A stretch of DNA of 64,000 nucleotides, from contig CBDCVR010000014.1 of the NCBI GenBank assembly GCA_965223155.1, forward strand, positions 544,001-608,000. The letters are read 5' to 3'. The first letter of the stretch is position 1, and every line of letters starts with the position of its first letter. Made by a program: the position numbers and the translations under genes. Source of the stretch: Candidatus Multivoradales bacterium (GTDB lineage: Bacteria; Acidobacteriota; Thermoanaerobaculia; Multivoradales; JAHEKO01). Positions 1 to 64,000 of the stretch are shown here, one piece after another. Under the pieces are notes generated by a model. The model was not told the origin of the DNA, did not search any database, and saw only the letters and a program-made list of their open reading frames with translations.

Positions 1-841
1 CCGAATCGTAGCGCCCCTGTTTCTTCTCGTGCCGATGGAACTCGAGCCATGCCGAGACGACGAGAAGCAGGGCCAGGGCGAAGGGCAGCAACCGCTCTAG
101 GTCGCTCGCGTAGCGCAGCACTCCCGACGGCACGCCCTCGCCGCCAAACGACAAATCGCTGGTGAGAAAGACGCTGGCACCCGGCGGCAGCGGGCCTCGC
201 GCCAACGTCCGCCGGGAGCCTAGAGAACTCTCCCAGACCGGGGCAATCTCGAGATCCAACTGAAAGTGTTCGATCGGACCCACGCGGTCGGGAAACGCGA
301 AGTCGTGATCCAGCCGATACAAACCGTCGTCGGCTTGCAAAACACCCGTTAGCGAGTAGTCCAAGACATAGACGATCGGCGTGCTGTCGAACACCGGATC
401 CGAGGGCAAGCGGCTACGCCAGCGAATCGTCTCGGAGTCATGAAAGTCCCAGTGATCGACCCGGTCGAGGCTGCCCTGGGTGAGCGGGATCTCGGCTGAT
501 CTGTTTCCGGCAAGCCGGCTCATGCCGCGGAAGTCCAGTCTCTGCCCCGAGCGAATGTTGAAACGCCGCTCGCCGCCGTTCCAGTTGCCGGAAAAGACCA
601 TGGCGTGCCGCTCGCGCACGTGCAGGATCCCATCGCGATCCAGCCGCGCCTCGACCGCAAGGGAATCCCAGAAGAGCGTGCGCGCTACAGCCGCCTCCGC
701 ACCTAAGGCGCCAGCGAGCACGCCGAAAACGAGAACGCCGGCTCCGGCGTTCCGCCGGAACCACTGAAGACGGCCGGACCAGGCAAAGGCACGCACACGC
801 GACCGCGCCGCGAAAGACTTGTGAGAAGGTTGGGTTAGCAT
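1..841 (-). CDS. DUF2207-like membrane protein (partial, runs off left edge)
   Basis: Manual translation from ATG at 841 stays open to the window edge. Signal-like hydrophobic stretch, then RTLFWDSLAVEARLDRDGILHVRERHAMVFSGNWNGGER (DUF2207-type N-terminus), then a TM segment LLPFALALLLVVSAW. Absent from the ORF track because it is truncated. Confidence 0.7.
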   Translation of the reverse strand, partial: MLTQPSHKSFAARSRVRAFAWSGRLQWFRRNAGAGVLVFGVLAGALGAEAAVARTLFWDSLAVEARLDRDGILHVRERHAMVFSGNWNGGERRFNIRSGQRLDFRGMSRLAGNRSAEIPLTQGSLDRVDHWDFHDSETIRWRSRLPSDPVFDSTPIVYVLDYSLTGVLQADDGLYRLDHDFAFPDRVGPIEHFQLDLEIAPVWESSLGSRRTLARGPLPPGASVFLTSDLSFGGEGVPSGVLRYASDLERLLPFALALLLVVSAWLEFHRHEKKQGRYDS

Positions 842-943
842 CGCTTCGAGCGCCCATCTCATCTGACCGGCACGCTGGCCGGCACGGAGCGCACTCCTTG
901 GGAATCGGATCGACGCTAGCGGACCCGACCCGGACGGTCAAAC

Positions 944-1411
944 TTGGCATCCTCCTCGAACCATGACTCGACGGAAAGCTCCGTCGCCTTCGGCGCCCTT
1001 CTCGACCGGCTCCGCGAGCTCGGCTTGCCGGCCGGCGACTACGCCATCTTCGGCAGCGGGCCGCTCGCTGTCCGGGGCATCGTCGAAGCTCCCGGCGATC
1101 TGGACGTCCTCTGCCGCGGTCGGGCCTGGGACCAGGTGTGCGACCTGGCTCCGCTCCGGACGGTCGAGCCCTGGGGCGTCGAGCTCGTGGAGCTCGACGC
1201 CGGCCGCCTCAGCTTCGGAAAACGCTGGGCGATCGGGAGTTTCGACGAGGATGAGCTCATCGAAACGGCTGAGATCCTCGCGGGCTTGCCCTTCGTTCGA
1301 CTGTGGCACGTCATCGAGTACAAGACGCTCTCCGGGCGAGCCAAGGACCAGCGGCACCTCGAAGCCCTTCGCAACCATCACGAGTATCATCGGTCCGATG
1401 CCCACGATTGA
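944..1411 (+). CDS. Small nucleotidyltransferase-fold hypothetical protein
   Basis: YAIFGSGPL...GDLDVL resembles the GS/DxD motif of Pol-beta-type nucleotidyltransferases; C-terminal GRAKDQRHL; overlaps the next gene. Start uncertain. Confidence 0.55.
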   Translation: MASSSNHDSTESSVAFGALLDRLRELGLPAGDYAIFGSGPLAVRGIVEAPGDLDVLCRGRAWDQVCDLAPLRTVEPWGVELVELDAGRLSFGKRWAIGSFDEDELIETAEILAGLPFVRLWHVIEYKTLSGRAKDQRHLEALRNHHEYHRSDAHD

Positions 1412-2183
1412 TCGACCGGGCTCTCGGGTCGCGTATTCGGTTTCCGGAGCCGGGCCGGCGCTGATCCTCGGCCACAGCCTCTTCTGCACTCGCTCGATGT
1501 GGCGCGGCGTCTTGCCGGCCCTGGAGGCACAGCACACGGTCGTCAACGTCGAGCTCCGCGGCCACGGCGAATCGACTGCCGAGGCCGAGTTCACACCCTG
1601 GGACCTCGCCGACGACTGGTTCGCCATCCTGGACCGGGAGGGAATCGAGTCGGCCGCAGCCATCGGGCTTTCGACCGGCGGGTTCACGGCGCTTCGCCTG
1701 GCCCTGCGCTCACCCGAGCGAGTACGGGCTCTCGCGCTCTTGGATACCAGCGCGCGGGCCGAGTCCGCTTGGCGCCGCCTGAAGAATTCGCTCCTCGCCC
1801 AGATGTGGCTGAGGCTCGACCTCCTGCCGAAACAGGCTCTTCTTGCGGCAATGTTCGGCCGGGACAGCCTCCGCCGGCGCCCCGCCTTCGTCCAGGCCTT
1901 TCTCGACGACGTCGCCACCTTCGACAAGCCCCAGGTCCTGCGTGCGATGCGGGCCGTGTTCTCCAGAGACGCGATCGATCCTTCGAAGATCGCCCTTCCG
2001 ACTCTGGTTCTCGTCGGCGAGGAGGACAGCGCCACCCCACCCGAAGAGGCCCGGTACCTGGCCGAGCGGATCCCAGGCGCGCGGCTCGAGATCGTAGCCG
2101 GAGCCGGTCATCTGACCGCGGTCGAGCGGCCGGGCGAGGTCGGCGCCCTTCTGCGAGACTTCCTGGACTCCTGCGGCGCCTGA
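1398..2183 (+). CDS. Alpha/beta hydrolase (enol-lactone hydrolase-like)
   Basis: ATG at 1398; LRGHGES, nucleophile elbow GLSTGG, GEEDSAT (Asp), AGHL (His). Confidence 0.9.
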   Translation: MPTIDRPGSRVAYSVSGAGPALILGHSLFCTRSMWRGVLPALEAQHTVVNVELRGHGESTAEAEFTPWDLADDWFAILDREGIESAAAIGLSTGGFTALRLALRSPERVRALALLDTSARAESAWRRLKNSLLAQMWLRLDLLPKQALLAAMFGRDSLRRRPAFVQAFLDDVATFDKPQVLRAMRAVFSRDAIDPSKIALPTLVLVGEEDSATPPEEARYLAERIPGARLEIVAGAGHLTAVERPGEVGALLRDFLDSCGA

Positions 2184-2328
2184 CCTGAACCCGCGCGCAC
2201 CCAGCTCGCGAGTCCCGCGCGGCCGCCATCCAGAAATCTGCAACTGTTCGCCGATCCGGCCGGTCCAAAGGTCGAACGATAGGCGACTGGAAGCCCCAGT
2301 CCGCAACTGAATCCCAAGGAGGATCACG

Positions 2329-2715
2329 ATGGAAGGTCAGTTTTATTCCGCGCTAGGCGTCATCTGGGTCTTCGGCTTCGTCGCCGTCATGCTCATCGTC
2401 TGGAACATGCGCAACAAGCGGCGCATGGAGAAGCTGCAAATGATCCATCAAGAGAGGATGGCCGCAATGGAAAAGGGCGTTCCGCTTCCAGAGTTTCCCG
2501 AGATCGAGGACGTTCCGGTCCAGATGAAGTCGACCTTGAACCCGCGCTGGCCGTTGGGCCTGGGCGCCGTCTTCATCATGGCCGGGATCGGAACCTCGAT
2601 TGCCATGCGCCTGGGGCAGGGATTCGAGGAGATCTGGTCCTTCGGCTTCATTGGGGTTTTTCTCGGCTTCGGCCTGATCCTGTATTACTTCCTGACCCGA
2701 GCGCCCGAGGCTTGA
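2329..2715 (+). CDS. Small membrane protein (DUF6249-like), first gene of ECF operon
   Basis: AGGAGG RBS; three TM segments; HQERMAAMEKG motif. Confidence 0.75.
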   Translation: MEGQFYSALGVIWVFGFVAVMLIVWNMRNKRRMEKLQMIHQERMAAMEKGVPLPEFPEIEDVPVQMKSTLNPRWPLGLGAVFIMAGIGTSIAMRLGQGFEEIWSFGFIGVFLGFGLILYYFLTRAPEA

Positions 2716-2746
2716 ACCCACCGGACCGGGCTGAGAGCCTCACGTC

Positions 2747-3349
2747 ATGCCCCACGGCACACCCGACGACGCTTCCGGCGGGCCAGTAGATGCAGAACTC
2801 GTTCGAGCCTTTCGAGACACGGGAGATCCCGAGAGCTTCTCCAAGCTCGTCGGCCGCTACAAGAGCCGAGTCTTCCGGCTGGCGGTCTCGATCCTGGGGC
2901 CCGGGCGCGAGGCAGATGCCGAGGATGTCGCGCAAGACGTCTTCATCAAGGTCTACCAGAAGCTGCACCAGTTCCGGGGCGACAGCAAGTTCGGATCCTG
3001 GATCTATCGCATCGCGTATCGGCAGACGCTGGACCATCTGACCCGGCCCCACCGGCGCATGCCACACGTCACCGATAGCGTGCTCGAAACCCAACCCTCC
3101 AATGCTCCCGAGGCCAACCCGCTAGACCGCGCCATGGATGCCCGAACCAGGCACGCGGTCCAGTCCTCGATGGGCGAGCTGCCGCACCTGTACCGAAGCG
3201 TCCTCCATCTCCACTACTGGCTGGGACTGACCGTCGCCGAGATCAGCGACACCTTGGGCACACCCGAGGGCACGGTCAAGTCCTACATGCACCGAGGCCG
3301 GGCCAAGCTCGACCGCCTCCTTCGCCGACGAGGTATCGCCAATGTCTGA
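2747..3349 (+). CDS. ECF RNA polymerase sigma factor
   Basis: Region 2 DAEDVAQDVFIKVY...KFGSWIYRIA; region 4 LTVAEISDTLGTPEGTVKSYMHRGR. Confidence 0.95.
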   Translation: MPHGTPDDASGGPVDAELVRAFRDTGDPESFSKLVGRYKSRVFRLAVSILGPGREADAEDVAQDVFIKVYQKLHQFRGDSKFGSWIYRIAYRQTLDHLTRPHRRMPHVTDSVLETQPSNAPEANPLDRAMDARTRHAVQSSMGELPHLYRSVLHLHYWLGLTVAEISDTLGTPEGTVKSYMHRGRAKLDRLLRRRGIANV

Positions 3350-3899
3350 TCCGACGCGACCTGATCCGACCCGGCCTGACCCGGCCCGGCCCTGCTCCGA
3401 ACTCGCACAGCGGCTCGCCGAGTCGAATCAGCGGAGCCAGCCGAGCCAGCCGAGCCAGCCGAGCGACCGGACCGAGCTGTCCGAGGACCTCAGGAAGCAC
3501 CTGGACGCCTGCCCCGAGTGCCAAGCTCAATGGACGATCGACGGTCTCCTCCGCGAGGCGTTTGCCGAGAGCACGGTCCCGACCCTGAGCCAGGACTTCG
3601 AGCGCCGTCTCGAGGCGCGGATCGCCAAGCGCGCCGCCACGTCCCGACTCCGGCACCTGCCGTTGCGCGGCTGGCGCCTGGCAGCCCTTGGCGCCTACGC
3701 CGCGCTCGCCGCCGCGGCGCTCGCCTGGCTCTTCCGCGACGTGTCCTGGCCGCGTCTCGATCCGAGCTCGCCGGCGCTCGCGGTCGCGACCCTGGCCGCC
3801 GTGCCTCTCAGCCTGATCCTGGCGGTCGCGGCGTCCCGCTGGTTGCCCGCCGGCCGAGTCTCGCGGCGCGGCGCGGAGATGCCCCTCCTCACTCTCTGA
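3342..3899 (+). CDS. Zinc-binding (HxxxCxxC) membrane anti-sigma factor
   Basis: HLDACPEC motif; two C-terminal TM helices; overlaps the sigma stop codon. Confidence 0.8.
   Translation: MSDPTRPDPTRPDPARPCSELAQRLAESNQRSQPSQPSQPSDRTELSEDLRKHLDACPECQAQWTIDGLLREAFAESTVPTLSQDFERRLEARIAKRAATSRLRHLPLRGWRLAALGAYAALAAAALAWLFRDVSWPRLDPSSPALAVATLAAVPLSLILAVAASRWLPAGRVSRRGAEMPLLTL
3346..3460. repeat. In-frame tandem repeats (15 bp x3, DPTRP-like; 9 bp x3, SQP)
   Basis: CTGATCCGACGCGAC/CTGATCCGACCCGGC/CTGACCCGGCCCGGC at 3346-3390; GAGCCAGCC x3 at 3434-3460. Confidence 0.85.
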
Positions 3900-3958
3900 G
3901 GCACGGGTCAGACAGCGGCGGCGATTCGAAGACCTCTACTTGAGATCGAGCGGACAGA

Positions 3959-4840
3959 TCAGACTCGCCTTCCGGCCGGGCCGCCGCACTCGAGTCCGCC
4001 GGCAGCCTGGTCCACGGCTGCCGGTCGAGGTTGGCTCGGGCGGGCGCCCGGGAAGAGAATGGCAAGCGCGCCCCGCACCGCTTCGGCTTGAGCGGCTTCG
4101 GAATCGGTCAAGGCTACCCCGGCGGCTCGCTTCCGCCGCCATGCGATCCGGCCGGCAAAGCGCAGGAGCTCACGGCCATCGGGAAGACGAAGACAACCCG
4201 CAACTTGCTCGGGGAGCTCGGCCGCCGGCAGGCCCCGCAAACAAAAGCCACCGGCGGAGAGATTCTCGAGCATGACCTGACGCTCGTCACCATCTTCCAG
4301 ACTCAAAATCACCGGACGGTCAACGCGGACACGCGGATCGTCTCGAAGGCTGGGATCCAAGAACCGGGAAGCGTTCGCCGAGGACCGCCGCAAAGCGACC
4401 AGCGAAAGGCGAACCATCAACCGCGGCTCGGGTGCGACGAGCTCGGCAAAGTCAGCCGCGCTCAGGCACAAGACCGTGGTCGGCTCCGCGGCCCGCGCCG
4501 AGGTCGTCCTGGGAGCGCTCTCGAGGAGCCCCATCTCGCCAAACATTTCCTCGGGGCCGACGTGGGCAACGAACCGAGTGGCCCTCCCCACCTCCGATAC
4601 GAAAAGCCCGACCTTGCCCGAGCAAACGAAGTACAAGGCATCCGCGGCATCACCGGCCCGAAACAGAAGCTCATCTTCGGCGAGATGCCGCTCGGTCGAA
4701 CGCGAGCCGATGGCCGCTAGGAGCTCGGACGGCAATCCGGACAAGAGCGCGAGGCCGTCGAGAAACGCCGTCTTCCCGCAGGACTCGGACAGTAGACCCT
4801 CTAAGGCAGACGACTCCGCGACCGACGGCAGCTCACTCAT
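3959..4840 (-). CDS. Cyclic nucleotide-binding domain + PilZ domain protein
   Basis: cNMP cassette EMFGEMGLLESAPRTTSARA; PilZ motifs RDDPR and NLSAGG; ATG at 4840. Confidence 0.85.
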   Translation of the reverse strand: MSELPSVAESSALEGLLSESCGKTAFLDGLALLSGLPSELLAAIGSRSTERHLAEDELLFRAGDAADALYFVCSGKVGLFVSEVGRATRFVAHVGPEEMFGEMGLLESAPRTTSARAAEPTTVLCLSAADFAELVAPEPRLMVRLSLVALRRSSANASRFLDPSLRDDPRVRVDRPVILSLEDGDERQVMLENLSAGGFCLRGLPAAELPEQVAGCLRLPDGRELLRFAGRIAWRRKRAAGVALTDSEAAQAEAVRGALAILFPGARPSQPRPAAVDQAAGGLECGGPAGRRV

Positions 4841-5107
4841 GATGTTCTCTCCTCGTGACAACCGGCGACCGGACGGCCGCCAAAGGCTCACTTGCTCATC
4901 AAGGCAAGGGTGATGCCAGTAGCGACTTGGCGCCGTGGGCCTTGGCAAAGATCCCGTAATCACTACGCCGGGAGCGGTGCCCGCTCGGTTCGAAGCCCGC
5001 GGCGGACCTGGGAATCCCGGGAAATCTTCCCGGTCGTGGACACCGCCGCTGGGGAGGAATGCCCGGGGGCCGAAACGTCGCCGACGCCCACATCCGGAGA
5101 CTCACCG

Positions 5108-7075
5108 CTACCAACTGACGCTCAAGGAAAACTTGTAGACCGTGTGATTGCGAGGAGCGCTCAGGTTCTCGAACTCATATTGGCCCACCACATCGCTCAC
5201 CTCCATGCCTTCGGGAACGAGGTTCAGGCCGACTAGCGCCTGCTCGGCCGAGATCGAAGGTGGCCGCCTATTGTGGTACTCAGTCGCTTTGAGCTCGAGG
5301 GAGACTTTCTCCGCACCAGTGTGATCCTTGGCCAGAACCATCTTGCCACCGATCTCGAACTCGGTTCGAACATCAGCGCTGTCTTCAAACAACCCGCCGC
5401 CGGTCTCGTCGAGACCCTCGAGGGCCTGCTTCCAGTAGTAGTGAGTGTGGAGCTCGATCCGGTCGTTCGGCCGGAACGTGATCGTCGGCCGAACCGTCAG
5501 CCGAAAGTCGAATGATGAGGGGGGCGTGAACTTGCCGGTAATGGCTTCGGAGTCCTCCGCAGCCACGCCTTCCTGCACCGAGAGCTCGGGGCCGGCAGCG
5601 ATGACCGATTCATCCTCCTTGAGTCGAACAGTGATCTCTCGGGTGGCAGGCTTCTCGAAGTCTCCGAAGAGACTGGCGGCAATGCCGAACTGCAGCCGGG
5701 AGCGCTTCTTCAGGATCGCCGGAAGCGTATGGCAGTACTCCTCCTTGTGCTTGGTGATCTGGGGACCCGTGAAGAGCTCATCGCGCATCACCTCTCGATA
5801 GTGGTCGAGATATTTCTGCGTTTGCCGGTCAACCAAGATTTCCCGTCGGCGAGCGTCGTTCTCGTCGCAGAAGGTCTGCCAGCGTCTGGGGCTCGTCTTT
5901 CTCCTCGCTGGATCGTCATAGACCAGGTAGGACAGTCCCCCCTCGAACCAGGGACTCCGTTTACGCTTAAGGTCCCACTCGAGGTTCATTCCCACTCCGC
6001 CTTCATAGCGCTCTGAGATCCCAAGAAAGCTATTGGTGAATCGTTCGAGAAATCCATAGACCTCGAGCCAGTCCTCGAAGTAGTAGTCGTAATTGACGAG
6101 GATCTTGGTGACGTCTTCGGACACCTCATCGTCTCTTAACCGCACCTCGGCACCCGCCGATACCCGGAGTTGTCCCGGGTAGATCCCGCGGCTGAGAGCA
6201 ATGTCGGTGCTTAGCTTGTGATCCTCCTTACCCACGGATTCATTTCCAGCGAAGCTCAGGGAAACCGACCCGGTGAAATTCTGCTGTTGCTGCTTGAGCC
6301 AGGCGTTGAACCCCTTCGCGATCGCACCGGGTTCCAATCGGAGAATTCTCGGTTCGAAACGAGCGACATTCTTCGCTTTGACATCGTCCGCAACTTCCAC
6401 CAAGCTCCGCACCGGGTCGCTCGCCGGAACCAACCGATACAAGAAGCCGAAGCCACTCAAGGAGGGATCCGCCGTTCGAAACTCATAGTTCCCGAGGGCA
6501 CTCAGCCCGGGGCCTTTGACGTGATCGAACTGCACGATCAAGTCGTCGGTCAGGATCACCCGCTCGCCAGTCTCGAGGTCGATCAGGAGGCCGCCGGCAA
6601 CGGCGTCCTTCAGCTTGTCGACGACAGTACGTGCCGCCAGCATGAGCTGGGCCTCGCTACACGGAGAGTCCTTGGAAGCTCCCGACGCGGTCGAACCGGC
6701 TGAGTTGGCTGAACCCTTCTGTTTCTTGTTCGTCGAAGCCTTGCCGTCCGACTTCTGCACCTTCGAGCAGGTCGCATTGAAGCGAGCGATTGACTTCGCC
6801 GTGTCGAGGGTCCCCTTGTACTCCAGACTCGCGCAAGTTCCCTTCAAGTCGACCTTCGCAACTTTGGCCACCGAAGCGGGATTCGAGAACTTGACGGCTA
6901 TGGCGTTTGGAACCACACGATACTCGACCGACTCCGGATATCCGTACTCGGAGACTCTCGATGTCGCCGTAGGGGCTGCATCGGCCGGCGCGACAAAGAC
7001 TAGCGGCAGGATGCAGGAGAGGGTCAGTCCGAAAGCAATTCGGACCCGAACACTTCGAAGAATCGACAAAATCAC
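5108..7075 (-). CDS. Secreted protein with C-terminal DUF481-like outer-membrane beta-barrel
   Basis: N-terminal signal peptide; amphipathic strands (FTGSVSLSFAGN, ERFTNSFLGISERYEGGVG); ends in beta-signal-like YKFSLSVSW. Confidence 0.6.
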   Translation of the reverse strand: MILSILRSVRVRIAFGLTLSCILPLVFVAPADAAPTATSRVSEYGYPESVEYRVVPNAIAVKFSNPASVAKVAKVDLKGTCASLEYKGTLDTAKSIARFNATCSKVQKSDGKASTNKKQKGSANSAGSTASGASKDSPCSEAQLMLAARTVVDKLKDAVAGGLLIDLETGERVILTDDLIVQFDHVKGPGLSALGNYEFRTADPSLSGFGFLYRLVPASDPVRSLVEVADDVKAKNVARFEPRILRLEPGAIAKGFNAWLKQQQQNFTGSVSLSFAGNESVGKEDHKLSTDIALSRGIYPGQLRVSAGAEVRLRDDEVSEDVTKILVNYDYYFEDWLEVYGFLERFTNSFLGISERYEGGVGMNLEWDLKRKRSPWFEGGLSYLVYDDPARRKTSPRRWQTFCDENDARRREILVDRQTQKYLDHYREVMRDELFTGPQITKHKEEYCHTLPAILKKRSRLQFGIAASLFGDFEKPATREITVRLKEDESVIAAGPELSVQEGVAAEDSEAITGKFTPPSSFDFRLTVRPTITFRPNDRIELHTHYYWKQALEGLDETGGGLFEDSADVRTEFEIGGKMVLAKDHTGAEKVSLELKATEYHNRRPPSISAEQALVGLNLVPEGMEVSDVVGQYEFENLSAPRNHTVYKFSLSVSW

Positions 7076-7282
7076 GGCGTCCTCCTTTGAAGAGTCTGGC
7101 GGTTCCCCAAGAGAGACGGACCGGTCGCACTCTTTTCACAACGGCGCCGACTCAGAGCACCCAGCCGTCCACGGCACCCCACAGTCAACCGTCCCGGGGA
7201 CCGCAGCCTGCAGCAGCACTCGCGCCCTGCGTCTGGGAGAGACCTGCGACTACGCTCCGCCCGGCGCCGCTGGACTCTCGCC

Positions 7283-8242
7283 CTACCGACTGCCGGCGCC
7301 GGCGACGAGCGCGGAAAAGGCCGCTTCGAGCTCGGGGAGGTCGGCGGCTTCCGGTCGGTCCGCCAGGCGCTCGCCAAGCTCGCTCAGCGCCCCGGAAGCG
7401 GATGGAGGAATTTCCAGTCCCACCCACTGCTCGGGCGCCCGCCGAATCGCTCGGCCCTGGAGGAACTTCAGGTCCCCGGATCCGGCCGCCAAGCGACCGG
7501 CCTCCGCCCACTTGCCCAGGCCTAGATAGCTCGCGTCGGCGGCGTCCTCGAGAAAGCCCGCTGTCTGGCCGCTCAGATCGAGCAAGCTCTCCGGCGCTTC
7601 TCCCGCCTCGAGGCGGTCACGCAGATGACCGTACGAGTAAACGATGTGCTCGGTGAGCTCGAACGAGCCGGCGAGATCGGTGAGCTCGGGCAGTACTTCC
7701 AGGGCCTGGCCGGCGTCGCCGCGCTGGAGCGCGACCTCGAAATCAACCAGGCGCACGCCGAGCCGGAAGGAGCGCTCACGCTCGTCGAGACCGACCGAGA
7801 AGCCGCCCGAGCTTCGGGCGTAGGACCAGCCGGCCGCGTCGTAGACGGTGGAATCCGACGCACTTAGTTGGCGGCCGAGATCCGCGACGTCAAGACCCGC
7901 GCCGGCACCCCTGCGATCCCAGATCCCGTCCAGTAGCGGCGTCCAGAGCAGCATCGCCACGATGGCCGCAGCAGCAGCTCCAGCAACAAGCCAGCCACCA
8001 CGAAAGCCACGGGGCCGGCGAGTGCGGGCCGCGTCAAGATCGGCCGGCTCGGCCCAGGCGGCCGAGCGCCGCGCCTCCTCTTCTTGAAAGCGAAGTGTCT
8101 CGGCGTAGACCTCGTAGCAGCGCTCGCATTCGGACACATGGGTCACCATGGCCTCGCGCTCGCCTGCCTCGAGGCGGCCGTCCACGAAGGCGGCAAGATC
8201 CTCCAGAGTCGGGCATGCCGGGCTGGTTGGCTGGTCGCTCAT
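7283..8242 (-). CDS. zf-HC2 membrane anti-sigma factor with extracytoplasmic domain
   Basis: CPTLEDLAAFVDG...HVSECERC; single TM; directly downstream of the ECF sigma; AGGAAGG RBS. Confidence 0.8.
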   Translation of the reverse strand: MSDQPTSPACPTLEDLAAFVDGRLEAGEREAMVTHVSECERCYEVYAETLRFQEEEARRSAAWAEPADLDAARTRRPRGFRGGWLVAGAAAAAIVAMLLWTPLLDGIWDRRGAGAGLDVADLGRQLSASDSTVYDAAGWSYARSSGGFSVGLDERERSFRLGVRLVDFEVALQRGDAGQALEVLPELTDLAGSFELTEHIVYSYGHLRDRLEAGEAPESLLDLSGQTAGFLEDAADASYLGLGKWAEAGRLAAGSGDLKFLQGRAIRRAPEQWVGLEIPPSASGALSELGERLADRPEAADLPELEAAFSALVAGAGSR

Positions 8243-8289
8243 TTCCTTCCTCTCGCGATCCTCGGCTCGATCACACCACGCCCGTGACG

Positions 8290-9126
8290 TTAGACGGACG
8301 CCTCCGGCGGATTCCCGTCCGGCCCATCGGGAACGTCGTACTCGACGTTCAAGTCCAGCCGGTCCCAATCCAGGATCCGGCGCACGTCGCCCGTCGACAC
8401 ACCCTCCTTCTCCATTCGGGCTCGCAGCGATCGAAGGCTCTTCTCGTAGCGTGTATAGAGCGGTCGCTGCGGCAAGTTGAGCCGGGCCGCGATCTGCGCC
8501 ACCGTGAATCCCTCCCCGAACCGCAGCTTCAGCAACAGACGATCCTCCGCTTCGAGGTCGGCTAGAGCCCGGTCGAGAGCCGCTTCCGCCTGCCGCGCCG
8601 CCTCGCCCATCTCACCGTCCACCACTCTCCGCTCGACGCCGTCCGAGGCCCCTAGAGTCTCGAGAACGTCCGAGCCCTCGAACCGCCTCTTGGTCCGATG
8701 TGGAAGCTGCTCGGCGATCCGGTAGAGCTCGTCCCGATCTTCCTCGAGTCCGAAGTTCGTCTTCAGAATCTCGATCGCCTCGGCCGTGACAAGCCCGTCA
8801 CGGCTGACCAGCGTTTCGAGCTGAACCGCGACCGCGCCCATTCGCTTCGCCGCAGCCGACGGCCGCCACTTGCCCCACTTGGCGATCCGGTAGTCCCGGA
8901 AGAGATTCATGATCACCGTCGTCAAGAACGTGGACAGACTGCTCCTGCCCGCGAACTTCCGCAGCACCGCGTAGTCGTTCTCGATCAGCTTGAGCTTTAC
9001 CGTCGCGTCGAAGTCCTCGGCCTCATCGCCGAAGCAACAGTTCCGCCGGCAGACCGAGGCGATCACGCGCTCGATCAGGGGCAGCTCCCGCTCGAAAACC
9101 TCGCTCGGCTCCATCGGCTCGCTCAC
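8290..9126 (-). CDS. ECF-type sigma-70 factor
   Basis: DEAEDF...FAGRSSLSTFLTTVIMNLFRD; region 4 LKLRFGEGFTVAQIAARL. Confidence 0.9.
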   Translation of the reverse strand: MSEPMEPSEVFERELPLIERVIASVCRRNCCFGDEAEDFDATVKLKLIENDYAVLRKFAGRSSLSTFLTTVIMNLFRDYRIAKWGKWRPSAAAKRMGAVAVQLETLVSRDGLVTAEAIEILKTNFGLEEDRDELYRIAEQLPHRTKRRFEGSDVLETLGASDGVERRVVDGEMGEAARQAEAALDRALADLEAEDRLLLKLRFGEGFTVAQIAARLNLPQRPLYTRYEKSLRSLRARMEKEGVSTGDVRRILDWDRLDLNVEYDVPDGPDGNPPEASV

Positions 9127-9335
9127 TGGAGCGGATTGTAGCGGGAGGAAGCGTACGAACTAGAGAAAGCAAACAACTTGTCCGTCTCTAACACCCGCAG
9201 AGTTCGAAGCAGAGAAGCACAATGCCGCACCCGCTATCCACCTGTACACTCTCATCATCGACATCGTCTCGAATACACGGAAAGCCTTCGAGTTTCTCTC
9301 GTGATTCATCCCCGTCGTCTCATCAAGAGCGTGCC

Positions 9336-12300
9336 GTGAAGACTCATCCAGGAACGGTAGTCACAATGGCCCTGTGCACAGTGGCGTTATTCGCGAGTTG
9401 CACTCGAGGCACTGGGACCCTGGGTCGCACGATCCCTCTAGACACTGAGTACCGTCCGATATTGCCTCTGCTCACGGTGCCAGCTCAGCACCGCCCCTGC
9501 TCCAACGCATCTGAAGCGCTTGATCCCTTCCAGGCCCGATGTCCCCAGAGAAGTACTCCTGATCTACGCGGAGCAGAATCGGCTGCAGCCAGGCTGCGGG
9601 CACGCTACGGCGCCTCCAAAGATCCCGACGCCCTGTGGGCTCTCGGCCTTTGGAGGCTCCACTGGCTAGCGGATCGAGATGATTTCGACGCAGCGGTTCG
9701 CTTTCTCCAACAGGCTGCGCAGCTTGATCCGGCGAATGCTCAATTGCAGTCGGATCTGGCGGCTGCGCTCTACGCACGAGGCGAATCCTACGACTCGTTT
9801 GACGATGTCCTCGCGGCACTGGCGAGCTGCGAACGGGCGCTCGAACTCGCCCCTGAGCTTGTAGAGGCAAACCTCAACAAGGCGCTGATCCTCGCTCGCT
9901 TGGGTCTTCATGACCAAGCGACCCAGCTCTTGAGCGAAGTCAGTTCAGGGCGCGCTGACCAACGCTCACACGAGTTCGGTGCGCTAGTGACGGCTATGCG
10001 GGGAGGGGCCGCTTCCCAAGGCCGCGACGCTCAGGACAACAGTGCCCAACCTAGTGATTCCCTCTACGACCGCTGGGAAGACTCGCTACGACGAATGAGT
10101 CGAACACGTCCGAAACAGGGCCGACGGACACACCAGGCCCACTTGCTTGGACGCCGGATTGCCGAGTCTCTTCGAGACGACCTCCCGAGCAAGATTACCG
10201 ACGCCGTCATCCAACACGATGCCAGGAAGAGTGTCCTGGCGTTCTTTGAGGCTCGCGACCGCTACCAGGCTCGGCAAGTCCAGGAGGCCTGCGAGTCGTT
10301 TCACTTTGCTCGAACTGGCCTCGCAGGACAGGGAAATCCTCTAACCCACTGGGTGGACTACTACCTGGCCGTATGCAGTTATTGGCAGGGGGACTACCGA
10401 GACGCGAGCCGACAGCTTCGAGAACTTCGACGTCTTGCAACTGAGCACGGGTTCCTTCGCCTGGGCGCTTACGCCGAGTGGATGATCGGCTTGATCGGAG
10501 CCGCAACGGGCGACCTCGATGGAGCTTTCGCTTCTTACGAGCTTGGGCTTTCAGCATTCGACACCTTGGGCCTAGACGAGGAGGCCGCTTTTCTGGGCGT
10601 TCTGACCGCCGACCTTCTGGGTCAACTCGGCGAACGGACCGAGGCCGGCAACCGACTTCTCAACGCACTCGCGCGAAGCCACGCAGTCAAGAACCCACGC
10701 CGGAAACACGCGCTGTTCGACGAAGCCGCCGAACTTGCACGCCGCATGGCCCAACCGCTAGGCGCGACCTATCTGCAGCGGGAGGCTGTGGCACATGCCC
10801 GAGCCACGGAGGATCCAGTGGCAGTGGCTGAAGCAATGCACAGAAGCGCGACAACACTCGCCGCAATTGGCCAGGTCAGCGCAGCGAGCGAACAGCTTCG
10901 AGCTGCAAGTCGGTGGACAGAGCAAATCACCGACCAACACGCCAGAGGCCTGGTCGAGGCAGGCGTCCTGCTGGCCGAGAGCCGAGTCTTGGAAGGGCCG
11001 GATCCTGAGCGCGTCGATCGCCTGGACCAGGCGATTGACGCGTTCTCCAGCCTCTCGAGCAGGTTCCTGCCCGAGCTGCATTTGGAGCGCGGAAGGCTTC
11101 ATGCCGAACTCGGAAATCCGGAAGCGGCTGAGCAGGATCTTCTAGCTGCCGTCCGACTCTACGAGGTCGCCTTGTCCTCAGTGCCGCTGGGAAGGTTCGT
11201 CGACCCTCTTGCGCGAAATCTTGATATCGCCTTACACGAGCTTGCCGCCTTTCAGCTAACAGAGCTTCGTGATCCTGTTCAGGCCCTGCTGACGAGCGAG
11301 CGCGGGGCCCAGGTGGGTCGCCAGGGGCAGGAAGTCTCCTGCGGTTCGGATAGCTGGATGTCGCCCAAAGGGACCGCGATCATCCGATACTCCGTTATCG
11401 GCGACCAAGTACTCGCTCTCGTCGTTCGCGGCAACAGCCAGAAGATCGTACGCCTACAGGCAACGCCGCAAGACATCTCGAACCTGGCTCGCGAACTGGC
11501 ACCGCAGGCAATTGCTAGCGACAGTGCCCGAGAGGGAGCATTGCGCCGCGCTTGGGCCTTGATGTGGCAACCGCTCGAGGCATTTCTTGCTCCTGCCTCA
11601 ACGGTGCTTGTCAGCGCAACACCTCCGATCGACTCCCTACCCTTTCCGGCATTTCAAGACGAGCAAGGCCGGCCTCTGGCGCATAGATACGCGACCGCAG
11701 CTACGCCCGACATTGGAAGTTGGCTTTGTGGCGGCACTTCCCTAGCGACGAGCATCAACGCGGACGACGGGATCGTGGCCGTTGCGGATCCGGAGATCCA
11801 CAAGGCCCTCTCTTGGCTTCCGCGCCTGCCTTCATCGCTACTGGAGGTCGAGCGCCTATCGGAGCTCTATCCCGAAATCGTCGCGCTCATCGGTTCGGAG
11901 GCAACTCCTGGGCGCCTACAAGCGGAGCTTCCGGGAGCCAACATCCTGCACCTGGCGAGTCACACGGCCCTGCCGTCCGCTGTCGGTGGCGCCTTCGTCC
12001 TCGCACCTGAAGAGCCCGGCTATCCAACGGGCCTGCTACGAGCTGCCGATCTGCACCCGGGCCGCCTGTCGAGACTCCAACTTGTCGTCTTGGCTGCTTG
12101 CAACTCAGGGAAGCGCATCGACTTGGAGGACTATCGCGCAGTTCCTCTCGCGACGCCGTTCGTGAGGGCGGCGGTGCCTTTCGTGCTGGTTAGCATCGGC
12201 AGTCTCCAAGATGCAGAGGCGGCCGAATTCATGTACCAGTTCTACAGGGAGCTTCGATCGGATGTCTCCCCAATCGAGGCTCTTCGGCGTGTTCAATTGC

Positions 12301-12386
12301 GAGCCTTCACGGAGAGTCCACGGCCCTCCAACGAATGGCATCTCCAGCTAGTGGTCTCACCATCCAAGGAAAGGAGCTCAATGTGA
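9336..12386 (+). CDS. TPR-repeat + CHAT (caspase-like) protease, possible lipoprotein
   Basis: TPR-like helices; CHAT catalytic motifs ILHLASH and LVVLAACNSG; LFASC lipobox-like N-terminus. Start uncertain (9222, 9336 or 9366). Confidence 0.9.
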   Translation: MKTHPGTVVTMALCTVALFASCTRGTGTLGRTIPLDTEYRPILPLLTVPAQHRPCSNASEALDPFQARCPQRSTPDLRGAESAAARLRARYGASKDPDALWALGLWRLHWLADRDDFDAAVRFLQQAAQLDPANAQLQSDLAAALYARGESYDSFDDVLAALASCERALELAPELVEANLNKALILARLGLHDQATQLLSEVSSGRADQRSHEFGALVTAMRGGAASQGRDAQDNSAQPSDSLYDRWEDSLRRMSRTRPKQGRRTHQAHLLGRRIAESLRDDLPSKITDAVIQHDARKSVLAFFEARDRYQARQVQEACESFHFARTGLAGQGNPLTHWVDYYLAVCSYWQGDYRDASRQLRELRRLATEHGFLRLGAYAEWMIGLIGAATGDLDGAFASYELGLSAFDTLGLDEEAAFLGVLTADLLGQLGERTEAGNRLLNALARSHAVKNPRRKHALFDEAAELARRMAQPLGATYLQREAVAHARATEDPVAVAEAMHRSATTLAAIGQVSAASEQLRAASRWTEQITDQHARGLVEAGVLLAESRVLEGPDPERVDRLDQAIDAFSSLSSRFLPELHLERGRLHAELGNPEAAEQDLLAAVRLYEVALSSVPLGRFVDPLARNLDIALHELAAFQLTELRDPVQALLTSERGAQVGRQGQEVSCGSDSWMSPKGTAIIRYSVIGDQVLALVVRGNSQKIVRLQATPQDISNLARELAPQAIASDSAREGALRRAWALMWQPLEAFLAPASTVLVSATPPIDSLPFPAFQDEQGRPLAHRYATAATPDIGSWLCGGTSLATSINADDGIVAVADPEIHKALSWLPRLPSSLLEVERLSELYPEIVALIGSEATPGRLQAELPGANILHLASHTALPSAVGGAFVLAPEEPGYPTGLLRAADLHPGRLSRLQLVVLAACNSGKRIDLEDYRAVPLATPFVRAAVPFVLVSIGSLQDAEAAEFMYQFYRELRSDVSPIEALRRVQLRAFTESPRPSNEWHLQLVVSPSKERSSM

Positions 12387-13231
12387 TCAAGAAAGCGAAC
12401 AAGGGATCGAAGCTTACGATTGACTTCGTCGGACTCTTCGCGTTCGTACAAGTCGAGGACGCGATAGTGGTGCTAGGAATGGCACCTCATCGATTCCTTA
12501 GTCTCGGGCTGTGCAAGCACGACCCAGTGGTGATTTTTCAATATCCAGCGCTCCGGACGGCAGACGAAGCGCGATCTCACTGGAGCTTCTCCACCTTCTT
12601 CCAGGACACGAAGAACCCCAATGGGAAACATCAGGCGCTCGGCGTTTGGCCTCTGGAAGGCAAAGAGCTCAGCATCCAAGATGCTCCCAACACCTGCCCA
12701 AACATCGATTCCACCGAGATTTTCGAGTTGGACATCAAGGGCCCTGTCGATCTGGCCAAGTGGCTCTCATCTACTCTTCCCCAAGGACTTGGCTGCAGAT
12801 GGATCCTGCAAGGCGGACGACTCTCCGTTCCTACTTTGACCGACGAAGATTGGTACTTGTATCCGAAGGATGACGCTAGTGGCCCCAAGGTGAGTCCTTT
12901 CGCGCAAGTGGTCCGCTGGGAACTCGTCCGTGAAGAAGAAAATACGACCGCAATCATCACGGCCCGGACGAACTCGTCCGGACGAAGCGAAAGACTCGCC
13001 ATCAAGCCCGACGGACAGATCGCCGCCAGCAATCTCTGTCCCTTCGACTCCGCTGCGGCAAACAAGTCCTTCGATCCCGACATCAGCGCCTACTACGAGC
13101 TCACCAGGAGACCCCTCCCGGCGAAGCAGAGATCAGTTTTGCATAAACGGCCCACCGGGGGTGGAATGCCGACCCGACCCAACCTGAGCGCCTGTCCACC
13201 GGTGCTCTTCCGCATCGCTTCGAAGAACTAG
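12383..13231 (+). CDS. Hypothetical protein translationally coupled to the CHAT protease
   Basis: GTG start overlaps the CHAT stop (ATGTGA) after an AAGGAG RBS; beta-rich; motifs LTIDFVGLFAFV, HDP, YYEL and C-terminal CPP. Confidence 0.8.
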   Translation: MIKKANKGSKLTIDFVGLFAFVQVEDAIVVLGMAPHRFLSLGLCKHDPVVIFQYPALRTADEARSHWSFSTFFQDTKNPNGKHQALGVWPLEGKELSIQDAPNTCPNIDSTEIFELDIKGPVDLAKWLSSTLPQGLGCRWILQGGRLSVPTLTDEDWYLYPKDDASGPKVSPFAQVVRWELVREEENTTAIITARTNSSGRSERLAIKPDGQIAASNLCPFDSAAANKSFDPDISAYYELTRRPLPAKQRSVLHKRPTGGGMPTRPNLSACPPVLFRIASKN

Positions 13232-13236
13232 AACAG

Positions 13237-14076
13237 ATGACGCGAAGACTTCGAATCGCCACAATCGTAGCTGTTCCGCTGACCATTGGCCTACTCGCTC
13301 TTGGGCGCGGAGGCGAGCCGCAGGAGGTCCCCATGAGCGAATCCGACACGCTGTCCTTCGCCCCGATTGAAGATCTACGCGAAGACTTCCGCGTAGTGGA
13401 CCCCGATGGCGTTCTTGACTCGAGTGCTTGGCCGCCAGAAGCGCTCATCAATCTCAACCCTTTGGCTTCTATGGTCGCCGTCGGGCCCAAGGTCGCGCTG
13501 AGCGCAGCCCATGTATTCTGGAAGCCGGACAAGATACTTCTTCCGAAGATTGGGGGAGTCACAGGCAGTTGCGATTTGCACCCCGACTACATGGAGCTAC
13601 GAAAGGAGTGCTCCGCCTGTACGGGGAGCTGCTCCCACTGCGATCCCGATGCGCAGGCTGCCGTCGATGTTGCCATCTGCTCCTCTAGCGAGTGGGATCT
13701 TGAGCCTGTAGCCGTTTCTCTTGATGCCTACATCGACAAGGGCGACACCCTCGTCTTGAGCGGTTTCGGCTGCACAGAGTGCAAGGGCGTCGTTGCGCTG
13801 GATCTCGAGTTCTCGTACGGAAAGGCAACAGTCTACTCCACGAATGGCGTCGGCAAGACGAAGGGAGGTTCCGCTCTCTGCGCTTCGGACAGCGGCGGAG
13901 GCGTCTACCAACTCTCCAAGGACACCAAGGGCAAGGTTGTTGGTATCGGCTCTGGATTGATTGATTGCAAGAACAGAACCTCGCGAGTTGCGCTTTTGGG
14001 CCATGCCCTGAACCGAAAGTGGATCGAGGCCTGGGCAGACGAGCACGAGGAGATTCTTGGAGTCAACCTCGACTGA
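13237..14076 (+). CDS. Secreted trypsin-like (S1) serine protease
   Basis: Signal anchor; LSAAHV (His), DVAI (Asp), CASDSGGG (Ser); Cys-rich insert CSACTGSCSHC. Confidence 0.8.
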   Translation: MTRRLRIATIVAVPLTIGLLALGRGGEPQEVPMSESDTLSFAPIEDLREDFRVVDPDGVLDSSAWPPEALINLNPLASMVAVGPKVALSAAHVFWKPDKILLPKIGGVTGSCDLHPDYMELRKECSACTGSCSHCDPDAQAAVDVAICSSSEWDLEPVAVSLDAYIDKGDTLVLSGFGCTECKGVVALDLEFSYGKATVYSTNGVGKTKGGSALCASDSGGGVYQLSKDTKGKVVGIGSGLIDCKNRTSRVALLGHALNRKWIEAWADEHEEILGVNLD

Positions 14077-14286
14077 TCGGCTGACCCTCGTTCATTCCCG
14101 TCGACTGATGGCTGCCAAGCCATCCACCCTTCGGCGGACCCCGGGGCCCGGCCCACGCTTCACCACCTCGCGGATCAGAACCACTCCCCCGGAATTCCGC
14201 CAACGCGTCCGTCCAGTCCTCTAGCTACCCGACGCCGGGCCGGCCGAAGGCGCCGGCGCGGAACGCCGACTAGAGAGGAGGGCCAC

Positions 14287-15078
14287 GTGCCAAACTTGAC
14301 CTGGAAGCAGAAGCGTCAGCTTCTCAAGTTCTTCGCCCCGTCCATCAAGCAGCATCCGGACTGGCCGGTGGTGATCAGCGAAGGAGATTCGTGGTTCTCC
14401 TTCCCGGCCCACCACAACGTGATCGATCATCTCGACACGATGGCCGGACGCAGTATCTCGCTGCTGCGCCTCGAACGAAGTGGTGACGAGCTACTTTCGA
14501 TCTTGCACGGGAAACAGACAACCAAGCTGGCCAAGCGCTTGCGCGACTTCCCTGTCCAGGCGCTTCTCTTGAGCGGAGGCGGCAACGACATCCTCGGGGC
14601 CGGCTTCGGCGAACTCCTCAAAGATGTGCCGACCGGAAGCGGCGAGCAGTTCCTCGACAAGCCCCTGGCTCGCTGCCGCATCCAGCAATTGAAGTACGCC
14701 TATCTGGAGCTCGCCAGGATTCGAGACCGCAACCGCCCCGGCTGCGTCATCTACGCTCATGGCTACGACTACGCCATCCCCTCCGGCAAGCCTGCCAAGA
14801 TGTGGGGACTCAAGTTTGGGCCCTGGCTCAAACCGCACTTCGATAAGCACGGCGCTTCAGCCGAGGACGGCCGGCTGATCATCCGCTGGCTGATCGACGA
14901 GTTCAACAAGATGCTCGAATCGGTCGCGGACCGCGCGACGGACTTCGTCCACGTGGATCACCGAGGCACGCTCTCCGCGACGGATTGGAACGACGAGATC
15001 CACCCGAAACGAGCAGCGTTCCGCAAGATCGCCGAGAACTTCGCCAAGCCGCTTCGCGGCCAGTTCGGTTCCTGGTAG
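14287..15078 (+). CDS. SGNH/GDSL-like hydrolase
   Basis: EGDSWF, SGGGND and DEIHP blocks; GAGGAG RBS. Confidence 0.85.
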   Translation: MPNLTWKQKRQLLKFFAPSIKQHPDWPVVISEGDSWFSFPAHHNVIDHLDTMAGRSISLLRLERSGDELLSILHGKQTTKLAKRLRDFPVQALLLSGGGNDILGAGFGELLKDVPTGSGEQFLDKPLARCRIQQLKYAYLELARIRDRNRPGCVIYAHGYDYAIPSGKPAKMWGLKFGPWLKPHFDKHGASAEDGRLIIRWLIDEFNKMLESVADRATDFVHVDHRGTLSATDWNDEIHPKRAAFRKIAENFAKPLRGQFGSW

Positions 15079-15206
15079 AGGGCACGGTCGCTCCCGGCGC
15101 ACCCTTCGAGAGGTCTGGGCCGCAAGGCTAGCCTCGCCCACGAGCCGCCCACTCGAAATGGTAAGGTTCTGACAAAGTTCATCGGATCCATTTGGAGGAA
15201 CGGGTC

Positions 15207-17531
15207 ATGGAAGTGAGCTCGCACCTGCGAGAGCCAGCGGCTGCCGTAGGCTCCACAATTCAACGTCACCTCCTGACGCTTATTACCGGCGTGCTGGGGT
15301 TCTGCACACTGTTCTGGATCCCACAGGTTCACAACCTCCTGTTCGAGCTTCCTTCTGCGATCAAGGACGGAGAGTTCGAAGTTCGGCTGGCTTGGTTCGG
15401 TTTTCTTACGGTCGCCATCTTCTTCGACGTCAACCTTCTGAAGCTGATCGACCCGGTGCGGGACAGTTTCAAGGGGCCCATCCGTACGCTTTCTCGATCG
15501 CCGGTCCTGGCCGGATGGATCGTGTCGGGAGGATTCGTTCTGATCGCCTTCACACTTTTCTTCCTGACCGCAGATCCGAGCCACGGCAGCCATCGGCACG
15601 GCCTCGTGAATGCCGCTCGCCTCTACTTGCCCATCCTTCTCCTAGTCGCCGCGGCGATTTGTGCGCCGATCCGGCATCACTTGTCGAAGGTTCCCTTTCC
15701 CGGCGGCGCTCGAAAGCGAGAGACCTTGCTGCGCCTCTTTGTGGCCGTCGCCGGACTCTACTTCGCCGGATGGGCTGTCTGGGGTCTGGCCGATAACGTC
15801 TCGTGGATCACCTACCGCACCTACTCGATCTGGGCCTTACTCCAGCTTGTCTTCATGTTGGTTGCCGTCGGCCGCGCCCTAGATGTTCTCTCCTCATCGG
15901 GCTTTGCGTTGGCTCGCCCCCTAGCCTTGGGCGTAGCCCTTCTCCTGCCGTTTTCCTGGAAACCGACCGCCATCGGGACGCCGGCGGCTTCGGCAACCCC
16001 GCAAACCGCAGTCGGAGCTACTCCGAGCCACGAAACCGAAGATTCCCGGCCGGCCGCCTCACTCGCCACACGATGGTTCGACGCAATCGACAGGAAGCTC
16101 GACTCGCTGCCGCCGAACGGCCCGGCCGTCGTTGTGGCCGCCAGCGGCGGCGGATCTCGTGCCGCCCTATTCAGCGCTCTGGTCTTCGAGTCGCTGCGCC
16201 GAACCGAAATCGAAGGCGCTTCGCTCGCGGACCGGATACTACTGATCAGCAGCGTCTCCGGAGGGAGTCTCGCGAGCAGCTACTTCGCGACTCAAACCGA
16301 CCTGCGGAAACGAACCGGCAGCGGAGGGCCCTATTCCTGGCAGCACAGTCGCGCAGAGGACCAGCACAAAAGGGTGCGCCAGGAGGCGCCGGCCCTTGTT
16401 GCCAGGGCCGCGGACGCAAGCCTGAGCAACGCGTTCCAAGAGCTCGCCGACTCTCCAGCGCCCTTGCCAGATTGGGTCCTCCAGAGCCGGTTCGTGGACG
16501 AGATGAATACGGACTTCATTGCCCCGATCCTGGTTGGAATTCTGGACCCGAGACAACGGCGTGGCCAGAGCCTCAGCAGGTTCTGGGAGCGAGAATTCGA
16601 GTGGTCGGAGTTCTCCACCAGCAGCGACATCCGACTCGGTCCGGACCTACCTCCGCCACCCCTCCTGATACTGAATGCAACGGCGGTCGAGTTCGGGACC
16701 AGGTTGGCGATCGGATTTCCACCACTACCGCCAGGCCTCCTTGCGAGCCGAAACGCTCACCTCGACAAATCGGAGCGTCCCACCTCCCTGAGCGACCACG
16801 GCGCCTACGAGATTTCCCTTGCCGACGCCGTCCGACTGTCGGCGAGTTTCCCTTGGAGCGTGCCAGTCGGGCGTCTCACACTCGAGAGTGCCCGTCACAT
16901 TCTCGACGGTGGCGTTCTCGACGTTACCGGCCTAGACACGCTGACAGGTGTGCTTGCCGGGCTCGACGCTTGGAGCAAGGAGGACGGTGGTGATCCTCTT
17001 GACTTGGAGCTTCAGCGGCGAGCCTCGTCGATCACCGAAAAACTCCAGGCAAGAGGAATAGTGGTTGTCGTGATCGACTCCGGCGCTCAGCCATCCTCCA
17101 AAGGCGAGCCCGCCGGCAGGCTGGGCGAAGTGATCAATCCCGTCCATGCCCTTCGCAGGAGCGCCTTCCTCCGAGCGGCGGAAGACAAGCAGGCCCATCT
17201 CGACGACCTCGAGAAGCTGGACTTCGTTTCGTGGCTCGAGTCGTTCCGTTGCGGTGACGACCGCATCATCACCTCTTGGGCTCTCGGTCCCCAAGACAAG
17301 GCTCGCGTCTTCGTGCGCTTCCTCGGCCAGGAGCCGAAGAAGCGTGACGGCTTCCTGGAGAAGATCGAAGCTCATCGGCAAGCCCAAAGACGCGACGAGC
17401 TCCAGGAGTTGATCCAGAAGACAGCGCAGTTGGATCAGGCGTTTCGGAGAGCGTTTGTCCAGATCGATCCGAAGGTTCTTGACCTGGAGCAACCTCTGAT
17501 ACCCATCCAGCCCCTCCCAGAGATTCCGTGA
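15207..17531 (+). CDS. Multi-TM patatin-like phospholipase
   Basis: About 7 N-terminal TM helices; ASGGGSRAA, SSVSGGS and LDGG motifs. Confidence 0.85.
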   Translation: MEVSSHLREPAAAVGSTIQRHLLTLITGVLGFCTLFWIPQVHNLLFELPSAIKDGEFEVRLAWFGFLTVAIFFDVNLLKLIDPVRDSFKGPIRTLSRSPVLAGWIVSGGFVLIAFTLFFLTADPSHGSHRHGLVNAARLYLPILLLVAAAICAPIRHHLSKVPFPGGARKRETLLRLFVAVAGLYFAGWAVWGLADNVSWITYRTYSIWALLQLVFMLVAVGRALDVLSSSGFALARPLALGVALLLPFSWKPTAIGTPAASATPQTAVGATPSHETEDSRPAASLATRWFDAIDRKLDSLPPNGPAVVVAASGGGSRAALFSALVFESLRRTEIEGASLADRILLISSVSGGSLASSYFATQTDLRKRTGSGGPYSWQHSRAEDQHKRVRQEAPALVARAADASLSNAFQELADSPAPLPDWVLQSRFVDEMNTDFIAPILVGILDPRQRRGQSLSRFWEREFEWSEFSTSSDIRLGPDLPPPPLLILNATAVEFGTRLAIGFPPLPPGLLASRNAHLDKSERPTSLSDHGAYEISLADAVRLSASFPWSVPVGRLTLESARHILDGGVLDVTGLDTLTGVLAGLDAWSKEDGGDPLDLELQRRASSITEKLQARGIVVVVIDSGAQPSSKGEPAGRLGEVINPVHALRRSAFLRAAEDKQAHLDDLEKLDFVSWLESFRCGDDRIITSWALGPQDKARVFVRFLGQEPKKRDGFLEKIEAHRQAQRRDELQELIQKTAQLDQAFRRAFVQIDPKVLDLEQPLIPIQPLPEIP

Positions 17532-17673
17532 GTCGGCCCCATCGCACCTCACGGATTGCTACCGCTGCAGTCCATCTGAGTTCATAAGGTTCCCTCGAAA
17601 TACCCCGACAGGCTCCGTGCCTCGAAAACCACAGTCGAGCGACTGGAATCTAGAAAGCCCCTCGCCCGCCGGC

Positions 17674-17747
17674 GAAATAGGGTGACAGGATACCTATCTC
17701 CTGCAGCCGGCCAACCGGAGAAATAGGTATCCTGTCACCCTATTTCT
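17674..17747. repeat. REP-like hairpin doublet (two inverted copies)
   Basis: GAAATAGGGTGACAGGATACCTAT and its exact 24-bp reverse complement. Each copy is itself a hairpin with loop GTGACAGGATA; located between convergent genes. Confidence 0.9.
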
Positions 17748-18946
17748 GGGCACTCCGCGACGAAGGGCTCGGTCACGAGGACTTCGACCGGAACGCCATC
17801 GATCGCGGCTGGAACCTGAAGCAGGGCCTCCGGAGCCCGGGTGGAAACGAAGACTTTGAACGCTGTCTCCGCGTCGCGATCACCGGCGCCGATGCCCATG
17901 CCGAGCACTCCTGGGATCGCGAGGATCCCGTCTTCGGTGCGCTTCTGGATCGCTTCGAGCTTCCTCATCGCCCGGTGGCGCAACCGTGCTTCGCGGTCAA
18001 CGGCAAGGGTCGCCGACTCCGGCTCGGGCTCGGCGCTACAGCCCACCAGCGAAACCTTGCCCCGCGGCTTCACACCCCGAAGCGCCTTGAGCACGCCGTT
18101 CATGGGCGACACCAGAGTGACCTTGGTGCCGAGCAGCGTGCGCGCGCCGGCGAACAAGAGGCCAACCGCCGCCGGGCAGCGCTTCCGATCCACGTAGACG
18201 ACGGCGCCCGAGTCACCCGGCTCACTGAAGGGCTTGTCTCTACGGCCAAAGATGACCATCTGGTTCGTGAACCGGGCGTCCTTGGTTTCCTCGGATCCAC
18301 ACTCAACCGACATTCCGACCGTGACGCTGACATTCAAGGCCTCCACCGTGCCGCGCGTCAAGCCGCTGGTGCGGCCGCTCTTCTTGACCGCCAATCCGAC
18401 CTTGGGCGGCACAACGCCTGTACCCGGAACGCCAATACCGACGATGTGGCCGTTCGACTTCACCATGCCGTCCCGCACCTGAGCCAGAGCCGCGTCCGCC
18501 TTGTTGCGTCCACCGCCGAACTTTATCTTCTTGAACTGATAGAGGTCGGCTACAAGATCGTTTTCCGCCACCCGGCAGCCCGAGTCGATCATGCCGGGCT
18601 GGCTGATCGCCTCGCCGGCGCGCGCCTGGTTCCTGCGGGCAATCACGTGGTTGTTCGAGAGAATGTGCAGCAAGCCGTTCTTCTCGACAAGCGCCCCAAG
18701 GGTGCCCGAACAGCACGCCACGAAGGAGATGTTCTCGACATTGCCTCCCGAGGTGCCCAGGCTGACCGGAGGCTTCTGGTTCTTCTGATGCCTCTTGGGC
18801 CCCGCCGCGGCCTGTGGCGCTGTCGCGGTCAGAGCAACGACAGCAGCCAGGGCGATAGCAACGCCTCGGGCCGAGGCCACCGCCCAAGGCCTCGCCTGCC
18901 GGCCTTGCGACTCTCGAAGCTGCGTTGGAAGCTCAGCACAACGCAT
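17735..18946 (-). CDS. Secreted trypsin-like serine protease with C-terminal accessory domain
   Basis: GTLGALV, SNNHV, DAALA, KSGRTSGLT and PGDSGA motifs; signal peptide. Confidence 0.85.
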   Translation of the reverse strand: MRCAELPTQLRESQGRQARPWAVASARGVAIALAAVVALTATAPQAAAGPKRHQKNQKPPVSLGTSGGNVENISFVACCSGTLGALVEKNGLLHILSNNHVIARRNQARAGEAISQPGMIDSGCRVAENDLVADLYQFKKIKFGGGRNKADAALAQVRDGMVKSNGHIVGIGVPGTGVVPPKVGLAVKKSGRTSGLTRGTVEALNVSVTVGMSVECGSEETKDARFTNQMVIFGRRDKPFSEPGDSGAVVYVDRKRCPAAVGLLFAGARTLLGTKVTLVSPMNGVLKALRGVKPRGKVSLVGCSAEPEPESATLAVDREARLRHRAMRKLEAIQKRTEDGILAIPGVLGMGIGAGDRDAETAFKVFVSTRAPEALLQVPAAIDGVPVEVLVTEPFVAECPEIG

Positions 18947-18974
18947 GGTCTGATTGTACAGAATCCTGGAGAAC

Positions 18975-20303
18975 CTAGTAGAACAACTTGGTTGTCACAT
19001 ACACAACGCTCAAGAAGATCGTCGCCAGAACAGGCAAGGCCATCAGGAGCAGTCCCGCCCGCGCCCACTCACGACCGTGAATGCTGTGGCGGAGCCTCGC
19101 GGTGGTCAGATGGACCGCGGCGCCTGACACCAGCGCCACCAGCGTTAGGCCCGCTCCGAAACCGAAGAACCAGAGTCCCTCGAGCTCTTTCGCGTGGAAG
19201 TACAGCCAGGGAAGAACCAGGACGAGAGACGCGACGATCGAAAGCTCCACCGCTCTCGTGGCCAGCTCTGCCTTCCACGCGCGCCAAAGGAGAACGCCCA
19301 GGACGACGGTCCCGATAGCAAGCCAATGGAAGAAGTAGCCCTTCACCTCGATCACTTCGGTGACTACGAGACCGGCAACCACGAAGAAGATCGCCAGAAC
19401 CACGGCCTTGCCTGATTCACTCCAGGATCCGGCGAGGGTGACAGCGACTGCCGCCGCCGCGAAGGCGACCAGCGGAATCGTTGCGATCCCCCCGAGATGC
19501 ATGTGGCGAGCGAGCACGAAGTTCGGCATGACTCCAAGTGACAAGAGCGCGGTTCCCAGACCGCCGAGCAACAACCAGGCACCGACGCCTCGGGGCCAAC
19601 CTGGCAGAACCAGGCGCCCGATCCGAGAGGTCAAGGAAAGAGTGTCATCCCACCGCTCCCCCCGCGAAAACACTATCCACAGCGCAAGCCCCGCCAGACT
19701 CATCACAGAGCCGCCCAGCAAGAGTCCGACTCCCGCTGCGTTCGGGCGACGTCGGACGGCTGCCCGTTCCTCCGCCGAGCACAACTCCTTCAGAACCAGC
19801 TTCCGGTTCAAGCTGTTCCGGCCGTCACTGAGGACCCGCCGCACTTCGAGCAACTCCGCGGTTCGCATGTTGAACATGAATTGGTGTGCGTGAACCTCGC
19901 CGGTATCCAATACCCGCTCGTAGGGTAGATCCACGACCAGATACGGAGGCAAGGTCGAGAGATCGTGGTACCAGGATCCCCTGAGAGTCGGCTCCATGTC
20001 AGGCGGTTGCACAAAGAGTTCCGCCAGACAGGGCGGCAGCGCGAGCGTCGAACCTCCAGTAGATAGCGTCACTCGGGGCTCCAGCTCCTCGCCACCATCC
20101 TCGATCGACAAGCTCGCGGGACGATACGAATCCGGATACTCCAAGATCGTCCCGTCTGAAGCTAGAGAGAAGTGGCTGTCCTCATGTGCCCAAGCCGGTG
20201 CTCCGACGACGAAAGCGGCGAGGAGCCAACCGCAGCACCGCACCCGATTCGGGACCGACGCACGATCCTTGGCCGTCTCGGCGTCGAGTGGGGTCGACAC
20301 CAT
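18975..20303 (-). CDS. Hypothetical protein: exported N-terminal domain + multi-TM C-terminal half
   Basis: Signal peptide, GSWYHD...LPPYL segment, then about 8 hydrophobic helices. Start uncertain. Confidence 0.6.
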   Translation of the reverse strand: MVSTPLDAETAKDRASVPNRVRCCGWLLAAFVVGAPAWAHEDSHFSLASDGTILEYPDSYRPASLSIEDGGEELEPRVTLSTGGSTLALPPCLAELFVQPPDMEPTLRGSWYHDLSTLPPYLVVDLPYERVLDTGEVHAHQFMFNMRTAELLEVRRVLSDGRNSLNRKLVLKELCSAEERAAVRRRPNAAGVGLLLGGSVMSLAGLALWIVFSRGERWDDTLSLTSRIGRLVLPGWPRGVGAWLLLGGLGTALLSLGVMPNFVLARHMHLGGIATIPLVAFAAAAVAVTLAGSWSESGKAVVLAIFFVVAGLVVTEVIEVKGYFFHWLAIGTVVLGVLLWRAWKAELATRAVELSIVASLVLVLPWLYFHAKELEGLWFFGFGAGLTLVALVSGAAVHLTTARLRHSIHGREWARAGLLLMALPVLATIFLSVVYVTTKLFY

Positions 20304-20446
20304 CGTCGCGCCATCGACCGACTGCCGAACATCCTCGACTCCCACAGACTTGTTCTCAGACCTCGTCGAAACCGAACCCCTGGGAGCGAAACGCCTTGTT
20401 CCTAGTTCTTTCGATCGGATTCGATCGATGGCTCAACGATTAGCAA

Positions 20447-20899
20447 TCAGCGATCAGACTCACCGCCAAGTACTGCCACTTCGAGATCCGGAAAGCGGGC
20501 GAAGCCACGATCAAAAGTCGCCAGCGTCAAACCCTCGGCCTGAGCAAACGCCGCCAGATACGCGTCCGTCCAGAACTTCGGCGAGGAACCATCCCGGCCA
20601 CATAGGACCGCGAGCCTTGGTTCCAGTCCCTCGGGCTCCTGCGCGAAAGCCACGGCTCGCTGTGAGGCTGCCTGCTCGTAGACCGTCCAAGCTTCGCGGA
20701 TCGTCCGCCTGGCAGGTCCCAACACCCGCTCGTTGGTCAGCAGCCGGAGCAAGCCCAGCTGCGTCAAGCGACAGAATACGACTCGCCCGCCCGCCGGGAG
20801 AACCTGGCCCCGCCACCAAGCCAGGGCTTCTTCGTGATGCGGATGCTCGGCGACGACGGAAGCCAGCCAGACGTTAACGTCGGCTAGGAAGTTCCGCAT
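20447..20899 (-). CDS. vapC: VapC-family PIN toxin
   Basis: LADVNVW...TDAYLAAFA...LATFDRGF PIN motifs. Confidence 0.9.
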   Translation of the reverse strand: MRNFLADVNVWLASVVAEHPHHEEALAWWRGQVLPAGGRVVFCRLTQLGLLRLLTNERVLGPARRTIREAWTVYEQAASQRAVAFAQEPEGLEPRLAVLCGRDGSSPKFWTDAYLAAFAQAEGLTLATFDRGFARFPDLEVAVLGGESDR

Positions 20900-21188
20900 C
20901 CGCCTCGTCGCCTTCGGTAAGGATCTCGTCGATTCTGTGTCCGTCGATCGCGCGAAGCTCGGCTGTGGTTTCACCCAGTATCAACGGCAGAACGCAGTCC
21001 TCGGCAAGGGCGGAAACATCCGGTGCAAAAGCCACTTCGGACTCACGCACTTCGCCTGGACGTGCCCATCCGTACAGCGCCTCCCGGAGTGCAGCCTCGA
21101 CAAACTCCCTGAGCTTCATCCCCTGAAGTGCGGCGCGGGCTTTGACCTGCCGGTAGAGCTCGTCGGGAAGATCGACCGTTGTCCGCAT
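20874..21188 (-). CDS. RHH antitoxin (VapB-like)
   Basis: MRTTVDLPDELYRQVKARAA ribbon-helix-helix; overlaps the toxin start. Confidence 0.85.
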   Translation of the reverse strand: MRTTVDLPDELYRQVKARAALQGMKLREFVEAALREALYGWARPGEVRESEVAFAPDVSALAEDCVLPLILGETTAELRAIDGHRIDEILTEGDEADAELPSRR

Positions 21189-21469
21189 AACCACATATTA
21201 GCATATTTCCGTGTACCGTAGGCGACCCTGACCGATGTTCCCCGCTCGAGGCCGATTCCGCCTGGGAGGCACTGCGCAACACGCCCGAGTGGGACGAGCT
21301 TCTGGCCTCGTTGCCTGACGGTTGACTCCGCTGAAGACTCGGACAGATCGCGCGGCAAATCTGGGAGACAGGGTGACAGATGAGATGAGTCGGTCGGTCT
21401 CCAGCTGGGACACTGTGCCAGTTGGAGATAACCAAGAATCGGCATCAGAGCCGAGAAAGGAGACCGACC

Positions 21470-22483
21470 ATGGAGTATCTTGGCATCGATGTTCACTCGA
21501 AGTACAGCGAGGTGTGTGGCGTATCAGAAGACGGTGAGGTGACGGTTCGCCGGCGGGTTCCGACGACCGAGACGGGCCTGCGAAGGTTCTTCGCCAATCG
21601 GGAACGCTCGCAGGTGACGCTCGAGAGCGGTCCGGTCACACCCTGGGTCTATCGACTGCTGTCTGAGCTCGGCCATGAGGTGATGGTGGTCAATCCACGC
21701 CGGGTACGTCTGATCGCGGAATCGACCCTGAAGACGGACGGAATCGACGCCGAGATCCTGGCTCGTTTGAGCCGGTTGGATCTGGGTTTGCTTCGACCAG
21801 TCTACCAGCGCACAGGTGAGGCCCAAGAGCTTCGGACGCGTCTTCGGGTCCGAACGAGTCTGGTGAAGACCAGGACCTCGCTGATCAACTCCGTACGCGG
21901 AACGCTGCGGGCACAGGGCTACCGAGTGCCCTCATGTCCGGCGAAGAGCTTCGTGGCTCGGTACGCGTCGATGTCGGTCGAAGCCGGCCTGTTGGGAGCG
22001 CTCGAACCTCTGGTAACGACAATCGGCGAGCTGACCGATCGGATCCACCATCTCGAAGACGACCTCATCTCCGAGTCGAGATCAAACGAGCTGGTCCGTC
22101 GGCTGCAGACGGTTCCTGGTGTGGGGCCTCTGGTGAGCCTTGCGTTCGTCGGCTGGATGGATCGTCCGGATCGGTTCGAGAAAAGCCGCGACGTCGGAGC
22201 GTGTCTGGGCTTGAGACCGTCGCTTCGCAGCTCAGGAGGGCATGAGGTCAGGGGCCGGATCACTCGCGAGGGCGACTCGGAGATGCGCAGACTCTTGGTG
22301 CAGGCAGCTCATGCGGCGTTGAACTGTCGCAAAGAGTCGTCACTCAAGAGATGGGCTGAGGGCCTGGTCGAGAGGCTGGGTAAGGGCAAGGCCGTGGTCG
22401 CGCTAGCTAGGAAGATCGCGGTGTTGCTCCACAGGCTGTGGGTGACAGGTGAGAGCTTCCGAGCCTTTCCCAAGGCAGCGTAG
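21470..22483 (+). CDS. IS110-family DEDD transposase/recombinase
   Basis: LGIDVH, LESG, KTDGIDA, VPGVG, SSGG (catalytic Ser region), ARKIA motifs; AAGGAG RBS. Confidence 0.97.
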   Translation: MEYLGIDVHSKYSEVCGVSEDGEVTVRRRVPTTETGLRRFFANRERSQVTLESGPVTPWVYRLLSELGHEVMVVNPRRVRLIAESTLKTDGIDAEILARLSRLDLGLLRPVYQRTGEAQELRTRLRVRTSLVKTRTSLINSVRGTLRAQGYRVPSCPAKSFVARYASMSVEAGLLGALEPLVTTIGELTDRIHHLEDDLISESRSNELVRRLQTVPGVGPLVSLAFVGWMDRPDRFEKSRDVGACLGLRPSLRSSGGHEVRGRITREGDSEMRRLLVQAAHAALNCRKESSLKRWAEGLVERLGKGKAVVALARKIAVLLHRLWVTGESFRAFPKAA

Positions 22484-22527
22484 AAGAGATAACTAGACGA
22501 CCAACAAGCAAGGACGGATTGAGAGGT

Positions 22528-22662
22528 TCGATGACTCCGAAAGTATCCTTGGTGGCCCCGACACCGTGTGACAGATGGGAGCATCGATTCCTAAACGGAC
22601 GCAAAACTCACCATGCACCGGTTCAAAGAAGAACCCTACAGAGTGCGAATAGAAGCTCGTCC
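22528..22662 (+). ncRNA. Predicted bridge/seek RNA of the IS1111 element
   Basis: Stem TCGATGACTCC/GGAGCATCGA encloses GTATCCT and GTGACAG (target guides). A second stem GGACG/CGTCC encloses CTCACC and ATAGAAG (donor-junction guides). Confidence 0.75.
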
Positions 22663-22825
22663 CAAGCCTCGATCCAAACCTAAGGAAAACTACAAAAAGA
22701 AGAAACGAAACTCTTGACGCCAACCGACCGACTCATAGAAGGATGCCTGTCTTCTTGAGGCTACCGACAGGCCGGCTGGTCCGCCCCGAGTTGCCGCCAA
22801 GGGCCGGCTCGCCCGTCCATCCAAA

Positions 22826-22853
22826 GGATAGGGATCCTGTCACCCAAGTTTTC
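22826..22853 (-). repeat. REP-like repeat copy (inverted partner of the IS-interrupted copy)
   Basis: ATAGGGATCCTGTCACCC, a 17/18 match to ATAGGTATCCTGTCACCC at 17723. Confidence 0.8.
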
Positions 22854-22881
22854 CTTATCTCCGGCGGATCGCCAGCCGCCA

Positions 22882-23712
22882 TCAAGGTCGGCGGAACGCG
22901 AGACTGTAGATCTCGTACTCCTCCAGAGCAGTCGCAAGCAGACTTCGGCCTACAAAGGCGATGCCGCTAACGCGGACTCCAGGCAGCCGGAACCGTTCCT
23001 CGATCCGACCGTCGCCATCCAAGGCGTAGAGGTTGTACTCGTCGGCCGACCAGAGCCGGCTTCCGTCCCAGGTCACGGCGGCAAGGCGCCCGGCGCCCAG
23101 GTGCTGAAATCCGTTCACTGCCACAAGTCGAGACTTGTCTTCGATCCGCAGCCGATGGACGGTGTTGGTGCCGGCGTCCGCGACAACTAGATGCGTCCCG
23201 TCGAAGGTCAGGCCGGCAACGTCCCAGACCTCCGGCGGCAGTGGAGCGCGCGTCCATCCAAGAAATACGAACTTCTCTCGATTTTCGACCGAAACCGAAC
23301 CGATGCCAGGAACGTGCGTGAACCCTTGAAGCTGGTGCGGCGCCGTGTGCGCCCAAAAGGCGGTCTTTCCGAACTCGGGCACGCCACGGTCCAAGGGAAA
23401 CTCAAAGATGGCGAGATCTCCCGACGCAAGGATCCACTTGCGCTCGCTCTCATACTCGAGATCGTTCAAGAGAAGACGACCGCGCTGGCTCGATCCAGGA
23501 ACCGAATAGGTTCTGACCAGCTCGAGGCTGGCGGGCTCGACTCTCGGAGGCGGTATGCGAGCCGCGGGTGGCGTCGCCGCCGATTCCGCCGCCGACCCCG
23601 GAAGCCCATCGCCGCACCCGACGAGTGCGATGGCGATGCTGACCACGGCACATGCCGAGGCTGCAGTCTGGAGCCCAGCCAAGCGACTCCTGGGCCCGAG
23701 GTCGACACGCAT
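22882..23712 (-). CDS. Hypothetical lipoprotein, beta-propeller-like
   Basis: LVGC lipobox; repeated GLTFDG/AVTWDG/GIAFVG blade motifs. Confidence 0.65.
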   Translation of the reverse strand: MRVDLGPRSRLAGLQTAASACAVVSIAIALVGCGDGLPGSAAESAATPPAARIPPPRVEPASLELVRTYSVPGSSQRGRLLLNDLEYESERKWILASGDLAIFEFPLDRGVPEFGKTAFWAHTAPHQLQGFTHVPGIGSVSVENREKFVFLGWTRAPLPPEVWDVAGLTFDGTHLVVADAGTNTVHRLRIEDKSRLVAVNGFQHLGAGRLAAVTWDGSRLWSADEYNLYALDGDGRIEERFRLPGVRVSGIAFVGRSLLATALEEYEIYSLAFRRP

Positions 23713-23882
23713 ACGGAACACAACGAGGAGACTATCCAAACGTAGGATTGCGCGCGGTCGGAACGCACTGGTTTCGGGGTGCGGGGCTCTCCCCTTGTCA
23801 GAACACCTGGAAGTCGGAAGTACCGGCTGATCGGTGGGGTATAGACTGGGTCGCAAGTTCGAACAAGCATTGGGAGGTGGCA

Positions 23883-24224
23883 ATGAGAAGCTACTCTGGC
23901 GCCAGCAGAGACATCAGCGCTGAGCTGAGGCGGGCGGGCTGGAGCATCGCGAGAGATGCGATGGAACCACTCCGGCGCATCGACTTCGCCAGGCTCGTCG
24001 ACATTCACGATCACGAACAGCATTTCTTGGAGCGTACGTTCGTCAGCTCTCTCGTGGGCATCCGCGAGGCCCGCGTCGCGACGCCGGCCGAGGAAGGGAA
24101 GATCGTCAAGAAGGACGTCGAGACCGCTCTGCGAATGCTCGGCACGGCGGTGGCTCGGCAGTCGGAGGAGACGATCTCCGCAAACTCGAAAAGGATCATC
24201 ATTGACTCCTGCGGCTTCTGCTAG
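23883..24224 (+). CDS. Small hypothetical protein, possible histone fold, C-terminal CGFC
   Basis: GGAGGT RBS; helical; ELRRAGWSIARDAMEPL...KIVKKDVETAL pattern. The fold call is inference only. Confidence 0.6.
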   Translation: MRSYSGASRDISAELRRAGWSIARDAMEPLRRIDFARLVDIHDHEQHFLERTFVSSLVGIREARVATPAEEGKIVKKDVETALRMLGTAVARQSEETISANSKRIIIDSCGFC

Positions 24225-24243
24225 AGACGCGGAGGAACACCGA

Positions 24244-24609
24244 ATGGACTTCAAGGCCATCATCGATTTGGTGAAGTACACCTTGGCATTAGGAGCCGCG
24301 TGCTTCGTCTACACGCTCGAGAAGCTCGTTCCGGTTCCGGCGGAAGGCCGCTGGCTGGTTCTCACACTGCTTGGATTGTTCGTTGTTTCCGCGGTCGCGG
24401 GCATTCTGATCTTCTCCGCGGCCACCGCGGCCCAGCACGGTGACCCAGCCCGAGCCGTGCGCCAGAAGAATCGAATTCGGGTCGCGGCCTACGTTCACAT
24501 CGGATGTCTCGCACTGGGGATTCTTCTTCTCGGCGGCAAGCTGGTTCATCAAGTCTTCACCGAGGTGCCCGAGCCGCCGCAGGTGACGTCCTCTCCGAGT
24601 TCTTCATGA
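24244..24609 (+). CDS. Small 3-TM membrane protein
   Basis: GGAGG RBS, ATG at 24244, three hydrophobic segments; 19 bp downstream of the previous gene. Confidence 0.7.
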   Translation: MDFKAIIDLVKYTLALGAACFVYTLEKLVPVPAEGRWLVLTLLGLFVVSAVAGILIFSAATAAQHGDPARAVRQKNRIRVAAYVHIGCLALGILLLGGKLVHQVFTEVPEPPQVTSSPSSS

Positions 24610-24660
24610 ACTCGTCCTGAGCACGGTGCCTGTCGCTAAGTCGTCTTTTCGGTCCACCGG

Positions 24661-25260
24661 ATGAAGCTCCTCCTCTTTAGCGATCTCCACCGCGACCTCG
24701 CCGCGGCTGCACACTTGGTCGAGCTGTCGGCCGGCGCCGACGTCGCGGTCGGCGCGGGCGACTTCGCCACGATGCATCGTGGCCTCGAGGAGATCGTCGG
24801 CGTCCTGCGCGGGATGGCTTGCCCGACGGTTGTCGTACCGGGAAACGGCGAGACTCTCGGCGAGCTCCGCGACGCCTGTTCGACCTGGCCCGCCGCTCAT
24901 GTGCTGCACGGTACCGGCGTCGAGCTCGGCGGGCGCGCCTTCTTCGGCCTGGGAGGCGGCGTACCGGTAACGCCCTTCGGATCCTGGAGCTACGACTTCA
25001 CCGAAGAGGAGGCCACGGCCCTCCTGGCCGGGTGCCCCGAAGGGGCGATCCTTGTCTCCCACTCCCCGCCCCAAGGCGCCGTCGATCGCGACGGGCAGGG
25101 CTCGAGCCTCGGCAGCACGGCGGTGCGCGACTTGATCCTCTCGAAGTCACCCGCGCTCGCCGTCTGCGGCCACATCCACGCCTGCGCGGGCCAGCACGAA
25201 ACGCTCGGCTCGACCCCCATTGTCAATGCCGGCCCCGCCGGGGTTTCGTGGGAACTCTAG
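24661..25260 (+). CDS. Metallophosphoesterase (Icc-like)
   Basis: SDLH, AGD, PGNG, HSPP and CGHIH motifs. Confidence 0.9.
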   Translation: MKLLLFSDLHRDLAAAAHLVELSAGADVAVGAGDFATMHRGLEEIVGVLRGMACPTVVVPGNGETLGELRDACSTWPAAHVLHGTGVELGGRAFFGLGGGVPVTPFGSWSYDFTEEEATALLAGCPEGAILVSHSPPQGAVDRDGQGSSLGSTAVRDLILSKSPALAVCGHIHACAGQHETLGSTPIVNAGPAGVSWEL

Positions 25261-25378
25261 GAGAACGATGACAGCTTCCCGATCGTTTCGACAGCGGCGC
25301 GCGGCCAGTTCGTCGGCTGGAACCTGCGGGATGCGTATTCAGTCACCGAATCTTCCACTGCATCTCTGGAGAACCATC

Positions 25379-26773
25379 ATGTCGGAGATCATCTCGCCGA
25401 AGTCGAGTCTTGCTCGCCATGTAGGCGGCACCACGCTACGACGCCTTGCTCTTTGTGCAGGCCTGGGTTCGCTCGTGGCTCTGTCTCCAGCAGCCCGAGC
25501 TCAATTCATCCCAACGCTGGATGACGGTGCGCAAGTCTTCATCGAAGACATCTATGGCGGGAAGAATCGGGGGCGCCTGATGTCGGCCAGCCCACCCGCA
25601 GAGGCCTCCGATTGCCGACTCCATGGGAAGTTGGGCACAAATTGCCGAGATTTGATTCTGGAGCCAGCAGCCGTCGAAGGAGGTTCTCGGAGTCGATGGA
25701 CACTGACCCAAGCCGAGGACGGTACCTACTTCGTCCAGGAGGTCCACAGCGAGATCTCATCCGAGCCGAATCGACGCCTCTACTGGACTCGAAAGGGCGA
25801 CGATTGTCAGAACGCCAAGAAGTATCGCGACTGCGCCAATCTCGCTCTCATCGCCAATCTCGACGACCGCTACGCGCAATCGAAGTGGCGGCTCTCTCGC
25901 ACAGGGGATGGCGAGACCTTCTTCATTGACGATGCCTGGAACGGCGGAGGGAAACCGCACGGCGGAAGAATGTACTGGACACGAGCTCTGAACGACTGTC
26001 AACGATTCAACCCGACCGACTCGTTCGCCAGCGAGTGCGCCAATCCCTTTCTTCTCGCCAAGGATGACCCTCGGGGCACCGGCGATCCGGTCCGATGGAA
26101 ACTGGTGATCGCGAGTGAGGCTTGGGAGCAGAGCCGTGAGACCTGGCGACCTGTGTCGCTGGATACCAGTCGCGGCGGGCGGCTTCAGGATGGCGAGAAA
26201 TGCACTCTGGGGCTGAGCGAGCCGGGTTGCATGAACTACTGGAAGTGGAACGACCTCTTCAAGAACAAGCTCAACATGAGCGACCGTGAGATCACGTGGG
26301 TATCGAGGCTCTCTGCAAACTTCGGCGCCCTGCCAAGTGCAGAAGGCCGATACGTCTACGTCTTCAAGAAGAGCTCTGCCGGAGACTTCGATGAGATCGT
26401 CCTGCGGCACTCCGACGAAGACCCCGACAATGCCGGCTTTCGGTACGAGGCCAACTGCGTAGCGAAAAAGGTCGGCAAGCAGAGCGACTGCAAGCGCACC
26501 TCCCGCAAGGAGGGGAGCTACGTCCCTGTCAAGCACACCCAGCTCAATGGTGGATGGGGCGACGTTTGGTGCGCGGGTGAACTGCGTATCGAGAACGGAG
26601 CCGTCTGTTTGGTCAACAACAGCTCAGGGCATTTCAAGCCGCCGCCATCCTGCGCGGGAAAAGTGGTGGTCTCTCTCGCGTTGTGGAAGATGCCCGTCTC
26701 GGATTCGGTAGTGCGAGGAGCCCATGAGATCTACAAGGCCAATCGGCCCTGCCCCTCCGAAGGCAACGGCTGA
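25379..26773 (+). CDS. Secreted protein: three internal repeats + polymorphic-toxin-like C-terminal domain
   Basis: Signal peptide; three approx. 65-aa repeats (FI/V..., R(L/M)YWTR..DC..C, RW.L); C-terminal KHTQL..GDVWCAGEL...NNSSGHFKP. Confidence 0.7.
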   Translation: MSEIISPKSSLARHVGGTTLRRLALCAGLGSLVALSPAARAQFIPTLDDGAQVFIEDIYGGKNRGRLMSASPPAEASDCRLHGKLGTNCRDLILEPAAVEGGSRSRWTLTQAEDGTYFVQEVHSEISSEPNRRLYWTRKGDDCQNAKKYRDCANLALIANLDDRYAQSKWRLSRTGDGETFFIDDAWNGGGKPHGGRMYWTRALNDCQRFNPTDSFASECANPFLLAKDDPRGTGDPVRWKLVIASEAWEQSRETWRPVSLDTSRGGRLQDGEKCTLGLSEPGCMNYWKWNDLFKNKLNMSDREITWVSRLSANFGALPSAEGRYVYVFKKSSAGDFDEIVLRHSDEDPDNAGFRYEANCVAKKVGKQSDCKRTSRKEGSYVPVKHTQLNGGWGDVWCAGELRIENGAVCLVNNSSGHFKPPPSCAGKVVVSLALWKMPVSDSVVRGAHEIYKANRPCPSEGNG

Positions 26774-26799
26774 TCTGGCCCCCCGACGCCAGATTCCAG

Positions 26800-26826
26800 G
26801 AGATGCGGGGACGGGCTCCCTATCTC
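26800..26826 (+). repeat. Degenerate REP-like repeat copy
   Basis: GGGGACGGGCTCCCTATCTC matches GGTGACAGGATACCTATCTC at 16/20; GAGAT/ATCTC stem; between convergent genes. Confidence 0.55.
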
Positions 26827-27095
26827 TTCAACAGCGGCGTGACGACGCGGCTGGCACTTTGTTCCCGCTCTCCCCAGCTCAGCATCTCGTCGATGTCGCC
26901 CGTAGGAAAGGCGTTCTCCATTGCCATCCGAAGAACATCGAGCTTGGCGCGCGTGTCGGCAGCACCCTCCTCAGCGCACGCTCGTCGTAGGCTCTGCAGA
27001 ACCCACTCCCCAACTGTCAGGCGCTGCCGCCTGGCGGCCACCGTGATCTCGTCGAATTCCGCTTCATCCAGGACGACTTGAAGGCGCTTACTCAT
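26820..27095 (-). CDS. Orphan RHH antitoxin
   Basis: MSKRLQVVLDEAEFDEI...FPTGDIDEML resembles VapB-type antitoxins; no toxin gene follows. Confidence 0.65.
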   Translation of the reverse strand: MSKRLQVVLDEAEFDEITVAARRQRLTVGEWVLQSLRRACAEEGAADTRAKLDVLRMAMENAFPTGDIDEMLSWGEREQSASRVVTPLLKR

Positions 27096-27245
27096 AGCGT
27101 GAGTATCCTATCGATGTTCGCTGACGAGCAAACTGGCCTCTTCCGGCCAACGAGAGCCTCCTATACCAGACGAATTGTAACGATGTGCTTCTCGCCCTTC
27201 TTCACGCCGCAAGGCCGCAAGGCTTAGGAAGATGCGAGGCTCACT

Positions 27246-27548
27246 CTAGGATCTTCGCTGTCGAAAGCGAAACCGTCCGTAGCTCCAAACCGTGCCAACG
27301 AGAGCAGAAAGCCAGCTCATCGCGCAGATCACACCGACTTCGCGTGGGGCTGCGTCGGGAACCCCACGCAACGCGGGCATGAGGACGCTGTAGACGGCGA
27401 AGACCGAGAAGAAGACTGGGGTCACGAGAAACAGGCTCCGGATCCAGCCGTGTAGACGTCCGACCTCCCGCCAGTATCCCTTCTGAAGGACCAAGAAGAG
27501 ACTGACTTGACCGATGATCGCTAGAGTGATTCCAATGAAGGTCCACAT
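27246..27548 (-). CDS. Small 3-TM membrane protein (candidate immunity protein)
   Basis: 100 aa, three hydrophobic helices; starts 18 bp after the restored stop of the IS256-split gene. Confidence 0.6.
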   Translation of the reverse strand: MWTFIGITLAIIGQVSLFLVLQKGYWREVGRLHGWIRSLFLVTPVFFSVFAVYSVLMPALRGVPDAAPREVGVICAMSWLSALVGTVWSYGRFRFRQRRS

Positions 27549-27680
27549 GTGCCTATTGCCAGGGACTTACTCCGCGCCTCCTCGTCCCGAACAGCCCCCA
27601 CCGTCTGCTGGATCTTCCTCCGATGGCGGGGCGGGCATGCAATTGTCCACGAAGTTTAGGCAGCTTCCGAATCCCGCGAG

Positions 27681-29051
27681 GAGCTATGGTCGAAAGTTGT
27701 GTATGAGTTGAGATGAAGGCGGCGTATCCTGAGTCCGGTTTTCCAAATCGGATTCAAACCCTCAAAGAAGGAGGATACGCCTTGAGCAAGAGTAACGTAG
27801 TTTCGATTGACCGATCAGAGAGTTCGAGAGATGCCTTGACCGAAGTGCTTCGCCGCGGCTCACGCGAGTTGCTTCGCGAAGCGATCGAAGCCGAGGTCGA
27901 GAGCTTCCTGGCCGAGTACCGAGGCGAGCAAACGGAAGATGGCCGGCGCCGCATGGTTCGCAACGGCTACCTGCGCGAGCGTGAGATCCAGACGGGAATC
28001 GGAGGTGTGCCGGTGAAGGTGCCTCGGGTTCGGGATCGTGAAGGTGAGTTGGTCTTTCGCTCGAAGATCGCGCCTCCGTATCTCAGACGGGCCAAGAGCG
28101 TCGAGGAGCTGCTGCCGTGGCTCTATCTGCGCGGCATCTCCACCGGAGATTTCTCCGATGCCCTGGAAGCTCTGGTAGGCCCCGACGCCCCGGGGTTGTC
28201 AGCCGCGACGATCAGCCGTCTGAAGAAAGTCTGGGCCAAGGAGTACACCGACTGGCGCACCCGGGACTTGTCCTCCAAGCGCTACGTCTACGTGTGGGCG
28301 GATGGGATCCATACCAAGGCTCGTCTGGACGACGCGAAGCTGTGCCTGCTGGTACTGATTGGCGCCACCGAGGACGGCACCAAGGAGCTCATCGCCGTCG
28401 AAGACGGCTACCGCGAGAGCGAGGCTTCCTGGCTCGAGCTCTTGCGTGGACTCGAAGCGCGAGGGCTTGCCATCGAGCCGAAGCTGGCGACCGGTGACGG
28501 CGCTCTGGGCTTCTGGAAGGCCCTGGCTCAGGTCTGGAGCAACACCAAGACCCAGCGTTGCTGGGTCCACAAGACCGGCAACGTCTTGAACAAGATGCCC
28601 AAGGCCGTCCAGCCAAAGGCCAAGCAGGCGCTGCACCAGGTCTGGATGGCCGAAACGCGCGAGGCTGCCGAGCGAGCCTTCGATGCCTTCCTGTCGACCT
28701 ACGGGGCCAAGTACCCGAAGGCGACGCGTTGCCTGGCCAAGGATCGCAAGGTCCTGCTGACCTTCTACGATTTCCCGGCCGAGCATTGGGTCCATCTCAG
28801 GACCACGAACCCGATCGAGTCGACCTTTGCCACCGTACGCCTTCGAACGGCCAAGACCCGTGGTTGTCTCTCCCGCGAGACCATGCTCTCGATGGTCTTC
28901 AAGCTGAGCCAGAGTGCCGAGAAACGATGGCGGCGGCTACAGGGCTACAAGCGAATCGCCGACGTTGTCCGAGGTGTCAAATTCGTTGATGGAGAACCCA
29001 AGAACCGGATCGCCGCCTGAGTCACCCGTACACAACATTTGACGATAACTC
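27681..29051 (+). mobile_element. IS256-family element with 9-bp target site duplication
   Basis: Imperfect terminal IRs GAGCTATGGTCGAAAGTTGTGTA vs GAGTTATCGTCAAATGTTGTGTA (reverse complement of right end); TCCCGCGAG at 27672-27680 and 29052-29060. Confidence 0.95.
27782..29020 (+). CDS. IS256 (Mutator-type) DDE transposase
   Basis: RNGY, LYLRGIST, WADG, TGDGALGF, QRCWVHK and RTTNPIES motifs; TTG start after GGAGG. Confidence 0.97.
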   Translation: MSKSNVVSIDRSESSRDALTEVLRRGSRELLREAIEAEVESFLAEYRGEQTEDGRRRMVRNGYLREREIQTGIGGVPVKVPRVRDREGELVFRSKIAPPYLRRAKSVEELLPWLYLRGISTGDFSDALEALVGPDAPGLSAATISRLKKVWAKEYTDWRTRDLSSKRYVYVWADGIHTKARLDDAKLCLLVLIGATEDGTKELIAVEDGYRESEASWLELLRGLEARGLAIEPKLATGDGALGFWKALAQVWSNTKTQRCWVHKTGNVLNKMPKAVQPKAKQALHQVWMAETREAAERAFDAFLSTYGAKYPKATRCLAKDRKVLLTFYDFPAEHWVHLRTTNPIESTFATVRLRTAKTRGCLSRETMLSMVFKLSQSAEKRWRRLQGYKRIADVVRGVKFVDGEPKNRIAA

Positions 29052-30039
29052 TCCCGCGAGCCAAGACCCACCATAGGCCAGGACTGCAGTCATACAAGGC
29101 CAAGTAAGAACAACCGCACCTCCGACTATACATACATTGAGGGCTGTACCAACGGCCGCAGCTAGAAGCAAGACAGCTCCGGCGCAAATCGCCCCATCTC
29201 CGACGCATCCAACTCGTGCGATCTCTTCGTTGAACAGCGCAAGCCCAGACCAAAATTCCTGTGACTTGCGCTCCGAAAGATCTGCCAGCAACAACTCTGC
29301 GAATCGATAGTCCGCTTCGGTGAACGCCGGGTTGCCTCCAAAGGCCAGCTGACTCGGCCTGTTACCGATCGGGATCCATTCTTCGCCAGCCGCACCGCGG
29401 AGGCCCACGCTCGTTGGAGGCCCAAGCGGTCCCTGCTCGACGAACATCATCACGCCGTCACCGAACTGGAGTGCCATCCCATTGTGGATCGCCCAGTACC
29501 TCAACTCCAGAGACTCGCCCCAGGGACTGTTGATAACCATCGCTCCACCTCGGTGATGATGCTCGCGATGCTGGTACACCCCGTTCGCGGCTCGCATCTC
29601 AAATCCATTGGCTGCGCTCATTCGATGTGTCGGCCCGACGATGTTTCGTAAGCCTTGGGATTCCCAGATTGCCATCCTATGGTCTGCGGCAGGAGTCTCG
29701 TCCGACCTGCCCGCGGCCGATGCGCTTTCCATCCAAAGCGGCAAGAAAACAACGTACGCGGCTAGGGCTCGCGCCAAGATTCGCTTGATTTGTAGAGACA
29801 TACCACTCCTCCTCCTTGGACCAGGTCAACAGACCTGGCTGGTTCTACTTATCTAATTTCCGGAGCGGCAGACTTTCTGACAAGGAATTTGCATACGGTT
29901 CTTCTTTCGCGGTTGTAGATCGCCTTGCTCGGGCCAACGAGGGCTGTCGGTCCTTCCCTCTCAAGTGGCCCGTGGGAGAGGGGAGAGAGTTCAGCTGATG
30001 CTGGTGGGGCGTTCGCCCCGGCAGCCGTAGAATCGGGCC

Positions 30040-30366
30040 ATGAGACTCAAGCGCTCGCGGCTCACCGCAGCCACATCGCAAGCAGCCCTTGGAGTCGCAC
30101 TGCTCTACCTCGCCCTCTTGGTACTGGTCTTCGTATACCTGATTCCTTCCGACTCGTTGACTTGGGGCCAAGAGGCGCCAACTGCGCTCCAGCAACGCGC
30201 AGCACTCGATGTCTTGAGAGATCGTTCGGCTGTCACCACGGCACTGTTGATTGCATACCTCTGGCTCTCGGGACACGCAACTCGTCAACGAAGAGTTCTA
30301 ACGATGCTCTTGGTTTCCCTCAGCCTCGCTACTGGGCATCTTCTCCTGATGTCCGAGCTGGGCTAG
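30040..30366 (+). CDS. Small hypothetical membrane protein
   Basis: 108 aa with three hydrophobic segments. Confidence 0.45.
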   Translation: MRLKRSRLTAATSQAALGVALLYLALLVLVFVYLIPSDSLTWGQEAPTALQQRAALDVLRDRSAVTTALLIAYLWLSGHATRQRRVLTMLLVSLSLATGHLLLMSELG

Positions 30367-30409
30367 CAGCTAGCCCAGCTCGGCACCTTGTGCCTGGGGG
30401 TTAGGTCTT

Positions 30410-30439
30410 GCAGGATGAGTATCCTGTCACCGCTTCTGC
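30410..30439 (-). repeat. REP-like repeat copy
   Basis: GTATCCTGTCACC core (30419-30431) inside a GCAG/CTGC stem; between convergent genes. Confidence 0.65.
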
Positions 30440-30506
30440 CCACCTTGCTGTACTGGCTCAGTGCCTGTTCTGAAGCTCCGAGTATAGGTTCCTCTCAGGG
30501 GGGCGT

Positions 30507-30846
30507 TCAGCCTGAGATCGCACGCCCCACCTCTTCCGTAGAGCCGCCGAGGGCCAGGACTGATCGAGCCAGCTGATCGAGCGTGGCCTGGCCATTCTCC
30601 AGCTTCGACACTCGTCCCTGGCTGGTCTTCAGGATCTTGGCGACCCGCGCGGAGTTGGGAGAGCTTCTTCTTCAGGCGGTGGGAGAGCTTCTTCTTCAGG
30701 CGGTGAGCCTTGAGCTCCTCGCCCAAACGGATCTTCATGTCGATGACGGCGATTTCCTCGGGCGTGAGGTCGAGCCACTCCTCGACCGTCGTCACCCTCC
30801 CGCCCATCGCCTTGATTCGAGCCTTCTTCTTAGCACTTAGGGGCAT
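30507..30846 (-). pseudogene. HigA-like XRE-HTH antitoxin, frameshifted
   Basis: 24-bp tandem duplication (30656-30703) plus an apparent 4-bp extra insertion. The HTH ARVAKILKTSQGRVSKLENG lies in a shifted frame ending TGA at 30507. Confidence 0.75.
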
Positions 30847-30858
30847 CGCTCACCTCTA

Positions 30859-31182
30859 TCAGTCCGTGTCGTACTCGCGGAGCAGTCTTCGAGCTTGGTC
30901 GATCACGCGCCTTGGCGTCCTGCTTGTCTTCTTGCTGAACACTCCGACCACGAGGATTGCATCTGCGTCCGTTCGGTAGATCACCCGCCAGGTCTGGCCC
31001 GCGTCGTTCACCCGCAACTCGTGGCAACGTCTTCCGATTGACGGCATAGGGCGCGAATGGGGCATCCCGACCCTCAAACCCTGCTGGAGCTGCCGAATCA
31101 AGAAGCCGATCTCGCGGCGTGCGTCGTTGGAGATTGGAGGCGTCTGGATTTCACCGTTCAGAACAACAAGAGGCTTGTCCAC
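30859..31182 (-). CDS. RelE/HigB (Gp49-like) toxin
   Basis: MPHSRPMPSIG..CHELRV...WRVIYR...FSKKT motifs; toxin upstream of HTH antitoxin. Confidence 0.9.
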   Translation of the reverse strand: MDKPLVVLNGEIQTPPISNDARREIGFLIRQLQQGLRVGMPHSRPMPSIGRRCHELRVNDAGQTWRVIYRTDADAILVVGVFSKKTSRTPRRVIDQARRLLREYDTD

Positions 31183-31208
31183 GTGCTCCCTCCCATTGCT
31201 AAGTCATC

Positions 31209-31249
31209 ATGCCCGATTCGGCATTGCGGCGTCAAGCCCAATCGGGCAT
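31209..31249 (-). promoter_or_regulatory. Promoter/operator of the HigBA-like operon
   Basis: Inverted repeat ATGCCCGATT/AATCGGGCAT straddling a minus-strand TTGACG -35 box. Confidence 0.55.
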
Positions 31250-31308
31250 ATATCGTGGCGCCTTCGTCCGTCTAGACACCGTGATTTCAACCTACCGCGG
31301 TCGACCCC

Positions 31309-33876
<2,568 letters not shown>

Positions 33877-33880
<4 letters not shown>

Positions 33881-34302
33881 TCTCGAATCTCCAGACCGCC
33901 CAGGATCTTCTCGCGTTCGGCCTTGGTCGGCATCGAGCCCAGCGCCTCGGGCGGGACACGGTCCCAGACGGCCTCTTCGAAAAACCGCTCGAGGGCCTCT
34001 CGCCGAGCCGTCCGCGATTGCGGGACGGGCGCCTCCCCGAGAACCGAAGCAGTGGAGTGCCCAACTCGGTACTCGACGCCGTCCTCGGAGATCTCCCCGT
34101 CCGGATCGGCCGAATCGTTCGGCCTGCTTGACGCCGGGCCCGTTCCCCGCCGCGGCAACCCCGGGCGTTCGAGTGGCCCGAGGCGGGCGACCTCCCGGCC
34201 GTGCCGGGTCAAGACGACCCAGCCGCCGCGCTCGGCCAGACGAACGCATTCCGCGAAACGAGCCTTGGCCCGTGCAATCGAAAGTCGCTTCACGGCACCC
34301 AT
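33877..34302 (-). CDS. Phd/YefM-type antitoxin with VapB-like C-terminus
   Basis: SIARAKARFAECVRLAERG..VVLTRHGREVARL; ATGA overlap with the toxin gene. Confidence 0.8.
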
Positions 34303-34303
34303 T

Positions 34304-34738
34304 GTGACCTATCTGGTCAGAAGGGTCAAAATCGACCCGCGCCGCACCCGCCGCCGAAGTCCCTGCTCGGCCGGGCCGCGCTACACTGAGGCCATCCGGA
34401 TCTCGGACGTCGTGGAGGACATCGGCTACAGCCAGCGGCACGTCCGCAACCTCTTCCGACGCTGGGTGGGGCTCTCGCCCAAGGAGTTCGGGAGCCTGCG
34501 GCGGTTTCAACAAGTTCTGGCGACACTTGCCCGCGAGACCGCGCAGGACGACCCTACGGCCGCTCTCGAACTTCGCGGAGAGCGCCTGAGCGAGCCGAAC
34601 TGGGCCGAGGTTGCCGCCGATCACGGCTACTACGACCAGTCTCACCTGATCCACGACTTTCGGCGCTACGCCGGCATGACGCCCGGCACCTACGCCGAAT
34701 CGTTCCGCGGTCTCGAGAACTATCTGCCCCTGGACTGA
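34304..34738 (+). pseudogene. AraC-family HTH C-terminal fragment
   Basis: FRRWVGLSPK and WAEVAADHGYYDQSHLIHDFRRYAGMTP; the N-terminal domain is missing and the TA module lies in its place. Confidence 0.7.
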
Positions 34739-34845
34739 GTTCCGTTTTTTCCAAGACGGACGGGTCTGCGACCTTCTAGGCTGCCGCCCGAACCCTGGGC
34801 GGCCAGGCATGCCGGGCCGCTCAACGAAAAGGATCGGAGGCCTTC

Positions 34846-35253
34846 ATGAACATGGATCTCTTCAACATCTGGGCGGTTCTTGCGGCCGCGGTCGTCAACT
34901 TCGTCATCGGCGGCCTGTGGTACTCGCCGGGACTCTTCGGCAAGGTATGGATGCAAGCCAACGGCTTCTCGGAAGACGACCTCAAGAAAGGGTCGCCAGC
35001 GCTCATCTTCGGCGTGTCGTTTCTCTTCTGCCTCGTCATGGCCGCCAACCTCGGGGTCTTCCTGGCCGATGAGAGCACGACGATGGCTTTCGGCGTCTTC
35101 GCCGGCGTCGCCGCCGGGCTGGGGTGGGCAGCGATGGGGGTGGGGGTGGTGGCGCTCTTCGAACGCCGACCCTGGCGTTACCTGCTGGTCAACGGCGGCT
35201 ACCTGACCGTGGCCTTCGCCGCCATGGGCGCTATCCTCGGCGCTTGGAGGTAG
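34846..35253 (+). CDS. DUF1761 family membrane protein
   Basis: GGLWYSPGLFGKVW and LVNGGY motifs; four TM segments. Confidence 0.85.
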   Translation: MNMDLFNIWAVLAAAVVNFVIGGLWYSPGLFGKVWMQANGFSEDDLKKGSPALIFGVSFLFCLVMAANLGVFLADESTTMAFGVFAGVAAGLGWAAMGVGVVALFERRPWRYLLVNGGYLTVAFAAMGAILGAWR

Positions 35254-35256
35254 GCC

Positions 35257-36279
35257 ATGACGGTAGATCCAAGACTCTGGGCGTCTCTGGTTGTGACCTT
35301 GGCCGCCGGATTCTGCGTCGGCGGCTGCCAGCCGGAACCCCAACGAGCAGGAACGAGGGCGGCGCCCGACAGCTCCCGGGGGGAACCCATGGCGCCGGCC
35401 GCCCGTCCGCAGTTACTCGTCGCCTACAACCTGCTTCACGACGCCGAGGCGGACGACTACGAGGTCTTCGTGATGGAGTTGGACGGTTCCGGCCAGCGCA
35501 ACGTATCGAATGACCCCGGAGTCGACTGGGTCTACTCGGCATGGCGCGACCGGCTCTTGATGGTCACGGACCGCGAGCGAGAGCGACGCAAGTTTGGCCT
35601 CTACCAGCTTCGACTAGACGGTACAAATCCCTCCGCCGTGACCGAGTTCGAAGTTCGGGACTCCTGGGTGGGGGTGGGCTCGGACGGCGAGCTCGTAGTC
35701 GCCTCGGACAAGGACGGAACACCGGACCTCTATCTCATCGACCTTGAGGGAACGCAGATCCGGAGACTCACCGACGACCCCGAGTACGACAACGACCCGG
35801 CCCTTTCTCCCGATGGCGGCCAGGTCGTCTGGCGATCGAGGCGGAGCGGTCTCGACGAGCTGTGGGTGATGGATCTGGCCTCGGGCGTGAGGCGTCAACT
35901 AACCCACTACCCCGATGACGATCCCGCACGCGAGGAATACGGCTACCATGCGGGCCCGCCCCGCTGGGAGGCAAGCCGCAACCTCATCACGTTCTCCTCG
36001 AAACGGGAGGGGTGCCACTCCCTCTACTCGATCCGTCCCGACGGCAGCGGCCTCGAGCGACTGACGGGCGAGCACGACCAGATCTACCACTCGTGGTCGC
36101 CCGACGGCCGGTACCTGGCCTTCGACGGCACCGATGGCGAAGGCAACTACGACATCTATCTGCGGGACATGGAGACGGGCACGACCACGCGTCTGACCGA
36201 CTCACCCAAGATGGAACAGGGACCGGTCTTCGTTCTGCGGCCGGGCGCGCCTGCGGCGATCGGTACAAGCCACCGCTAG
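35257..36279 (+). CDS. TolB-like PD40 beta-propeller lipoprotein
   Basis: VGGC lipobox; PALSPDG and WSPDGR repeats. Confidence 0.85.
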   Translation: MTVDPRLWASLVVTLAAGFCVGGCQPEPQRAGTRAAPDSSRGEPMAPAARPQLLVAYNLLHDAEADDYEVFVMELDGSGQRNVSNDPGVDWVYSAWRDRLLMVTDRERERRKFGLYQLRLDGTNPSAVTEFEVRDSWVGVGSDGELVVASDKDGTPDLYLIDLEGTQIRRLTDDPEYDNDPALSPDGGQVVWRSRRSGLDELWVMDLASGVRRQLTHYPDDDPAREEYGYHAGPPRWEASRNLITFSSKREGCHSLYSIRPDGSGLERLTGEHDQIYHSWSPDGRYLAFDGTDGEGNYDIYLRDMETGTTTRLTDSPKMEQGPVFVLRPGAPAAIGTSHR

Positions 36280-36403
36280 ACCTTCGAGGGAACCCATTGC
36301 CCTTTCACGAACCGGCGGGTTCGCGCCGACCACCAAAAGGCGCCATCCCAGTCCGAACTCGAGCGGTGACGGATTCGGGCGCTCGACACCCCCAAGCCGA
36401 ACA

Positions 36404-38161
36404 CTACTCCTCCACGTTCCTGGCTTGCTCGACCAGGAGTTCAAAGAAGGGATCGTCAAGCCGTTCGGCCGGCAAGTCGATCGCGTTCTGGATGGCCAGC
36501 GCCTCGGCGAGATCCCAAGGCGCGTCCCGCGCCCAGACCGCGACGTCCGTCGATTGGTCCGGCGTCAGCTTGCGATGATGTGTCCGGAAAGCGGCAGGGG
36601 GCGCGTTCAAGAACTCGCCCAAAGCGCGGTGGTACGCATGTCGCGATTCACCGTCGGGCTCCCGTTCGTACAGGACATAGTCGACCGTCATGAGATGGGA
36701 CAGCCGAAGGTGCGGCGCGAGTAAGGACTGCTTGAGCCAGCGCAGGCCGGCGACGTCCGCACCGGCAACTCGATCCCGAGGCAGAGTGGAGACGAGCAGG
36801 ACGGCCGCCTGTTCCATGTCGCGACGCTCCCGATCCTCCTGGATCAGCCGGAGCGCGAATTCGAAGTTCCGTATCCGGGCCTGCGCTTTGGCACCCGGCT
36901 CTCCCCTCCCTACGGCGGGTCCCAAGCCCAGGGCGCGAAATATCCGGTGCGGCCGTTCGGAGCTGGCACGGTAGACCAACAGGAACGTCTCATCGACACC
37001 TGCCTCGGCACCCCATGTGACGTAGGCGTAGTTGAAGCCACCGATGGCGAGACAGCCGACCGTCCCCCACGCGGCCAGCCGCCGGCTCGACAGGCGGCGG
37101 ATCGACAGGGAAATCAAAAGCGCGAGCGCCGCCAAGATCATCGCACCTCGCGCCCAAGCTAGGGTTACCTGGAACGAGAGAACGGCAAACCCAATCAGGA
37201 CGAAGGCGGACAGAAAGACCGGCAGGAGGCTCCGCGAGACCAGGCCGCGCAGGATCGACCAGCCGGCTACGACAGTCATCGGCAGGGAGAGGGTGACGGG
37301 CAAGCTCAGCCAGTACCAAAGAGCCGGCGGTAGGTTCCGATGCCCGAGGGTCACCCGCGGGCGTCCGAGCACCGAAACGAACTCTGCGCTTCCGAGCCAG
37401 TTGCCGAAGTCGAGTACGGCAGATCCCGGTCCCAGATACCACCATAAGACCGGAAACGCGCAGACCAAAGTCGCCGGGCCAAGGCCCCAGGCGGTCAGAG
37501 GCGTCCACCATCGGAACGATTTCTGAGGCTTGGAGCTCGGGCCTTTACTCTGGCCGTTGCGGGCTAGAGCGACGACCACGGGCGCCGCGAGTGTCGGGAG
37601 TCCGAAGACGAAGAGATACGAGGGATGGAGCAAGACTCCGACCGCGTGCGTCGCCACCAGAAACCAGCCTGAGCGGCCCGAGGGTCGGGAAACGAAGCAA
37701 ACGAGCGCCAGTACACCCAGCGCGCTCCAGCAGAACGCTCCGTAGTAGGGACTGTAGGCGCGGGAGAGATGAACCGCGGGCGGAAAGGTCGAAACCAGAG
37801 CGGCAGCGAGCAGCCCGACGCCATGGCCGCCGAATCGCCTGCCGGCAGCATGGATCCCGACAAGGAGAAGGGCCAGGAACGGCAAGTTGACGTAGCGCGC
37901 CGTGGAGTCAGCCTGCTTCCCCATCCAGAGGAAAGGAAGCGTCAGCAATTGGTAGGTGGGAGGCCTGCCGCTCAGGCTGAGTTGCTCAAGCGAGGGGTTC
38001 CCGGCCCGAAGATGCTCGTCGAAGACGACGAGCTCGCTCAAGTAGGCGCGGCTGTTCGGAGCCCGAACGACGTGCTCGGAGGTCTTCACCCACCAGATAT
38101 TGACGAGTGCCTGGCCGACGAAAAGGCCGCAGAGCAACAAAGCTGCGGTGCGGCCGTTCAT
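36404..38161 (-). CDS. ArnT/PMT-like (GT-C) membrane glycosyltransferase
   Basis: RPPTY...ARYVN...GLLAAALV pattern; many TM helices. Start uncertain. Confidence 0.7.
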   Translation of the reverse strand: MNGRTAALLLCGLFVGQALVNIWWVKTSEHVVRAPNSRAYLSELVVFDEHLRAGNPSLEQLSLSGRPPTYQLLTLPFLWMGKQADSTARYVNLPFLALLLVGIHAAGRRFGGHGVGLLAAALVSTFPPAVHLSRAYSPYYGAFCWSALGVLALVCFVSRPSGRSGWFLVATHAVGVLLHPSYLFVFGLPTLAAPVVVALARNGQSKGPSSKPQKSFRWWTPLTAWGLGPATLVCAFPVLWWYLGPGSAVLDFGNWLGSAEFVSVLGRPRVTLGHRNLPPALWYWLSLPVTLSLPMTVVAGWSILRGLVSRSLLPVFLSAFVLIGFAVLSFQVTLAWARGAMILAALALLISLSIRRLSSRRLAAWGTVGCLAIGGFNYAYVTWGAEAGVDETFLLVYRASSERPHRIFRALGLGPAVGRGEPGAKAQARIRNFEFALRLIQEDRERRDMEQAAVLLVSTLPRDRVAGADVAGLRWLKQSLLAPHLRLSHLMTVDYVLYEREPDGESRHAYHRALGEFLNAPPAAFRTHHRKLTPDQSTDVAVWARDAPWDLAEALAIQNAIDLPAERLDDPFFELLVEQARNVEE

Positions 38162-38207
38162 CGGTTCTTTCCCCATCGAGATGCTAGCATCCGCGCTTCG
38201 AATCGAG

Positions 38208-39539
38208 ATGTCCAACGCAAGGCGAAGACGGCTCCGTACCTCGGGTGTCGCAGTCGGCGGCGCCGTCATCGCGCTGGCGGTTGGGTTCCTGCTGCAACAG
38301 ATGGCAACGGAGCCTCCGGAGGCCGATCCGGAAGCAGAATTGCGCCGGCTCAGAAGCCTGCCCTACGCCTCCGTCACCACGGCTTCGTCGGAGGCCGAGG
38401 GAGTCGTCATCCATCAAACCGGACGTGCTCAGCCCGGCCTCAACCTCTACTCGTCCCGGGTCGCCAACGAAGTCGTCCTCGAGACCCTGGAAGGACAGGT
38501 GGTGAAGCGATGGTCTTTCCCCGACGACGCCAGGAGGCAGCCCGCGGAGACGAACCAACGAGGACAGGACAAGGGCGTGGTCGTCACGGCCGCGCTCCTG
38601 GCCGACGGCACCCTGGTTGCCGTTCGCCGGCTGACCGACCTGACGAAGTTCGACGCCGACGGCGGAGTGCTCTGGCGGCGAGACCTGCCAGTGCATCACG
38701 AACTCGTAGATCTCGGCGACGGAACGCTGCTGACCTGGTCACGGAGAGTCGTGCCGTATCGGTCGATCGAGGTTATCGACCAGCCTCTGCTGCGGCTTCG
38801 CGCTTCGGATGGAACCGTGCTCGAGCAGTGGAATCCGAGCGACCATCTCGCCGAGCTCCGCAATCTCGTTGGGTCTCACTGGACGTTCGATGCGGCGCTC
38901 GACCGCCTAAACCAAGCGGGTGAACCAGCGGAGAACGAGCGGCGCCGCGGCGCGATCCGGATCAAGAACGACTCTCCGGTAGACCTCTTCCACGCCAATA
39001 CGATCTCGATCTTGCCCAAGAACACGCGCGAAGCCCGAGATCGCCGTTTCGCGGCCGGGGGCCTCCTTCTCTGCTTCCGCAACCTAGATCTACTGGTCAT
39101 CTTGGACTGGGCCACCAAAGAGCTCATCTGGCATTGGGGGCCGGGAGTTCTTTCGCGGCCGCACCATCCCACCTTCCTGGCCAACGGCAACGTCCTGGTC
39201 TTCGACAACGGTGTGGCTAGTAGACGGAGCCGGGTCCTCGAGGTCGACCCGGTCTCGGGTCGAATCCTATGGAGCTACGAAGGTGAATCCTCGGAGCGGC
39301 TTTTCTCGCGGACTATGGGCTGCGCCCAGCGACTTGCCAATGGCAACACCTTGATCTGTGAGTCGAATCGGGGCCGCGTGATCGAGGTCACCCCCGCGGG
39401 TGAGGTCGTCTGGGAGTGGCTGGGCCCGATCGTGTCCTCAGCCCAGGCGCGGAAAGTGCAGAAACAGCTCCGTGACCCCCCCTATCGCGAGATGATCTAT
39501 CGAATGGATCGGCTGCCGGTTTCCGTCGCCGACGGCTGA
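38208..39539 (+). CDS. Arylsulfotransferase (ASST)-family protein
   Basis: VHHE, FHANTI, HHP..L.NGNVLVFDNG, AQRLANGNTLI motifs; N-terminal TM. Confidence 0.85.
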   Translation: MSNARRRRLRTSGVAVGGAVIALAVGFLLQQMATEPPEADPEAELRRLRSLPYASVTTASSEAEGVVIHQTGRAQPGLNLYSSRVANEVVLETLEGQVVKRWSFPDDARRQPAETNQRGQDKGVVVTAALLADGTLVAVRRLTDLTKFDADGGVLWRRDLPVHHELVDLGDGTLLTWSRRVVPYRSIEVIDQPLLRLRASDGTVLEQWNPSDHLAELRNLVGSHWTFDAALDRLNQAGEPAENERRRGAIRIKNDSPVDLFHANTISILPKNTREARDRRFAAGGLLLCFRNLDLLVILDWATKELIWHWGPGVLSRPHHPTFLANGNVLVFDNGVASRRSRVLEVDPVSGRILWSYEGESSERLFSRTMGCAQRLANGNTLICESNRGRVIEVTPAGEVVWEWLGPIVSSAQARKVQKQLRDPPYREMIYRMDRLPVSVADG

Positions 39540-39722
39540 CTCTCTTGAGCGAACGCTGTCCGGCAAGCCAGATCGTCTCACTTGCGTTTGTAGAAAAAGG
39601 CCGCCATCGGCTGAATGGGCAGGGCACGCGGCCCAATCCGCCACAGGCCTGCCGGACGTCGGGCGCGCGCCGAGGAGGTCGGCTACGAGCCGCAACGGCT
39701 TCAGGTACTTGCAACGATCAGG

Positions 39723-40760
39723 CTAGACCTTCGCCGGAACCTTCTCCCAGTCGGACCGGGGCGCGTCCGTGGCGATCGCCAGGCCGCCCTCGGCGCCGAC
39801 GAAGACCGGATCCTCGACCCGGCGCACGGTGCCGCCGCCGTACTCGTCCAGGGTGAGCTCCAACGCCTCGGCCAGGCCGCGGATAAGGGCCGAGCCGCCC
39901 GACAGGATGACGTGGTTTCTCACCTCGGCCTGGTACTCGGGCTCGACCCGCGCCAGAAGCTCGAGCATGGTCTCGGTGATCGGAGGCAGCAGGCTCTCGC
40001 AAGCGGTCCGCATCTCGGTCGTGATGTCCACCTCGGTGGGCTTGCCGTTGAGCGGGACCGTGACCTTGACCGGCTTCTTGGGCTCACCTACGAAGCTGTA
40101 TTTTTCTTTCCACTCGCGCACCATGTGCTCGGAGAACGCCACCTGTGGGTGGGCGGCCGCAACCAGCTTTTCGAGCTGCTCGTCTACCGAGTCGCCCGCC
40201 TGCATCAGGGTGCGCTGATCTTCCTCGGTCGGGAACCGACCCTTCATTACGCAGAAATCTGTGGTGCCGGCGCCGACGTCGATGATAAGCGCGTGCAGGA
40301 GGGCATCGAGACCGTAGGCGACCGCGAACGGCTCGGAGACGATCATCAGCGAATCGACCAGGCCGGCCAAGACGTTGCGTAGCTGCTGCTTGTTGACCCG
40401 CATCGCCTCGGCCGGTACCCCGACCACGGCTCGGACCCCTTCGGGGTTCTTGATGCCCGCGCGCTTCAGAAGGTGGCCGATGATCTCGCGCACCGCGCGC
40501 AGGTCCTTGTCCGAGCCTTCCTTGATGAGGCCGCGCTCGAGGGGACGGTGGAGGTCAAGCATGACGCGGTTCTTGATCGCGTCTTCGCCGATCAGGATCT
40601 TCTTTTTCAAGACCTTGGTGGCGACCATGTCGGCCGGCCAGCCGACGAAGCTATCGACCACGTACTTCTGGTCATCGGACGTGGCGATCGAGCTCCGGGA
40701 CGTTCCGAGGTCGATCCCGACGTAGGTGACGCCACCGGCGCCGGCTTCTTTTGCACACAT
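39723..40760 (-). CDS. MamK-like bacterial actin
   Basis: GIDLGTS, VGVPA, VSEPFAVAYGLD, IIDVGAGTTD, EEDQRTL..AGD, KEKYSFVG, EPEYQ, ILSGG, DPVF; closer to MamK than MreB by recalled motifs. Confidence 0.85.
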   Translation of the reverse strand: MCAKEAGAGGVTYVGIDLGTSRSSIATSDDQKYVVDSFVGWPADMVATKVLKKKILIGEDAIKNRVMLDLHRPLERGLIKEGSDKDLRAVREIIGHLLKRAGIKNPEGVRAVVGVPAEAMRVNKQQLRNVLAGLVDSLMIVSEPFAVAYGLDALLHALIIDVGAGTTDFCVMKGRFPTEEDQRTLMQAGDSVDEQLEKLVAAAHPQVAFSEHMVREWKEKYSFVGEPKKPVKVTVPLNGKPTEVDITTEMRTACESLLPPITETMLELLARVEPEYQAEVRNHVILSGGSALIRGLAEALELTLDEYGGGTVRRVEDPVFVGAEGGLAIATDAPRSDWEKVPAKV

Positions 40761-40775
40761 GGTTGAGTTCCCCTC

Positions 40776-41834
40776 TTACGCGCTCTCGTTGAGTTGGCGA
40801 GCGTAGCTCGAAATGCCCCGGAATAGGGCCTCAGCAATGTACTGCCGATACCCCGGGGTCATCAAGAGTCTGGCTTCGTTGGCATTGGAAAGGCAAGAGA
40901 CTTCGGCGAGGATCGCCGGCATCTCGGTTCCGGTCAGGACAATGAAGGGCGCCTTCTTGACGCCCCGATTCTGCAACCCGGGATTGACCCGGCGTAGCGA
41001 ATTGTAGAGCGCCCGCTGCACCGAGCGGGCAAGCTGACGCGACTCGTCGTTGCGAACCCCGGCATAGACCTGATCCAGGACCCGGCGATAGTCGGCCATC
41101 GAATAGCCGGCGTCCTGGTTCTCGGCGGCCGCCAGCTCGGTCAAGTACGGATCTTCGGTGGGTCCGAGGTAGTAGGTCTCGATGCCCCGCACCTCGCGCG
41201 CTTCGATGTAGTTGAGATGGATCGAGACAAAGAGATCGCCTTCGGTCTCGTTGGCGTACCGGGCGCGGTCTTCGAGGGGCACGAACACATCCCGCTTGCG
41301 AGTCATCGCCACTTCGAAGGACGAGTCCTCGAGCAAGACTGTCAGTCGCTTGGCGATGTCGAGTGCCAGGGTCTTTTCGGCCAGCCCATTGGGACCCTGG
41401 GTGCCGGGGTTCTTGCCGCCGTGGCCTGGATCCAGAACGATTCGCCGCACGCCCAGCGGAAAGACGGCGCGGTCGAGAGCGGCGGGCGTCGCCAGCGGCG
41501 CCTCGGCCGAGCCCGTGCCGGACTCGGGTCCACGCGGCGCCGGCAGGTCCTGCTCAAAGCCGGCAAGGCCACTGGTGAGCTGGACATCGGCGGCTACCCG
41601 CTCGGCGATCTCGGTCGAGCGCAGATCGATCCAACGGTCGGCGACCTCCGAGCCCAGGTAGGACGCGCCGAAGAGCGCCACCGGCAGGGTCAGGAAAAAG
41701 ACGATGCGGGCGAACGTCTGGGCACGCTTGGTCTTGGTCGGCCGGCGAAACCGGTAGCGGCCGGTCATGACGTCCCGGTTCTCCTGCACGGCCTCCCGAA
41801 TCAGGCGGCGCTTCAGTTGGGCCATCTCACTCAT
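40776..41834 (-). CDS. Membrane-anchored N-acetylmuramoyl-L-alanine amidase (Amidase_3)
   Basis: LDPGHGG, EK, FVSIHLN and PAILAEV motifs; basic N-terminus + single TM. Confidence 0.93.
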   Translation of the reverse strand: MSEMAQLKRRLIREAVQENRDVMTGRYRFRRPTKTKRAQTFARIVFFLTLPVALFGASYLGSEVADRWIDLRSTEIAERVAADVQLTSGLAGFEQDLPAPRGPESGTGSAEAPLATPAALDRAVFPLGVRRIVLDPGHGGKNPGTQGPNGLAEKTLALDIAKRLTVLLEDSSFEVAMTRKRDVFVPLEDRARYANETEGDLFVSIHLNYIEAREVRGIETYYLGPTEDPYLTELAAAENQDAGYSMADYRRVLDQVYAGVRNDESRQLARSVQRALYNSLRRVNPGLQNRGVKKAPFIVLTGTEMPAILAEVSCLSNANEARLLMTPGYRQYIAEALFRGISSYARQLNESA

Positions 41835-42091
41835 GACGCACGGCTTGACTCTACGCGAGGACGATCTTGTACCCAGTGAAGCGTTGCACTTCCAGCCGCA
41901 ACGCGGGGCACCGCGCCCACGGCTCTGAAGATGGTATTACAAGACGTCGATACGTTGGTGGCGAGGCCGCGCAACCGGTGGGACCAAGGCGATCCGCGGC
42001 CTCGGGATCCGGATCTGCGGCCCGGCCAGGATCCGGCCGGGATCCAGCCAAGATCCAGTAGGATCGGCCGGCACGACCGAAGGAGGACTCG

Positions 42092-43282
42092 ATGCTTGCC
42101 GAGCGCGTAGCCGACATCCAGAACGCCCTGGCCGAGATGGAAGCCGACGGGTGGCTTTTTGCCTGTTTTCAGAACAACGATCCGATCTCGCTCGAGCTTC
42201 TGGGCCTGGGCGGCGACCATCTCGTCAGCCGCCGGTGCTACTACCTGATCCCGGCCCAGGGCGAGCCGCGCCGGCTGGTGCACAAGCTGGAACCGGCCCA
42301 GCTGGACCACTTGCCGGGCAGCAAGAGCTCGTATCTATCCTGGCGCGAACACCGCGCCGAGTTCGAAAAGCTCCTTGCCGGCATGAAGAAGATCGCCGCC
42401 CAGTACTCGTCTGACAACGCACTGCCTACGATCTCGCGCCTGGATGCGGGCACGGCCGAGCTCATCCGCTCGTTGGGTATCCAAATCGAGTCGGCGGCCG
42501 AGCTGGCGCAGCGCTTCGCCGCGGTCTGGTCCGAAGAACAGCTCAACGGGCACCGCAGAGCCTGCACCCATCTCCACGAGATCGTCAAACTCGCCTTCGC
42601 CGAGGTGGCCCAGGTGCTCAAGGCCGGAGCCGAGGCGGACGAATACACCATCCAGAAGTTCATCCTGAACCAGATGGATCAGCGCGGCCTGTGGACCGAC
42701 TCACCACCGATCGTGGGCCGCAACGAGCACGCGGCGGATCCCCACTACCAGCCGACCGCCGAGGTGACGTCGCCGATTCGCAAGGGCGACTTCCTGCTGA
42801 TCGACCTCTGGGCCAAGGAGAAGGCCGCGGCCGATTCCATCTACGGCGACATCACCTGGTGCGGTGTCTGTGACGTCGCCCCCACCGACAAGCAGGTGGA
42901 GCTCTTCTCCACCGTGGTCCAAGCTCGCGACGCGGCCTGGGAGCTCATCTCGAGCCGGTACCCGGACAAGTCGGTGCGCGGGTTCGAGGTCGATGACGCT
43001 TGCCGCGAAGTGATCGAGGCCGCCGGCTACGGCGAGTTTTTCATCCACCGAACCGGACACTCGATCGGCACCCAGACCCACGGCCAGGGCGCCAACATGG
43101 ACAACCTCGAAACCCACGATACGCGCCGGCTGGAGCCGATGACGGGCTTTTCCATCGAGCCGGGGATTTACCTCGAAGGCGACTTCGGCGTGCGCACCGA
43201 GATCAACGTGGCTCTACCTCCCGACGCCGCCGAGATCACCGGCGGCGACCGGCAGATGGAGCTCCTCCGGCTCTTGGCCTAG
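42092..43282 (+). CDS. M24 (Xaa-Pro) aminopeptidase
   Basis: LIDLW, GDIT, HRTGHSIG, SIEPGIY and GVRTE motifs. Confidence 0.92.
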   Translation: MLAERVADIQNALAEMEADGWLFACFQNNDPISLELLGLGGDHLVSRRCYYLIPAQGEPRRLVHKLEPAQLDHLPGSKSSYLSWREHRAEFEKLLAGMKKIAAQYSSDNALPTISRLDAGTAELIRSLGIQIESAAELAQRFAAVWSEEQLNGHRRACTHLHEIVKLAFAEVAQVLKAGAEADEYTIQKFILNQMDQRGLWTDSPPIVGRNEHAADPHYQPTAEVTSPIRKGDFLLIDLWAKEKAAADSIYGDITWCGVCDVAPTDKQVELFSTVVQARDAAWELISSRYPDKSVRGFEVDDACREVIEAAGYGEFFIHRTGHSIGTQTHGQGANMDNLETHDTRRLEPMTGFSIEPGIYLEGDFGVRTEINVALPPDAAEITGGDRQMELLRLLA

Positions 43283-43400
43283 CCTGTTTCGCCGCCCCTT
43301 CCTGCGAGGCCACCCTCTCGCGACGAAGGGCCGTGAGACGAGCCGGCTAGTCGGATCCAGGAACCGGAAACCCGCCGCGACGCAGCAATGGAGGCTGAGC

Positions 43401-44339
43401 ATGGGCCGGAACCGGACAGGCGGCGCGGACGTTTCGAGTGAGTCGACACCGGACGGGCCACCGCGCGGGCTCGGTCCGCGGGGCAAGCCCGAGCGGCTCC
43501 TCGAAGCGCACCCGACCGATCCGGCCTGGCGCGCCGACGCCCTGGCCGGCAGCCGTCACAGCCGCTTAGCGGACGAGGTTCGCCCGCCGCTCGCGGACTC
43601 CGATCCGGTCCGCGCCCAGCAGCTCTGCGCTCGGATCACCCGCGAGGTGCTGCGGGATTTCGCCCCCGGCCTCGTCTTCCTTCGCGGGGCTGACCGGAAC
43701 CGAGTACAGGCTCTCACCGCCTTCGCTCGAACCCTTTTCGATTTCGCCCGGCAGCGGGGACTCGAAGGAGACCGTCTGGCGCTTCTCAACAATTGGGAGT
43801 TCCAGACCGAAGAGGCTCTCTCGCCAGGCCGCGGGACCCACCCGCCGAGCCAGCCGGTCTTCGTCGCGATGGCCTCGGCCGGGGCCGTCCGCCCCTGGCC
43901 GCGGACGGCTCTGGACCGCCTATTTGACCTGGCACGGAGCGAGGCCGTGGGGCGCCCCGTTCCGCCTCGGGAGCTGGCCACGACACTCCTCGCCTGCCTA
44001 TGGCACCCGGAAGCGGAGGTCGATCCGGCATCGAGGGACCTCCTCGAGGCAGCGCTCACCGAGCGGCCGGGCGCGGGGCGCGGGCGGCCGTCCCAAGAAG
44101 GCGGCGACCCGTCTCCCTCGGGCGAGCGTCCGCCACGTGGACCGAACCGGGCCTGGCGCCGTGCGGGCGCCTACGCCGAGGGCGTCCTGCGGTATCGGCG
44201 GCTTCGGAGCGGGACGGCTCGAAGCCGGCTGGATTCGGATCCGGAGGGAGCCGGGGCCGCGAGGCCAAGCCACGAGGGGGAGCCGATCGGTCTCGGGACG
44301 CGGCTCCGTCTACTCGTCGCCGCCCGCCTCGGCCGGTGA
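43401..44339 (+). CDS. Degenerate squalene/phytoene synthase-like protein
   Basis: LCARITRE..DFAPGL.FL...RVQALTAFARTLFDF resembles the CrtB N-terminus but lacks DDxxD. Start uncertain. Confidence 0.5.
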   Translation: MGRNRTGGADVSSESTPDGPPRGLGPRGKPERLLEAHPTDPAWRADALAGSRHSRLADEVRPPLADSDPVRAQQLCARITREVLRDFAPGLVFLRGADRNRVQALTAFARTLFDFARQRGLEGDRLALLNNWEFQTEEALSPGRGTHPPSQPVFVAMASAGAVRPWPRTALDRLFDLARSEAVGRPVPPRELATTLLACLWHPEAEVDPASRDLLEAALTERPGAGRGRPSQEGGDPSPSGERPPRGPNRAWRRAGAYAEGVLRYRRLRSGTARSRLDSDPEGAGAARPSHEGEPIGLGTRLRLLVAARLGR

Positions 44340-45062
44340 CGGCCGCTCGGCGGAGGCCGGATCGCCCTGCGAGTCGGGAGCCCGATCGGGCGCGGGCGCG
44401 TCGAGCGGCTCGACCAGGATCTTGGCTGCGGCCCGCATCCCCAAGTTGACACGCCCGCCGGAAGCGGAGTCCACCACCATCGAGTCCGCCACCTCGGTCA
44501 CCGAGGCGATCCGGATCGTGGTTCCGATCTTCACCCCCTCGCGCTCGAGCGTCTGGAGAAATTCGGGGCTCTGGTCCAGAACCCGGGCCACGGCCACGGC
44601 GCGGCCCTGGCGGAACCGGGTCAGCGGCAGGTAGTCGAGCACCGGCACGTCGCCGCCGGCCGTGGGGATCGGATCGCCGTGGGGATCGGCTTCGGGCCGT
44701 CCCAGCATCTCGTCCATGCGCTCGACAAGGCTGTCCGAGATCGCGTGCTCCAGGCGCTCGGCCTCGCCGTGGACCTCGCTCCAGTCCATGCCCATGACCT
44801 CGACCAGGAAGAGCTCGATCAGGCGGTGGCGGCGCAGGACGTGAAGCGCCAGTTGGCGGCCTGAATCGGTCAGGCGGACACCGCTATAGGGCTCGTAGTC
44901 GACGAGACCGCTGCCCGCCAGGGTCTTGACCATGGTGGTCACGGTCCCCGGCGTCAGCTCCAGCGCGCCGGCGATGACTCCCATGCCCACCCGCTTCCCG
45001 GGCGCTCGCTGCTCTTCGAGCAGGATCTGCTTCAGGTAGTCCTCGACGGTGCTGGTTGCCAT
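44310..45062 (-). CDS. DtxR/MntR-family metal-dependent regulator
   Basis: EDYLK, RRHRLIELFL, EAERLEHA and DPHGDPIP motifs; FeoA-like tail. Confidence 0.95.
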   Translation of the reverse strand: MATSTVEDYLKQILLEEQRAPGKRVGMGVIAGALELTPGTVTTMVKTLAGSGLVDYEPYSGVRLTDSGRQLALHVLRRHRLIELFLVEVMGMDWSEVHGEAERLEHAISDSLVERMDEMLGRPEADPHGDPIPTAGGDVPVLDYLPLTRFRQGRAVAVARVLDQSPEFLQTLEREGVKIGTTIRIASVTEVADSMVVDSASGGRVNLGMRAAAKILVEPLDAPAPDRAPDSQGDPASAERPSPAEAGGDE

Positions 45063-45083
45063 TGAATCGGAGGGATCGGGAGC

Positions 45084-45995
45084 TCAGGGGCAGTCCAGCG
45101 GCCGCGCCTCGACGAAGCCCTTGGGCTCGAGTTGCAGTGTTTGGTGATCGATGCCGAAGCGGGAGCGGAGCATCGTGCTCGCCTCCTCCAACACTTCGCC
45201 GTGTGGCTTGCCTTCGACGACCACGTGAGCCGAAAGCGATTCGACGCCACTGGTGATCGTCCAAACGTGAAGATCGTGGACGCCGCGGACGCCCACGAGA
45301 TCCAGCAAGGCGCGACGGACCTCATCGACGTCGATGTGAGGAGGCGCGCCTTCCATCAAGACCCTGACAGCCTCGGTCACGAGATGCCAGGAAGAATAGA
45401 CCACCAGGGCGGCGATGAGAAACGATGCGACGGGATCGGCCCAGGTCCACCCAAGGGTCCAGATGAGCGCGCCCGCAAGCAACGCCTGGACGCTGCCGAG
45501 GGTGTCCATCGCGACGTGCAGCCAGGCGCCGCGAAGATTGAGATTCGCGTCCTTGCCACGGCGCAAGATCGCCAGGCTCGCGAGGTTGATGGCGAGGCCG
45601 CCGGCTGCGATGGCCATCATCGGGCCGCTCGCGACTTCAGCCGGCTGACGCAGCCGTTCGAAGCCCTCGAGCACGATGAAGGCGGAGATGGCCAGGAGCG
45701 CGGCACCGTTGACCAGAGCGGCCAGAATCTCGGTGCGGTGGTAGCCAAAAGTGCGTCTGGCGTCGGCCGGACGCCGGGCGATACGGAGGGCGAAGAAGCT
45801 GAGCAGTAGCGCCGCGACGTCCGAGAGCATGTGGCTGGCATCGGCCAGAAGTGCCAGCGAGTTGGTCCAGAGACCGCCCACGAACTCGGCGACCATGTAG
45901 ATCGCCGCCAGGGCCGCCGCCCAGCCCAGCCGGTGGCCGTGGGCATGCGCCGAGCCGGCCGGCGCCTCGGGCCCGTGGTGGTGCGCGTGGGCCAT
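45084..45995 (-). CDS. CDF zinc/cobalt/cadmium efflux transporter (ZitB/CzcD type)
   Basis: His-rich N-terminus; SLALLADASHMLSD, TFGYHR, LHVAMD and HDLHVW motifs. Confidence 0.95.
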   Translation of the reverse strand: MAHAHHHGPEAPAGSAHAHGHRLGWAAALAAIYMVAEFVGGLWTNSLALLADASHMLSDVAALLLSFFALRIARRPADARRTFGYHRTEILAALVNGAALLAISAFIVLEGFERLRQPAEVASGPMMAIAAGGLAINLASLAILRRGKDANLNLRGAWLHVAMDTLGSVQALLAGALIWTLGWTWADPVASFLIAALVVYSSWHLVTEAVRVLMEGAPPHIDVDEVRRALLDLVGVRGVHDLHVWTITSGVESLSAHVVVEGKPHGEVLEEASTMLRSRFGIDHQTLQLEPKGFVEARPLDCP

Positions 45996-46066
45996 GACCG
46001 ATCTAGTCTACCGGCAGGCGGCGCCGGTGAACTCCGCGGAGCGCCGCAACGTAGTACATTTTTCGA

Positions 46067-47374
46067 GTGCTGTCGTTTGCCACATTGTTTCTGGGATTGA
46101 CTCTCGGCACCCATGCGGTCGAGGTGGTCGCGCCTCCGGGGGTGGCGTCGATCGAGCTCCGCGTGGACGGCCGCCTGTGCGCTCGCCTGGAAAGGGAACC
46201 CTGGCGGGGGAACTGCGACTTCGGCGACGAGCTCTTGCCGCGCGAGCTTACCGCCACCGCCTTCGACGGCGACGGAGGCGAGCTCGCAGTCGGGAGGCAG
46301 TGGATCAACACGCCGCGGCAGCCGGCCGAGGTCTCGGCGGTGCTCGAAGCTGAGCCCGGAACGCCCCTTCGCCGCGTTGCCCGGCTGCGCTGGGAGTCGC
46401 TCGCCGGTTCGACGCCCCCGGCGGTCCGTGCCTGGCTCGACGGCGTCGAGCTGAAGGTCGAGAATCCCGCGGAGATCCAGCTACCCGAAGTCGATCCGGA
46501 GCGACTCCATCTGTTCCGTGCCGAGCTCGAGTTTCCGGGCAACGTCGTCTCCTCGGTCGAGGTACCGTGGGGCGGCAGCTTCTCGGACCAGACCGACAGC
46601 AAGCTAACCGCGATCGTGGTCCAAGCCCGCCTTGGACGGCTCAAGCCGGAAGCGCTGGCCGGACGGCTCTTGAGCGACAGGCGGCCGCTCGAAGTGGTCG
46701 CGATCGAGAAGGCGCCGGCCGAGATCGTAATCGTGCGGGACCGGTCGGCCGATACGGCGTTCGCCCAGATGGATCTCGAGCGCGCGATCTCGGCCAGTCC
46801 AATGGGCATCGCGGGCGCGCGTTCGCAAAGCGGCAGGCTCCTGGCCGCGCGCGACCAAGATTGGCGTCTCCAGTTCTTCTGGCCCGTTGCCGTCCGGCGT
46901 GCCGGCAAGTCGGGCCCCTTCGATCTCTTCCGGCACTCGCCAGCATTTCACCCGACCGATGGCACCGTGTTCGACTTCCTGACCCGGGTCGAGTTTCCGC
47001 GCGACTTGGAGGGCCCCCAACGGCTGACCGACGCACTCGCCGTTGCCGGGGTCTCGGTCGCGTCGCTCAAGAGCAGACGCGCGGCCGTGCTGCTGGTCGG
47101 CCCGAACCCCACCGACAGTGGAGATTTCCCACCCCGGCTTGCCCGCCGGTATCTCGAGTCGATCCAGGTGCCGATGGTGGTCTGGGCCACCCGGCGTACC
47201 GCCGGTGAAGCCTGGGGTAAGGCCCGCAGGCTCCGTTCCCGTCGCGACGTGGAGCTGGCCTGGCTCGATCTCCTGGAGTCGTTGGAGCGCCAACGCATCG
47301 TCTGGGTGCGGGGAGCCCATCTGCCACAACAGATCGAGCTCATGCCGACCCGAGGCGTCGAGCTGGTGCGATGA
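46067..47374 (+). CDS. Hypothetical protein
   Basis: Long ORF with coding-like codon bias; ATGA overlap with the next gene. Confidence 0.7.
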   Translation: MLSFATLFLGLTLGTHAVEVVAPPGVASIELRVDGRLCARLEREPWRGNCDFGDELLPRELTATAFDGDGGELAVGRQWINTPRQPAEVSAVLEAEPGTPLRRVARLRWESLAGSTPPAVRAWLDGVELKVENPAEIQLPEVDPERLHLFRAELEFPGNVVSSVEVPWGGSFSDQTDSKLTAIVVQARLGRLKPEALAGRLLSDRRPLEVVAIEKAPAEIVIVRDRSADTAFAQMDLERAISASPMGIAGARSQSGRLLAARDQDWRLQFFWPVAVRRAGKSGPFDLFRHSPAFHPTDGTVFDFLTRVEFPRDLEGPQRLTDALAVAGVSVASLKSRRAAVLLVGPNPTDSGDFPPRLARRYLESIQVPMVVWATRRTAGEAWGKARRLRSRRDVELAWLDLLESLERQRIVWVRGAHLPQQIELMPTRGVELVR

Positions 47375-48825
47375 GCCTGCTTCGAGGGAACCGGGACCAG
47401 GAGACTGGCCCGATCAAGCTCGACCGGCGGCGGCACGCCAAGCCCGAGCACAGCCGGCGAACCGCAAGGCTCCGCCCGAGCACCTGGTCGGTGACGGGGT
47501 CCGCGCTGGCACCGGCTCTTGCCGTCCTGCTGCTAAGCGCCTTTCCGCCTCAGGCTCCTGCCGTCCAGGAGGATCCGGCTGCTGGCGAGTCCTCCACCGA
47601 AGGCGCTCCGCCGCCTCCGGAGGCCGCCGAGCCCCGGCTCCTGGGAAAGCCCTCGGCCCTCGAGCCGCCGCAGGCGACCCGCTCGACGGTCCCGGTGGAC
47701 CGTGGCACCAGGCTACTCGAGCGGCCTGACCGGGGAGCGCCCATTCTGGTCACGGTCCGCGCGCCCACCGAACTCGAGATCCTGGACCGAAACGACGGCT
47801 GGATTCAGGTGCGATACGAGGCCTGGAGGGGCTGGTTTCGGCCGGAAGAGAGCGGCCCGAGCCTGCTCGACCACCAGGGCTGGCAGGTCGAGCTCACCAC
47901 CGACGGCGATCTGCGCTTCACCAGCGCTCCCGTAACGACGCGCAACCTGACCGAGGAACGGCTGGCTCGAATCACGCCGTTTCTGCGCGACGGAGGCCGC
48001 ACCCTGAACTTTGGTCCGTACCGGTTGCTCACTGACGTCACCGACGCGGACCTGCTCGACGGCTTGCGCTCGGTCGCCGAGCAGCTCGCGCACGCCTACC
48101 AGAGCCGCTACGGCCTTGCGCTGGCCGAGTCGCCTCCCGAATCCATCGTCCTCTTCGCCGGAGAGGAAGCGTACAGAAGATACGCAACCGAGGTCCCCGA
48201 GCTCGCGGGGCTGTCGAGCCTGGGCCATCAGAGCCATGGACTGGCCGTGACCTTCGCCGGTCAGCGCTCGTCAGAGCGCATCCGGCGCATCCTGGTCCAC
48301 GAGCTCACCCACCTGGTCAACCGGCGAGCGCTGCCCTTGGTCGTGCCCAGTTGGATCGAGGAGGGCCTGGCCGAGGATCTAGCCTTCAGCCGCGTCGACG
48401 GTCAGGGCCGGCTGGTGCCCCGCTCGCTGAGTGGCACGACCGTACGCTCGGAGGGGAAGTTGACCATCACCGGCGGCTTTGCCTCGCTTGCCTCTCTGCT
48501 GCGTCTGGTCCGGTCTCCGTCGTGGCCGGCGCCCACAACCCTGGTCGAAACCGGTTGGGAGGACTTTGTACGGCCCGAGCTACGGCCCGCCTACTACACG
48601 CAGGCGGCGTTCTTCGTCCGGTTTCTTCTGGATGGTGCTGGCGGCCGGTACCGCGACGGCTTTCACGACTACCTCCAGGCTCTCGCCCGCGGCGAGGGCG
48701 GAGCCGGAGGCGAGCTCTGGCCGCGACTCGCCGACGAGCCCGAGCGCGTCGAGGACGGCTATGAGGTCTGGCTCCACCAGCAGGCGGACGCCTTCGGCAT
48801 CGTCGTCACCCAGCCGGCTCGCTGA
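47371..48825 (+). CDS. Exported SH3-like + HExxH zinc metallopeptidase
   Basis: TM/signal; SH3b-like LEILDRNDGWIQVRY; LVHELTH...WIEEGLAE gluzincin motif. Confidence 0.75.
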   Translation: MSLLRGNRDQETGPIKLDRRRHAKPEHSRRTARLRPSTWSVTGSALAPALAVLLLSAFPPQAPAVQEDPAAGESSTEGAPPPPEAAEPRLLGKPSALEPPQATRSTVPVDRGTRLLERPDRGAPILVTVRAPTELEILDRNDGWIQVRYEAWRGWFRPEESGPSLLDHQGWQVELTTDGDLRFTSAPVTTRNLTEERLARITPFLRDGGRTLNFGPYRLLTDVTDADLLDGLRSVAEQLAHAYQSRYGLALAESPPESIVLFAGEEAYRRYATEVPELAGLSSLGHQSHGLAVTFAGQRSSERIRRILVHELTHLVNRRALPLVVPSWIEEGLAEDLAFSRVDGQGRLVPRSLSGTTVRSEGKLTITGGFASLASLLRLVRSPSWPAPTTLVETGWEDFVRPELRPAYYTQAAFFVRFLLDGAGGRYRDGFHDYLQALARGEGGAGGELWPRLADEPERVEDGYEVWLHQQADAFGIVVTQPAR

Positions 48826-48828
48826 GCC

Positions 48829-48862
48829 TCATTCCATCCGACGGATTAACCGGATGGAATGA
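48829..48862. terminator. Hairpin between convergent genes (bidirectional terminator or REP-like)
   Basis: Perfect 12-bp stem TCATTCCATCCG/CGGATGGAATGA. Confidence 0.6.
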
Positions 48863-48895
48863 AACGCAATCAGCGGCTGGGCGCCGCGGCCTCGC

Positions 48896-49459
48896 CTACC
48901 AGGTCAGTATGACGCCGATGGCGCCGGAGACACCGGTCAGATCCACAGGAATATCGACGAAGCCGAAGTCGTCCCCTTCGACCTTCGCCTCGACCGAGCG
49001 CAGCATGACCTCGGCATAGAACCCCCAGAGCGAGCTCATCGCCGCCTCGAGACCGGCAACCGCGTAGATGCCGAACTCCTCGTCCATCTCCACCTGACCG
49101 GCAGCCGGAAAGGCACCGCCATCGTAGTCAGCGTTCAGGAAGTAGTAGCTACCCCCGCCGCCGACGAAGGGCTCGACCTTGCCGCCGAGAGGAAAGGAGT
49201 AGGCAAAGCCCATATCGAGCGGAAAGGCCTCGATCCGAAACAGGGCTCCGCTTCCGATTCGGGTGAGCCCGTCGTATCCGGAGGCTCTGATCTCGAAATC
49301 GACGCGCTCACCGGCGTCGAACTCCAGCTTGATGCCGAAGCCCTGATCGTCGTCCGCCTCGTCGGTGTCCCACATCGAAATATTGGCGCCGAGGCCACTC
49401 GCAAACGACGGGGCGGCCAGGACCAGGGCGAGACTGAGAGCCAACGCAACTTTCTTCAT
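48896..49459 (-). CDS. OmpW-like outer-membrane beta-barrel protein
   Basis: MKKVALALSL signal peptide, EPFVGGG, C-terminal Trp. Confidence 0.85.
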   Translation of the reverse strand: MKKVALALSLALVLAAPSFASGLGANISMWDTDEADDDQGFGIKLEFDAGERVDFEIRASGYDGLTRIGSGALFRIEAFPLDMGFAYSFPLGGKVEPFVGGGGSYYFLNADYDGGAFPAAGQVEMDEEFGIYAVAGLEAAMSSLWGFYAEVMLRSVEAKVEGDDFGFVDIPVDLTGVSGAIGVILTW

Positions 49460-49598
49460 GTATTCCTCCGTTCGGCGGCAACCGGGTATTGCTGCAACGT
49501 TGCCTAAGTACCCTCTATTAAAACAACTTTTCAGCAAAGACAAAAGGGGAGCCTAGGGAGTTCGTCACACCCGCGGGCAACGGCGAAGACGATTCGGG

Positions 49599-50453
49599 TC
49601 AGGACAAGAACGGACGGAGCTCCGGAAACTTCCGCGCCAGCGCCTCGAGCGTGGGCTCGCCGCGCCGTTGCAGGCGGCGTACCTCCTTGAGCAGCGCCTT
49701 GGGCGCCCTGGCGGCGCCGCGCCGGGCAAGGATCGCCTCGGCCGCGCGGAAAAACCGGCTCTCCGCCTCCAGCGGAGCGCGCCAATCGGCCCATTCAGAC
49801 GAGCTCGCCGCGGTGGCCGGCCCATAGTAGATCTTGCGCAGCTCGGGCAGCGACAGCACGTCGTGCCGGTGGCAGACCGCCAGCGCCACCACGTGGGTCG
49901 CGAGGCTCAACGCGCGCGAATCGACCGCGGCAAAGCCACCCCGCTCGAGCAGCACCCGGCTAGCGACCGACTGGGTCAGGAGATCGGTCAGCAACAGACT
50001 GCCCGCCTCCTCCAGGGTTCCGTGCAATGGAAAGCCGTCCAGACGCGGCAGGGCCTGTCCGATGACGCCTCGCCACATGCTCACGGTTCGGTCGTCGCCG
50101 AAACCCGCCAAGGCGATCTCCCCGGTGGCCAGCTTGGCGGGCAGGCCGTAGGGCACCGCCAGGTCCAGGGAGGCCCAGTCCGTGCGCGACAGCAGGACGG
50201 CGTTGAGCGCCACTGGCTCGCCGCTCCAGCGCGCGAAGTCCTCGGCCAGCACAGCGAGACGAGCCTGGACGTGGGAAGCGCGGTCGAGCGCGCCGGGCGA
50301 ATACCGCACCAGGGCCCGCATGTCTCCGACGTCGAGAAGAAACGGCAGCACGGAGGGAGGACGGTCCTGGGCGGAGGCACTGCCTGCCCCGAAATCAGAG
50401 GCGAGAGCGACGATCAGGACGACAGCGAACGCTGGGGCTGTACGGCGTGACAT
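49599..50453 (-). CDS. Hypothetical exported protein
   Basis: Signal peptide ending ASA-Q; coding-like codon usage. Confidence 0.6.
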   Translation of the reverse strand: MSRRTAPAFAVVLIVALASDFGAGSASAQDRPPSVLPFLLDVGDMRALVRYSPGALDRASHVQARLAVLAEDFARWSGEPVALNAVLLSRTDWASLDLAVPYGLPAKLATGEIALAGFGDDRTVSMWRGVIGQALPRLDGFPLHGTLEEAGSLLLTDLLTQSVASRVLLERGGFAAVDSRALSLATHVVALAVCHRHDVLSLPELRKIYYGPATAASSSEWADWRAPLEAESRFFRAAEAILARRGAARAPKALLKEVRRLQRRGEPTLEALARKFPELRPFLS

Positions 50454-50619
50454 GTTCGCAGTCTAGCTCGATCCTTCGGTTGAGAGTCGCTACGCGGCCC
50501 CAGCCGCCACAGCTCGTCTTCCCAACCCGAGGACGAGCCGTCGGCGGGACCCGGCGCCCCACCGCGCCGCCCCGAGCGATCCGCGTCGACCGGCGGAGCG
50601 CTTGCTAGGATCCCGCTCG

Positions 50620-51663
50620 ATGCGAGGCTTCCGGATCCAGCAGCACGGCGGCCCCGAGGTGCTCGAGTGGACCGAGCTGCCCACGCCCGAGCCGGGCCCG
50701 TGCGAGGTCCGGGTAGCGATCCGAGCGTGCGCCCTCAACCGGCTGGATCTCTGGGTGCGCAACGGCGTCGAGGGGTACTCGTTCCCGCTACCGCTTATCC
50801 CGGGCTCGGAGGTCGCCGGCACGGTCGACGCCCTGGGACCCGGAGTCGAGGGCCTGGAGGTCGGCGAGGCCACGCTGGTCGCGCCCGGGGTGTCCTGCGG
50901 TCGCTGCGACCGCTGCGTCGCCGGACAGGACCACCTGTGTCCGGACTACGGCATTCTGGGCGAGCACCGCGACGGCGGCTACGCCGAGCTAGTGGTGGTA
51001 CCCGCCCGCAACATCTTGCCCCTCCCCTTCGATCCCGCTGAGCCGGACGCCTTCGTACGGGCCGCGGCCCTGCCGCTGGTCTTCCTGACCGCCTGGCACA
51101 TGCTGGTCGAGCGGGCGCGGCTCGAGCCGCTGGAAGACGTGCTGATTCATGCGGCCGGCTCGGGAGTTTCGAGCGCCGGCATCCAGATCTCCCGCCTCTT
51201 GGGAGCCCGGCACATCATCGTGACGGCTTCGACGGAAGACAAGCTGGATCGCGCGCTCGAGCTCGGCGCCACCCACGCCCTGGACTACACCGCCGTCGAC
51301 TTCGCCCGCGAGACGCGCAAGATTACCGGCGGCAAGGGCGTCGAGGTGGTCTTCGACCACGTCGGCGGTGAGGTCTTCGAGCAGAGCTTCCGAGCGCTGG
51401 CCTGGTCGGGCCGGGTGGTTCTTTGTGGCGCGACCGCCGGGCATGGGGCCAAGATCAATCTGCGCGCGGTCTTCTTCAAGAGTCTCTCGATCCTGGGCTC
51501 GACCATGGGCGGCCAGGCGGAGCTGAGGAGGCTCCTGCGGCACGTCCGGGCCGGCGACCTGGTCCCGGTCGTCGATCGGACTCTTCCCCTCGCCGAAGCT
51601 CCAGCGGCACAGACGCTGCTCGAACGGCGCGAGCAATTCGGCAAGATCGTCCTGACGGTGTGA
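50620..51663 (+). CDS. Zinc-binding MDR dehydrogenase
   Basis: LNRLD, structural Zn CGRCDRC...C, HAAGSGV, GKIVL motifs. Confidence 0.93.
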   Translation: MRGFRIQQHGGPEVLEWTELPTPEPGPCEVRVAIRACALNRLDLWVRNGVEGYSFPLPLIPGSEVAGTVDALGPGVEGLEVGEATLVAPGVSCGRCDRCVAGQDHLCPDYGILGEHRDGGYAELVVVPARNILPLPFDPAEPDAFVRAAALPLVFLTAWHMLVERARLEPLEDVLIHAAGSGVSSAGIQISRLLGARHIIVTASTEDKLDRALELGATHALDYTAVDFARETRKITGGKGVEVVFDHVGGEVFEQSFRALAWSGRVVLCGATAGHGAKINLRAVFFKSLSILGSTMGGQAELRRLLRHVRAGDLVPVVDRTLPLAEAPAAQTLLERREQFGKIVLTV

Positions 51664-54600
51664 AGCGAGCCGGGCGCGCCACGGCGCTGTTTTTCCCCGC
51701 CGTCCTGCTCTCCGGCGGCGCCGCTCTGGTTTATGAGGTCGTCTGGAGCCGGCAGCTCTCGGTTTTTCTGGGCATCACCCTCCACGCCCACGCCATCGTG
51801 CTCGCCGCCTTCATGGCCGGCTTGGCGCTGGGCAGCCGCTCCCTGGGAGCCCTCTGCGATCGCACCGAGCCGGAAGAGCGAGCCTCCTACCGATTGTTCG
51901 CCTCCATCGAGGGCGGGATCGCCGTCTACGGACTGGCTAGCGCCCTCGTCTTCCCCAAGCTGAGCGAGCTCTACGCCGGGCTAGCAGGAGCCGTTGGACC
52001 GGCGGGCACGATCGGCCACGGCACGCGGTTTCTGGTGGCGATCGTTGCCCTCGGGATCCCGACCTTCCTCATGGGCGGTACCCTGCCGGTGCTGGTGCGG
52101 GCGCGCCTGCTCCTATCGGCCAAGCCGGCCAAGTCGGCCAGATCGGCCAGATCGGCCAGATCGGCCAAGTCGGTCCGCTCGGACGATGGCCTGAAGCCAG
52201 AGGCCGACCCGGCCGAGACCGGCACGAACGCCGTGGCTTCGATCTACGCGGTCAACACCCTGGGCGCCGCCGGTGGGGCTCTTGCCGCCGGCTTTCTGCT
52301 CCTGCCCAAGCTGGGAACCACAGGGAGCCTGCTGGTGGCCGCGGCGGCCAACGGAGCCGTCGCCCTCTGGGCCTGGACACGGAGCCTGGCCGAAGCGAGC
52401 ACGGTGGCCAAGACCACGGCCGTACCCGGGGCAGCCAAGACGACTCACTCACCCGAATCGGTCCGGGCCGACGTCGGCCCGGCCGCTGGCGCCCAACGTC
52501 TCCTCGTGGCGCTTGCGGTTTTCGGCGGCAGCGCCCTCGCCCTGCAACTGGCCTGGACGCAGGCCCTGACCCACCTCGTCGGCGCCAGCGCCTACGCCAT
52601 GAGCCTGGTGCTCGCCACCTACCTGGCCGGTCTGGGCTTGGGCAGCTCGGGCGCCGGCCTGGTCGCAAGACTGTCCGGCCGCGCCGGCGGCTCGAAGGCG
52701 ATTCGCATTCAAACCTGGGCCGCTCTCCTTGCCGCCGCCGCGGCCTCGGCCGCCACCCTGGCGAGCCTTGCCGTCTTCGAGCGTTTGCCGGCGTTTCTGG
52801 TGCGCTCGTTTCGAGCCAATCCCGACTTCGAGCTCGTGCCGATCCTGACCGCCGGGCTGGGCGCGGCCGCGGCCATGCTGGCGCTACCGACCTTGCTCTT
52901 CGGCGCGCTGACGCCGCTCCTCCTCGAGCTCTACCGAAAACGGCAGACGGCCGGGGCTCTCGTCCGGCGGCCCGGCACCCGACCGATGACACAGCTCGTC
53001 GCCGAGCCGATCGTCCAACCGATCGGAGTCGCGCTCGCCGCCAACGCCGCGGGTACCACCCTGGGCGCCCTACTTGGCGGCTTCTGGCTGCTTCCGACCT
53101 TCGGGCTACAACGTACGATTCTGATCGGAGCCGCCGGCTTGGCGGTTTGTGCATGGCTCGTGGTCTCGAGCACGCAACCGTCGCAGCGCCGATCGCTGGC
53201 CCTGGCTGCGGTCCTGGTCGGCGGTTGGGCGATCGCGGCCTGGGCCCTTCCCGCCTGGAGCCCGGCCGTGGCGACCAGTGGTCCGTTCCTGAACGCCACC
53301 CGGTTGCTGGACGGACTGCCCGAAGACGGAACCGAGTCCGGGGCCGCCGCGCGCGCCGGCTTCAATCGCTGGCTCGACGAGCGCAGCTCGGTCGTCTTCT
53401 ACCGCGAAGGGGCCATCGGCTCGGTGGCGGTGCGAGACGTCGGCGAGGAACGCCTGCTGGTCATCAACGGCAAGACCGACGGTTCCCGGCTGGGGGACCG
53501 GCGTACCCAGCTAGCTCTCGGCCATCTGGCCGCCTTGCTAAGTCCCGACCCGGAGTCGGTGCTGCTGGTCGGGCTTGGCACAGGCATGACCGCGGCCGCC
53601 GTCGCCGCCCATGGCCGGGTCGCGCGCCTGGACGTGGTCGAGATCTCGCCCGAGGTCGTCGAAGCGTCCCGCTATTTCGGAGCCGAAAACCGCGGGATCC
53701 TGCTGGACGGCCGCCTCCGCCTCCACGCCGCCGACGCCAGAAACTACCTCCTGACCAGCGATCGGCGCTGGGACGTCATCATCTCCGAGCCCTCGAATCC
53801 CTGGATCACCGGCGTTGCCAACCTGTTCACCCGCGAGTACTTCGAACTGGCCGCCTCCCGGCTGGCGCCGGATGGACTGATGGCGCAGTGGATCCAAGGC
53901 TACGGCATGGCCCGCAGGGATCTACGAAGCCTCCTCGCGACCTTCGCCTCAGTCTTCGACGAGGTCACGGTCTGGTGCCCCCAGCCGGGCGACCTCGTGG
54001 TCATCGGCAGCAGCACTCCCCGGATGCTGGATCTGGAGCGTCTCGAGAAGGCCGCGATCACGCCGGCCGGCGTGCAGGATTTTCACGCCGGTTCCTGGGA
54101 TGGGCCCGACGCGCTCTTGCGGACATTTCTCCTACCGTCCGCCGACGCCCGGGAGTTCGCCAACGGCGCGCCGATCAACTCCGACGCACGGCCCCTGATC
54201 GAGTTCGGCGCGCCCCGAAATCTCTACCGGGAAACCACCATCCCCAACCTCAACGACCTTCTGGCCCAGAGTTCGGCCGAGGAAGTCCCGGTCCCGATCG
54301 CCCCAACGGACGCGTTTGGACTCGAAAGCTCGGAGGTGCCTCTCGAGGCTCGCATTCACGTGCGCTGGCGCGCGCTGGCGGTCGCCAATCCGACACCCCT
54401 ACCCTACTTCGGAGTCAGTCTGCGGCGGGTAGTCCGAGCCGGAACCGGCGAGGGGGCTCAGGAGATCGACGTCCGGACCGGCGACCCGGAGCACGTTGCC
54501 TCCCGCCTCGACACACTCTTGGGAAGCGCTATCGCCACCCTTCGTCCCGACCGGCTTGCGAGCGGCGAGGAGGCCACCACCGCCCTCGACGCTGGGGGCA

Positions 54601-54746
54601 CCGTCCTGGGCACCGCCTGGGCCTGCGCGCCGGCAAGCACCGAGCGGACACGGCACACCTACGCGGCCCTCGGGAGCGACGCCGCGGCCCTCGCGCTCCG
54701 GTCGCTGCGCTGCAGCCCCGCGCCCAGCCCTCGGTTCGGATCCTAG
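51660..54746 (+). CDS. Fused membrane domain/spermidine synthase-like protein
   Basis: SGGAALVYEVVW, YAVNTLG, LVGLGTG, VEISPEV, DVIISEPSNPW motifs; GTG start overlaps the upstream stop. Confidence 0.9.
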   Translation: MKRAGRATALFFPAVLLSGGAALVYEVVWSRQLSVFLGITLHAHAIVLAAFMAGLALGSRSLGALCDRTEPEERASYRLFASIEGGIAVYGLASALVFPKLSELYAGLAGAVGPAGTIGHGTRFLVAIVALGIPTFLMGGTLPVLVRARLLLSAKPAKSARSARSARSAKSVRSDDGLKPEADPAETGTNAVASIYAVNTLGAAGGALAAGFLLLPKLGTTGSLLVAAAANGAVALWAWTRSLAEASTVAKTTAVPGAAKTTHSPESVRADVGPAAGAQRLLVALAVFGGSALALQLAWTQALTHLVGASAYAMSLVLATYLAGLGLGSSGAGLVARLSGRAGGSKAIRIQTWAALLAAAAASAATLASLAVFERLPAFLVRSFRANPDFELVPILTAGLGAAAAMLALPTLLFGALTPLLLELYRKRQTAGALVRRPGTRPMTQLVAEPIVQPIGVALAANAAGTTLGALLGGFWLLPTFGLQRTILIGAAGLAVCAWLVVSSTQPSQRRSLALAAVLVGGWAIAAWALPAWSPAVATSGPFLNATRLLDGLPEDGTESGAAARAGFNRWLDERSSVVFYREGAIGSVAVRDVGEERLLVINGKTDGSRLGDRRTQLALGHLAALLSPDPESVLLVGLGTGMTAAAVAAHGRVARLDVVEISPEVVEASRYFGAENRGILLDGRLRLHAADARNYLLTSDRRWDVIISEPSNPWITGVANLFTREYFELAASRLAPDGLMAQWIQGYGMARRDLRSLLATFASVFDEVTVWCPQPGDLVVIGSSTPRMLDLERLEKAAITPAGVQDFHAGSWDGPDALLRTFLLPSADAREFANGAPINSDARPLIEFGAPRNLYRETTIPNLNDLLAQSSAEEVPVPIAPTDAFGLESSEVPLEARIHVRWRALAVANPTPLPYFGVSLRRVVRAGTGEGAQEIDVRTGDPEHVASRLDTLLGSAIATLRPDRLASGEEATTALDAGGTVLGTAWACAPASTERTRHTYAALGSDAAALALRSLRCSPAPSPRFGS

Positions 54747-56074
54747 TCGCGGCGGGCTTCCAGGATCTTGAGAAAGGACCGGCTCTTGAGCTCCTGAATC
54801 GACAGTCCGCTGCTCTCGGCGGCGGTCTCGGGCGATACGGCGCCGCAGTTGAGCGCCCGCAGAAAGTAGTTGAGCAGGCCCTGGCCGGTGGCGGCGTCGT
54901 CGAAGACATCGCCCACGAGGGTCGCTTGGGCGGCCTGATCCACGAAATTCCGCAAACGGGTCCCGGCGGCTTCGAGGCCCTCCAAGAAGAAAGCGTAGAC
55001 CGCGGCGTATCGGGTGACGAGCTGCGCCGGATGGAGGTCCCAGCCCTGGTAGTAGCCGTGCTCGAGCGAGTGCCGCACATGTTGGTAGTGGAGCCGCCAG
55101 GCCGAGCGCACCGCATCCCGGTTCTCGGCTTCCTTGCCTGCCGTCAGAATCCCTCCCTCGCGCGCCCGGTGCGGCTCGACCGGCAGCACGTTGGTGGCGC
55201 CATCCGAGATCCAGATCCCGGTTCCGGCAAGCGCCACCTGCTGCACGTGCCGGGCGAAATCGCAGGCCGGGTGGGTCATGTGCTGGTACGCGGCAGTGAT
55301 CTGGACCGACGCGGTGTAGTCGTAGGTACCGAAGTGAGCGGCGACGCAGCGCCCGGCGGCGGCCTCGACCAGCGTCGAGATCGCCACCCGGCCGTCCGCC
55401 GCGAAGATGGACTGCGGTGTCTCGACCATGAGCTCGAGAACCAGGGAGCCTTCGGCCAAACCGGTCTCCTGCTCCAGCCGGGCCAGCGCCTCGACCAGGA
55501 CCTCGACCTGCGCCGGATGGGTGACCTTGGGCAAGGTCACGACAAAGTTCTCGGGCAGAGCGCCGTTGCCGGCCTCCACGGCCGCGCGCACGAACAGCTC
55601 GAGCGTCTTCAGGCTCCGCCGCTTCAGATCCTCGGTCAGCGGCTTGAGCCGAATCCCCAGAAACGGCGGCGCAGTTCCTTCCCGGCTTCCGGCCGCCGCC
55701 TCGGCCGCCGTACGCTCGGCGTCGGCGTCTTCTTCGTCGTCCGGCCGGTTGCCGTATCCATCCTCGAAATCGATTCGGAAGTCCTCGACCGGCTCGCGCT
55801 CGAGCTTGTCCAGAATCCGGGCGAAAACAGTCTCGAAAACCTCCGGGGCGCCGTCCCACTCCACCGCCGCGGCCAGCTCCTCCGCCGAGCCGGCATGACG
55901 GTCGAGCGCCGACCGCGCTAGCTGTCCCAGCCGCGCAGCCGTGCCGCGCTTGAAGATCTGGGCGCCGCCGTAGACCGTGTGCACCGGCTGGCGGCGATCG
56001 GCCTCCCCCGGATAGCGTTCCGCGACCGAGGCGTTGGCGCGGGCCAACCGCTCCAGAAGGTCATCGTATTCCAT
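54743..56074 (-). CDS. HpcH/citrate-lyase-like TIM barrel protein (DUF6986-like)
   Basis: RQPVHTVYGGA, RIDFEDGYG, LPKV, ELMVETP and QGWDLHPAQL motifs. Confidence 0.85.
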   Translation of the reverse strand: MEYDDLLERLARANASVAERYPGEADRRQPVHTVYGGAQIFKRGTAARLGQLARSALDRHAGSAEELAAAVEWDGAPEVFETVFARILDKLEREPVEDFRIDFEDGYGNRPDDEEDADAERTAAEAAAGSREGTAPPFLGIRLKPLTEDLKRRSLKTLELFVRAAVEAGNGALPENFVVTLPKVTHPAQVEVLVEALARLEQETGLAEGSLVLELMVETPQSIFAADGRVAISTLVEAAAGRCVAAHFGTYDYTASVQITAAYQHMTHPACDFARHVQQVALAGTGIWISDGATNVLPVEPHRAREGGILTAGKEAENRDAVRSAWRLHYQHVRHSLEHGYYQGWDLHPAQLVTRYAAVYAFFLEGLEAAGTRLRNFVDQAAQATLVGDVFDDAATGQGLLNYFLRALNCGAVSPETAAESSGLSIQELKSRSFLKILEARRD

Positions 56075-56280
56075 GCGCCAATAGTGGCACTTCGCGGACG
56101 TTTCTGCATCTGTTCGTGGCTCCTGGCCGGCGTACTTTCACATTGCGGCAGCCACTGAGAGCGGCCTTGGAATCGAAGCTGGAATCCAATCCCTGCGGCT
56201 CGCCGGACACCCTTCGCTACGGCTCGACGGCGCCCTTCACGACTTCCTCGAAGGCGGCCCCGCCAAGGTAGACTACGCTG

Positions 56281-57072
56281 ATGACCGAGCCGAGCCTGGA
56301 GGGACGCGTCGCCCTGGTGACCGGTGCGAGCTCCGGGCTTGGGCTCGCGGCCGCGCGGGCCCTGGCCGAGCGCGGCGCGAAAGTAGCGATCTCGAGCCGC
56401 GGCGGGGACAAGCTCGAAGGCGCCGAGCGGGCTCTGACAGACGTCGCCGCCGAGGCGATCGCTCTTCCAGCCGACGTCCGCGAAGCCGAGGAGCTGGAGG
56501 AGCTCGTTTCGAAGACCGAGGAAGTCTTGGGACCGGTCGACATCCTGGTACCAAACGGTGGTGGTCCTCGCGTGAAGCCGGCCGCCGAGCTCGACGATAC
56601 GGACTGGCACGACGCCTTCCCGCTGGTCTTTCTTTTCATCCCGCGTTTGTGCCGGCTGGTTTTACCCGGAATGCAGCGGCGCGGCTGGGGGCGGATCGTG
56701 GCGATCAACTCGGTCTCGGCCAAGCAGCCGATTCCGGAACTCGCTCTGTCCAACACCTTCCGGCCGGCTGTCCTCGGCTACTTGAAGACCCTGGCGCTCG
56801 AGGTCGTCCAAGACGGCGTTACGGTGAACGCCGTTCTGCCCGGCTACACCCGAACCGAACGGCAAGTCGAGATCGCAGAAGGCGTCGCGGAGCAGCGCGG
56901 CGTGGAGGTCGAGGAGGTGCTGGCCGAGCGTAGCGCCGAGTTCCCCATGGGCCGCATGGCCGAGCCCGAGGAGGTCGGCAAGGTAATCGGCTTCTTGTGC
57001 AGCCCGGCGGCCTCGTACATCACCGGACAGGCCGTGAGCGTCGACGGCGGCTACGTCAAGGGCCTGCTCTAG
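56281..57072 (+). CDS. SDR family oxidoreductase
   Basis: [17 protein letters not shown] and [12 protein letters not shown] motifs. Confidence 0.93.
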
Positions 57073-57073
57073 G

Positions 57074-58534
57074 ATGACCGACGTCCCCTGGTGGGGCCAG
57101 AGCTGGAACGACGCGCCCCCAGAAGCGCTCAAGCTGAGCGTCGTCGTTCCGGTCTACAACGAACGCTACCTGGCCGGCGCGCTCCTCAATCGCCTCTTCG
57201 ATATCGAGCTGGAAGGAGTCTCGGAGCTCGAGGTTCTGGTGGTAGACGACGGCTCGACCGACGGCACTCGGGAGATCCTGGCCCGAATAGACCGCGAACG
57301 GCCACGGATGCGGCTCTTCCTCCAGGAGCAGAACCAGGGCAAGGGGGCCGCCATCCGAAGAGGCATCGCCGAAGCCACCGGCGATCTGATCGTGATTCAG
57401 GACGCCGATCTGGAGTACGACCCGCGCGACCTGGCAAGACTCGTTCGGCCGTTCCTGGAGTCAGGAGCTGACGTCGTCTACGGCTCGCGCTTCTTGGCCG
57501 GCGGCTCCCGCCGGGTTCTGTATTTCAAGCACGAGCTCGGCAACCGGCTCATCACCTTCTTGAGCAACTGGTTCACCGACCTCAACCTGACCGATGTCGA
57601 AACCTGTTACAAGATGTTCCGCTCCCGGCTGCTGCAATCGTTGCCGTTGCGGTCCAACGACTTCGCCATCGAGATCGAGCTCACCGCCAAGGCGGCGAAA
57701 CGAGGCTGGTCCATCTACGAAGTGCCCATCAGCTACCACGGCCGCACCTATGAGGAAGGCAAGAAGATCGGCCTGCGCGACGCATTCGCCGCTCTGTGGG
57801 CGATTCTCAAGTTCTGGCTCGTGGACGATCTCTACAAGGACGACGCCTGGGGCGGAACCATCCTCCACAACCTGGAGAGAGCGCATCGCTTCAACAGTTG
57901 GATGGCCGCCGCCATCACGCCCTGGGTCGGGAGCCGCGTGCTCGAGATCGGCGCCGGCATCGGCAACATCACTCGCCGGCTGATCCCGCGCGATCACTAC
58001 GTGGCAAGCGACCTCAACGAGAACTACCTGCACTTCCTGAGCAACTATTCGGGCGGCAAGCCCTATCTCGAAGTTGCCCGGGTGGACCTAGACAACGCGA
58101 CCGATTTCGCCTCGCTTCAAGGCACGGTCGACACCGTCGTCTGCCTGAATGTGCTCGAGCACGTGGCCGATCCGCTGGCCTCGCTCCGGAACATGCACTC
58201 GGCTCTTGCTCCGGGCGGCCGCTTGGTGCTCTACGTGCCCCAGGGCCAGTGGCTCTACTCGAGCCTCGACGAAGCCCTCGAGCATCGCTGCCGCTACGAC
58301 CAGGACATGCTGCGGCGGGAGTTCGAGGCCACCGGTTTCGAAGTCGAAGAGCTCCGATCCTTCAACAAGGCCGGCGTGCCCGGCTGGTTCTGGAACGGCA
58401 AGATCCGGCGCAGCCGCGATTTCGGCCGGCTTCAGCTCAAGATCTTCGACGCCATGGTTCCCCTGCTCCGCAGGGTCGACCGATTCTTCCCCTGGTCCGG
58501 CCTGGGGCTGATCGCGGTCGGCCGCAAGATCTAG
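57074..58534 (+). CDS. Bifunctional GT2 glycosyltransferase / class I SAM methyltransferase
   Basis: VVPVYNE, VDDGSTD, QDADLEY; C-terminal [14 protein letters not shown]. Confidence 0.92.
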
Positions 58535-58590
58535 CGGCCGAAGCTCGGCTGATTCTTGTCGCTGGCCTTCGATGCGAGGGCCGGCTTCTC

Positions 58591-59061
58591 CTACCAGGAG
58601 CGCCAATCGTCGCCGGCGAGGCCTTCTTCGGCGGGTGCGACGGCCGGAGGTTCCGAGTCGGGCTTCGACGGCTTCTCGCTCTTCGGCGGCCGCGTCCGCT
58701 TCGCGGGCCGAGCATTCTTGCCACTCGATGGACTCTCGACCGGGCTCCGTCGTTGGGCAGCCGCCCGCGCCCGCCGTCGTGCCTTGGGCGCTCCGAGAGC
58801 CTCCAAGAGACGCAACGGGTTCTCGAGAGCCGGGGGCTGGAGTTCGTAGTAGCGCTCGCGGCCTTTCTGAGTCTCCGCCAGCAGACCGCACTCGCGCAAC
58901 ACCCGCAGGTGCTTCGAAACCGCCGGCCGCGAGATGCCGGGAAACCGGGCCGCGATCATTCGCACCGGCAGCGGCCCTTCGGTCAGAAGCGTCAGGATCT
59001 CGCGCCGGGTCGGATCCGCCAGTCCGCGAAACGGATCGGAGCGATCGGCTCTGGGTGGCAT
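58591..59061 (-). CDS. ArsR/SmtB-family regulator
   Basis: LADPTRREIL, SRPAVSKHLRVL and GRERYY motifs. Confidence 0.9.
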   Translation of the reverse strand: MPPRADRSDPFRGLADPTRREILTLLTEGPLPVRMIAARFPGISRPAVSKHLRVLRECGLLAETQKGRERYYELQPPALENPLRLLEALGAPKARRRARAAAQRRSPVESPSSGKNARPAKRTRPPKSEKPSKPDSEPPAVAPAEEGLAGDDWRSW

Positions 59062-59359
59062 GGGGTGATTCTAGAAAACTATCGGGTAACTTTCCAGTTA
59101 CCTAACTTGGGACTTCAATCTCGGGCCGTTCTCGAAGAGCTTCAGTCGCACGCGTGGCTGGCAACCGGGCCTGCCCGCTGACTGGGTGCCACTCGGTGCC
59201 GCTCGGTGCCAGGCTCGCAGCCGACTCAGAGCAGGCTCGCAGCCGGGCCTCTCGATGGCACTTCGCTCACGGCCCTGCCGCTCTCGACGCCCACCTCGGT
59301 TCGCCGGATGACCCGACGACAGCCTCGCGCCTCGGATACGATCTTGTCGGAGGATCTTC

Positions 59360-60082
59360 ATGAGCCAAGACGACAAGCCTGAGATCTATTTTCGCCAACT
59401 CCTGGCCGGCCGCCAGGTCGCCCGCGACAGTCTCGCGGCGCATCAGATGGCGAATTTCATGTACGTGATTGGAGACCCCGTCACGCGTGAAGCGATGATC
59501 GTGGATCCGGCCTGGGACGTCGCCGGACTGGCCGAGACTGCCCGTGCCGACGGGTACACGCTGACCGGCGCCCTCGTCACCCACTACCATCCAGACCACG
59601 TCGGCGGCGATCTCTGGGGGCTCTCGGTCGATGGCCTGGCGACGCTCATGACCGAGCAACCGGTACCGGTGTACGTCAACAAGAACGAAGGTGACGGCCT
59701 CAAGGTCGTGACCGGCCTGGCGGAATCAGATCTCCGGAGAGTCGATAGCGACGAGGTCGTGACCATCGGCGAGATCCCGGTCCGGTGCCTCCATACGCCG
59801 GGACACACGCCGGGCAGCCAGTGCTTCCTGATCGGTGACCGGCTGGTGGCCGGCGACACGCTCTTCGTCCAGGCTTGCGGCCGGGTCGACTTGCCTGGCG
59901 GCGACCCGGATGCCATGTACCACAGCCTGACTCAGAAGCTGGCCAAGCTGCCGCCCCAGACGGTCCTTTACCCCGGGCACAACTACGGCCCAGCCGAAAC
60001 GTCAACCATCGGCGCCGAGCTCGAACAGAACACCTATCTCCGCATCCGCGGCCTCGAAGACTGGCGACGCCTCATGAGCTAG
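59360..60082 (+). CDS. MBL-fold hydrolase (glyoxalase II-like)
   Basis: THYHPDH, TPGHTPG, GDTLF and YPGH motifs. Confidence 0.92.
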   Translation: MSQDDKPEIYFRQLLAGRQVARDSLAAHQMANFMYVIGDPVTREAMIVDPAWDVAGLAETARADGYTLTGALVTHYHPDHVGGDLWGLSVDGLATLMTEQPVPVYVNKNEGDGLKVVTGLAESDLRRVDSDEVVTIGEIPVRCLHTPGHTPGSQCFLIGDRLVAGDTLFVQACGRVDLPGGDPDAMYHSLTQKLAKLPPQTVLYPGHNYGPAETSTIGAELEQNTYLRIRGLEDWRRLMS

Positions 60083-60131
60083 GTGAGCTGACGCGGCGCC
60101 GGACGGGCTGGAGGACCGAGGGGCCGCCGCC

Positions 60132-60902
60132 TCAGAACCGCAGGTGCTTGACGGTCAGGCCCTCGTCGATGAGCTGCTTGAGCGAGTCAATGCCGATCTC
60201 GAGGTGGCGGCCCACGAACACCTCGGTTACGCGGCGGTCGCTGGCTTCGGTCTTGACCCCCTCGGGGACCATGGGCTGGTCGGAGACCAGGAGCAGCGCT
60301 CCGGCCGGAATCTTGTTGGCGAAAGCCACGGAAAAGACGGTCGCGGTCTCCATGTCGATGGCCATGGCCCGAATGCGCCGCAGGTACTTCTTGAAATCGA
60401 CGTCGTGCTCCCAGACTCGGCGATTCGTCGAGTAGACCGTGCCGGTCCAGTAGTCGAAATCGGCATCCCGAATGGTCGTTGAGATGGCCTTCTGGAGAGC
60501 GAAGGCCGGGAGAGCCGGCACTTCCTCCGGGAAGTAATCGTTGGAGGTACCCTCGCCCCGGATCGCGGCGATCGGCAGGATGAGATCGCCGAGCTGATTC
60601 TTCTTCTTGAGCCCGCCGCACTTGCCCAGGAACAGGCACGCCTTGGGCCGCACCGCGCTCAGAAGATCCAGCACCGTCGCCGCGTTGGCGCTGCCCATGC
60701 CGAAGTTGACGATGGAGATGCCGTCGGCGGTCGCATTGGGCATCGGTCGATCTCGGCCCTCGACCGGCACGCCGTAGCGCTTGGCAAAGCGTTCCACGTA
60801 GTCGGTGAAATTGGTCAGAAGAACGTAGGCGCCAAAATCCTCCAACGCCACCCCTGTGTAGCGCGGCAGCCAGTTCTTGACGATGGCGTCCTTCTTGTCC
60901 AC
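60132..60902 (-). CDS. amn: AMP nucleosidase
   Basis: NWLPRYTG, GMGSANAA, IRGEGTS, IDMETAT and LLLVSD motifs. Confidence 0.9.
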   Translation of the reverse strand: MDKKDAIVKNWLPRYTGVALEDFGAYVLLTNFTDYVERFAKRYGVPVEGRDRPMPNATADGISIVNFGMGSANAATVLDLLSAVRPKACLFLGKCGGLKKKNQLGDLILPIAAIRGEGTSNDYFPEEVPALPAFALQKAISTTIRDADFDYWTGTVYSTNRRVWEHDVDFKKYLRRIRAMAIDMETATVFSVAFANKIPAGALLLVSDQPMVPEGVKTEASDRRVTEVFVGRHLEIGIDSLKQLIDEGLTVKHLRF

Positions 60903-60929
60903 GAGCGGATTCAGCCTACCAGAAACGAA

Positions 60930-60971
60930 TTGAAACACTCGTTTGATTTAAACGTACGTTCCATCTAGGAT
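60930..60971 (+). promoter_or_regulatory. Sigma70-type promoter overlapping tandem palindromic TetR-like operators
   Basis: TTGATT-17-TAGGAT; AAACACTCGTTT and AACGTACGTT palindromes. Confidence 0.6.
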
Positions 60972-60980
60972 CAAGCCACG

Positions 60981-61676
60981 ATGACACCCGAGGCCCAGAC
61001 GTCCCCAAACACCCAGCTCGAGCCGACCTCCTCGGAGGCGGACACCAAGACCAGTCTGCTCGACGCCGCAGAGAAGCTCTTCGCCGCCTTAGGGGTCGAG
61101 CGGGCCTCGCTTCGAGCGATCACGCAAGAGGCCGGCGCCAACCTCGCGGCCGTGCACTATCACTTTGGCTCCAAGGAAGGGCTTGTGCGCGAAGTCTTTG
61201 CCCGCCGGCTGGCGCCTCTCAACCGTGACCGGCTCGAGATGTTGGACGAGGTCGAGCGCCGCTACCCGGTCACACCGCCGCTGCGCGAGGTCCTGACCGC
61301 CTTTCTGGAACCGGCGCTGCGCATGATCCAGCGCGAGCGCGGCGGCCATGAGTTCGCCCGCTTTGTCTGCCGTACGTTTTCCGAAGCGGACGACGCCAAT
61401 CGGACGCTCGTCCTGGAACAGTTTCGCGAGGTCGCCGCGCGCTTTCACAAGGCCCTCGGGGCGGCACTGCCCGAGCTGCCCGCCGCCGACCTCTTCTGGC
61501 GCTTCCACTTCATGGTCGGCTCGATGGTCCACACCGCCGGCTTGGGCTATCTGGTCCATCACACGTCGGACGGCTTGTGCGATCCCATGGACGTTGACGG
61601 CGCGGTTCAGCGCCTGACCGACTTCCTGGAAGGCGGTTTTTCGAGCCCGTCCTCGGTTCCCGGAGAGCCCCAATGA
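60981..61676 (+). CDS. TetR/AcrR-family regulator
   Basis: LLDAAEKLFA...AGANLAAVHYHFGSKEGL HTH. Confidence 0.95.
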   Translation: MTPEAQTSPNTQLEPTSSEADTKTSLLDAAEKLFAALGVERASLRAITQEAGANLAAVHYHFGSKEGLVREVFARRLAPLNRDRLEMLDEVERRYPVTPPLREVLTAFLEPALRMIQRERGGHEFARFVCRTFSEADDANRTLVLEQFREVAARFHKALGAALPELPAADLFWRFHFMVGSMVHTAGLGYLVHHTSDGLCDPMDVDGAVQRLTDFLEGGFSSPSSVPGEPQ

Positions 61677-63259
61677 CGGACCACCATGCCCGAGTCCTGC
61701 GAGGGCCCTCCTTCCTGGGAACGGCGCTCGGCGTCCTCCTCGCGGCCGCCGCCCTTACCGGCTGTGTTGCCGCCGCCGGCCCAGCAATCGAGACCTCGGT
61801 CGAGATCCCGGAGAGCTGGCCGCACCAGGCCGGCACGCCAGAAACCACCGAAACCGCCGAACCCATGGCCGCGACGGCGGACGATCCCTCCGGAAGCCCT
61901 GCACCCGAAATCCGCTCTTGGTGGTCGCGCTTCGAGGACGAATCCCTGGATCAAGTGATCCGGGGCACGCTCCACGCGAACCGCGACCTCGACGCCGCAG
62001 TCGCCCGGCTCGATGCCTCGCTCGCCCAGGCCCGTATGGCGGGCGCCGACTTGAAGCCTCAGATCGGTGCTTCGCTCGATGGCGCCCGGCGCCGACAGAA
62101 CTTCATCGGCTTGCCGATCCCGGGCGCCGAAGACTCGGTGCTGACCAACACTTCCACCACCCTTGCAGCGTCCCTCAACCTGACCTGGGAGGCCGACCTT
62201 TGGGGCCGGCTCGGAAGCCGCAAGAAGGCCGCGATCGAGCGCGCCCAGGCCGCAGCCGACGACCTCGAAGCCCTCGAGCTGTCGCTTTCGGGGCAGGCCG
62301 CCAAGGCCTGGTTCGGCGCTGTCGAAGCCGCTTGGCAGCGCGACCTCGCCGTCACCACGCTCGACAACCGGGAGCGGGTTCGGACGCGCATCGAGAATCG
62401 GTATCAGGCTGGTCTCAAGCCCGCGCTGGAGCTGCGATTGGCCCTGGCCGACGAAGCCGCGGCTGCCGCCGCGGTCGCAGGCCGCGAACGCGGGCTCGAG
62501 CTCGCCACCCGGCGCCTGGCGATCCTCTCCGGCCGGGCGCCCGAAGTGCTGGCCGTCCTGGAGGATCTCGACCGAGATAACGCGGCGCTGCCCGCGCCGC
62601 CACCGCCCCCCCTACCCGAGCTGCCGGCGGCGGTCTTGGCAGCGCGGCCGGATCTCGCGGCCTCCGAGCGGCGCCTGACGGCGTCCGGTCTCGATGTCAC
62701 GGAGGCGCGGGCGGCGCTCTACCCCCAGATCCGGCTGACCGCTTCGGCGGGCCGCACCAGCACCGAACTCAAGGATCTGCTGGACAGCGACTTTTCGGTC
62801 TGGAGCCTGGCGGCGGGGCTGTTGCAGCCCGTGGTTCAAGGCGGCCGCCTGCGGGCCAATGTCGATCGAGCCCGGGCACTTCAGCGCCAGGCGCTGGCCG
62901 AGCACGAGGGCCTGGTGCTGCGGGCATTGAGCGAGATTCAGGGCGAGTTGAGCGCCGGACTCCTGTTGGCCGCCCAACACGAAGCCGTCTCCCGGTCGGT
63001 AGCCGCGGCCGAAGCCGCCCGCGAGCTAGCCGAGGACCGCTACTTCTCGGGCCTTGCCGCCTACCTGACGGTCCTGGACTCCCAACGAAGCGCCACCGCG
63101 GCCGCCAGCGAGCTCCTGGCGACCGAGCGGCGCCTCCTCGAGCAACGCGTCGACCTCTATCTGGCTCTCGGCGGCAGCGCCTACCGGCCACGACCGGAAC
63201 CGGTCCAGAGCGTTCGTCTCCCGGCCGGCGTCGCCCGCCCCATCGGAGTGTTCCAATGA
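61673..63259 (+). CDS. Outer-membrane efflux lipoprotein (NodT/OprM family)
   Basis: LTGC lipobox; WEADLWG, RPDL, YLALGG motifs. Confidence 0.93.
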   Translation: MTDHHARVLRGPSFLGTALGVLLAAAALTGCVAAAGPAIETSVEIPESWPHQAGTPETTETAEPMAATADDPSGSPAPEIRSWWSRFEDESLDQVIRGTLHANRDLDAAVARLDASLAQARMAGADLKPQIGASLDGARRRQNFIGLPIPGAEDSVLTNTSTTLAASLNLTWEADLWGRLGSRKKAAIERAQAAADDLEALELSLSGQAAKAWFGAVEAAWQRDLAVTTLDNRERVRTRIENRYQAGLKPALELRLALADEAAAAAAVAGRERGLELATRRLAILSGRAPEVLAVLEDLDRDNAALPAPPPPPLPELPAAVLAARPDLAASERRLTASGLDVTEARAALYPQIRLTASAGRTSTELKDLLDSDFSVWSLAAGLLQPVVQGGRLRANVDRARALQRQALAEHEGLVLRALSEIQGELSAGLLLAAQHEAVSRSVAAAEAARELAEDRYFSGLAAYLTVLDSQRSATAAASELLATERRLLEQRVDLYLALGGSAYRPRPEPVQSVRLPAGVARPIGVFQ

Positions 63260-64000
63260 CGAAGAAGCTGAAGATTCTGGCACCCGTTCTCGCTCTCGCC
63301 GGCGGGCTGCTGCTGGCGGCCCTCATCGTGCGGGCCAAACCGCCGGTCGAGCGCGTGGCGGCCGAGGTCGCGGCGCCGCTGGTGCGGGTCGTGAGCGTCG
63401 AGAGCGTAGACCTGCCGCTGGCGGTTACCGCTCAGGGCACCGTGGCTCCGGCCACCCGGACCGTGCTGGCCGCCCAGGTACCGGCCCGGGTGACGTGGGT
63501 CTCACCGCGCCTCGCCGAGGGCAGCTTCTTTCGCCGCGGCGAGCACCTGATGCGCTTGGATTCCGCCGATTTCGAGCTGGCCGTGACCCAGGCCGAAGCG
63601 CGCCTGGCGCGAGCGCAGCTCGGACTCGACCGTGAAGAGGCCGAGTCCCGCATGGCCCGCGAGGAGTGGACCGAGCTGGGTCGGGGCGAGCCCGACGCCC
63701 TAGTCTTGCGGGCCCCCCAACTGGCCGAGGCGCAAGCCGAGATCAAAGCCGCGCAGGCGGCCCTCGATCAAGCCCGGCTACAGCTCGCGCGGACAACCGC
63801 CCGGGCTCCCTTTGCCGGCCGCGTGGAACGCAAGCTGGCCGACGTCGGCCAATACGTCGCCCCCGGAACTCCGCTGGCCGAGGTCTTTGGCACGGACCGG
63901 GCCGAAATCGAGCTCAAGGTCTCCCAGGCGGACCTGCGCTTCCTGGACGTGCCGATCGGCAAGCCCGACGAGGACCAGGCAATCCCGGCGCTCTTGACCG
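63256..64000 (+). CDS. RND efflux periplasmic adaptor subunit (partial)
   Basis: ATGA overlap; N-terminal TM; AQGTVAP, LARTTARAPFAGRV motifs; open to the window edge. Confidence 0.9.
   Translation, partial: MTKKLKILAPVLALAGGLLLAALIVRAKPPVERVAAEVAAPLVRVVSVESVDLPLAVTAQGTVAPATRTVLAAQVPARVTWVSPRLAEGSFFRRGEHLMRLDSADFELAVTQAEARLARAQLGLDREEAESRMAREEWTELGRGEPDALVLRAPQLAEAQAEIKAAQAALDQARLQLARTTARAPFAGRVERKLADVGQYVAPGTPLAEVFGTDRAEIELKVSQADLRFLDVPIGKPDEDQAIPALLT

Follow-up and report, generated by a model that had tools for sequence, protein, structure and literature searches.

An IS1111-group insertion sequence with a predicted two-loop guide RNA occupies a host repeat in a bacterial genome

Introduction

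The best described relatives of the element reported here are ISEc11 and ISXne4 (Siddiquee et al. 2024, PMC11187229) and IS621 (Durrant et al. 2024, PMC11208160; Hiraizumi et al. 2024, PMC11208158). According to the parts of these papers drawn on here, elements of the IS1111 group have subterminal inverted repeats of 7-17 bp (PMC11208160), a short left and a long right end, with the long non-coding stretch 3' of the gene (PMC11208160, PMC11187229), and recombinases of 330-350 aa with a GL-P----S(t)G motif (PMC11187229, section 6), and catalytic roles have been assigned to residues of the IS621 transposase (PMC11208158). IS1111 elements guided by RNA to host repeats, as well as natural re-aiming between relatives, have already been published (PMC11187229, PMC11208160), and ISPpu9 and ISPpu10 are named in an Extended Data legend of PMC11208160. 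For the IS1111 subgroup, what the long RNA form and the second loop do is still open in print, at least in the cited sections of PMC11187229.

Here, we describe an element found in a stretch of genomic DNA of 64,000 nucleotides, referred to below as the window. Within the IS110 family, it is very probably an IS1111-group element that is intact and was recently active, with a recombinase aimed by a 3' RNA of two stem-loops.

Results

The original prediction, made from the DNA letters, had proposed an IS1111-type element, and the Pfam domains, the catalytic residues, the subterminal repeats, and the 3' non-coding end all agree with this assignment (Table 1). Each coordinate named in that prediction was confirmed in the sequence. 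The recombinase matched DEDD_Tnp_IS110 (PF01548; 8.6e-25, 87.8 bits, cut-off 29) and Transposase_20 (PF02371; 4.5e-21, 75.5 bits, cut-off 21.3), and it aligned to the IS621 transposase 8wt6 with an E of 5e-10. In this alignment, D7, E52, D90, D93, and S255 of the recombinase stand opposite D11, E60, D102, D105, and S241 of IS621, and S255 is contained in the sequence GLRPSLRSSG at residues 247-256. Judged by sequence, the protein consists of a DEDD RuvC-like domain and a serine-bearing Tnp domain, and both its length and its motif fit those of IS1111 recombinases. The gene lies between a 92-nt left end (21378-21469) and a 256-nt right end (22484-22739), the latter forming a long non-coding region 3' of the gene.

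Table 1. Positions of the element, its predicted RNA, and the associated copies of the host repeat within the window
Feature	Position	Strand	Remarks
Insertion sequence	21378-22739	+	1362 bp, including a single AG core copy (21378-21379); second AG at 22740-22741
Left half of interrupted host repeat, GAGACAGGGTGAC	21365-21377	+	Ends in GTGAC, which together with the AG core is identical to the 3' target guide
Right half of interrupted host repeat, AGGATGCCTGTCTTC	22740-22754	+	Starts with the second AG core copy
Left subterminal inverted repeat, ATGAGTCGGTCGGT	21385-21398	+	Reverse complement of 22723-22736, without mismatch over 14 bp
Right subterminal inverted repeat, ACCGACCGACTCAT	22723-22736	+	Located by sequence inspection
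Recombinase gene	21470-22483	+	337 aa plus stop; AGGAG 7 nt upstream of ATG
Predicted bridge (seek) RNA region	22508-22675	+	Bounds from covariance model; target-binding, then donor-binding stem-loop
Predicted target-binding stem-loop	22528-22587	+	Basal stem 22528-22538/22578-22587, in the MFE fold; apical hairpin 22550-22566
Putative 5' target guide, GTATCCT	22543-22549	+	Complementary to + strand, core and right flank (AG-GATAC)
Putative 3' target guide, GTGACAG	22568-22574	+	Same as left flank and core; would pair with the bottom strand
Predicted donor-binding stem-loop	22597-22662	+	Basal stem 22597-22601/22658-22662; apical hairpin 22614-22647
Putative partial left donor guide, CTCACCA	22607-22613	+	First 4 bases complementary to left-end positions 2-5
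Putative right donor guide, ATAGAAG	22650-22656	+	Equals last 5 bases of right end plus core
Outward -35-like TTGACG	22714-22719	+	Near right end
Inverted partner of the 13-mer, GGTGACAGGATCC	22832-22844	-	1 mismatch; 93 bp downstream of element
Inverted pair of unoccupied target 13-mers	17681-17739		17681-17693 on +, 17727-17739 on -
Empty target site	30419-30431	-	Occupied allele on another contig of the assembly, C11:2928-4289

Deletion of 21378-22739 joined GAGACAGGGTGAC to AGGATGCCTGTCTTC, as had been noted, and the restored site proved to be a genuine repeat. The exact 13-mer GGTGACAGGATAC has three further copies in the window, plus one with a single mismatch, and at no more than two mismatches there were 5 matches in the window compared to 0.65 expected, a count reached by none of 100 shuffles. 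This 13-mer is a host repeat that occurs across the bacterial family. The target GGTGAC-AG-GATAC forms the middle of an imperfect palindrome, a host repeat that predates the element and is more widely spread. The element occupies one arm of an inverted pair of the 13-mer, and an empty pair is present elsewhere in the window. An organization with variable stems around a conserved loop was considered for the host repeat and rejected, given that cognate arms paired at 5.69 of 10 positions compared to 5.48 for non-cognate arms; since arm pairing is alike within and between copies, the palindrome is a property of the family consensus. A link between the host repeat and a REP-associated tyrosine transposase was likewise rejected: the one Y1_Tnp gene of the genome lacks an adjacent 13-mer, and the only match beside it carries 3 mismatches, which is at chance level.

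The genome contains 14 full copies of the element that are 100% identical, as well as 1 interrupted (split) copy. All 15 lie between GGTGAC-AG and AG-GATAC in one orientation, so that insertion was site- and orientation-specific in 15/15 copies; inspection of the flanks of other copies, which had been suggested as a check, met with no unrelated insertion sites among them. The window copy alone reads GATGC instead of GATAC. Empty copies of the target 13-mer number 17 in the genome. Two other loci are present in the assembly as both occupied and empty alleles that differ by exactly the element, and these alleles fix the element ends. At one empty site of the window (30419-30431), the match to the flanks of the occupied allele is perfect over 225 bp to the left and 2966 bp to the right.

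These alleles at two sites of one assembly, along with the identity of the 14 copies and their open reading frame, make it very unlikely that the element is a fossil whose copies spread in the past, with none active now. Such a reading could draw on the fact that neither a circle junction nor an excision joint was found over 20900-23200 in the contigs of four DNA runs from one study, although contigs rarely keep such forms. In the same contigs and over the same interval, the element appeared at multi-copy depth, with many other flanks as loose ends.

Comparison of related loci demonstrates a conserved, covarying fold for the predicted RNA. Covariance model R1 placed the RNA immediately downstream of the gene in 16/21 related loci (E <= 0.001), and 14 of the positive loci are distant orthologues with protein identities of 35-56%. 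These orthologues were derived from a separate genome search; a single-protein search for close relatives returned only one locus, L020. In the covariation alignment, which was fitted to the model and took in only loci with good matches, 94.4% of cells were paired, compared to 32-46% when the partners were slid, and 24/32 pairs had changes on both sides, a result matched by 0/500 shuffles. For the first loop (helices 1 and 2), 91% and 97% of cells were paired, with both-side changes in 12/16 pairs. For the second loop (helices 3-5), the corresponding values were 87%, 98%, and 99%, the apical helices being the best-paired of all and the basal stem, at 87%, the weakest. RNAalifold alone recovered 24 pairs, 18 with double changes, including the apical part of the second loop and missing its basal stem. 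The energy of the single-sequence fold is ordinary (z = -0.72); the RNA structure is supported by covariation rather than by energy. The stem that had been proposed to enclose GTATCCT and GTGACAG is part of the minimum-energy fold. A search of Rfam 15, in which the presence of an IS1111-type RNA model is not certain, returned only chance-level matches to unrelated families (E 0.76-7.9).

The first loop carries the two putative target guides, with the top-strand match 5' of the bottom-strand match, the same order as in IS1111 seekRNAs (PMC11187229, section 9). GTATCCT would pair with the top strand at AG-GATAC, and GTGACAG with the bottom strand of GTGAC-AG; the two share the AG core (CT on the opposite strand), which would fix the site as well as the orientation. 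GTATCCT agrees exactly with the flanks in 14/15 copies, with an rU·dG wobble at the window copy, and GTGACAG matches the left flank and core in 15/15. The mismatch at the occupied site, originally taken as a hint of tolerance, was thus seen in the form of a G·U wobble, but tolerance itself is shown weakly, since GATGC occurs in only 1/15 copies and could be a later mutation. Across the orthologues, sequence comparison demonstrates that the predicted guides covary with the flanks and, as set out below for the second loop, with the element ends. The right-flank guide matched at 6/7 positions or better in 13/14 cognate orthologues compared to 5/218 non-cognate pairings, and the left-flank guide in 10/14 compared to 7/218. 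The cognate flanks that fell below this level were the left flanks of L026, L034, L025, and L031, each at 5/7, and the right flank of L042, at 4/7.

Further evidence on targeting is provided by a sister element in the same genome, element B, which is 82% identical, carries the different guides AAAGGGT and GTGCCAG, and sits in a different repeat, GT[G/T]CC-A[G/C]-CCTTT. Guide and flank thus change together between proteins that are 82-85% alike. It is highly improbable that the target is instead chosen by the protein, or by pairing of single-stranded DNA as in IS200/IS605, with the loop matches not read as RNA: although a structured DNA strand would suit the covarying fold equally well, this joint change of guide and flank argues against it, as do the family domains and catalytic residues retained by the recombinase and the reports that relatives of both subgroups co-purify with RNA and need it (cited parts of PMC11187229 and PMC11208158). 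We therefore retain RNA-guided targeting as the preferred reading. The copy flanks, the covariation among orthologues, and the re-aimed sister element back both target guides and the host-repeat target, and they bear out the earlier proposal of an intact RNA-guided recombinase with a defined target and donor. By analogy with the family, the RNA strand would be transcribed, probably as the 3' portion of the recombinase mRNA.

Element B differs in its core from its two related empty targets: these contain AC (GT[G/T]CC-AC-CCTTT), while the core of the element itself is AG. Of its guides, the 5' one specifies AC (AAAGG-GT) and the 3' one AG (GTGCC-AG). In one copy of element B, the left junction carries AG and the right junction AC, the pattern expected from a 2-nt staggered exchange across unequal cores. 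It is possible, if somewhat doubtful, that the IS1111-type subgroup of element B can recombine a donor and a target with differing core dinucleotides. If so, different cores could be written into the two guides of one loop, core identity would not be a strict rule in IS1111-type systems, and recombination across unequal cores would widen the range of addressable sites.

In the second loop, ATAGAAG and part of CTCACCA would pair with the joined ends of a circular form (..CATAGA-AG-ATGAG..), for which the predicted junction reads ..CTCATAGA-AG-ATGAGATGAG.. The right donor guide, proposed earlier as a match to the circle junction, tracks the element's own end: it matches at 7/7 positions in 11/14 orthologues and at 6/7 in the remaining 3, a change between ATAGA and ATGGA in the loop follows the same A/G change in the right element end, and the loop of L034 carries AA where the core is AA. 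For the left donor guide, 4-5/5 positions match in 10/13 orthologues, with CTCA accompanying ATGAG ends, CCCA accompanying ATGGG, and CCTTA accompanying ATAAGG. The partial left guide CTCACC (22607-22612) put forward earlier is real in that ~4 bases covary with left-end positions 2-5, but it is short and does not extend over the core. That the second loop covaries with the ends of the element in 14 orthologues speaks for a donor-binding role.

An alternative is that only the first stem-loop guides, in the form of a short seekRNA, while the protein reads the ends through the subterminal inverted repeats and the second loop resembles these ends as a by-product, for instance of what processing or folding requires. 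The short left donor match and the weak basal stem of the second loop would suit this alternative, as would published results on relatives: an 82-nt ISEc11 RNA with the target matches alone was better than the 154-nt RNA at mobilizing a mini-IS (PMC11187229, sections 10 and 14), the long form has, in the authors' words, an unestablished role (cited sections of PMC11187229), and ISPpu9 transposed without its downstream small RNA (cited part of PMC12288879). We nonetheless consider it rather unlikely. The agreement of the 3' side of the second loop with the right end and core, at 6/7 positions or better in every orthologue compared, down to the parallel A-to-G change and the AA core, speaks against a by-product, as does the pairing of its apical helices, and donor loops have been predicted in IS1111-group RNAs by Durrant et al. 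(cited part of PMC11208160). The reading that we favour remains that of a second loop that binds the donor.

The outward TTGACG was found at the position given for it in the original prediction, and the outward TTGAC is conserved, being present in 14/14 orthologues with a recognizable right end and lying 14-15 nt before CAT[AG]GA in 13. A GAAGAT that spans the junction, 17-18 nt from TTGAC, was read by eye. This conservation is compatible with a putative junction promoter. By analogy with the family, a circle would form in which TTGAC and the junction-spanning GAAGAT, with their 17-18 nt spacer, would drive expression. A promoter scan of the integrated element returned 0 sigma-70-like sites, and the 1 terminator-like site, on the other strand, was at chance level.

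Discussion

The locus offers a readable natural RNA-guided recombinase from a phylum little sampled for such systems. It is also a convenient comparative case for IS1111, with target, donor, ends, and guides all defined, 15 independent insertions, presence/absence alleles, and a sister element.

IS4321/IS5075, of the IS1111 family (Partridge and Hall 2003), share with the present element the subterminal inverted repeats and insertion in a fixed orientation at a single position within a repeated sequence. Instead of a host repeat, they reportedly target the terminal inverted repeat of Tn21-family transposons. A further point of comparison is ISPpu9 of Pseudomonas putida, for which the cited part of PMC12288879 describes a small RNA that is dispensable and separately mobile, and no junction promoter.

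With IS621, the element shares a recombinase of the DEDD and serine type and a two-loop RNA in which each loop reads, or here would read, both strands around a CT core (PMC11208160, PMC11208158, as far as cited). The target of IS621 is likewise a repeated palindromic host sequence, and its circle-junction promoter has a predicted counterpart here (cited part of PMC11208160). In contrast, the IS621 RNA lies 5' of the gene, while the present RNA lies 3' of it, and the guides stand in the opposite order relative to the gene. Subterminal repeats as long as 14 bp and a left donor guide that does not cover the core also set the present element apart from IS621.

The closest parallels are with ISEc11 and ISXne4, as described in the cited sections of PMC11187229. 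These elements have a recombinase of ~340 aa with GL-P----SG, subterminal inverted repeats, a long downstream non-coding region, and natural re-aiming between close relatives, all as found here. They differ from the present element in their target and in their host phylum, the record of a relative of the present element being labelled Acidobacteria. Compared to plasmid-borne recombinases of the IS110 family in general, the present recombinase shows an identity of only ~35-37%. The second loop covaries here with the element ends, while its role was left open for ISEc11 (same sections of PMC11187229). Set beside these systems, the locus is a clean but ordinary case of a mechanism described in 2024, and the known picture is unchanged.

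The element and its recombinase

Removal of the element brings GAGACAGGGTGAC and AGGATGCCTGTCTTC together, and the positions originally predicted for the element, both stem-loops, the guides and TTGACG all agree with the sequence. The only long open reading frame, with AGGAG 7 nt upstream, encodes a protein carrying two Pfam domains of IS110-family recombinases, DEDD_Tnp_IS110 (8.6e-25) and Transposase_20 (4.5e-21). When this protein was aligned to the IS621 transposase (PDB 8wt6; E 5e-10), D7, E52, D90, D93 and S255 stood opposite the IS621 catalytic residues, reported as D11, E60, D102, D105 and S241 (PMC11208158), and S255 lies within GLRPSLRSSG, in agreement with the GL-P----S(t)G motif of IS1111 transposases (PMC11187229). 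The motif, the subterminal inverted repeats and the lengths of the non-coding ends (left, 92 nt; right, 256 nt) are all as listed for the IS1111 group, bearing out the assignment to that type. Upstream of the insertion, two small overlapping ORFs look, by eye, like a putative PIN-type toxin and antitoxin.

Positions of the features discussed; those without a contig name are window coordinates
Feature	Position	Remark
Two small ORFs	20447-21194	minus strand; 175 aa and 106 aa
Element	21378-22739	
Subterminal inverted repeat	21385-21398 / 22723-22736	perfect, 14 bp
Left-end hairpin	21398-21428	TCTCCAGCTGG / CCAGTTGGAGA
Recombinase gene	ATG 21470, stop 22481-22483	337 aa
First stem	22528-22538 / 22578-22587	
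5' target guide	22543-22549	GTATCCT
3' target guide	22568-22574	GTGACAG
Second stem-loop	22597-22662	contains CTCACC and ATAGAAG
TTGACG	from 22714	
Partner 13-mer of the window copy's inverted pair	22832-22844	element occupies the other arm
Empty site in the window	30419-30431	occupied allele C11:2928-4289
Empty site	C14:366085	occupied allele is the split copy
Split copy	C7:10443-13184	locus L015 2500-3807, minus strand
Y1 (IS200-like) transposase gene	C14:32014-32367	
Variant B copies	C15:372320-373685 and C13:297857-299222	loci L016, L017; outside the window
B, one copy		left junction GGTTCC/AG, right junction AC/CCTTT
B, other copy		left junction GGTGCC/AG, right junction AG/CCTTT
Empty sites with B's extended flanks	C4:9446, C14:185512	GTGCC-AC-CCTTT and GTTCC-AC-CCTTT
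Left-end fragment	C13:299287-299328	42 nt

Copies, target repeat and empty sites

In the window's genome (G000; 15 contigs, 4.0 Mb) the element is present as 14 full copies, each 100% identical, and as a further copy that another element has split; variant B, a sister element (82% identity), is there twice, and there is one left-end fragment. The predicted target was upheld by the flanks of the other copies: all 15 lie in one orientation between GGTGAC (left) and AGGATAC (right), with the exception of the window copy, which alone among the 15 has AGGATGC on the right. AG stands at both junctions, and the site is therefore GGTGAC-AG-GATAC, with a 2-nt core (CT on the opposite strand).

This 13-mer occurs intact 17 further times in G000, frequently in inverted pairs spaced 45-90 bp, and three further times in the window, where five matches with up to two mismatches were found versus 0.65 expected. 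Of 24 other genomes from the same family, 16 contain it, at up to 68 copies each, and a reversed control pattern gave no match in any genome of that comparison; at E ≤ 1e-40, the recombinase was not found in the three other sampled genomes of the host's family. The 13-mer is a host feature rather than a footprint of the element. In relatives (GGTGACAGGATAC) most copies form inverted pairs with a spacing of 34-70 bp, and some tandem arrays of 5-6 occur as well; such relatives include G409 (68 copies) and G413 (C9:1706080-1706349). No 13-mer flanks the sole Y1 transposase gene of G000.

Two loci are represented by both occupied and empty alleles. The window's empty site has its occupied counterpart on contig C11, with perfect flanks of 225 bp (left) and 2966 bp (right), and the split copy corresponds to an empty site on C14, matching it perfectly over 1371 and 289 bp. 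At both, the element and a single AG account for the whole difference between the alleles, which fixes the element's ends. These paired alleles argue for recent movement, and since the small contigs are alternative forms of chromosomal loci, with or without the element, the sampled population is polymorphic for insertions. The split copy is broken at element position 961-971, its halves overlapping by 11 bases, and the insert of about 1.37 kb encodes a 435-aa Mutator-family (IS256-like) transposase (PF00872, 1.8e-65).

Guides against flanks and element ends

The orthologues were drawn from 401 sampled genomes of the phylum; a homologue reached E ≤ 1e-40 in 27 of these, G000 and the unpublished G152 among them. 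Junctions of the orthologues were set from conserved end motifs alone, and seven bases per junction were compared with both sides of the first loop. Both predicted target guides were recovered at 6-7 of 7 bases: the reverse complement of the right flank in the loop's 5' side (13/14 cognate vs 5/218 non-cognate; the miss, L042, at 4/7) and the left flank in its 3' side (10/14 vs 7/218; misses L026, L034, L025 and L031, each at 5/7). In the element, the top-strand match lies 5' of the bottom-strand match and both overlap at the insertion point, the same order as reported for IS1111 seekRNAs (PMC11187229).

For the second loop, the proposed right donor guide, ATAGAAG, was supported, as the 3' side carries the right end's last five bases plus the core at 7/7 in 11 of 14 orthologues and at 6/7 in the remaining three, reading ATAGA with CATAGA ends and ATGGA with CATGGA ends. 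The left donor guide, CTCACC, stood in part: it pairs with about four left-end bases (4-5/5 in 10 of 13) and does not cover the core. This side reads CTCA with ATGAG, CCCA with ATGGG and CCTTA with ATAAGG. The orthologue L034, in G209, has AA instead of AG as its core, and the change recurs at both junctions and in three guide segments out of four, namely the right donor guide and the two target guides.

The original prediction took the window copy's flank as a one-mismatch site hinting at tolerance. The pairing of AGGATGC with GUAUCCU is instead an rU·dG wobble, and tolerance is at most weakly hinted at by one copy in 15, from which it is indistinguishable from mutation after insertion. A B copy lying in GTTCC with the guide GTGCC lends weak independent support to one-mismatch tolerance; the empty site related to that copy likewise reads GTTCC.

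RNA structure and covariation

The predicted stems, the first with its two enclosed guides, appeared in a single-sequence fold of ordinary energy (z = -0.72), and the RNA region matched no family in Rfam 15. A covariance model of 32 pairs was constructed from aligned 3' regions of the element, variant B and L020, a relative in another genome with 85% protein identity. With filters off, most of 29 loci matched it directly 3' of the recombinase gene. A second model search took the window and 21 of these loci (22 sources), leaving out those whose best match was partial or weak (L028, L029, L038, L039, L040, L046 and L047) and a duplicate (L049); matches at E ≤ 0.001 were obtained in 17 of the 22, with none in L022, L027, L032, L035 or L043. 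In the alignment of the 17 sequences, which was fitted to the model and is thus biased toward the structure, standard pairs occupied 94.4% of cells versus 32-46% with partners slid by 1-3 columns, changes on both sides were found in 24 of the 32 pairs, and none of 500 shuffles attained the observed pairing or covariation values. RNAalifold, run independently on the same alignment, recovered 24 pairs, 18 with double changes; the one part it missed was the second loop's basal stem.

Natural re-aiming in variant B

Variant B has ends and a second loop identical to those of the element, and different first-loop guides, AAAGGGT and GTGCCAG. Given these guides and the flanks GT[G/T]CC-A[C/G]-CCTTT, B is aimed at another repeat, its guides having changed with the target. 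ISEc11 and ISXne4 have already been published as a comparable re-aimed pair (PMC11187229). Over two insertions and two empty sites, B's target core is AC versus a donor core of AG, and its 5' guide fits AC while its 3' guide fits AG. Because cores and guides are split in this way, the guides of one loop might be programmable for different cores, a possible but doubtful reading.

The conserved left-end hairpin, within the recombinase leader, includes GTGCCAG, the same as B's 3' guide, and the left-end fragment, which adjoins a B copy, ends exactly after GTGCC. A B-guided recombination event within another copy might have left this fragment; its junction, GTGCC-CC, lacks the AG core, which counts against such an origin.

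A candidate junction promoter

TTGAC, suggested to contribute to a promoter upon circularization, is present in all 14 orthologues with a recognizable right end, 14-15 nt before CAT[AG]GA in 13 of them. By eye, joined ends would place GAAGAT (right-end GA, core AG, left-end AT) 17-18 nt past TTGACN, where the integrated copy has GAAGGA. These two motifs fit a candidate junction promoter. Such promoters have been reported for the IS110 family (PMC11208158), and a cited title names one, Pjunc, in ISEc11; ISPpu9 is reported to lack one (PMC12288879). The integrated element gave no sigma-70-like site, and neither circle nor excision joints turned up in the contigs of four DNA runs, all from one study. 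No RNA run was found to contain the sequence. For transcription, for the ends of the RNA and for circle formation, the published behavior of the family would apply.

Comparison with known systems

The element operates as the seekRNA or bridge RNA systems of IS1111 type do, and it belongs to that group. Among the closest described cases, ISEc11/ISXne4 share its architecture and guide order, IS621 shares the chemistry and two-loop logic but has its RNA at the opposite end, and ISPpu9/ISPpu10 likewise insert in host palindromic repeats. Identity of the recombinase to plasmid-borne family members is at most about 37%, and the record of one relative is labelled Acidobacteria. Since Durrant et al. 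report such RNAs as predicted in 93% of catalogued IS1111 elements (PMC11208160), the element is a further example of a known system and no surprise; it is a clean specimen, and its internal controls are unusually complete. What the long RNA form does in ISEc11 was left undecided (PMC11187229). What may extend slightly beyond published work is the comparative sequence evidence suggesting that, in the IS1111 subgroup, the second loop reads the donor ends.

Follow-up and report, generated by a model that had tools for sequence, protein, structure and literature searches.

The window analysed here, a 64,000-nt stretch of DNA from the genome of a Thermoanaerobaculia acidobacterium (98.66% complete), contains on its minus strand 2 adjacent genes, of which the first encodes a predicted bitopic peptidoglycan amidase of the Amidase_3 type and the second an actin-like ATPase of the MamK family. 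The positions of these genes, and of the features discussed below, are given in Table 1. A preliminary description of this DNA had placed both ORFs at the same coordinates and had counted 15 bp between them, and our ORF calls agreed with it on each point. A simple scan of the intergenic region upstream of the amidase gene revealed no sigma-70-like site, and promoter and terminator scans turned up no signal that exceeded shuffled sequences, nor did the predicted fold of the 3' region, so that neither element was recognized. The amidase and actin genes probably form a self-contained two-gene module that is transcribed as one unit. The carrier of this unit is a non-magnetic, soil-type bacterium.

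Table 1. Features of the amidase-actin locus, in window coordinates
Feature	Position	Strand	Basis or remark
MamK-family actin-like ATPase gene	39723-40760	-	345 aa; ORF call, profile and PDB searches, trees
Codons for actin residues 329-342, C-terminal half of predicted docking cleft, around W338	39735-39776	-	Co-fold interface
Codons for actin residues 124-155, first half of predicted docking cleft, includes VSEPFAVAYGLDALL	40296-40391	-	Co-fold interface
Amidase-actin spacer, 15 bp	40761-40775	-	SD-like GAGGGG, 9-14 nt 5' of the actin ATG
Predicted bitopic Amidase_3 peptidoglycan amidase gene	40776-41834	-	352 aa; ORF call, Pfam, NCBIfam, structure comparison
Codons for amidase residues 126-352, Amidase_3 catalytic domain	40779-41459	-	Pfam, structure comparison, alignment, AF2
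Inserted two-helix segment, amidase residues ~224-270	41025-41165	-	Invariant E238-N239
Codons for amidase residues 63-125, variable Pro/Ala-rich linker	41460-41648	-	Poorly conserved and length-variable in orthologue alignment
Codons for amidase residues 44-62, hydrophobic segment (predicted TM anchor or signal-peptide h-region)	41649-41705	-	Hydropathy
Codons for amidase residues 24-43, Arg/Lys-rich stretch before hydrophobic segment	41706-41765	-	Alignment
Codons for amidase residues 2-23, conserved cytoplasmic helix motif SEMAQLKRRLIREAVQENRDVM, predicted actin-docking peptide	41766-41831	-	Conservation, AF2, co-fold
Intergenic region between amidase gene and divergent M24 peptidase gene	41835-42091	.	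Module promoter presumed here; ORF layout
Peptidase_M24 gene, divergent from amidase gene	42092-43282	+	Pfam match

Relationship of the actin to MamK

The NCBIfam MamK model (NF040964) aligned to the actin from profile position 2 to 331, out of 335, with a score of 385.0 bits, or 384.8 bits when the genome was searched, which is just under the curated cut-off of 400 bits for formal membership; with the same model, a representative of the sister clade (P0123) scored 425 bits and one of the magnetosome clade (P0143) 508 bits. The NCBIfam model for BeeR (NF053558) gave 218 bits against a cut-off of 530, that for FtsA gave 16 bits, and the 2 MreB models gave 68 of 293 and 51 of 366 bits, scores that leave the protein outside MreB. 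The 79-bit match to Pfam MreB_Mbl is of the superfamily level. In a PDB search, the closest solved relative was MamK (5jyg/5ljv; E 2.8e-78), followed by BeeR (8r2n; 4e-41), and was well ahead of MreB (3e-12). Residues 7-340 of the actin aligned without gaps to residues 7-340 of solved MamK, such that the motifs VSEPFAVAYGLD, GAGTTD, EDQRTLMQAG, KEKYSFVG, PEYQ, DPVF and W338 each fell on the same motif of that protein. The preliminary description had listed these motifs and had called the protein MamK-like rather than MreB-like; the list was complete in our alignment, and the profile and PDB searches bore out the call. Identity to magnetosome MamK representatives was about 40% (41% to P0143).

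The nucleotide-binding motifs of the actin were intact, in that D17, G19, T20, D161, G163-G165, T166, E143 and G288-G289 were invariant or nearly so in 38 actin orthologues; the importance of these residues is one that we assign from the actin and MamK literature. Filament formation by the protein is predicted from its similarity to MamK together with these motifs. Unlike BeeR, which has a disordered N-terminal domain, the window actin has no N-terminal extension.

We placed the actin by means of quick trees with SH-aLRT support. Within the MamK family it was placed in a clade with strong support (SH-aLRT 99), and it did not group with canonical MreB. The named magnetosome MamKs (P0200, P0184, P0197 and P0145) were located outside this clade, and the BeeR-like representatives formed a clade of their own; cluster look-ups supplied names for only a minority of the representatives in the trees. 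By these sequence comparisons, in trees that have no reliable root, the clade of the window actin is distinct from the magnetosome MamKs. Since the root was provided by a single MreB on a branch of length 5 and is not to be trusted, we make no call as to whether the magnetosome MamKs are ancestral or derived.

Searches of the whole 98.66%-complete genome with models for MamB, MamE, MamI, MamO, MamP and MamQ gave no match over cut-off. Weak matches, scattered over 3 contigs, were observed for MamB (70 of 350 bits), MamP (35 of 300), MamQ (96 of 250), MamO (94 of 800) and MamE (145 of 800), and none for MamI, whose model matched in no control genome either. A CDF transporter encoded near the module was ZitB-like (250 bits) and not MamB (71 bits). 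A canonical MreB (492 bits), with MreC adjoining, is encoded on contig C15, separately from the module. The earlier statement that the actin gene is located outside any magnetosome cluster thus holds genome-wide for the models used.

These observations bear on the idea that the actin belongs to a magnetosome system, be it complete or vestigial, or else is a second MreB that serves rod shape, as might be supposed from the fact that its closest solved structure is MamK and its relatives carry MreB annotations. So far as sequence data allow, we regard a magnetosome role as ruled out by the lack of any Mam match over cut-off, together with the ZitB-like identity of the transporter and the separation of the clade from magnetosome MamKs, and a second MreB as ruled out by the MreB score and by the presence of mreB-mreC elsewhere; the probability left to either is practically nil.

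Conservation of the amidase-actin pairing

By tblastn, an amidase gene was found directly upstream of the actin gene in 20/20 loci and, in another set, 37/37 loci. ORF analysis gave the same arrangement in 135 of 137 loci, and the 2 misses, both from one genome, were resolved by hand, which brought the count to 137/137. Because the pairing was kept in every related locus that we examined, it is not attributable to chance, and the adjacency noted in the preliminary description for the one window is a property of the group. Thus none of the 3 findings that the preliminary description had named as fatal to its reading (grouping with canonical MreB, a magnetosome island that accounts for the actin, adjacency that is not kept) was made. 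The gaps between the paired genes were mostly from -8 to +20 bp, with many 4-bp ATGA overlaps. The flanking genes were not kept: M24 was present in 2/85 loci, ASST in 1/85 and MntR in 7/85. In some lineages, a membrane protein with a SPOR or PilZ domain is encoded downstream of the actin, which gives a hint as to function.

The pairing was seen again in a sister clade from metagenomes; the amidase was upstream in 27 of 80 metagenome loci. Eight of these 27 were placed on the tree, and all fell in the clade of the actin (SH-aLRT 99); on that tree (20 rows with the amidase upstream, 12 without), 2 changes of state suffice. An exception within the actin clade is L221, whose upstream 5 kb contain no amidase. 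A contig search for actin relatives, which used a six-sequence alignment, returned 80 loci of 62-69% identity from the same acidobacterial clade only, and no named magnetotactic or other-phylum context was found by it. Relatives of the actin were encoded in 499 species genomes, and in a separate search more than 4,400 proteins matched; database sources label such relatives 'rod shape-determining protein MreB'. The 2 genes were also absent together. Four related genomes that were 96-100% complete (G015, G017, G063 and G146) have no actin of this kind, and the amidase matches in them, at 38-42% identity, were confined to the catalytic domain, which indicates that the module amidase is absent as well.

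The amidase, its N-terminal tail and the predicted docking site

Pfam Amidase_3 (PF01520) matched residues 132-342 of the amidase (E 1.4e-48; 165.6 bits, gathering cut-off 27), and the closest catalytic domains of solved structure were those of AmiA (8c2o; Foldseek TM-score 0.85, target-normalised) and AmiC (4bin). The NCBIfam scores for AmiC (112 of 700 bits), AmiA (112 of 400) and AmiB (87 of 532) were below the equivalog level for each. The domain occupies 211 residues on a 174-position profile; its alignment to AmiA, AmiC and Bartonella AmiB was continuous, whereas that to insert-less amidases was split in 2, and AF2 placed helices at residues 229-239 and 246-256 of the insert. Pfam detected no AMIN domain, and the N-terminus did not resemble a standard Tat signal. 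Residues H138, E153, H206 and E311, which by homology to AmiA and AmiC we take to be zinc ligands and catalytic residues, were invariant in 38 sequences. Since the genome has 2 further Amidase_3 loci, the module amidase is an extra, dedicated copy.

The preliminary description had also noted a basic N-terminus followed by one TM helix. Both a basic N-terminus and a single hydrophobic segment were evident in our examination (Kyte-Doolittle 19-residue mean maximum 1.79, within residues 44-62), although anchoring of the protein in the membrane is a prediction. The AF2 model has a helix at residues 2-23 and a continuous helix at residues 34-90 that takes in the hydrophobic segment; the linker is predicted to be disordered from about residue 91, with pLDDT below 50 at 91-97 and 106-111.

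The hydrophobic segment is short, at ~14-19 residues, has a central proline and is followed by small residues (FGAS in the window amidase; G-A-S or G-S-T in many orthologues). In some relatives RR stands directly before it, and in several of these as RR-A-P-L-L. For these reasons the N-terminus may be a long cleavable Sec- or Tat-type signal, from which the mature enzyme would be released into the periplasm; Tat export is known for AmiA and AmiC of E. coli. The conserved helix would then act only before or during export, for instance in choice of site or in binding of a chaperone, and the actin would at most set the site of release. We consider this decidedly unlikely. At ~43 residues, 20 of them in a conserved helix, the n-region exceeds by far that of usual signals; the spacing of the twin arginines is not conserved (only one R precedes the segment in the window amidase); and a helix from 34 to 90 with a disordered linker after it is the arrangement to be expected of a tethered enzyme.

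Even the remotest of the orthologues retained the N-terminal helix motif of about 20 residues, and a regular expression written for it matched 119 of 121 full-length amidases. When the amidase tail was co-folded with the actin, the score was 0.85 (0.86, 0.84 and 0.85 in individual runs), as compared with 0.02 for the best of 3 controls. Contact agreement in these runs was at least 71% and partner pLDDT at least 63. The pass mark used was reached by 58/80 solved complexes and 2/110 mismatched pairs, counts that are only rough because our own alignments were used. In the predicted interface, tail residues 4-23 contact actin residues 124-155, 174-176 and 329-342. The membrane topology of the amidase, the binding of its tail to the actin and the site of this binding are all predictions of these models.

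Two aspects of the co-fold affect how the score is to be read. None of the 5 clade-specific actin positions is located among the 23 residues of the predicted interface, and the cleft is conserved throughout the MamK family; the co-fold may therefore have fitted an amphipathic helix of no particular specificity into a groove that is equally unspecific. Also, helices bound in clefts of actin-family proteins are known from solved complexes, so that resemblance to them may account for part of the score. At one interface position, R128, we observed R or K in 21 of 22 rows of the clade and mostly L, I or V elsewhere.

A related motif was found on other partners of MamK-family actins. The regular expression matched 14 of 31 unrelated ORFs upstream of actins from other clades of the family, mostly within 5-48 residues of the C-terminus, and no ORF downstream of such actins. 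The rate was 1.30 matches per 1000 aa in the upstream partners, as against 0.049 in 5402 six-frame ORFs of the host genome. The motif, N-terminal in the amidases, thus recurs in related versions mostly near the C-termini of quite different proteins. In the aggregate, the conserved helix, the co-fold score relative to controls and the recurrence of the motif support in silico the suggestion, made in the preliminary description, that the cytoplasmic tail links the amidase to the actin.

It could be argued that the 2 genes are simply co-regulated neighbours that serve division or a stress response, that their products make no contact and that the tail binds some other cytoplasmic factor. Operon partners need not bind one another, the support for binding is in silico, and the cleft is a generic one. 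Yet the strict adjacency and frequent 4-bp overlaps extend across the class and its sister clade while the flanks change, the genes are absent jointly, related motifs accompany other MamK-family actins, and the co-fold score exceeded the best control by 0.83. We therefore hold mere co-regulation to be very improbable.

A more serious alternative is that control runs in the opposite direction, and that the amidase helix nucleates, caps, sequesters or membrane-anchors a filament whose true cargo or role is a different one. The inter-domain cleft is a longitudinal polymer contact in actin and ParM, and a helix located there, if this is the site, could bind only monomers or filament ends; the family-wide conservation of the predicted site favours this alternative, as does the occurrence of the related motif on GGDEF-like, PAS, coiled-coil and no-Pfam partners in other MamK-family clades, which gives the motif the look of an adaptor or regulatory peptide of general use. 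In contrast, the invariant catalytic residues of the amidase, and its loss together with the actin, fit the enzyme as the functional output, and a linker of ~60 residues with a full catalytic domain would be costly for a mere anchor. On balance we think reversed control unlikely, if less so than a cleavable export signal or mere co-regulation.

The account that we favour, and think probably correct though with no great margin of confidence, is that the tethered amidase docks by its cytoplasmic helix on a MamK-family filament and that wall cleavage is patterned from inside the cell. According to this model, the product of the first gene would be an amidase of the AmiA/B/C type, with zinc and catalytic residues and inserted, putatively regulatory helices, tethered to the inner membrane by its single N-terminal segment, with the flexible linker reaching into the periplasm and the first ~23 residues, as a conserved amphipathic helix, kept in the cytoplasm. 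The product of the second gene, a MamK-family actin-like ATPase that in this organism would be unconnected to magnetosomes, would polymerise beneath the membrane, and the amidase helix would dock in the hydrophobic cleft between the halves of the actin. The filament or its ends could then gather, place or move the amidase, such that cleavage of the periplasmic wall would be patterned from the cytoplasm. Septum splitting or other local wall remodelling would be the most likely setting. The models thus suggest that an internal filament directs the site of wall cutting; that it positions the enzyme directly, and which cellular process this serves, we infer.

Comparison with known systems and implications

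MamJ is an example of a MamK adaptor. MamK of Magnetospirillum (PDB 5JYG, 5LJV and 5LJW) belongs to the same family as the window actin and shares with it the nucleotide-binding motifs and C-terminal Trp; the gene for the window actin, however, has no mam genes around it, and the protein is paired with a peptidoglycan amidase, not with a component of magnetosomes. The module amidase resembles E. coli AmiA and AmiC in its catalytic domain, with alignment across their inserted regulatory helices. It differs from the AmiA/B/C amidases in having neither AMIN domain nor typical Tat signal, and in its N-terminal part, where a long, conserved cytoplasmic stretch is followed by a hydrophobic segment and then by a linker; also, no activator gene equivalent to those for the LytM activators EnvC and NlpD is linked to it.

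In MreBH-LytE of Bacillus subtilis and in FtsA-FtsN of E. coli, an actin homologue affects the site of action of a hydrolase or of a septal factor of the wall, and FtsN binds FtsA via a short cytoplasmic N-terminal tail. These are other actin subfamilies, LytE is secreted and not tethered, and neither system is a dedicated two-gene module. The mode of coupling proposed here is that of ParM-ParR of plasmid R1 and of Alp-type segregation, in which an adaptor, the product of a neighbouring gene, couples an actin-like filament to cargo through a short helical peptide. The ParR peptide binds ParM in the cleft between the actin halves, and many partners use the same site on eukaryotic actin. The cargo of the module would be a membrane enzyme, not DNA; the module has no centromere, and it is chromosomal and vertically conserved across the class.

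The report on BacA-LmdC of Hyphomonas neptunium and Rhodospirillum rubrum (PMC10945521) describes a bactofilin gene that adjoins the gene for a bitopic M23 endopeptidase, LmdC, whose N-terminal cytoplasmic region is the determinant of measured binding to BacA. The 2 systems share the logic of a gene for a cytoplasmic polymer beside one for a bitopic hydrolase, with the link via an N-terminal cytoplasmic tail; they differ in that the module has an actin and not a bactofilin, Amidase_3 and not M23, an amphipathic helix in place of a beta-hairpin tail, and binding that is predicted. As with the window actin, saltatorellin and BeeR are MamK-related proteins of non-magnetotactic bacteria. According to the 2 reports, saltatorellin, from Saltatorellota, forms filaments on heterologous expression (bioRxiv 10.1101/817700), and BeeR, from Verrucomicrobiota, polymerises with ATP (PMC11929497; PDB 8R2N); the word 'amidase' occurs in neither paper. 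The window actin is not a BeeR, given its 218 of 530 bits and its separate clade. We found no description of a MamK-family actin paired with an amidase in a search of openly accessible article texts.

The placement of bacterial wall hydrolases is an old question, to which the answers so far have been periplasmic activators, septal targeting domains and, recently, bactofilin-LmdC. To these the module would add an actin-family filament that grips a peptidoglycan amidase by its cytoplasmic tail, by a logic already known from bactofilin-LmdC and ParM-ParR, and it would do so in hundreds of uncultured Acidobacteriota.

More tentatively, the short helix (K/R)-(K/R)-x-Φ-Φ-x-x-Φ-Φ-x-(E/D)-N-Φ may act as a docking peptide throughout the MamK family, comparable to ParR with ParM or WH2 with actin, and filaments of the MamK type may be a widespread, modular system for positioning of cargo. 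We offer this as a possibility that is more apt to fail than to hold; if true, magnetosome alignment would be only one specialised use of such filaments, and in Thermoanaerobaculia and their sister clade the tethered amidase would be carried along the membrane by a filament that treadmills or tracks with its ends, with ATP hydrolysis in the cytoplasm patterning cleavage of the wall on the other side. With the module, actins of the MamK type would acquire a role unrelated to magnetosomes, along with a concrete partner and a candidate peptide for docking, and both the role and the peptide would bear on how MamK came by its function in magnetosomes.

The gene pair and the family of its actin

ORF analysis of the window confirmed the 2 genes of the preliminary description, an Amidase_3 gene followed on the same strand by an actin gene; their coordinates, with those of other features discussed here, are collected in the table below. 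The spacer between the 2 ORFs, GAGGGGAACTCAACC, includes a Shine-Dalgarno-like word ahead of the actin ATG. By ORF layout and Pfam, the upstream neighbour of the pair is a divergent M24 peptidase gene and the downstream neighbour is a convergent arylsulfotransferase-like gene, and the amidase and actin ORFs therefore form a discrete unit. No third gene follows the actin in the window, the PilZ- or SPOR-domain gene seen in some lineages being absent at this locus.

Features of the amidase-actin pair, its relatives and the amidase model (window coordinates for the first 2 rows)
Feature	Location	Strand	Remarks
Amidase ORF	40776-41834	-	352 aa; upstream member of pair
Actin ORF	39723-40760	-	345 aa; 15 bp after amidase ORF
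AF2 helix	amidase residues 2-23
AF2 break	amidase residues 24-33
AF2 long helix	amidase residues 34-90		includes hydrophobic segment 44-62
AF2 disorder	amidase residues about 91 to 120
AF2 confident catalytic domain	amidase residues 126-351		insert helices 229-239 and 246-256
Third gene after actin, locus L064	about 6030-7435	+	same strand as actin; such genes, in some lineages, encode a PilZ-domain membrane or SPOR-domain protein
Third gene after actin, locus L047	3616-5163	-	as for L064
Third gene after actin, locus L037	3610-5382	-	as for L064
Motif-bearing ORFs upstream of other MamK-family actins	L156, L158, L160, L162, L164, L166, L169, L171, L173, L175, L180, L191, L192, L195

Pfam gave only a superfamily-level match for the actin (MreB_Mbl, 79 bits). 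With NCBIfam models the protein scored 385 bits for MamK (cut-off 400), 218 of 530 for BeeR and 68 of 293 for MreB, and the best solved structures were 3 MamK entries (E about 3e-78), aligned without gaps from residues 7-340 to residues 7-340, followed by BeeR (8r2n, 4e-41) and MreB (3e-12). The MamK-like motifs claimed for the actin are all present, each matched in the gap-free alignment to solved MamK, and 38 orthologues show no variation in the phosphate-binding motifs, the adenosine motifs or E143. By both comparisons the protein is MamK-like rather than MreB-like, as had been proposed. Its close homologues are labelled at source as MAG proteins from Thermoanaerobaculia or Acidobacteriota, most being named 'rod shape-determining protein MreB'. 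The possibility that this actin is simply an MreB was rejected on its low MreB score and on the presence, on another contig of the same genome (C15), of a canonical MreB gene (492 bits for its product), which MreC follows after about 500 bp.

A library-wide HMMER search (E up to 1e-30) gave 184 MamK-family clusters at 50% identity, with members named from Nitrospira, Verrucomicrobiota, Gemmatimonadota, Nitrospinota, Nitrosomonadaceae, ANME-2 archaea and magnetotactic bacteria, the last including an AMB-1 MamK-like protein, one sequence named 'Magnetosome protein MamK' and one from Magnetococcales. The cluster labelled by NCBI as ANME-2/Methanosarcinales archaeal MAGs (P0146) is 37% identical to the window actin. 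A quick LG+G4 tree with 86 rows placed the window actin within a MamK-family clade of 15 rows (SH-aLRT 99) and not with MreB, and the named magnetosome sequences fell in another clade of 13 rows (SH-aLRT 95). In a quick C20-PMSF tree of 76 rows, which included metagenome sequences, the clade of the window actin numbered 23 rows (SH-aLRT 99), of which 11 form a Thermoanaerobaculia-type group (100) and the other 12 its sister group (96). BeeR-like representatives formed a clade of their own. Since these were quick searches with SH-aLRT support and a single, very long-branched MreB outgroup, we name no ancestral MamK lineage from them. Another well-supported clade (P0133-P0161) consists of MamK-family actins that carry, as fusions, N-terminal extensions some 200-900 residues long (523-1232 aa for the whole protein); no Pfam domain was found in the extensions.

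The actin had also been described as lying outside any magnetosome cluster, and this held for the whole genome (4.0 Mb, 15 contigs, 98.66% complete), in which none of the MamB, MamE, MamI, MamO, MamP and MamQ models scored over cut-off; the MamI blank is weak evidence, that model being silent in every control genome too. Matches below cut-off were generic CDF, HtrA/PDZ and LemA proteins spread over 3 contigs. A CDF transporter 4 kb from the pair was considered as MamB and rejected (ZitB-like, 250 bits, versus 71 of 350 for MamB). At 44310-45995(-), this exporter and an MntR/DtxR-like regulator (180 bits, Thermus-type MntR model) lie side by side, and from their model matches the two look like a small metal-homeostasis pair rather than MamB/MamM. 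Elsewhere in the window, a 621-aa ORF with many hydrophobic stretches (36404-38269, minus strand) had no Pfam match at E up to 0.01, and translations at about 33488-34302 (minus strand) look, by eye, like a small ORF of antitoxin type with a PIN/VapC-like C-terminal portion after it.

Conservation of the amidase-actin adjacency

Strong matches to the actin were found in 38 of 41 relative genomes (54-83% identity) and in 25 of 301 sampled genomes of the phylum, mostly within the class. By tblastn, an amidase lay directly upstream at 20/20 and then at 37/37 loci. ORF analysis found a same-strand amidase ORF directly upstream in 135 of 137 loci, which are not all independent, several contigs having entered twice by different routes, and which include one (L025) from an unpublished genome (G005). 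The 2 misses are copies of a single genome's locus, at which the amidase ORF (L064, 3919-4989) and the start of the actin gene share 4 bp, so that the adjacency is kept there as well. Where starts were clear, the gaps ranged from about -8 to +20 bp; large negative gaps are an artefact of choosing, in GC-rich DNA, the start that lies farthest upstream. Genes that flank the pair in the window are not kept (among 85 loci, M24 peptidase in 2, ASST-like in 1 and MntR in 7).

Metagenome contigs seeded with other MamK-family clades yielded 80 loci. An amidase was directly upstream in 27, and all 8 of these that were placed on the tree fell in the window's clade; another 31, each with >1.2 kb of upstream sequence, had no upstream amidase, and all 11 amidase-less loci placed on the tree, L221 aside, fell in other clades. 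On the tree, the amidase-upstream state required 2 changes for 20 rows with and 12 rows without it. The sole exception inside the clade, the metagenome locus L221, has an M48/TPR gene upstream (3014-4540, plus strand) and no amidase within 5 kb, its partner having been either lost or relocated.

Within this family or class, 4 high-quality genomes (G015, G017, G063 and G146, 96-100% complete; G063 is unpublished) have no copy of the actin. The only amidase matches in these genomes reach 38-42% identity, cover the catalytic domain only and lie inside much longer frames; they are the ordinary AmiC-like paralogue. The window's own genome has 2 further Amidase_3 loci, one encoding 638 aa with a C-terminal domain of this type, and the actin-linked amidase is therefore an additional, dedicated copy. 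In summary, the pair is a genuine module, is old within its clade and differs from MreB as well as from magnetosome MamK.

The amidase tail and its predicted docking to the actin

Among solved structures, E. coli AmiA and AmiC and Bartonella AmiB come closest to the amidase, whose Amidase_3 domain (Pfam) spans residues 132-342. All 3 align with it without interruption through an inserted segment, at which alignments with insert-free amidases break in two; by homology, we take this insert to correspond to the auto-inhibitory helix of division amidases. An AF2 model built from 38 sequences had a mean pLDDT of 85, and Foldseek returned AmiA first (TM-score 0.85, normalised to target). Residues H138, E153, H206 and E311 are invariant, as are E238 and N239 in the insert; the first 3 are presumably, by homology, the zinc ligands and E311 the catalytic glutamate.

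The first 20-25 amidase residues share one pattern across orthologues (consensus RLKRRLLRxAVxENxxxIxG, with N19 nearly invariant), which in the window reads LKRRLIREAVQENRDVMTG and is still recognisable in the sister clade, as in KIRQNILRGVYEENL. After these residues come an Arg-rich stretch, a hydrophobic segment and a Pro/Ala-rich linker that varies in both length and sequence. The conserved, putatively cytoplasmic helix appears to be more than a plain export signal would need, and the long variable linker would be what a membrane-tethered enzyme needs for reaching the wall.

Co-folding of the actin with amidase tail residues 1-43 (38-row alignments for each) gave scores of 0.86, 0.84 and 0.85 (median 0.85) versus 0.02 for the best of 3 controls. 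The runs had at least 71% of contacts in common, with a partner pLDDT of at least 63. Of 80 solved complexes 58 attain the mark used, and of 110 mismatched pairs 2 do so, counts that apply only approximately here, own alignments having been used; the pass expresses the model's confidence only and, because complexes of the helix-in-actin-cleft kind have already been solved, may partly reflect likeness to these. The confident interface joins tail residues 4-23 with actin residues 124-128, 138-155, 174-176 and 329-342. By position, the predicted site is the hydrophobic cleft between the 2 halves of the actin fold, presumably the same site that ParR occupies on ParM and many actin-binding helices on their actins, and its residues are conserved family-wide, not in the window's clade alone. 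Actin R128 (codon 40377-40379) is R or K in 21 of 22 amidase-linked clade rows and mostly L, I or V in 52 other MamK-family rows. This position falls inside the predicted interface, where R128 may contact the acidic tail residue E18 and so confer specificity.

Every test run, all in silico, thus supported the earlier reading of a tail-linked module, the conserved tail helix and the co-fold scores included. The mechanism with the best support, in which the filament would hold or steer the amidase by its tail, is reasonably probable on the basis of conservation and structure prediction.

Known systems, neighbouring genes and a related motif

The nearest experimentally established logic is that of the bactofilin BacA and the bitopic M23 peptidase LmdC, which, according to PMC10945521, are encoded by adjacent genes and interact directly via the peptidase's N-terminal cytoplasmic region, whereas tail binding in the amidase-actin module is predicted only. 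MamK-related actins outside magnetotactic bacteria are described in the saltatorellin (bioRxiv 10.1101/817700) and BeeR (PMC11929497) papers, and the word 'amidase' occurs in neither text. Full-text searches of the main texts of openly accessible papers gave no account in which an actin of the MamK family is coupled to an amidase.

Among 121 loci with enough downstream sequence, the gene after the actin differs by lineage: DNA ligase at 18, a hydrolase at 15, a PilZ-domain membrane protein at 9 (plus the relative genome G032) and a SPOR-domain protein at 6. SPOR domains bind glycan strands stripped by amidases, and such neighbours therefore point, weakly, to septal or other amidase-linked wall processing.

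Actins of other MamK-family clades, represented by 31 metagenome loci, are directly preceded by genes that do not encode an amidase, and Pfam found in these genes GGDEF-like or PAS domains, or nothing. A regular expression derived from the amidase tails, which matches 119 of 121 full-length amidases, also matched 14 of these 31 ORFs, in 11 cases 5-48 residues from the C-terminus (for example, KRELMVSIFEANR and KKEMLKDIFESNV), and had no match in the ORFs downstream of the same actins. Its rate in the upstream partners was 1.30 per 1000 aa versus 0.049 in 5402 six-frame ORFs of the window's own genome, an enrichment that is indicative only, the expression being loose and written after the tails were seen. 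The partner motif has the form K-K/R-x-L-M-x-x-I-F-x-x-N-L, related to the amidase tail. These matches suggest that the tail-type helix may be a general docking peptide for the MamK family.
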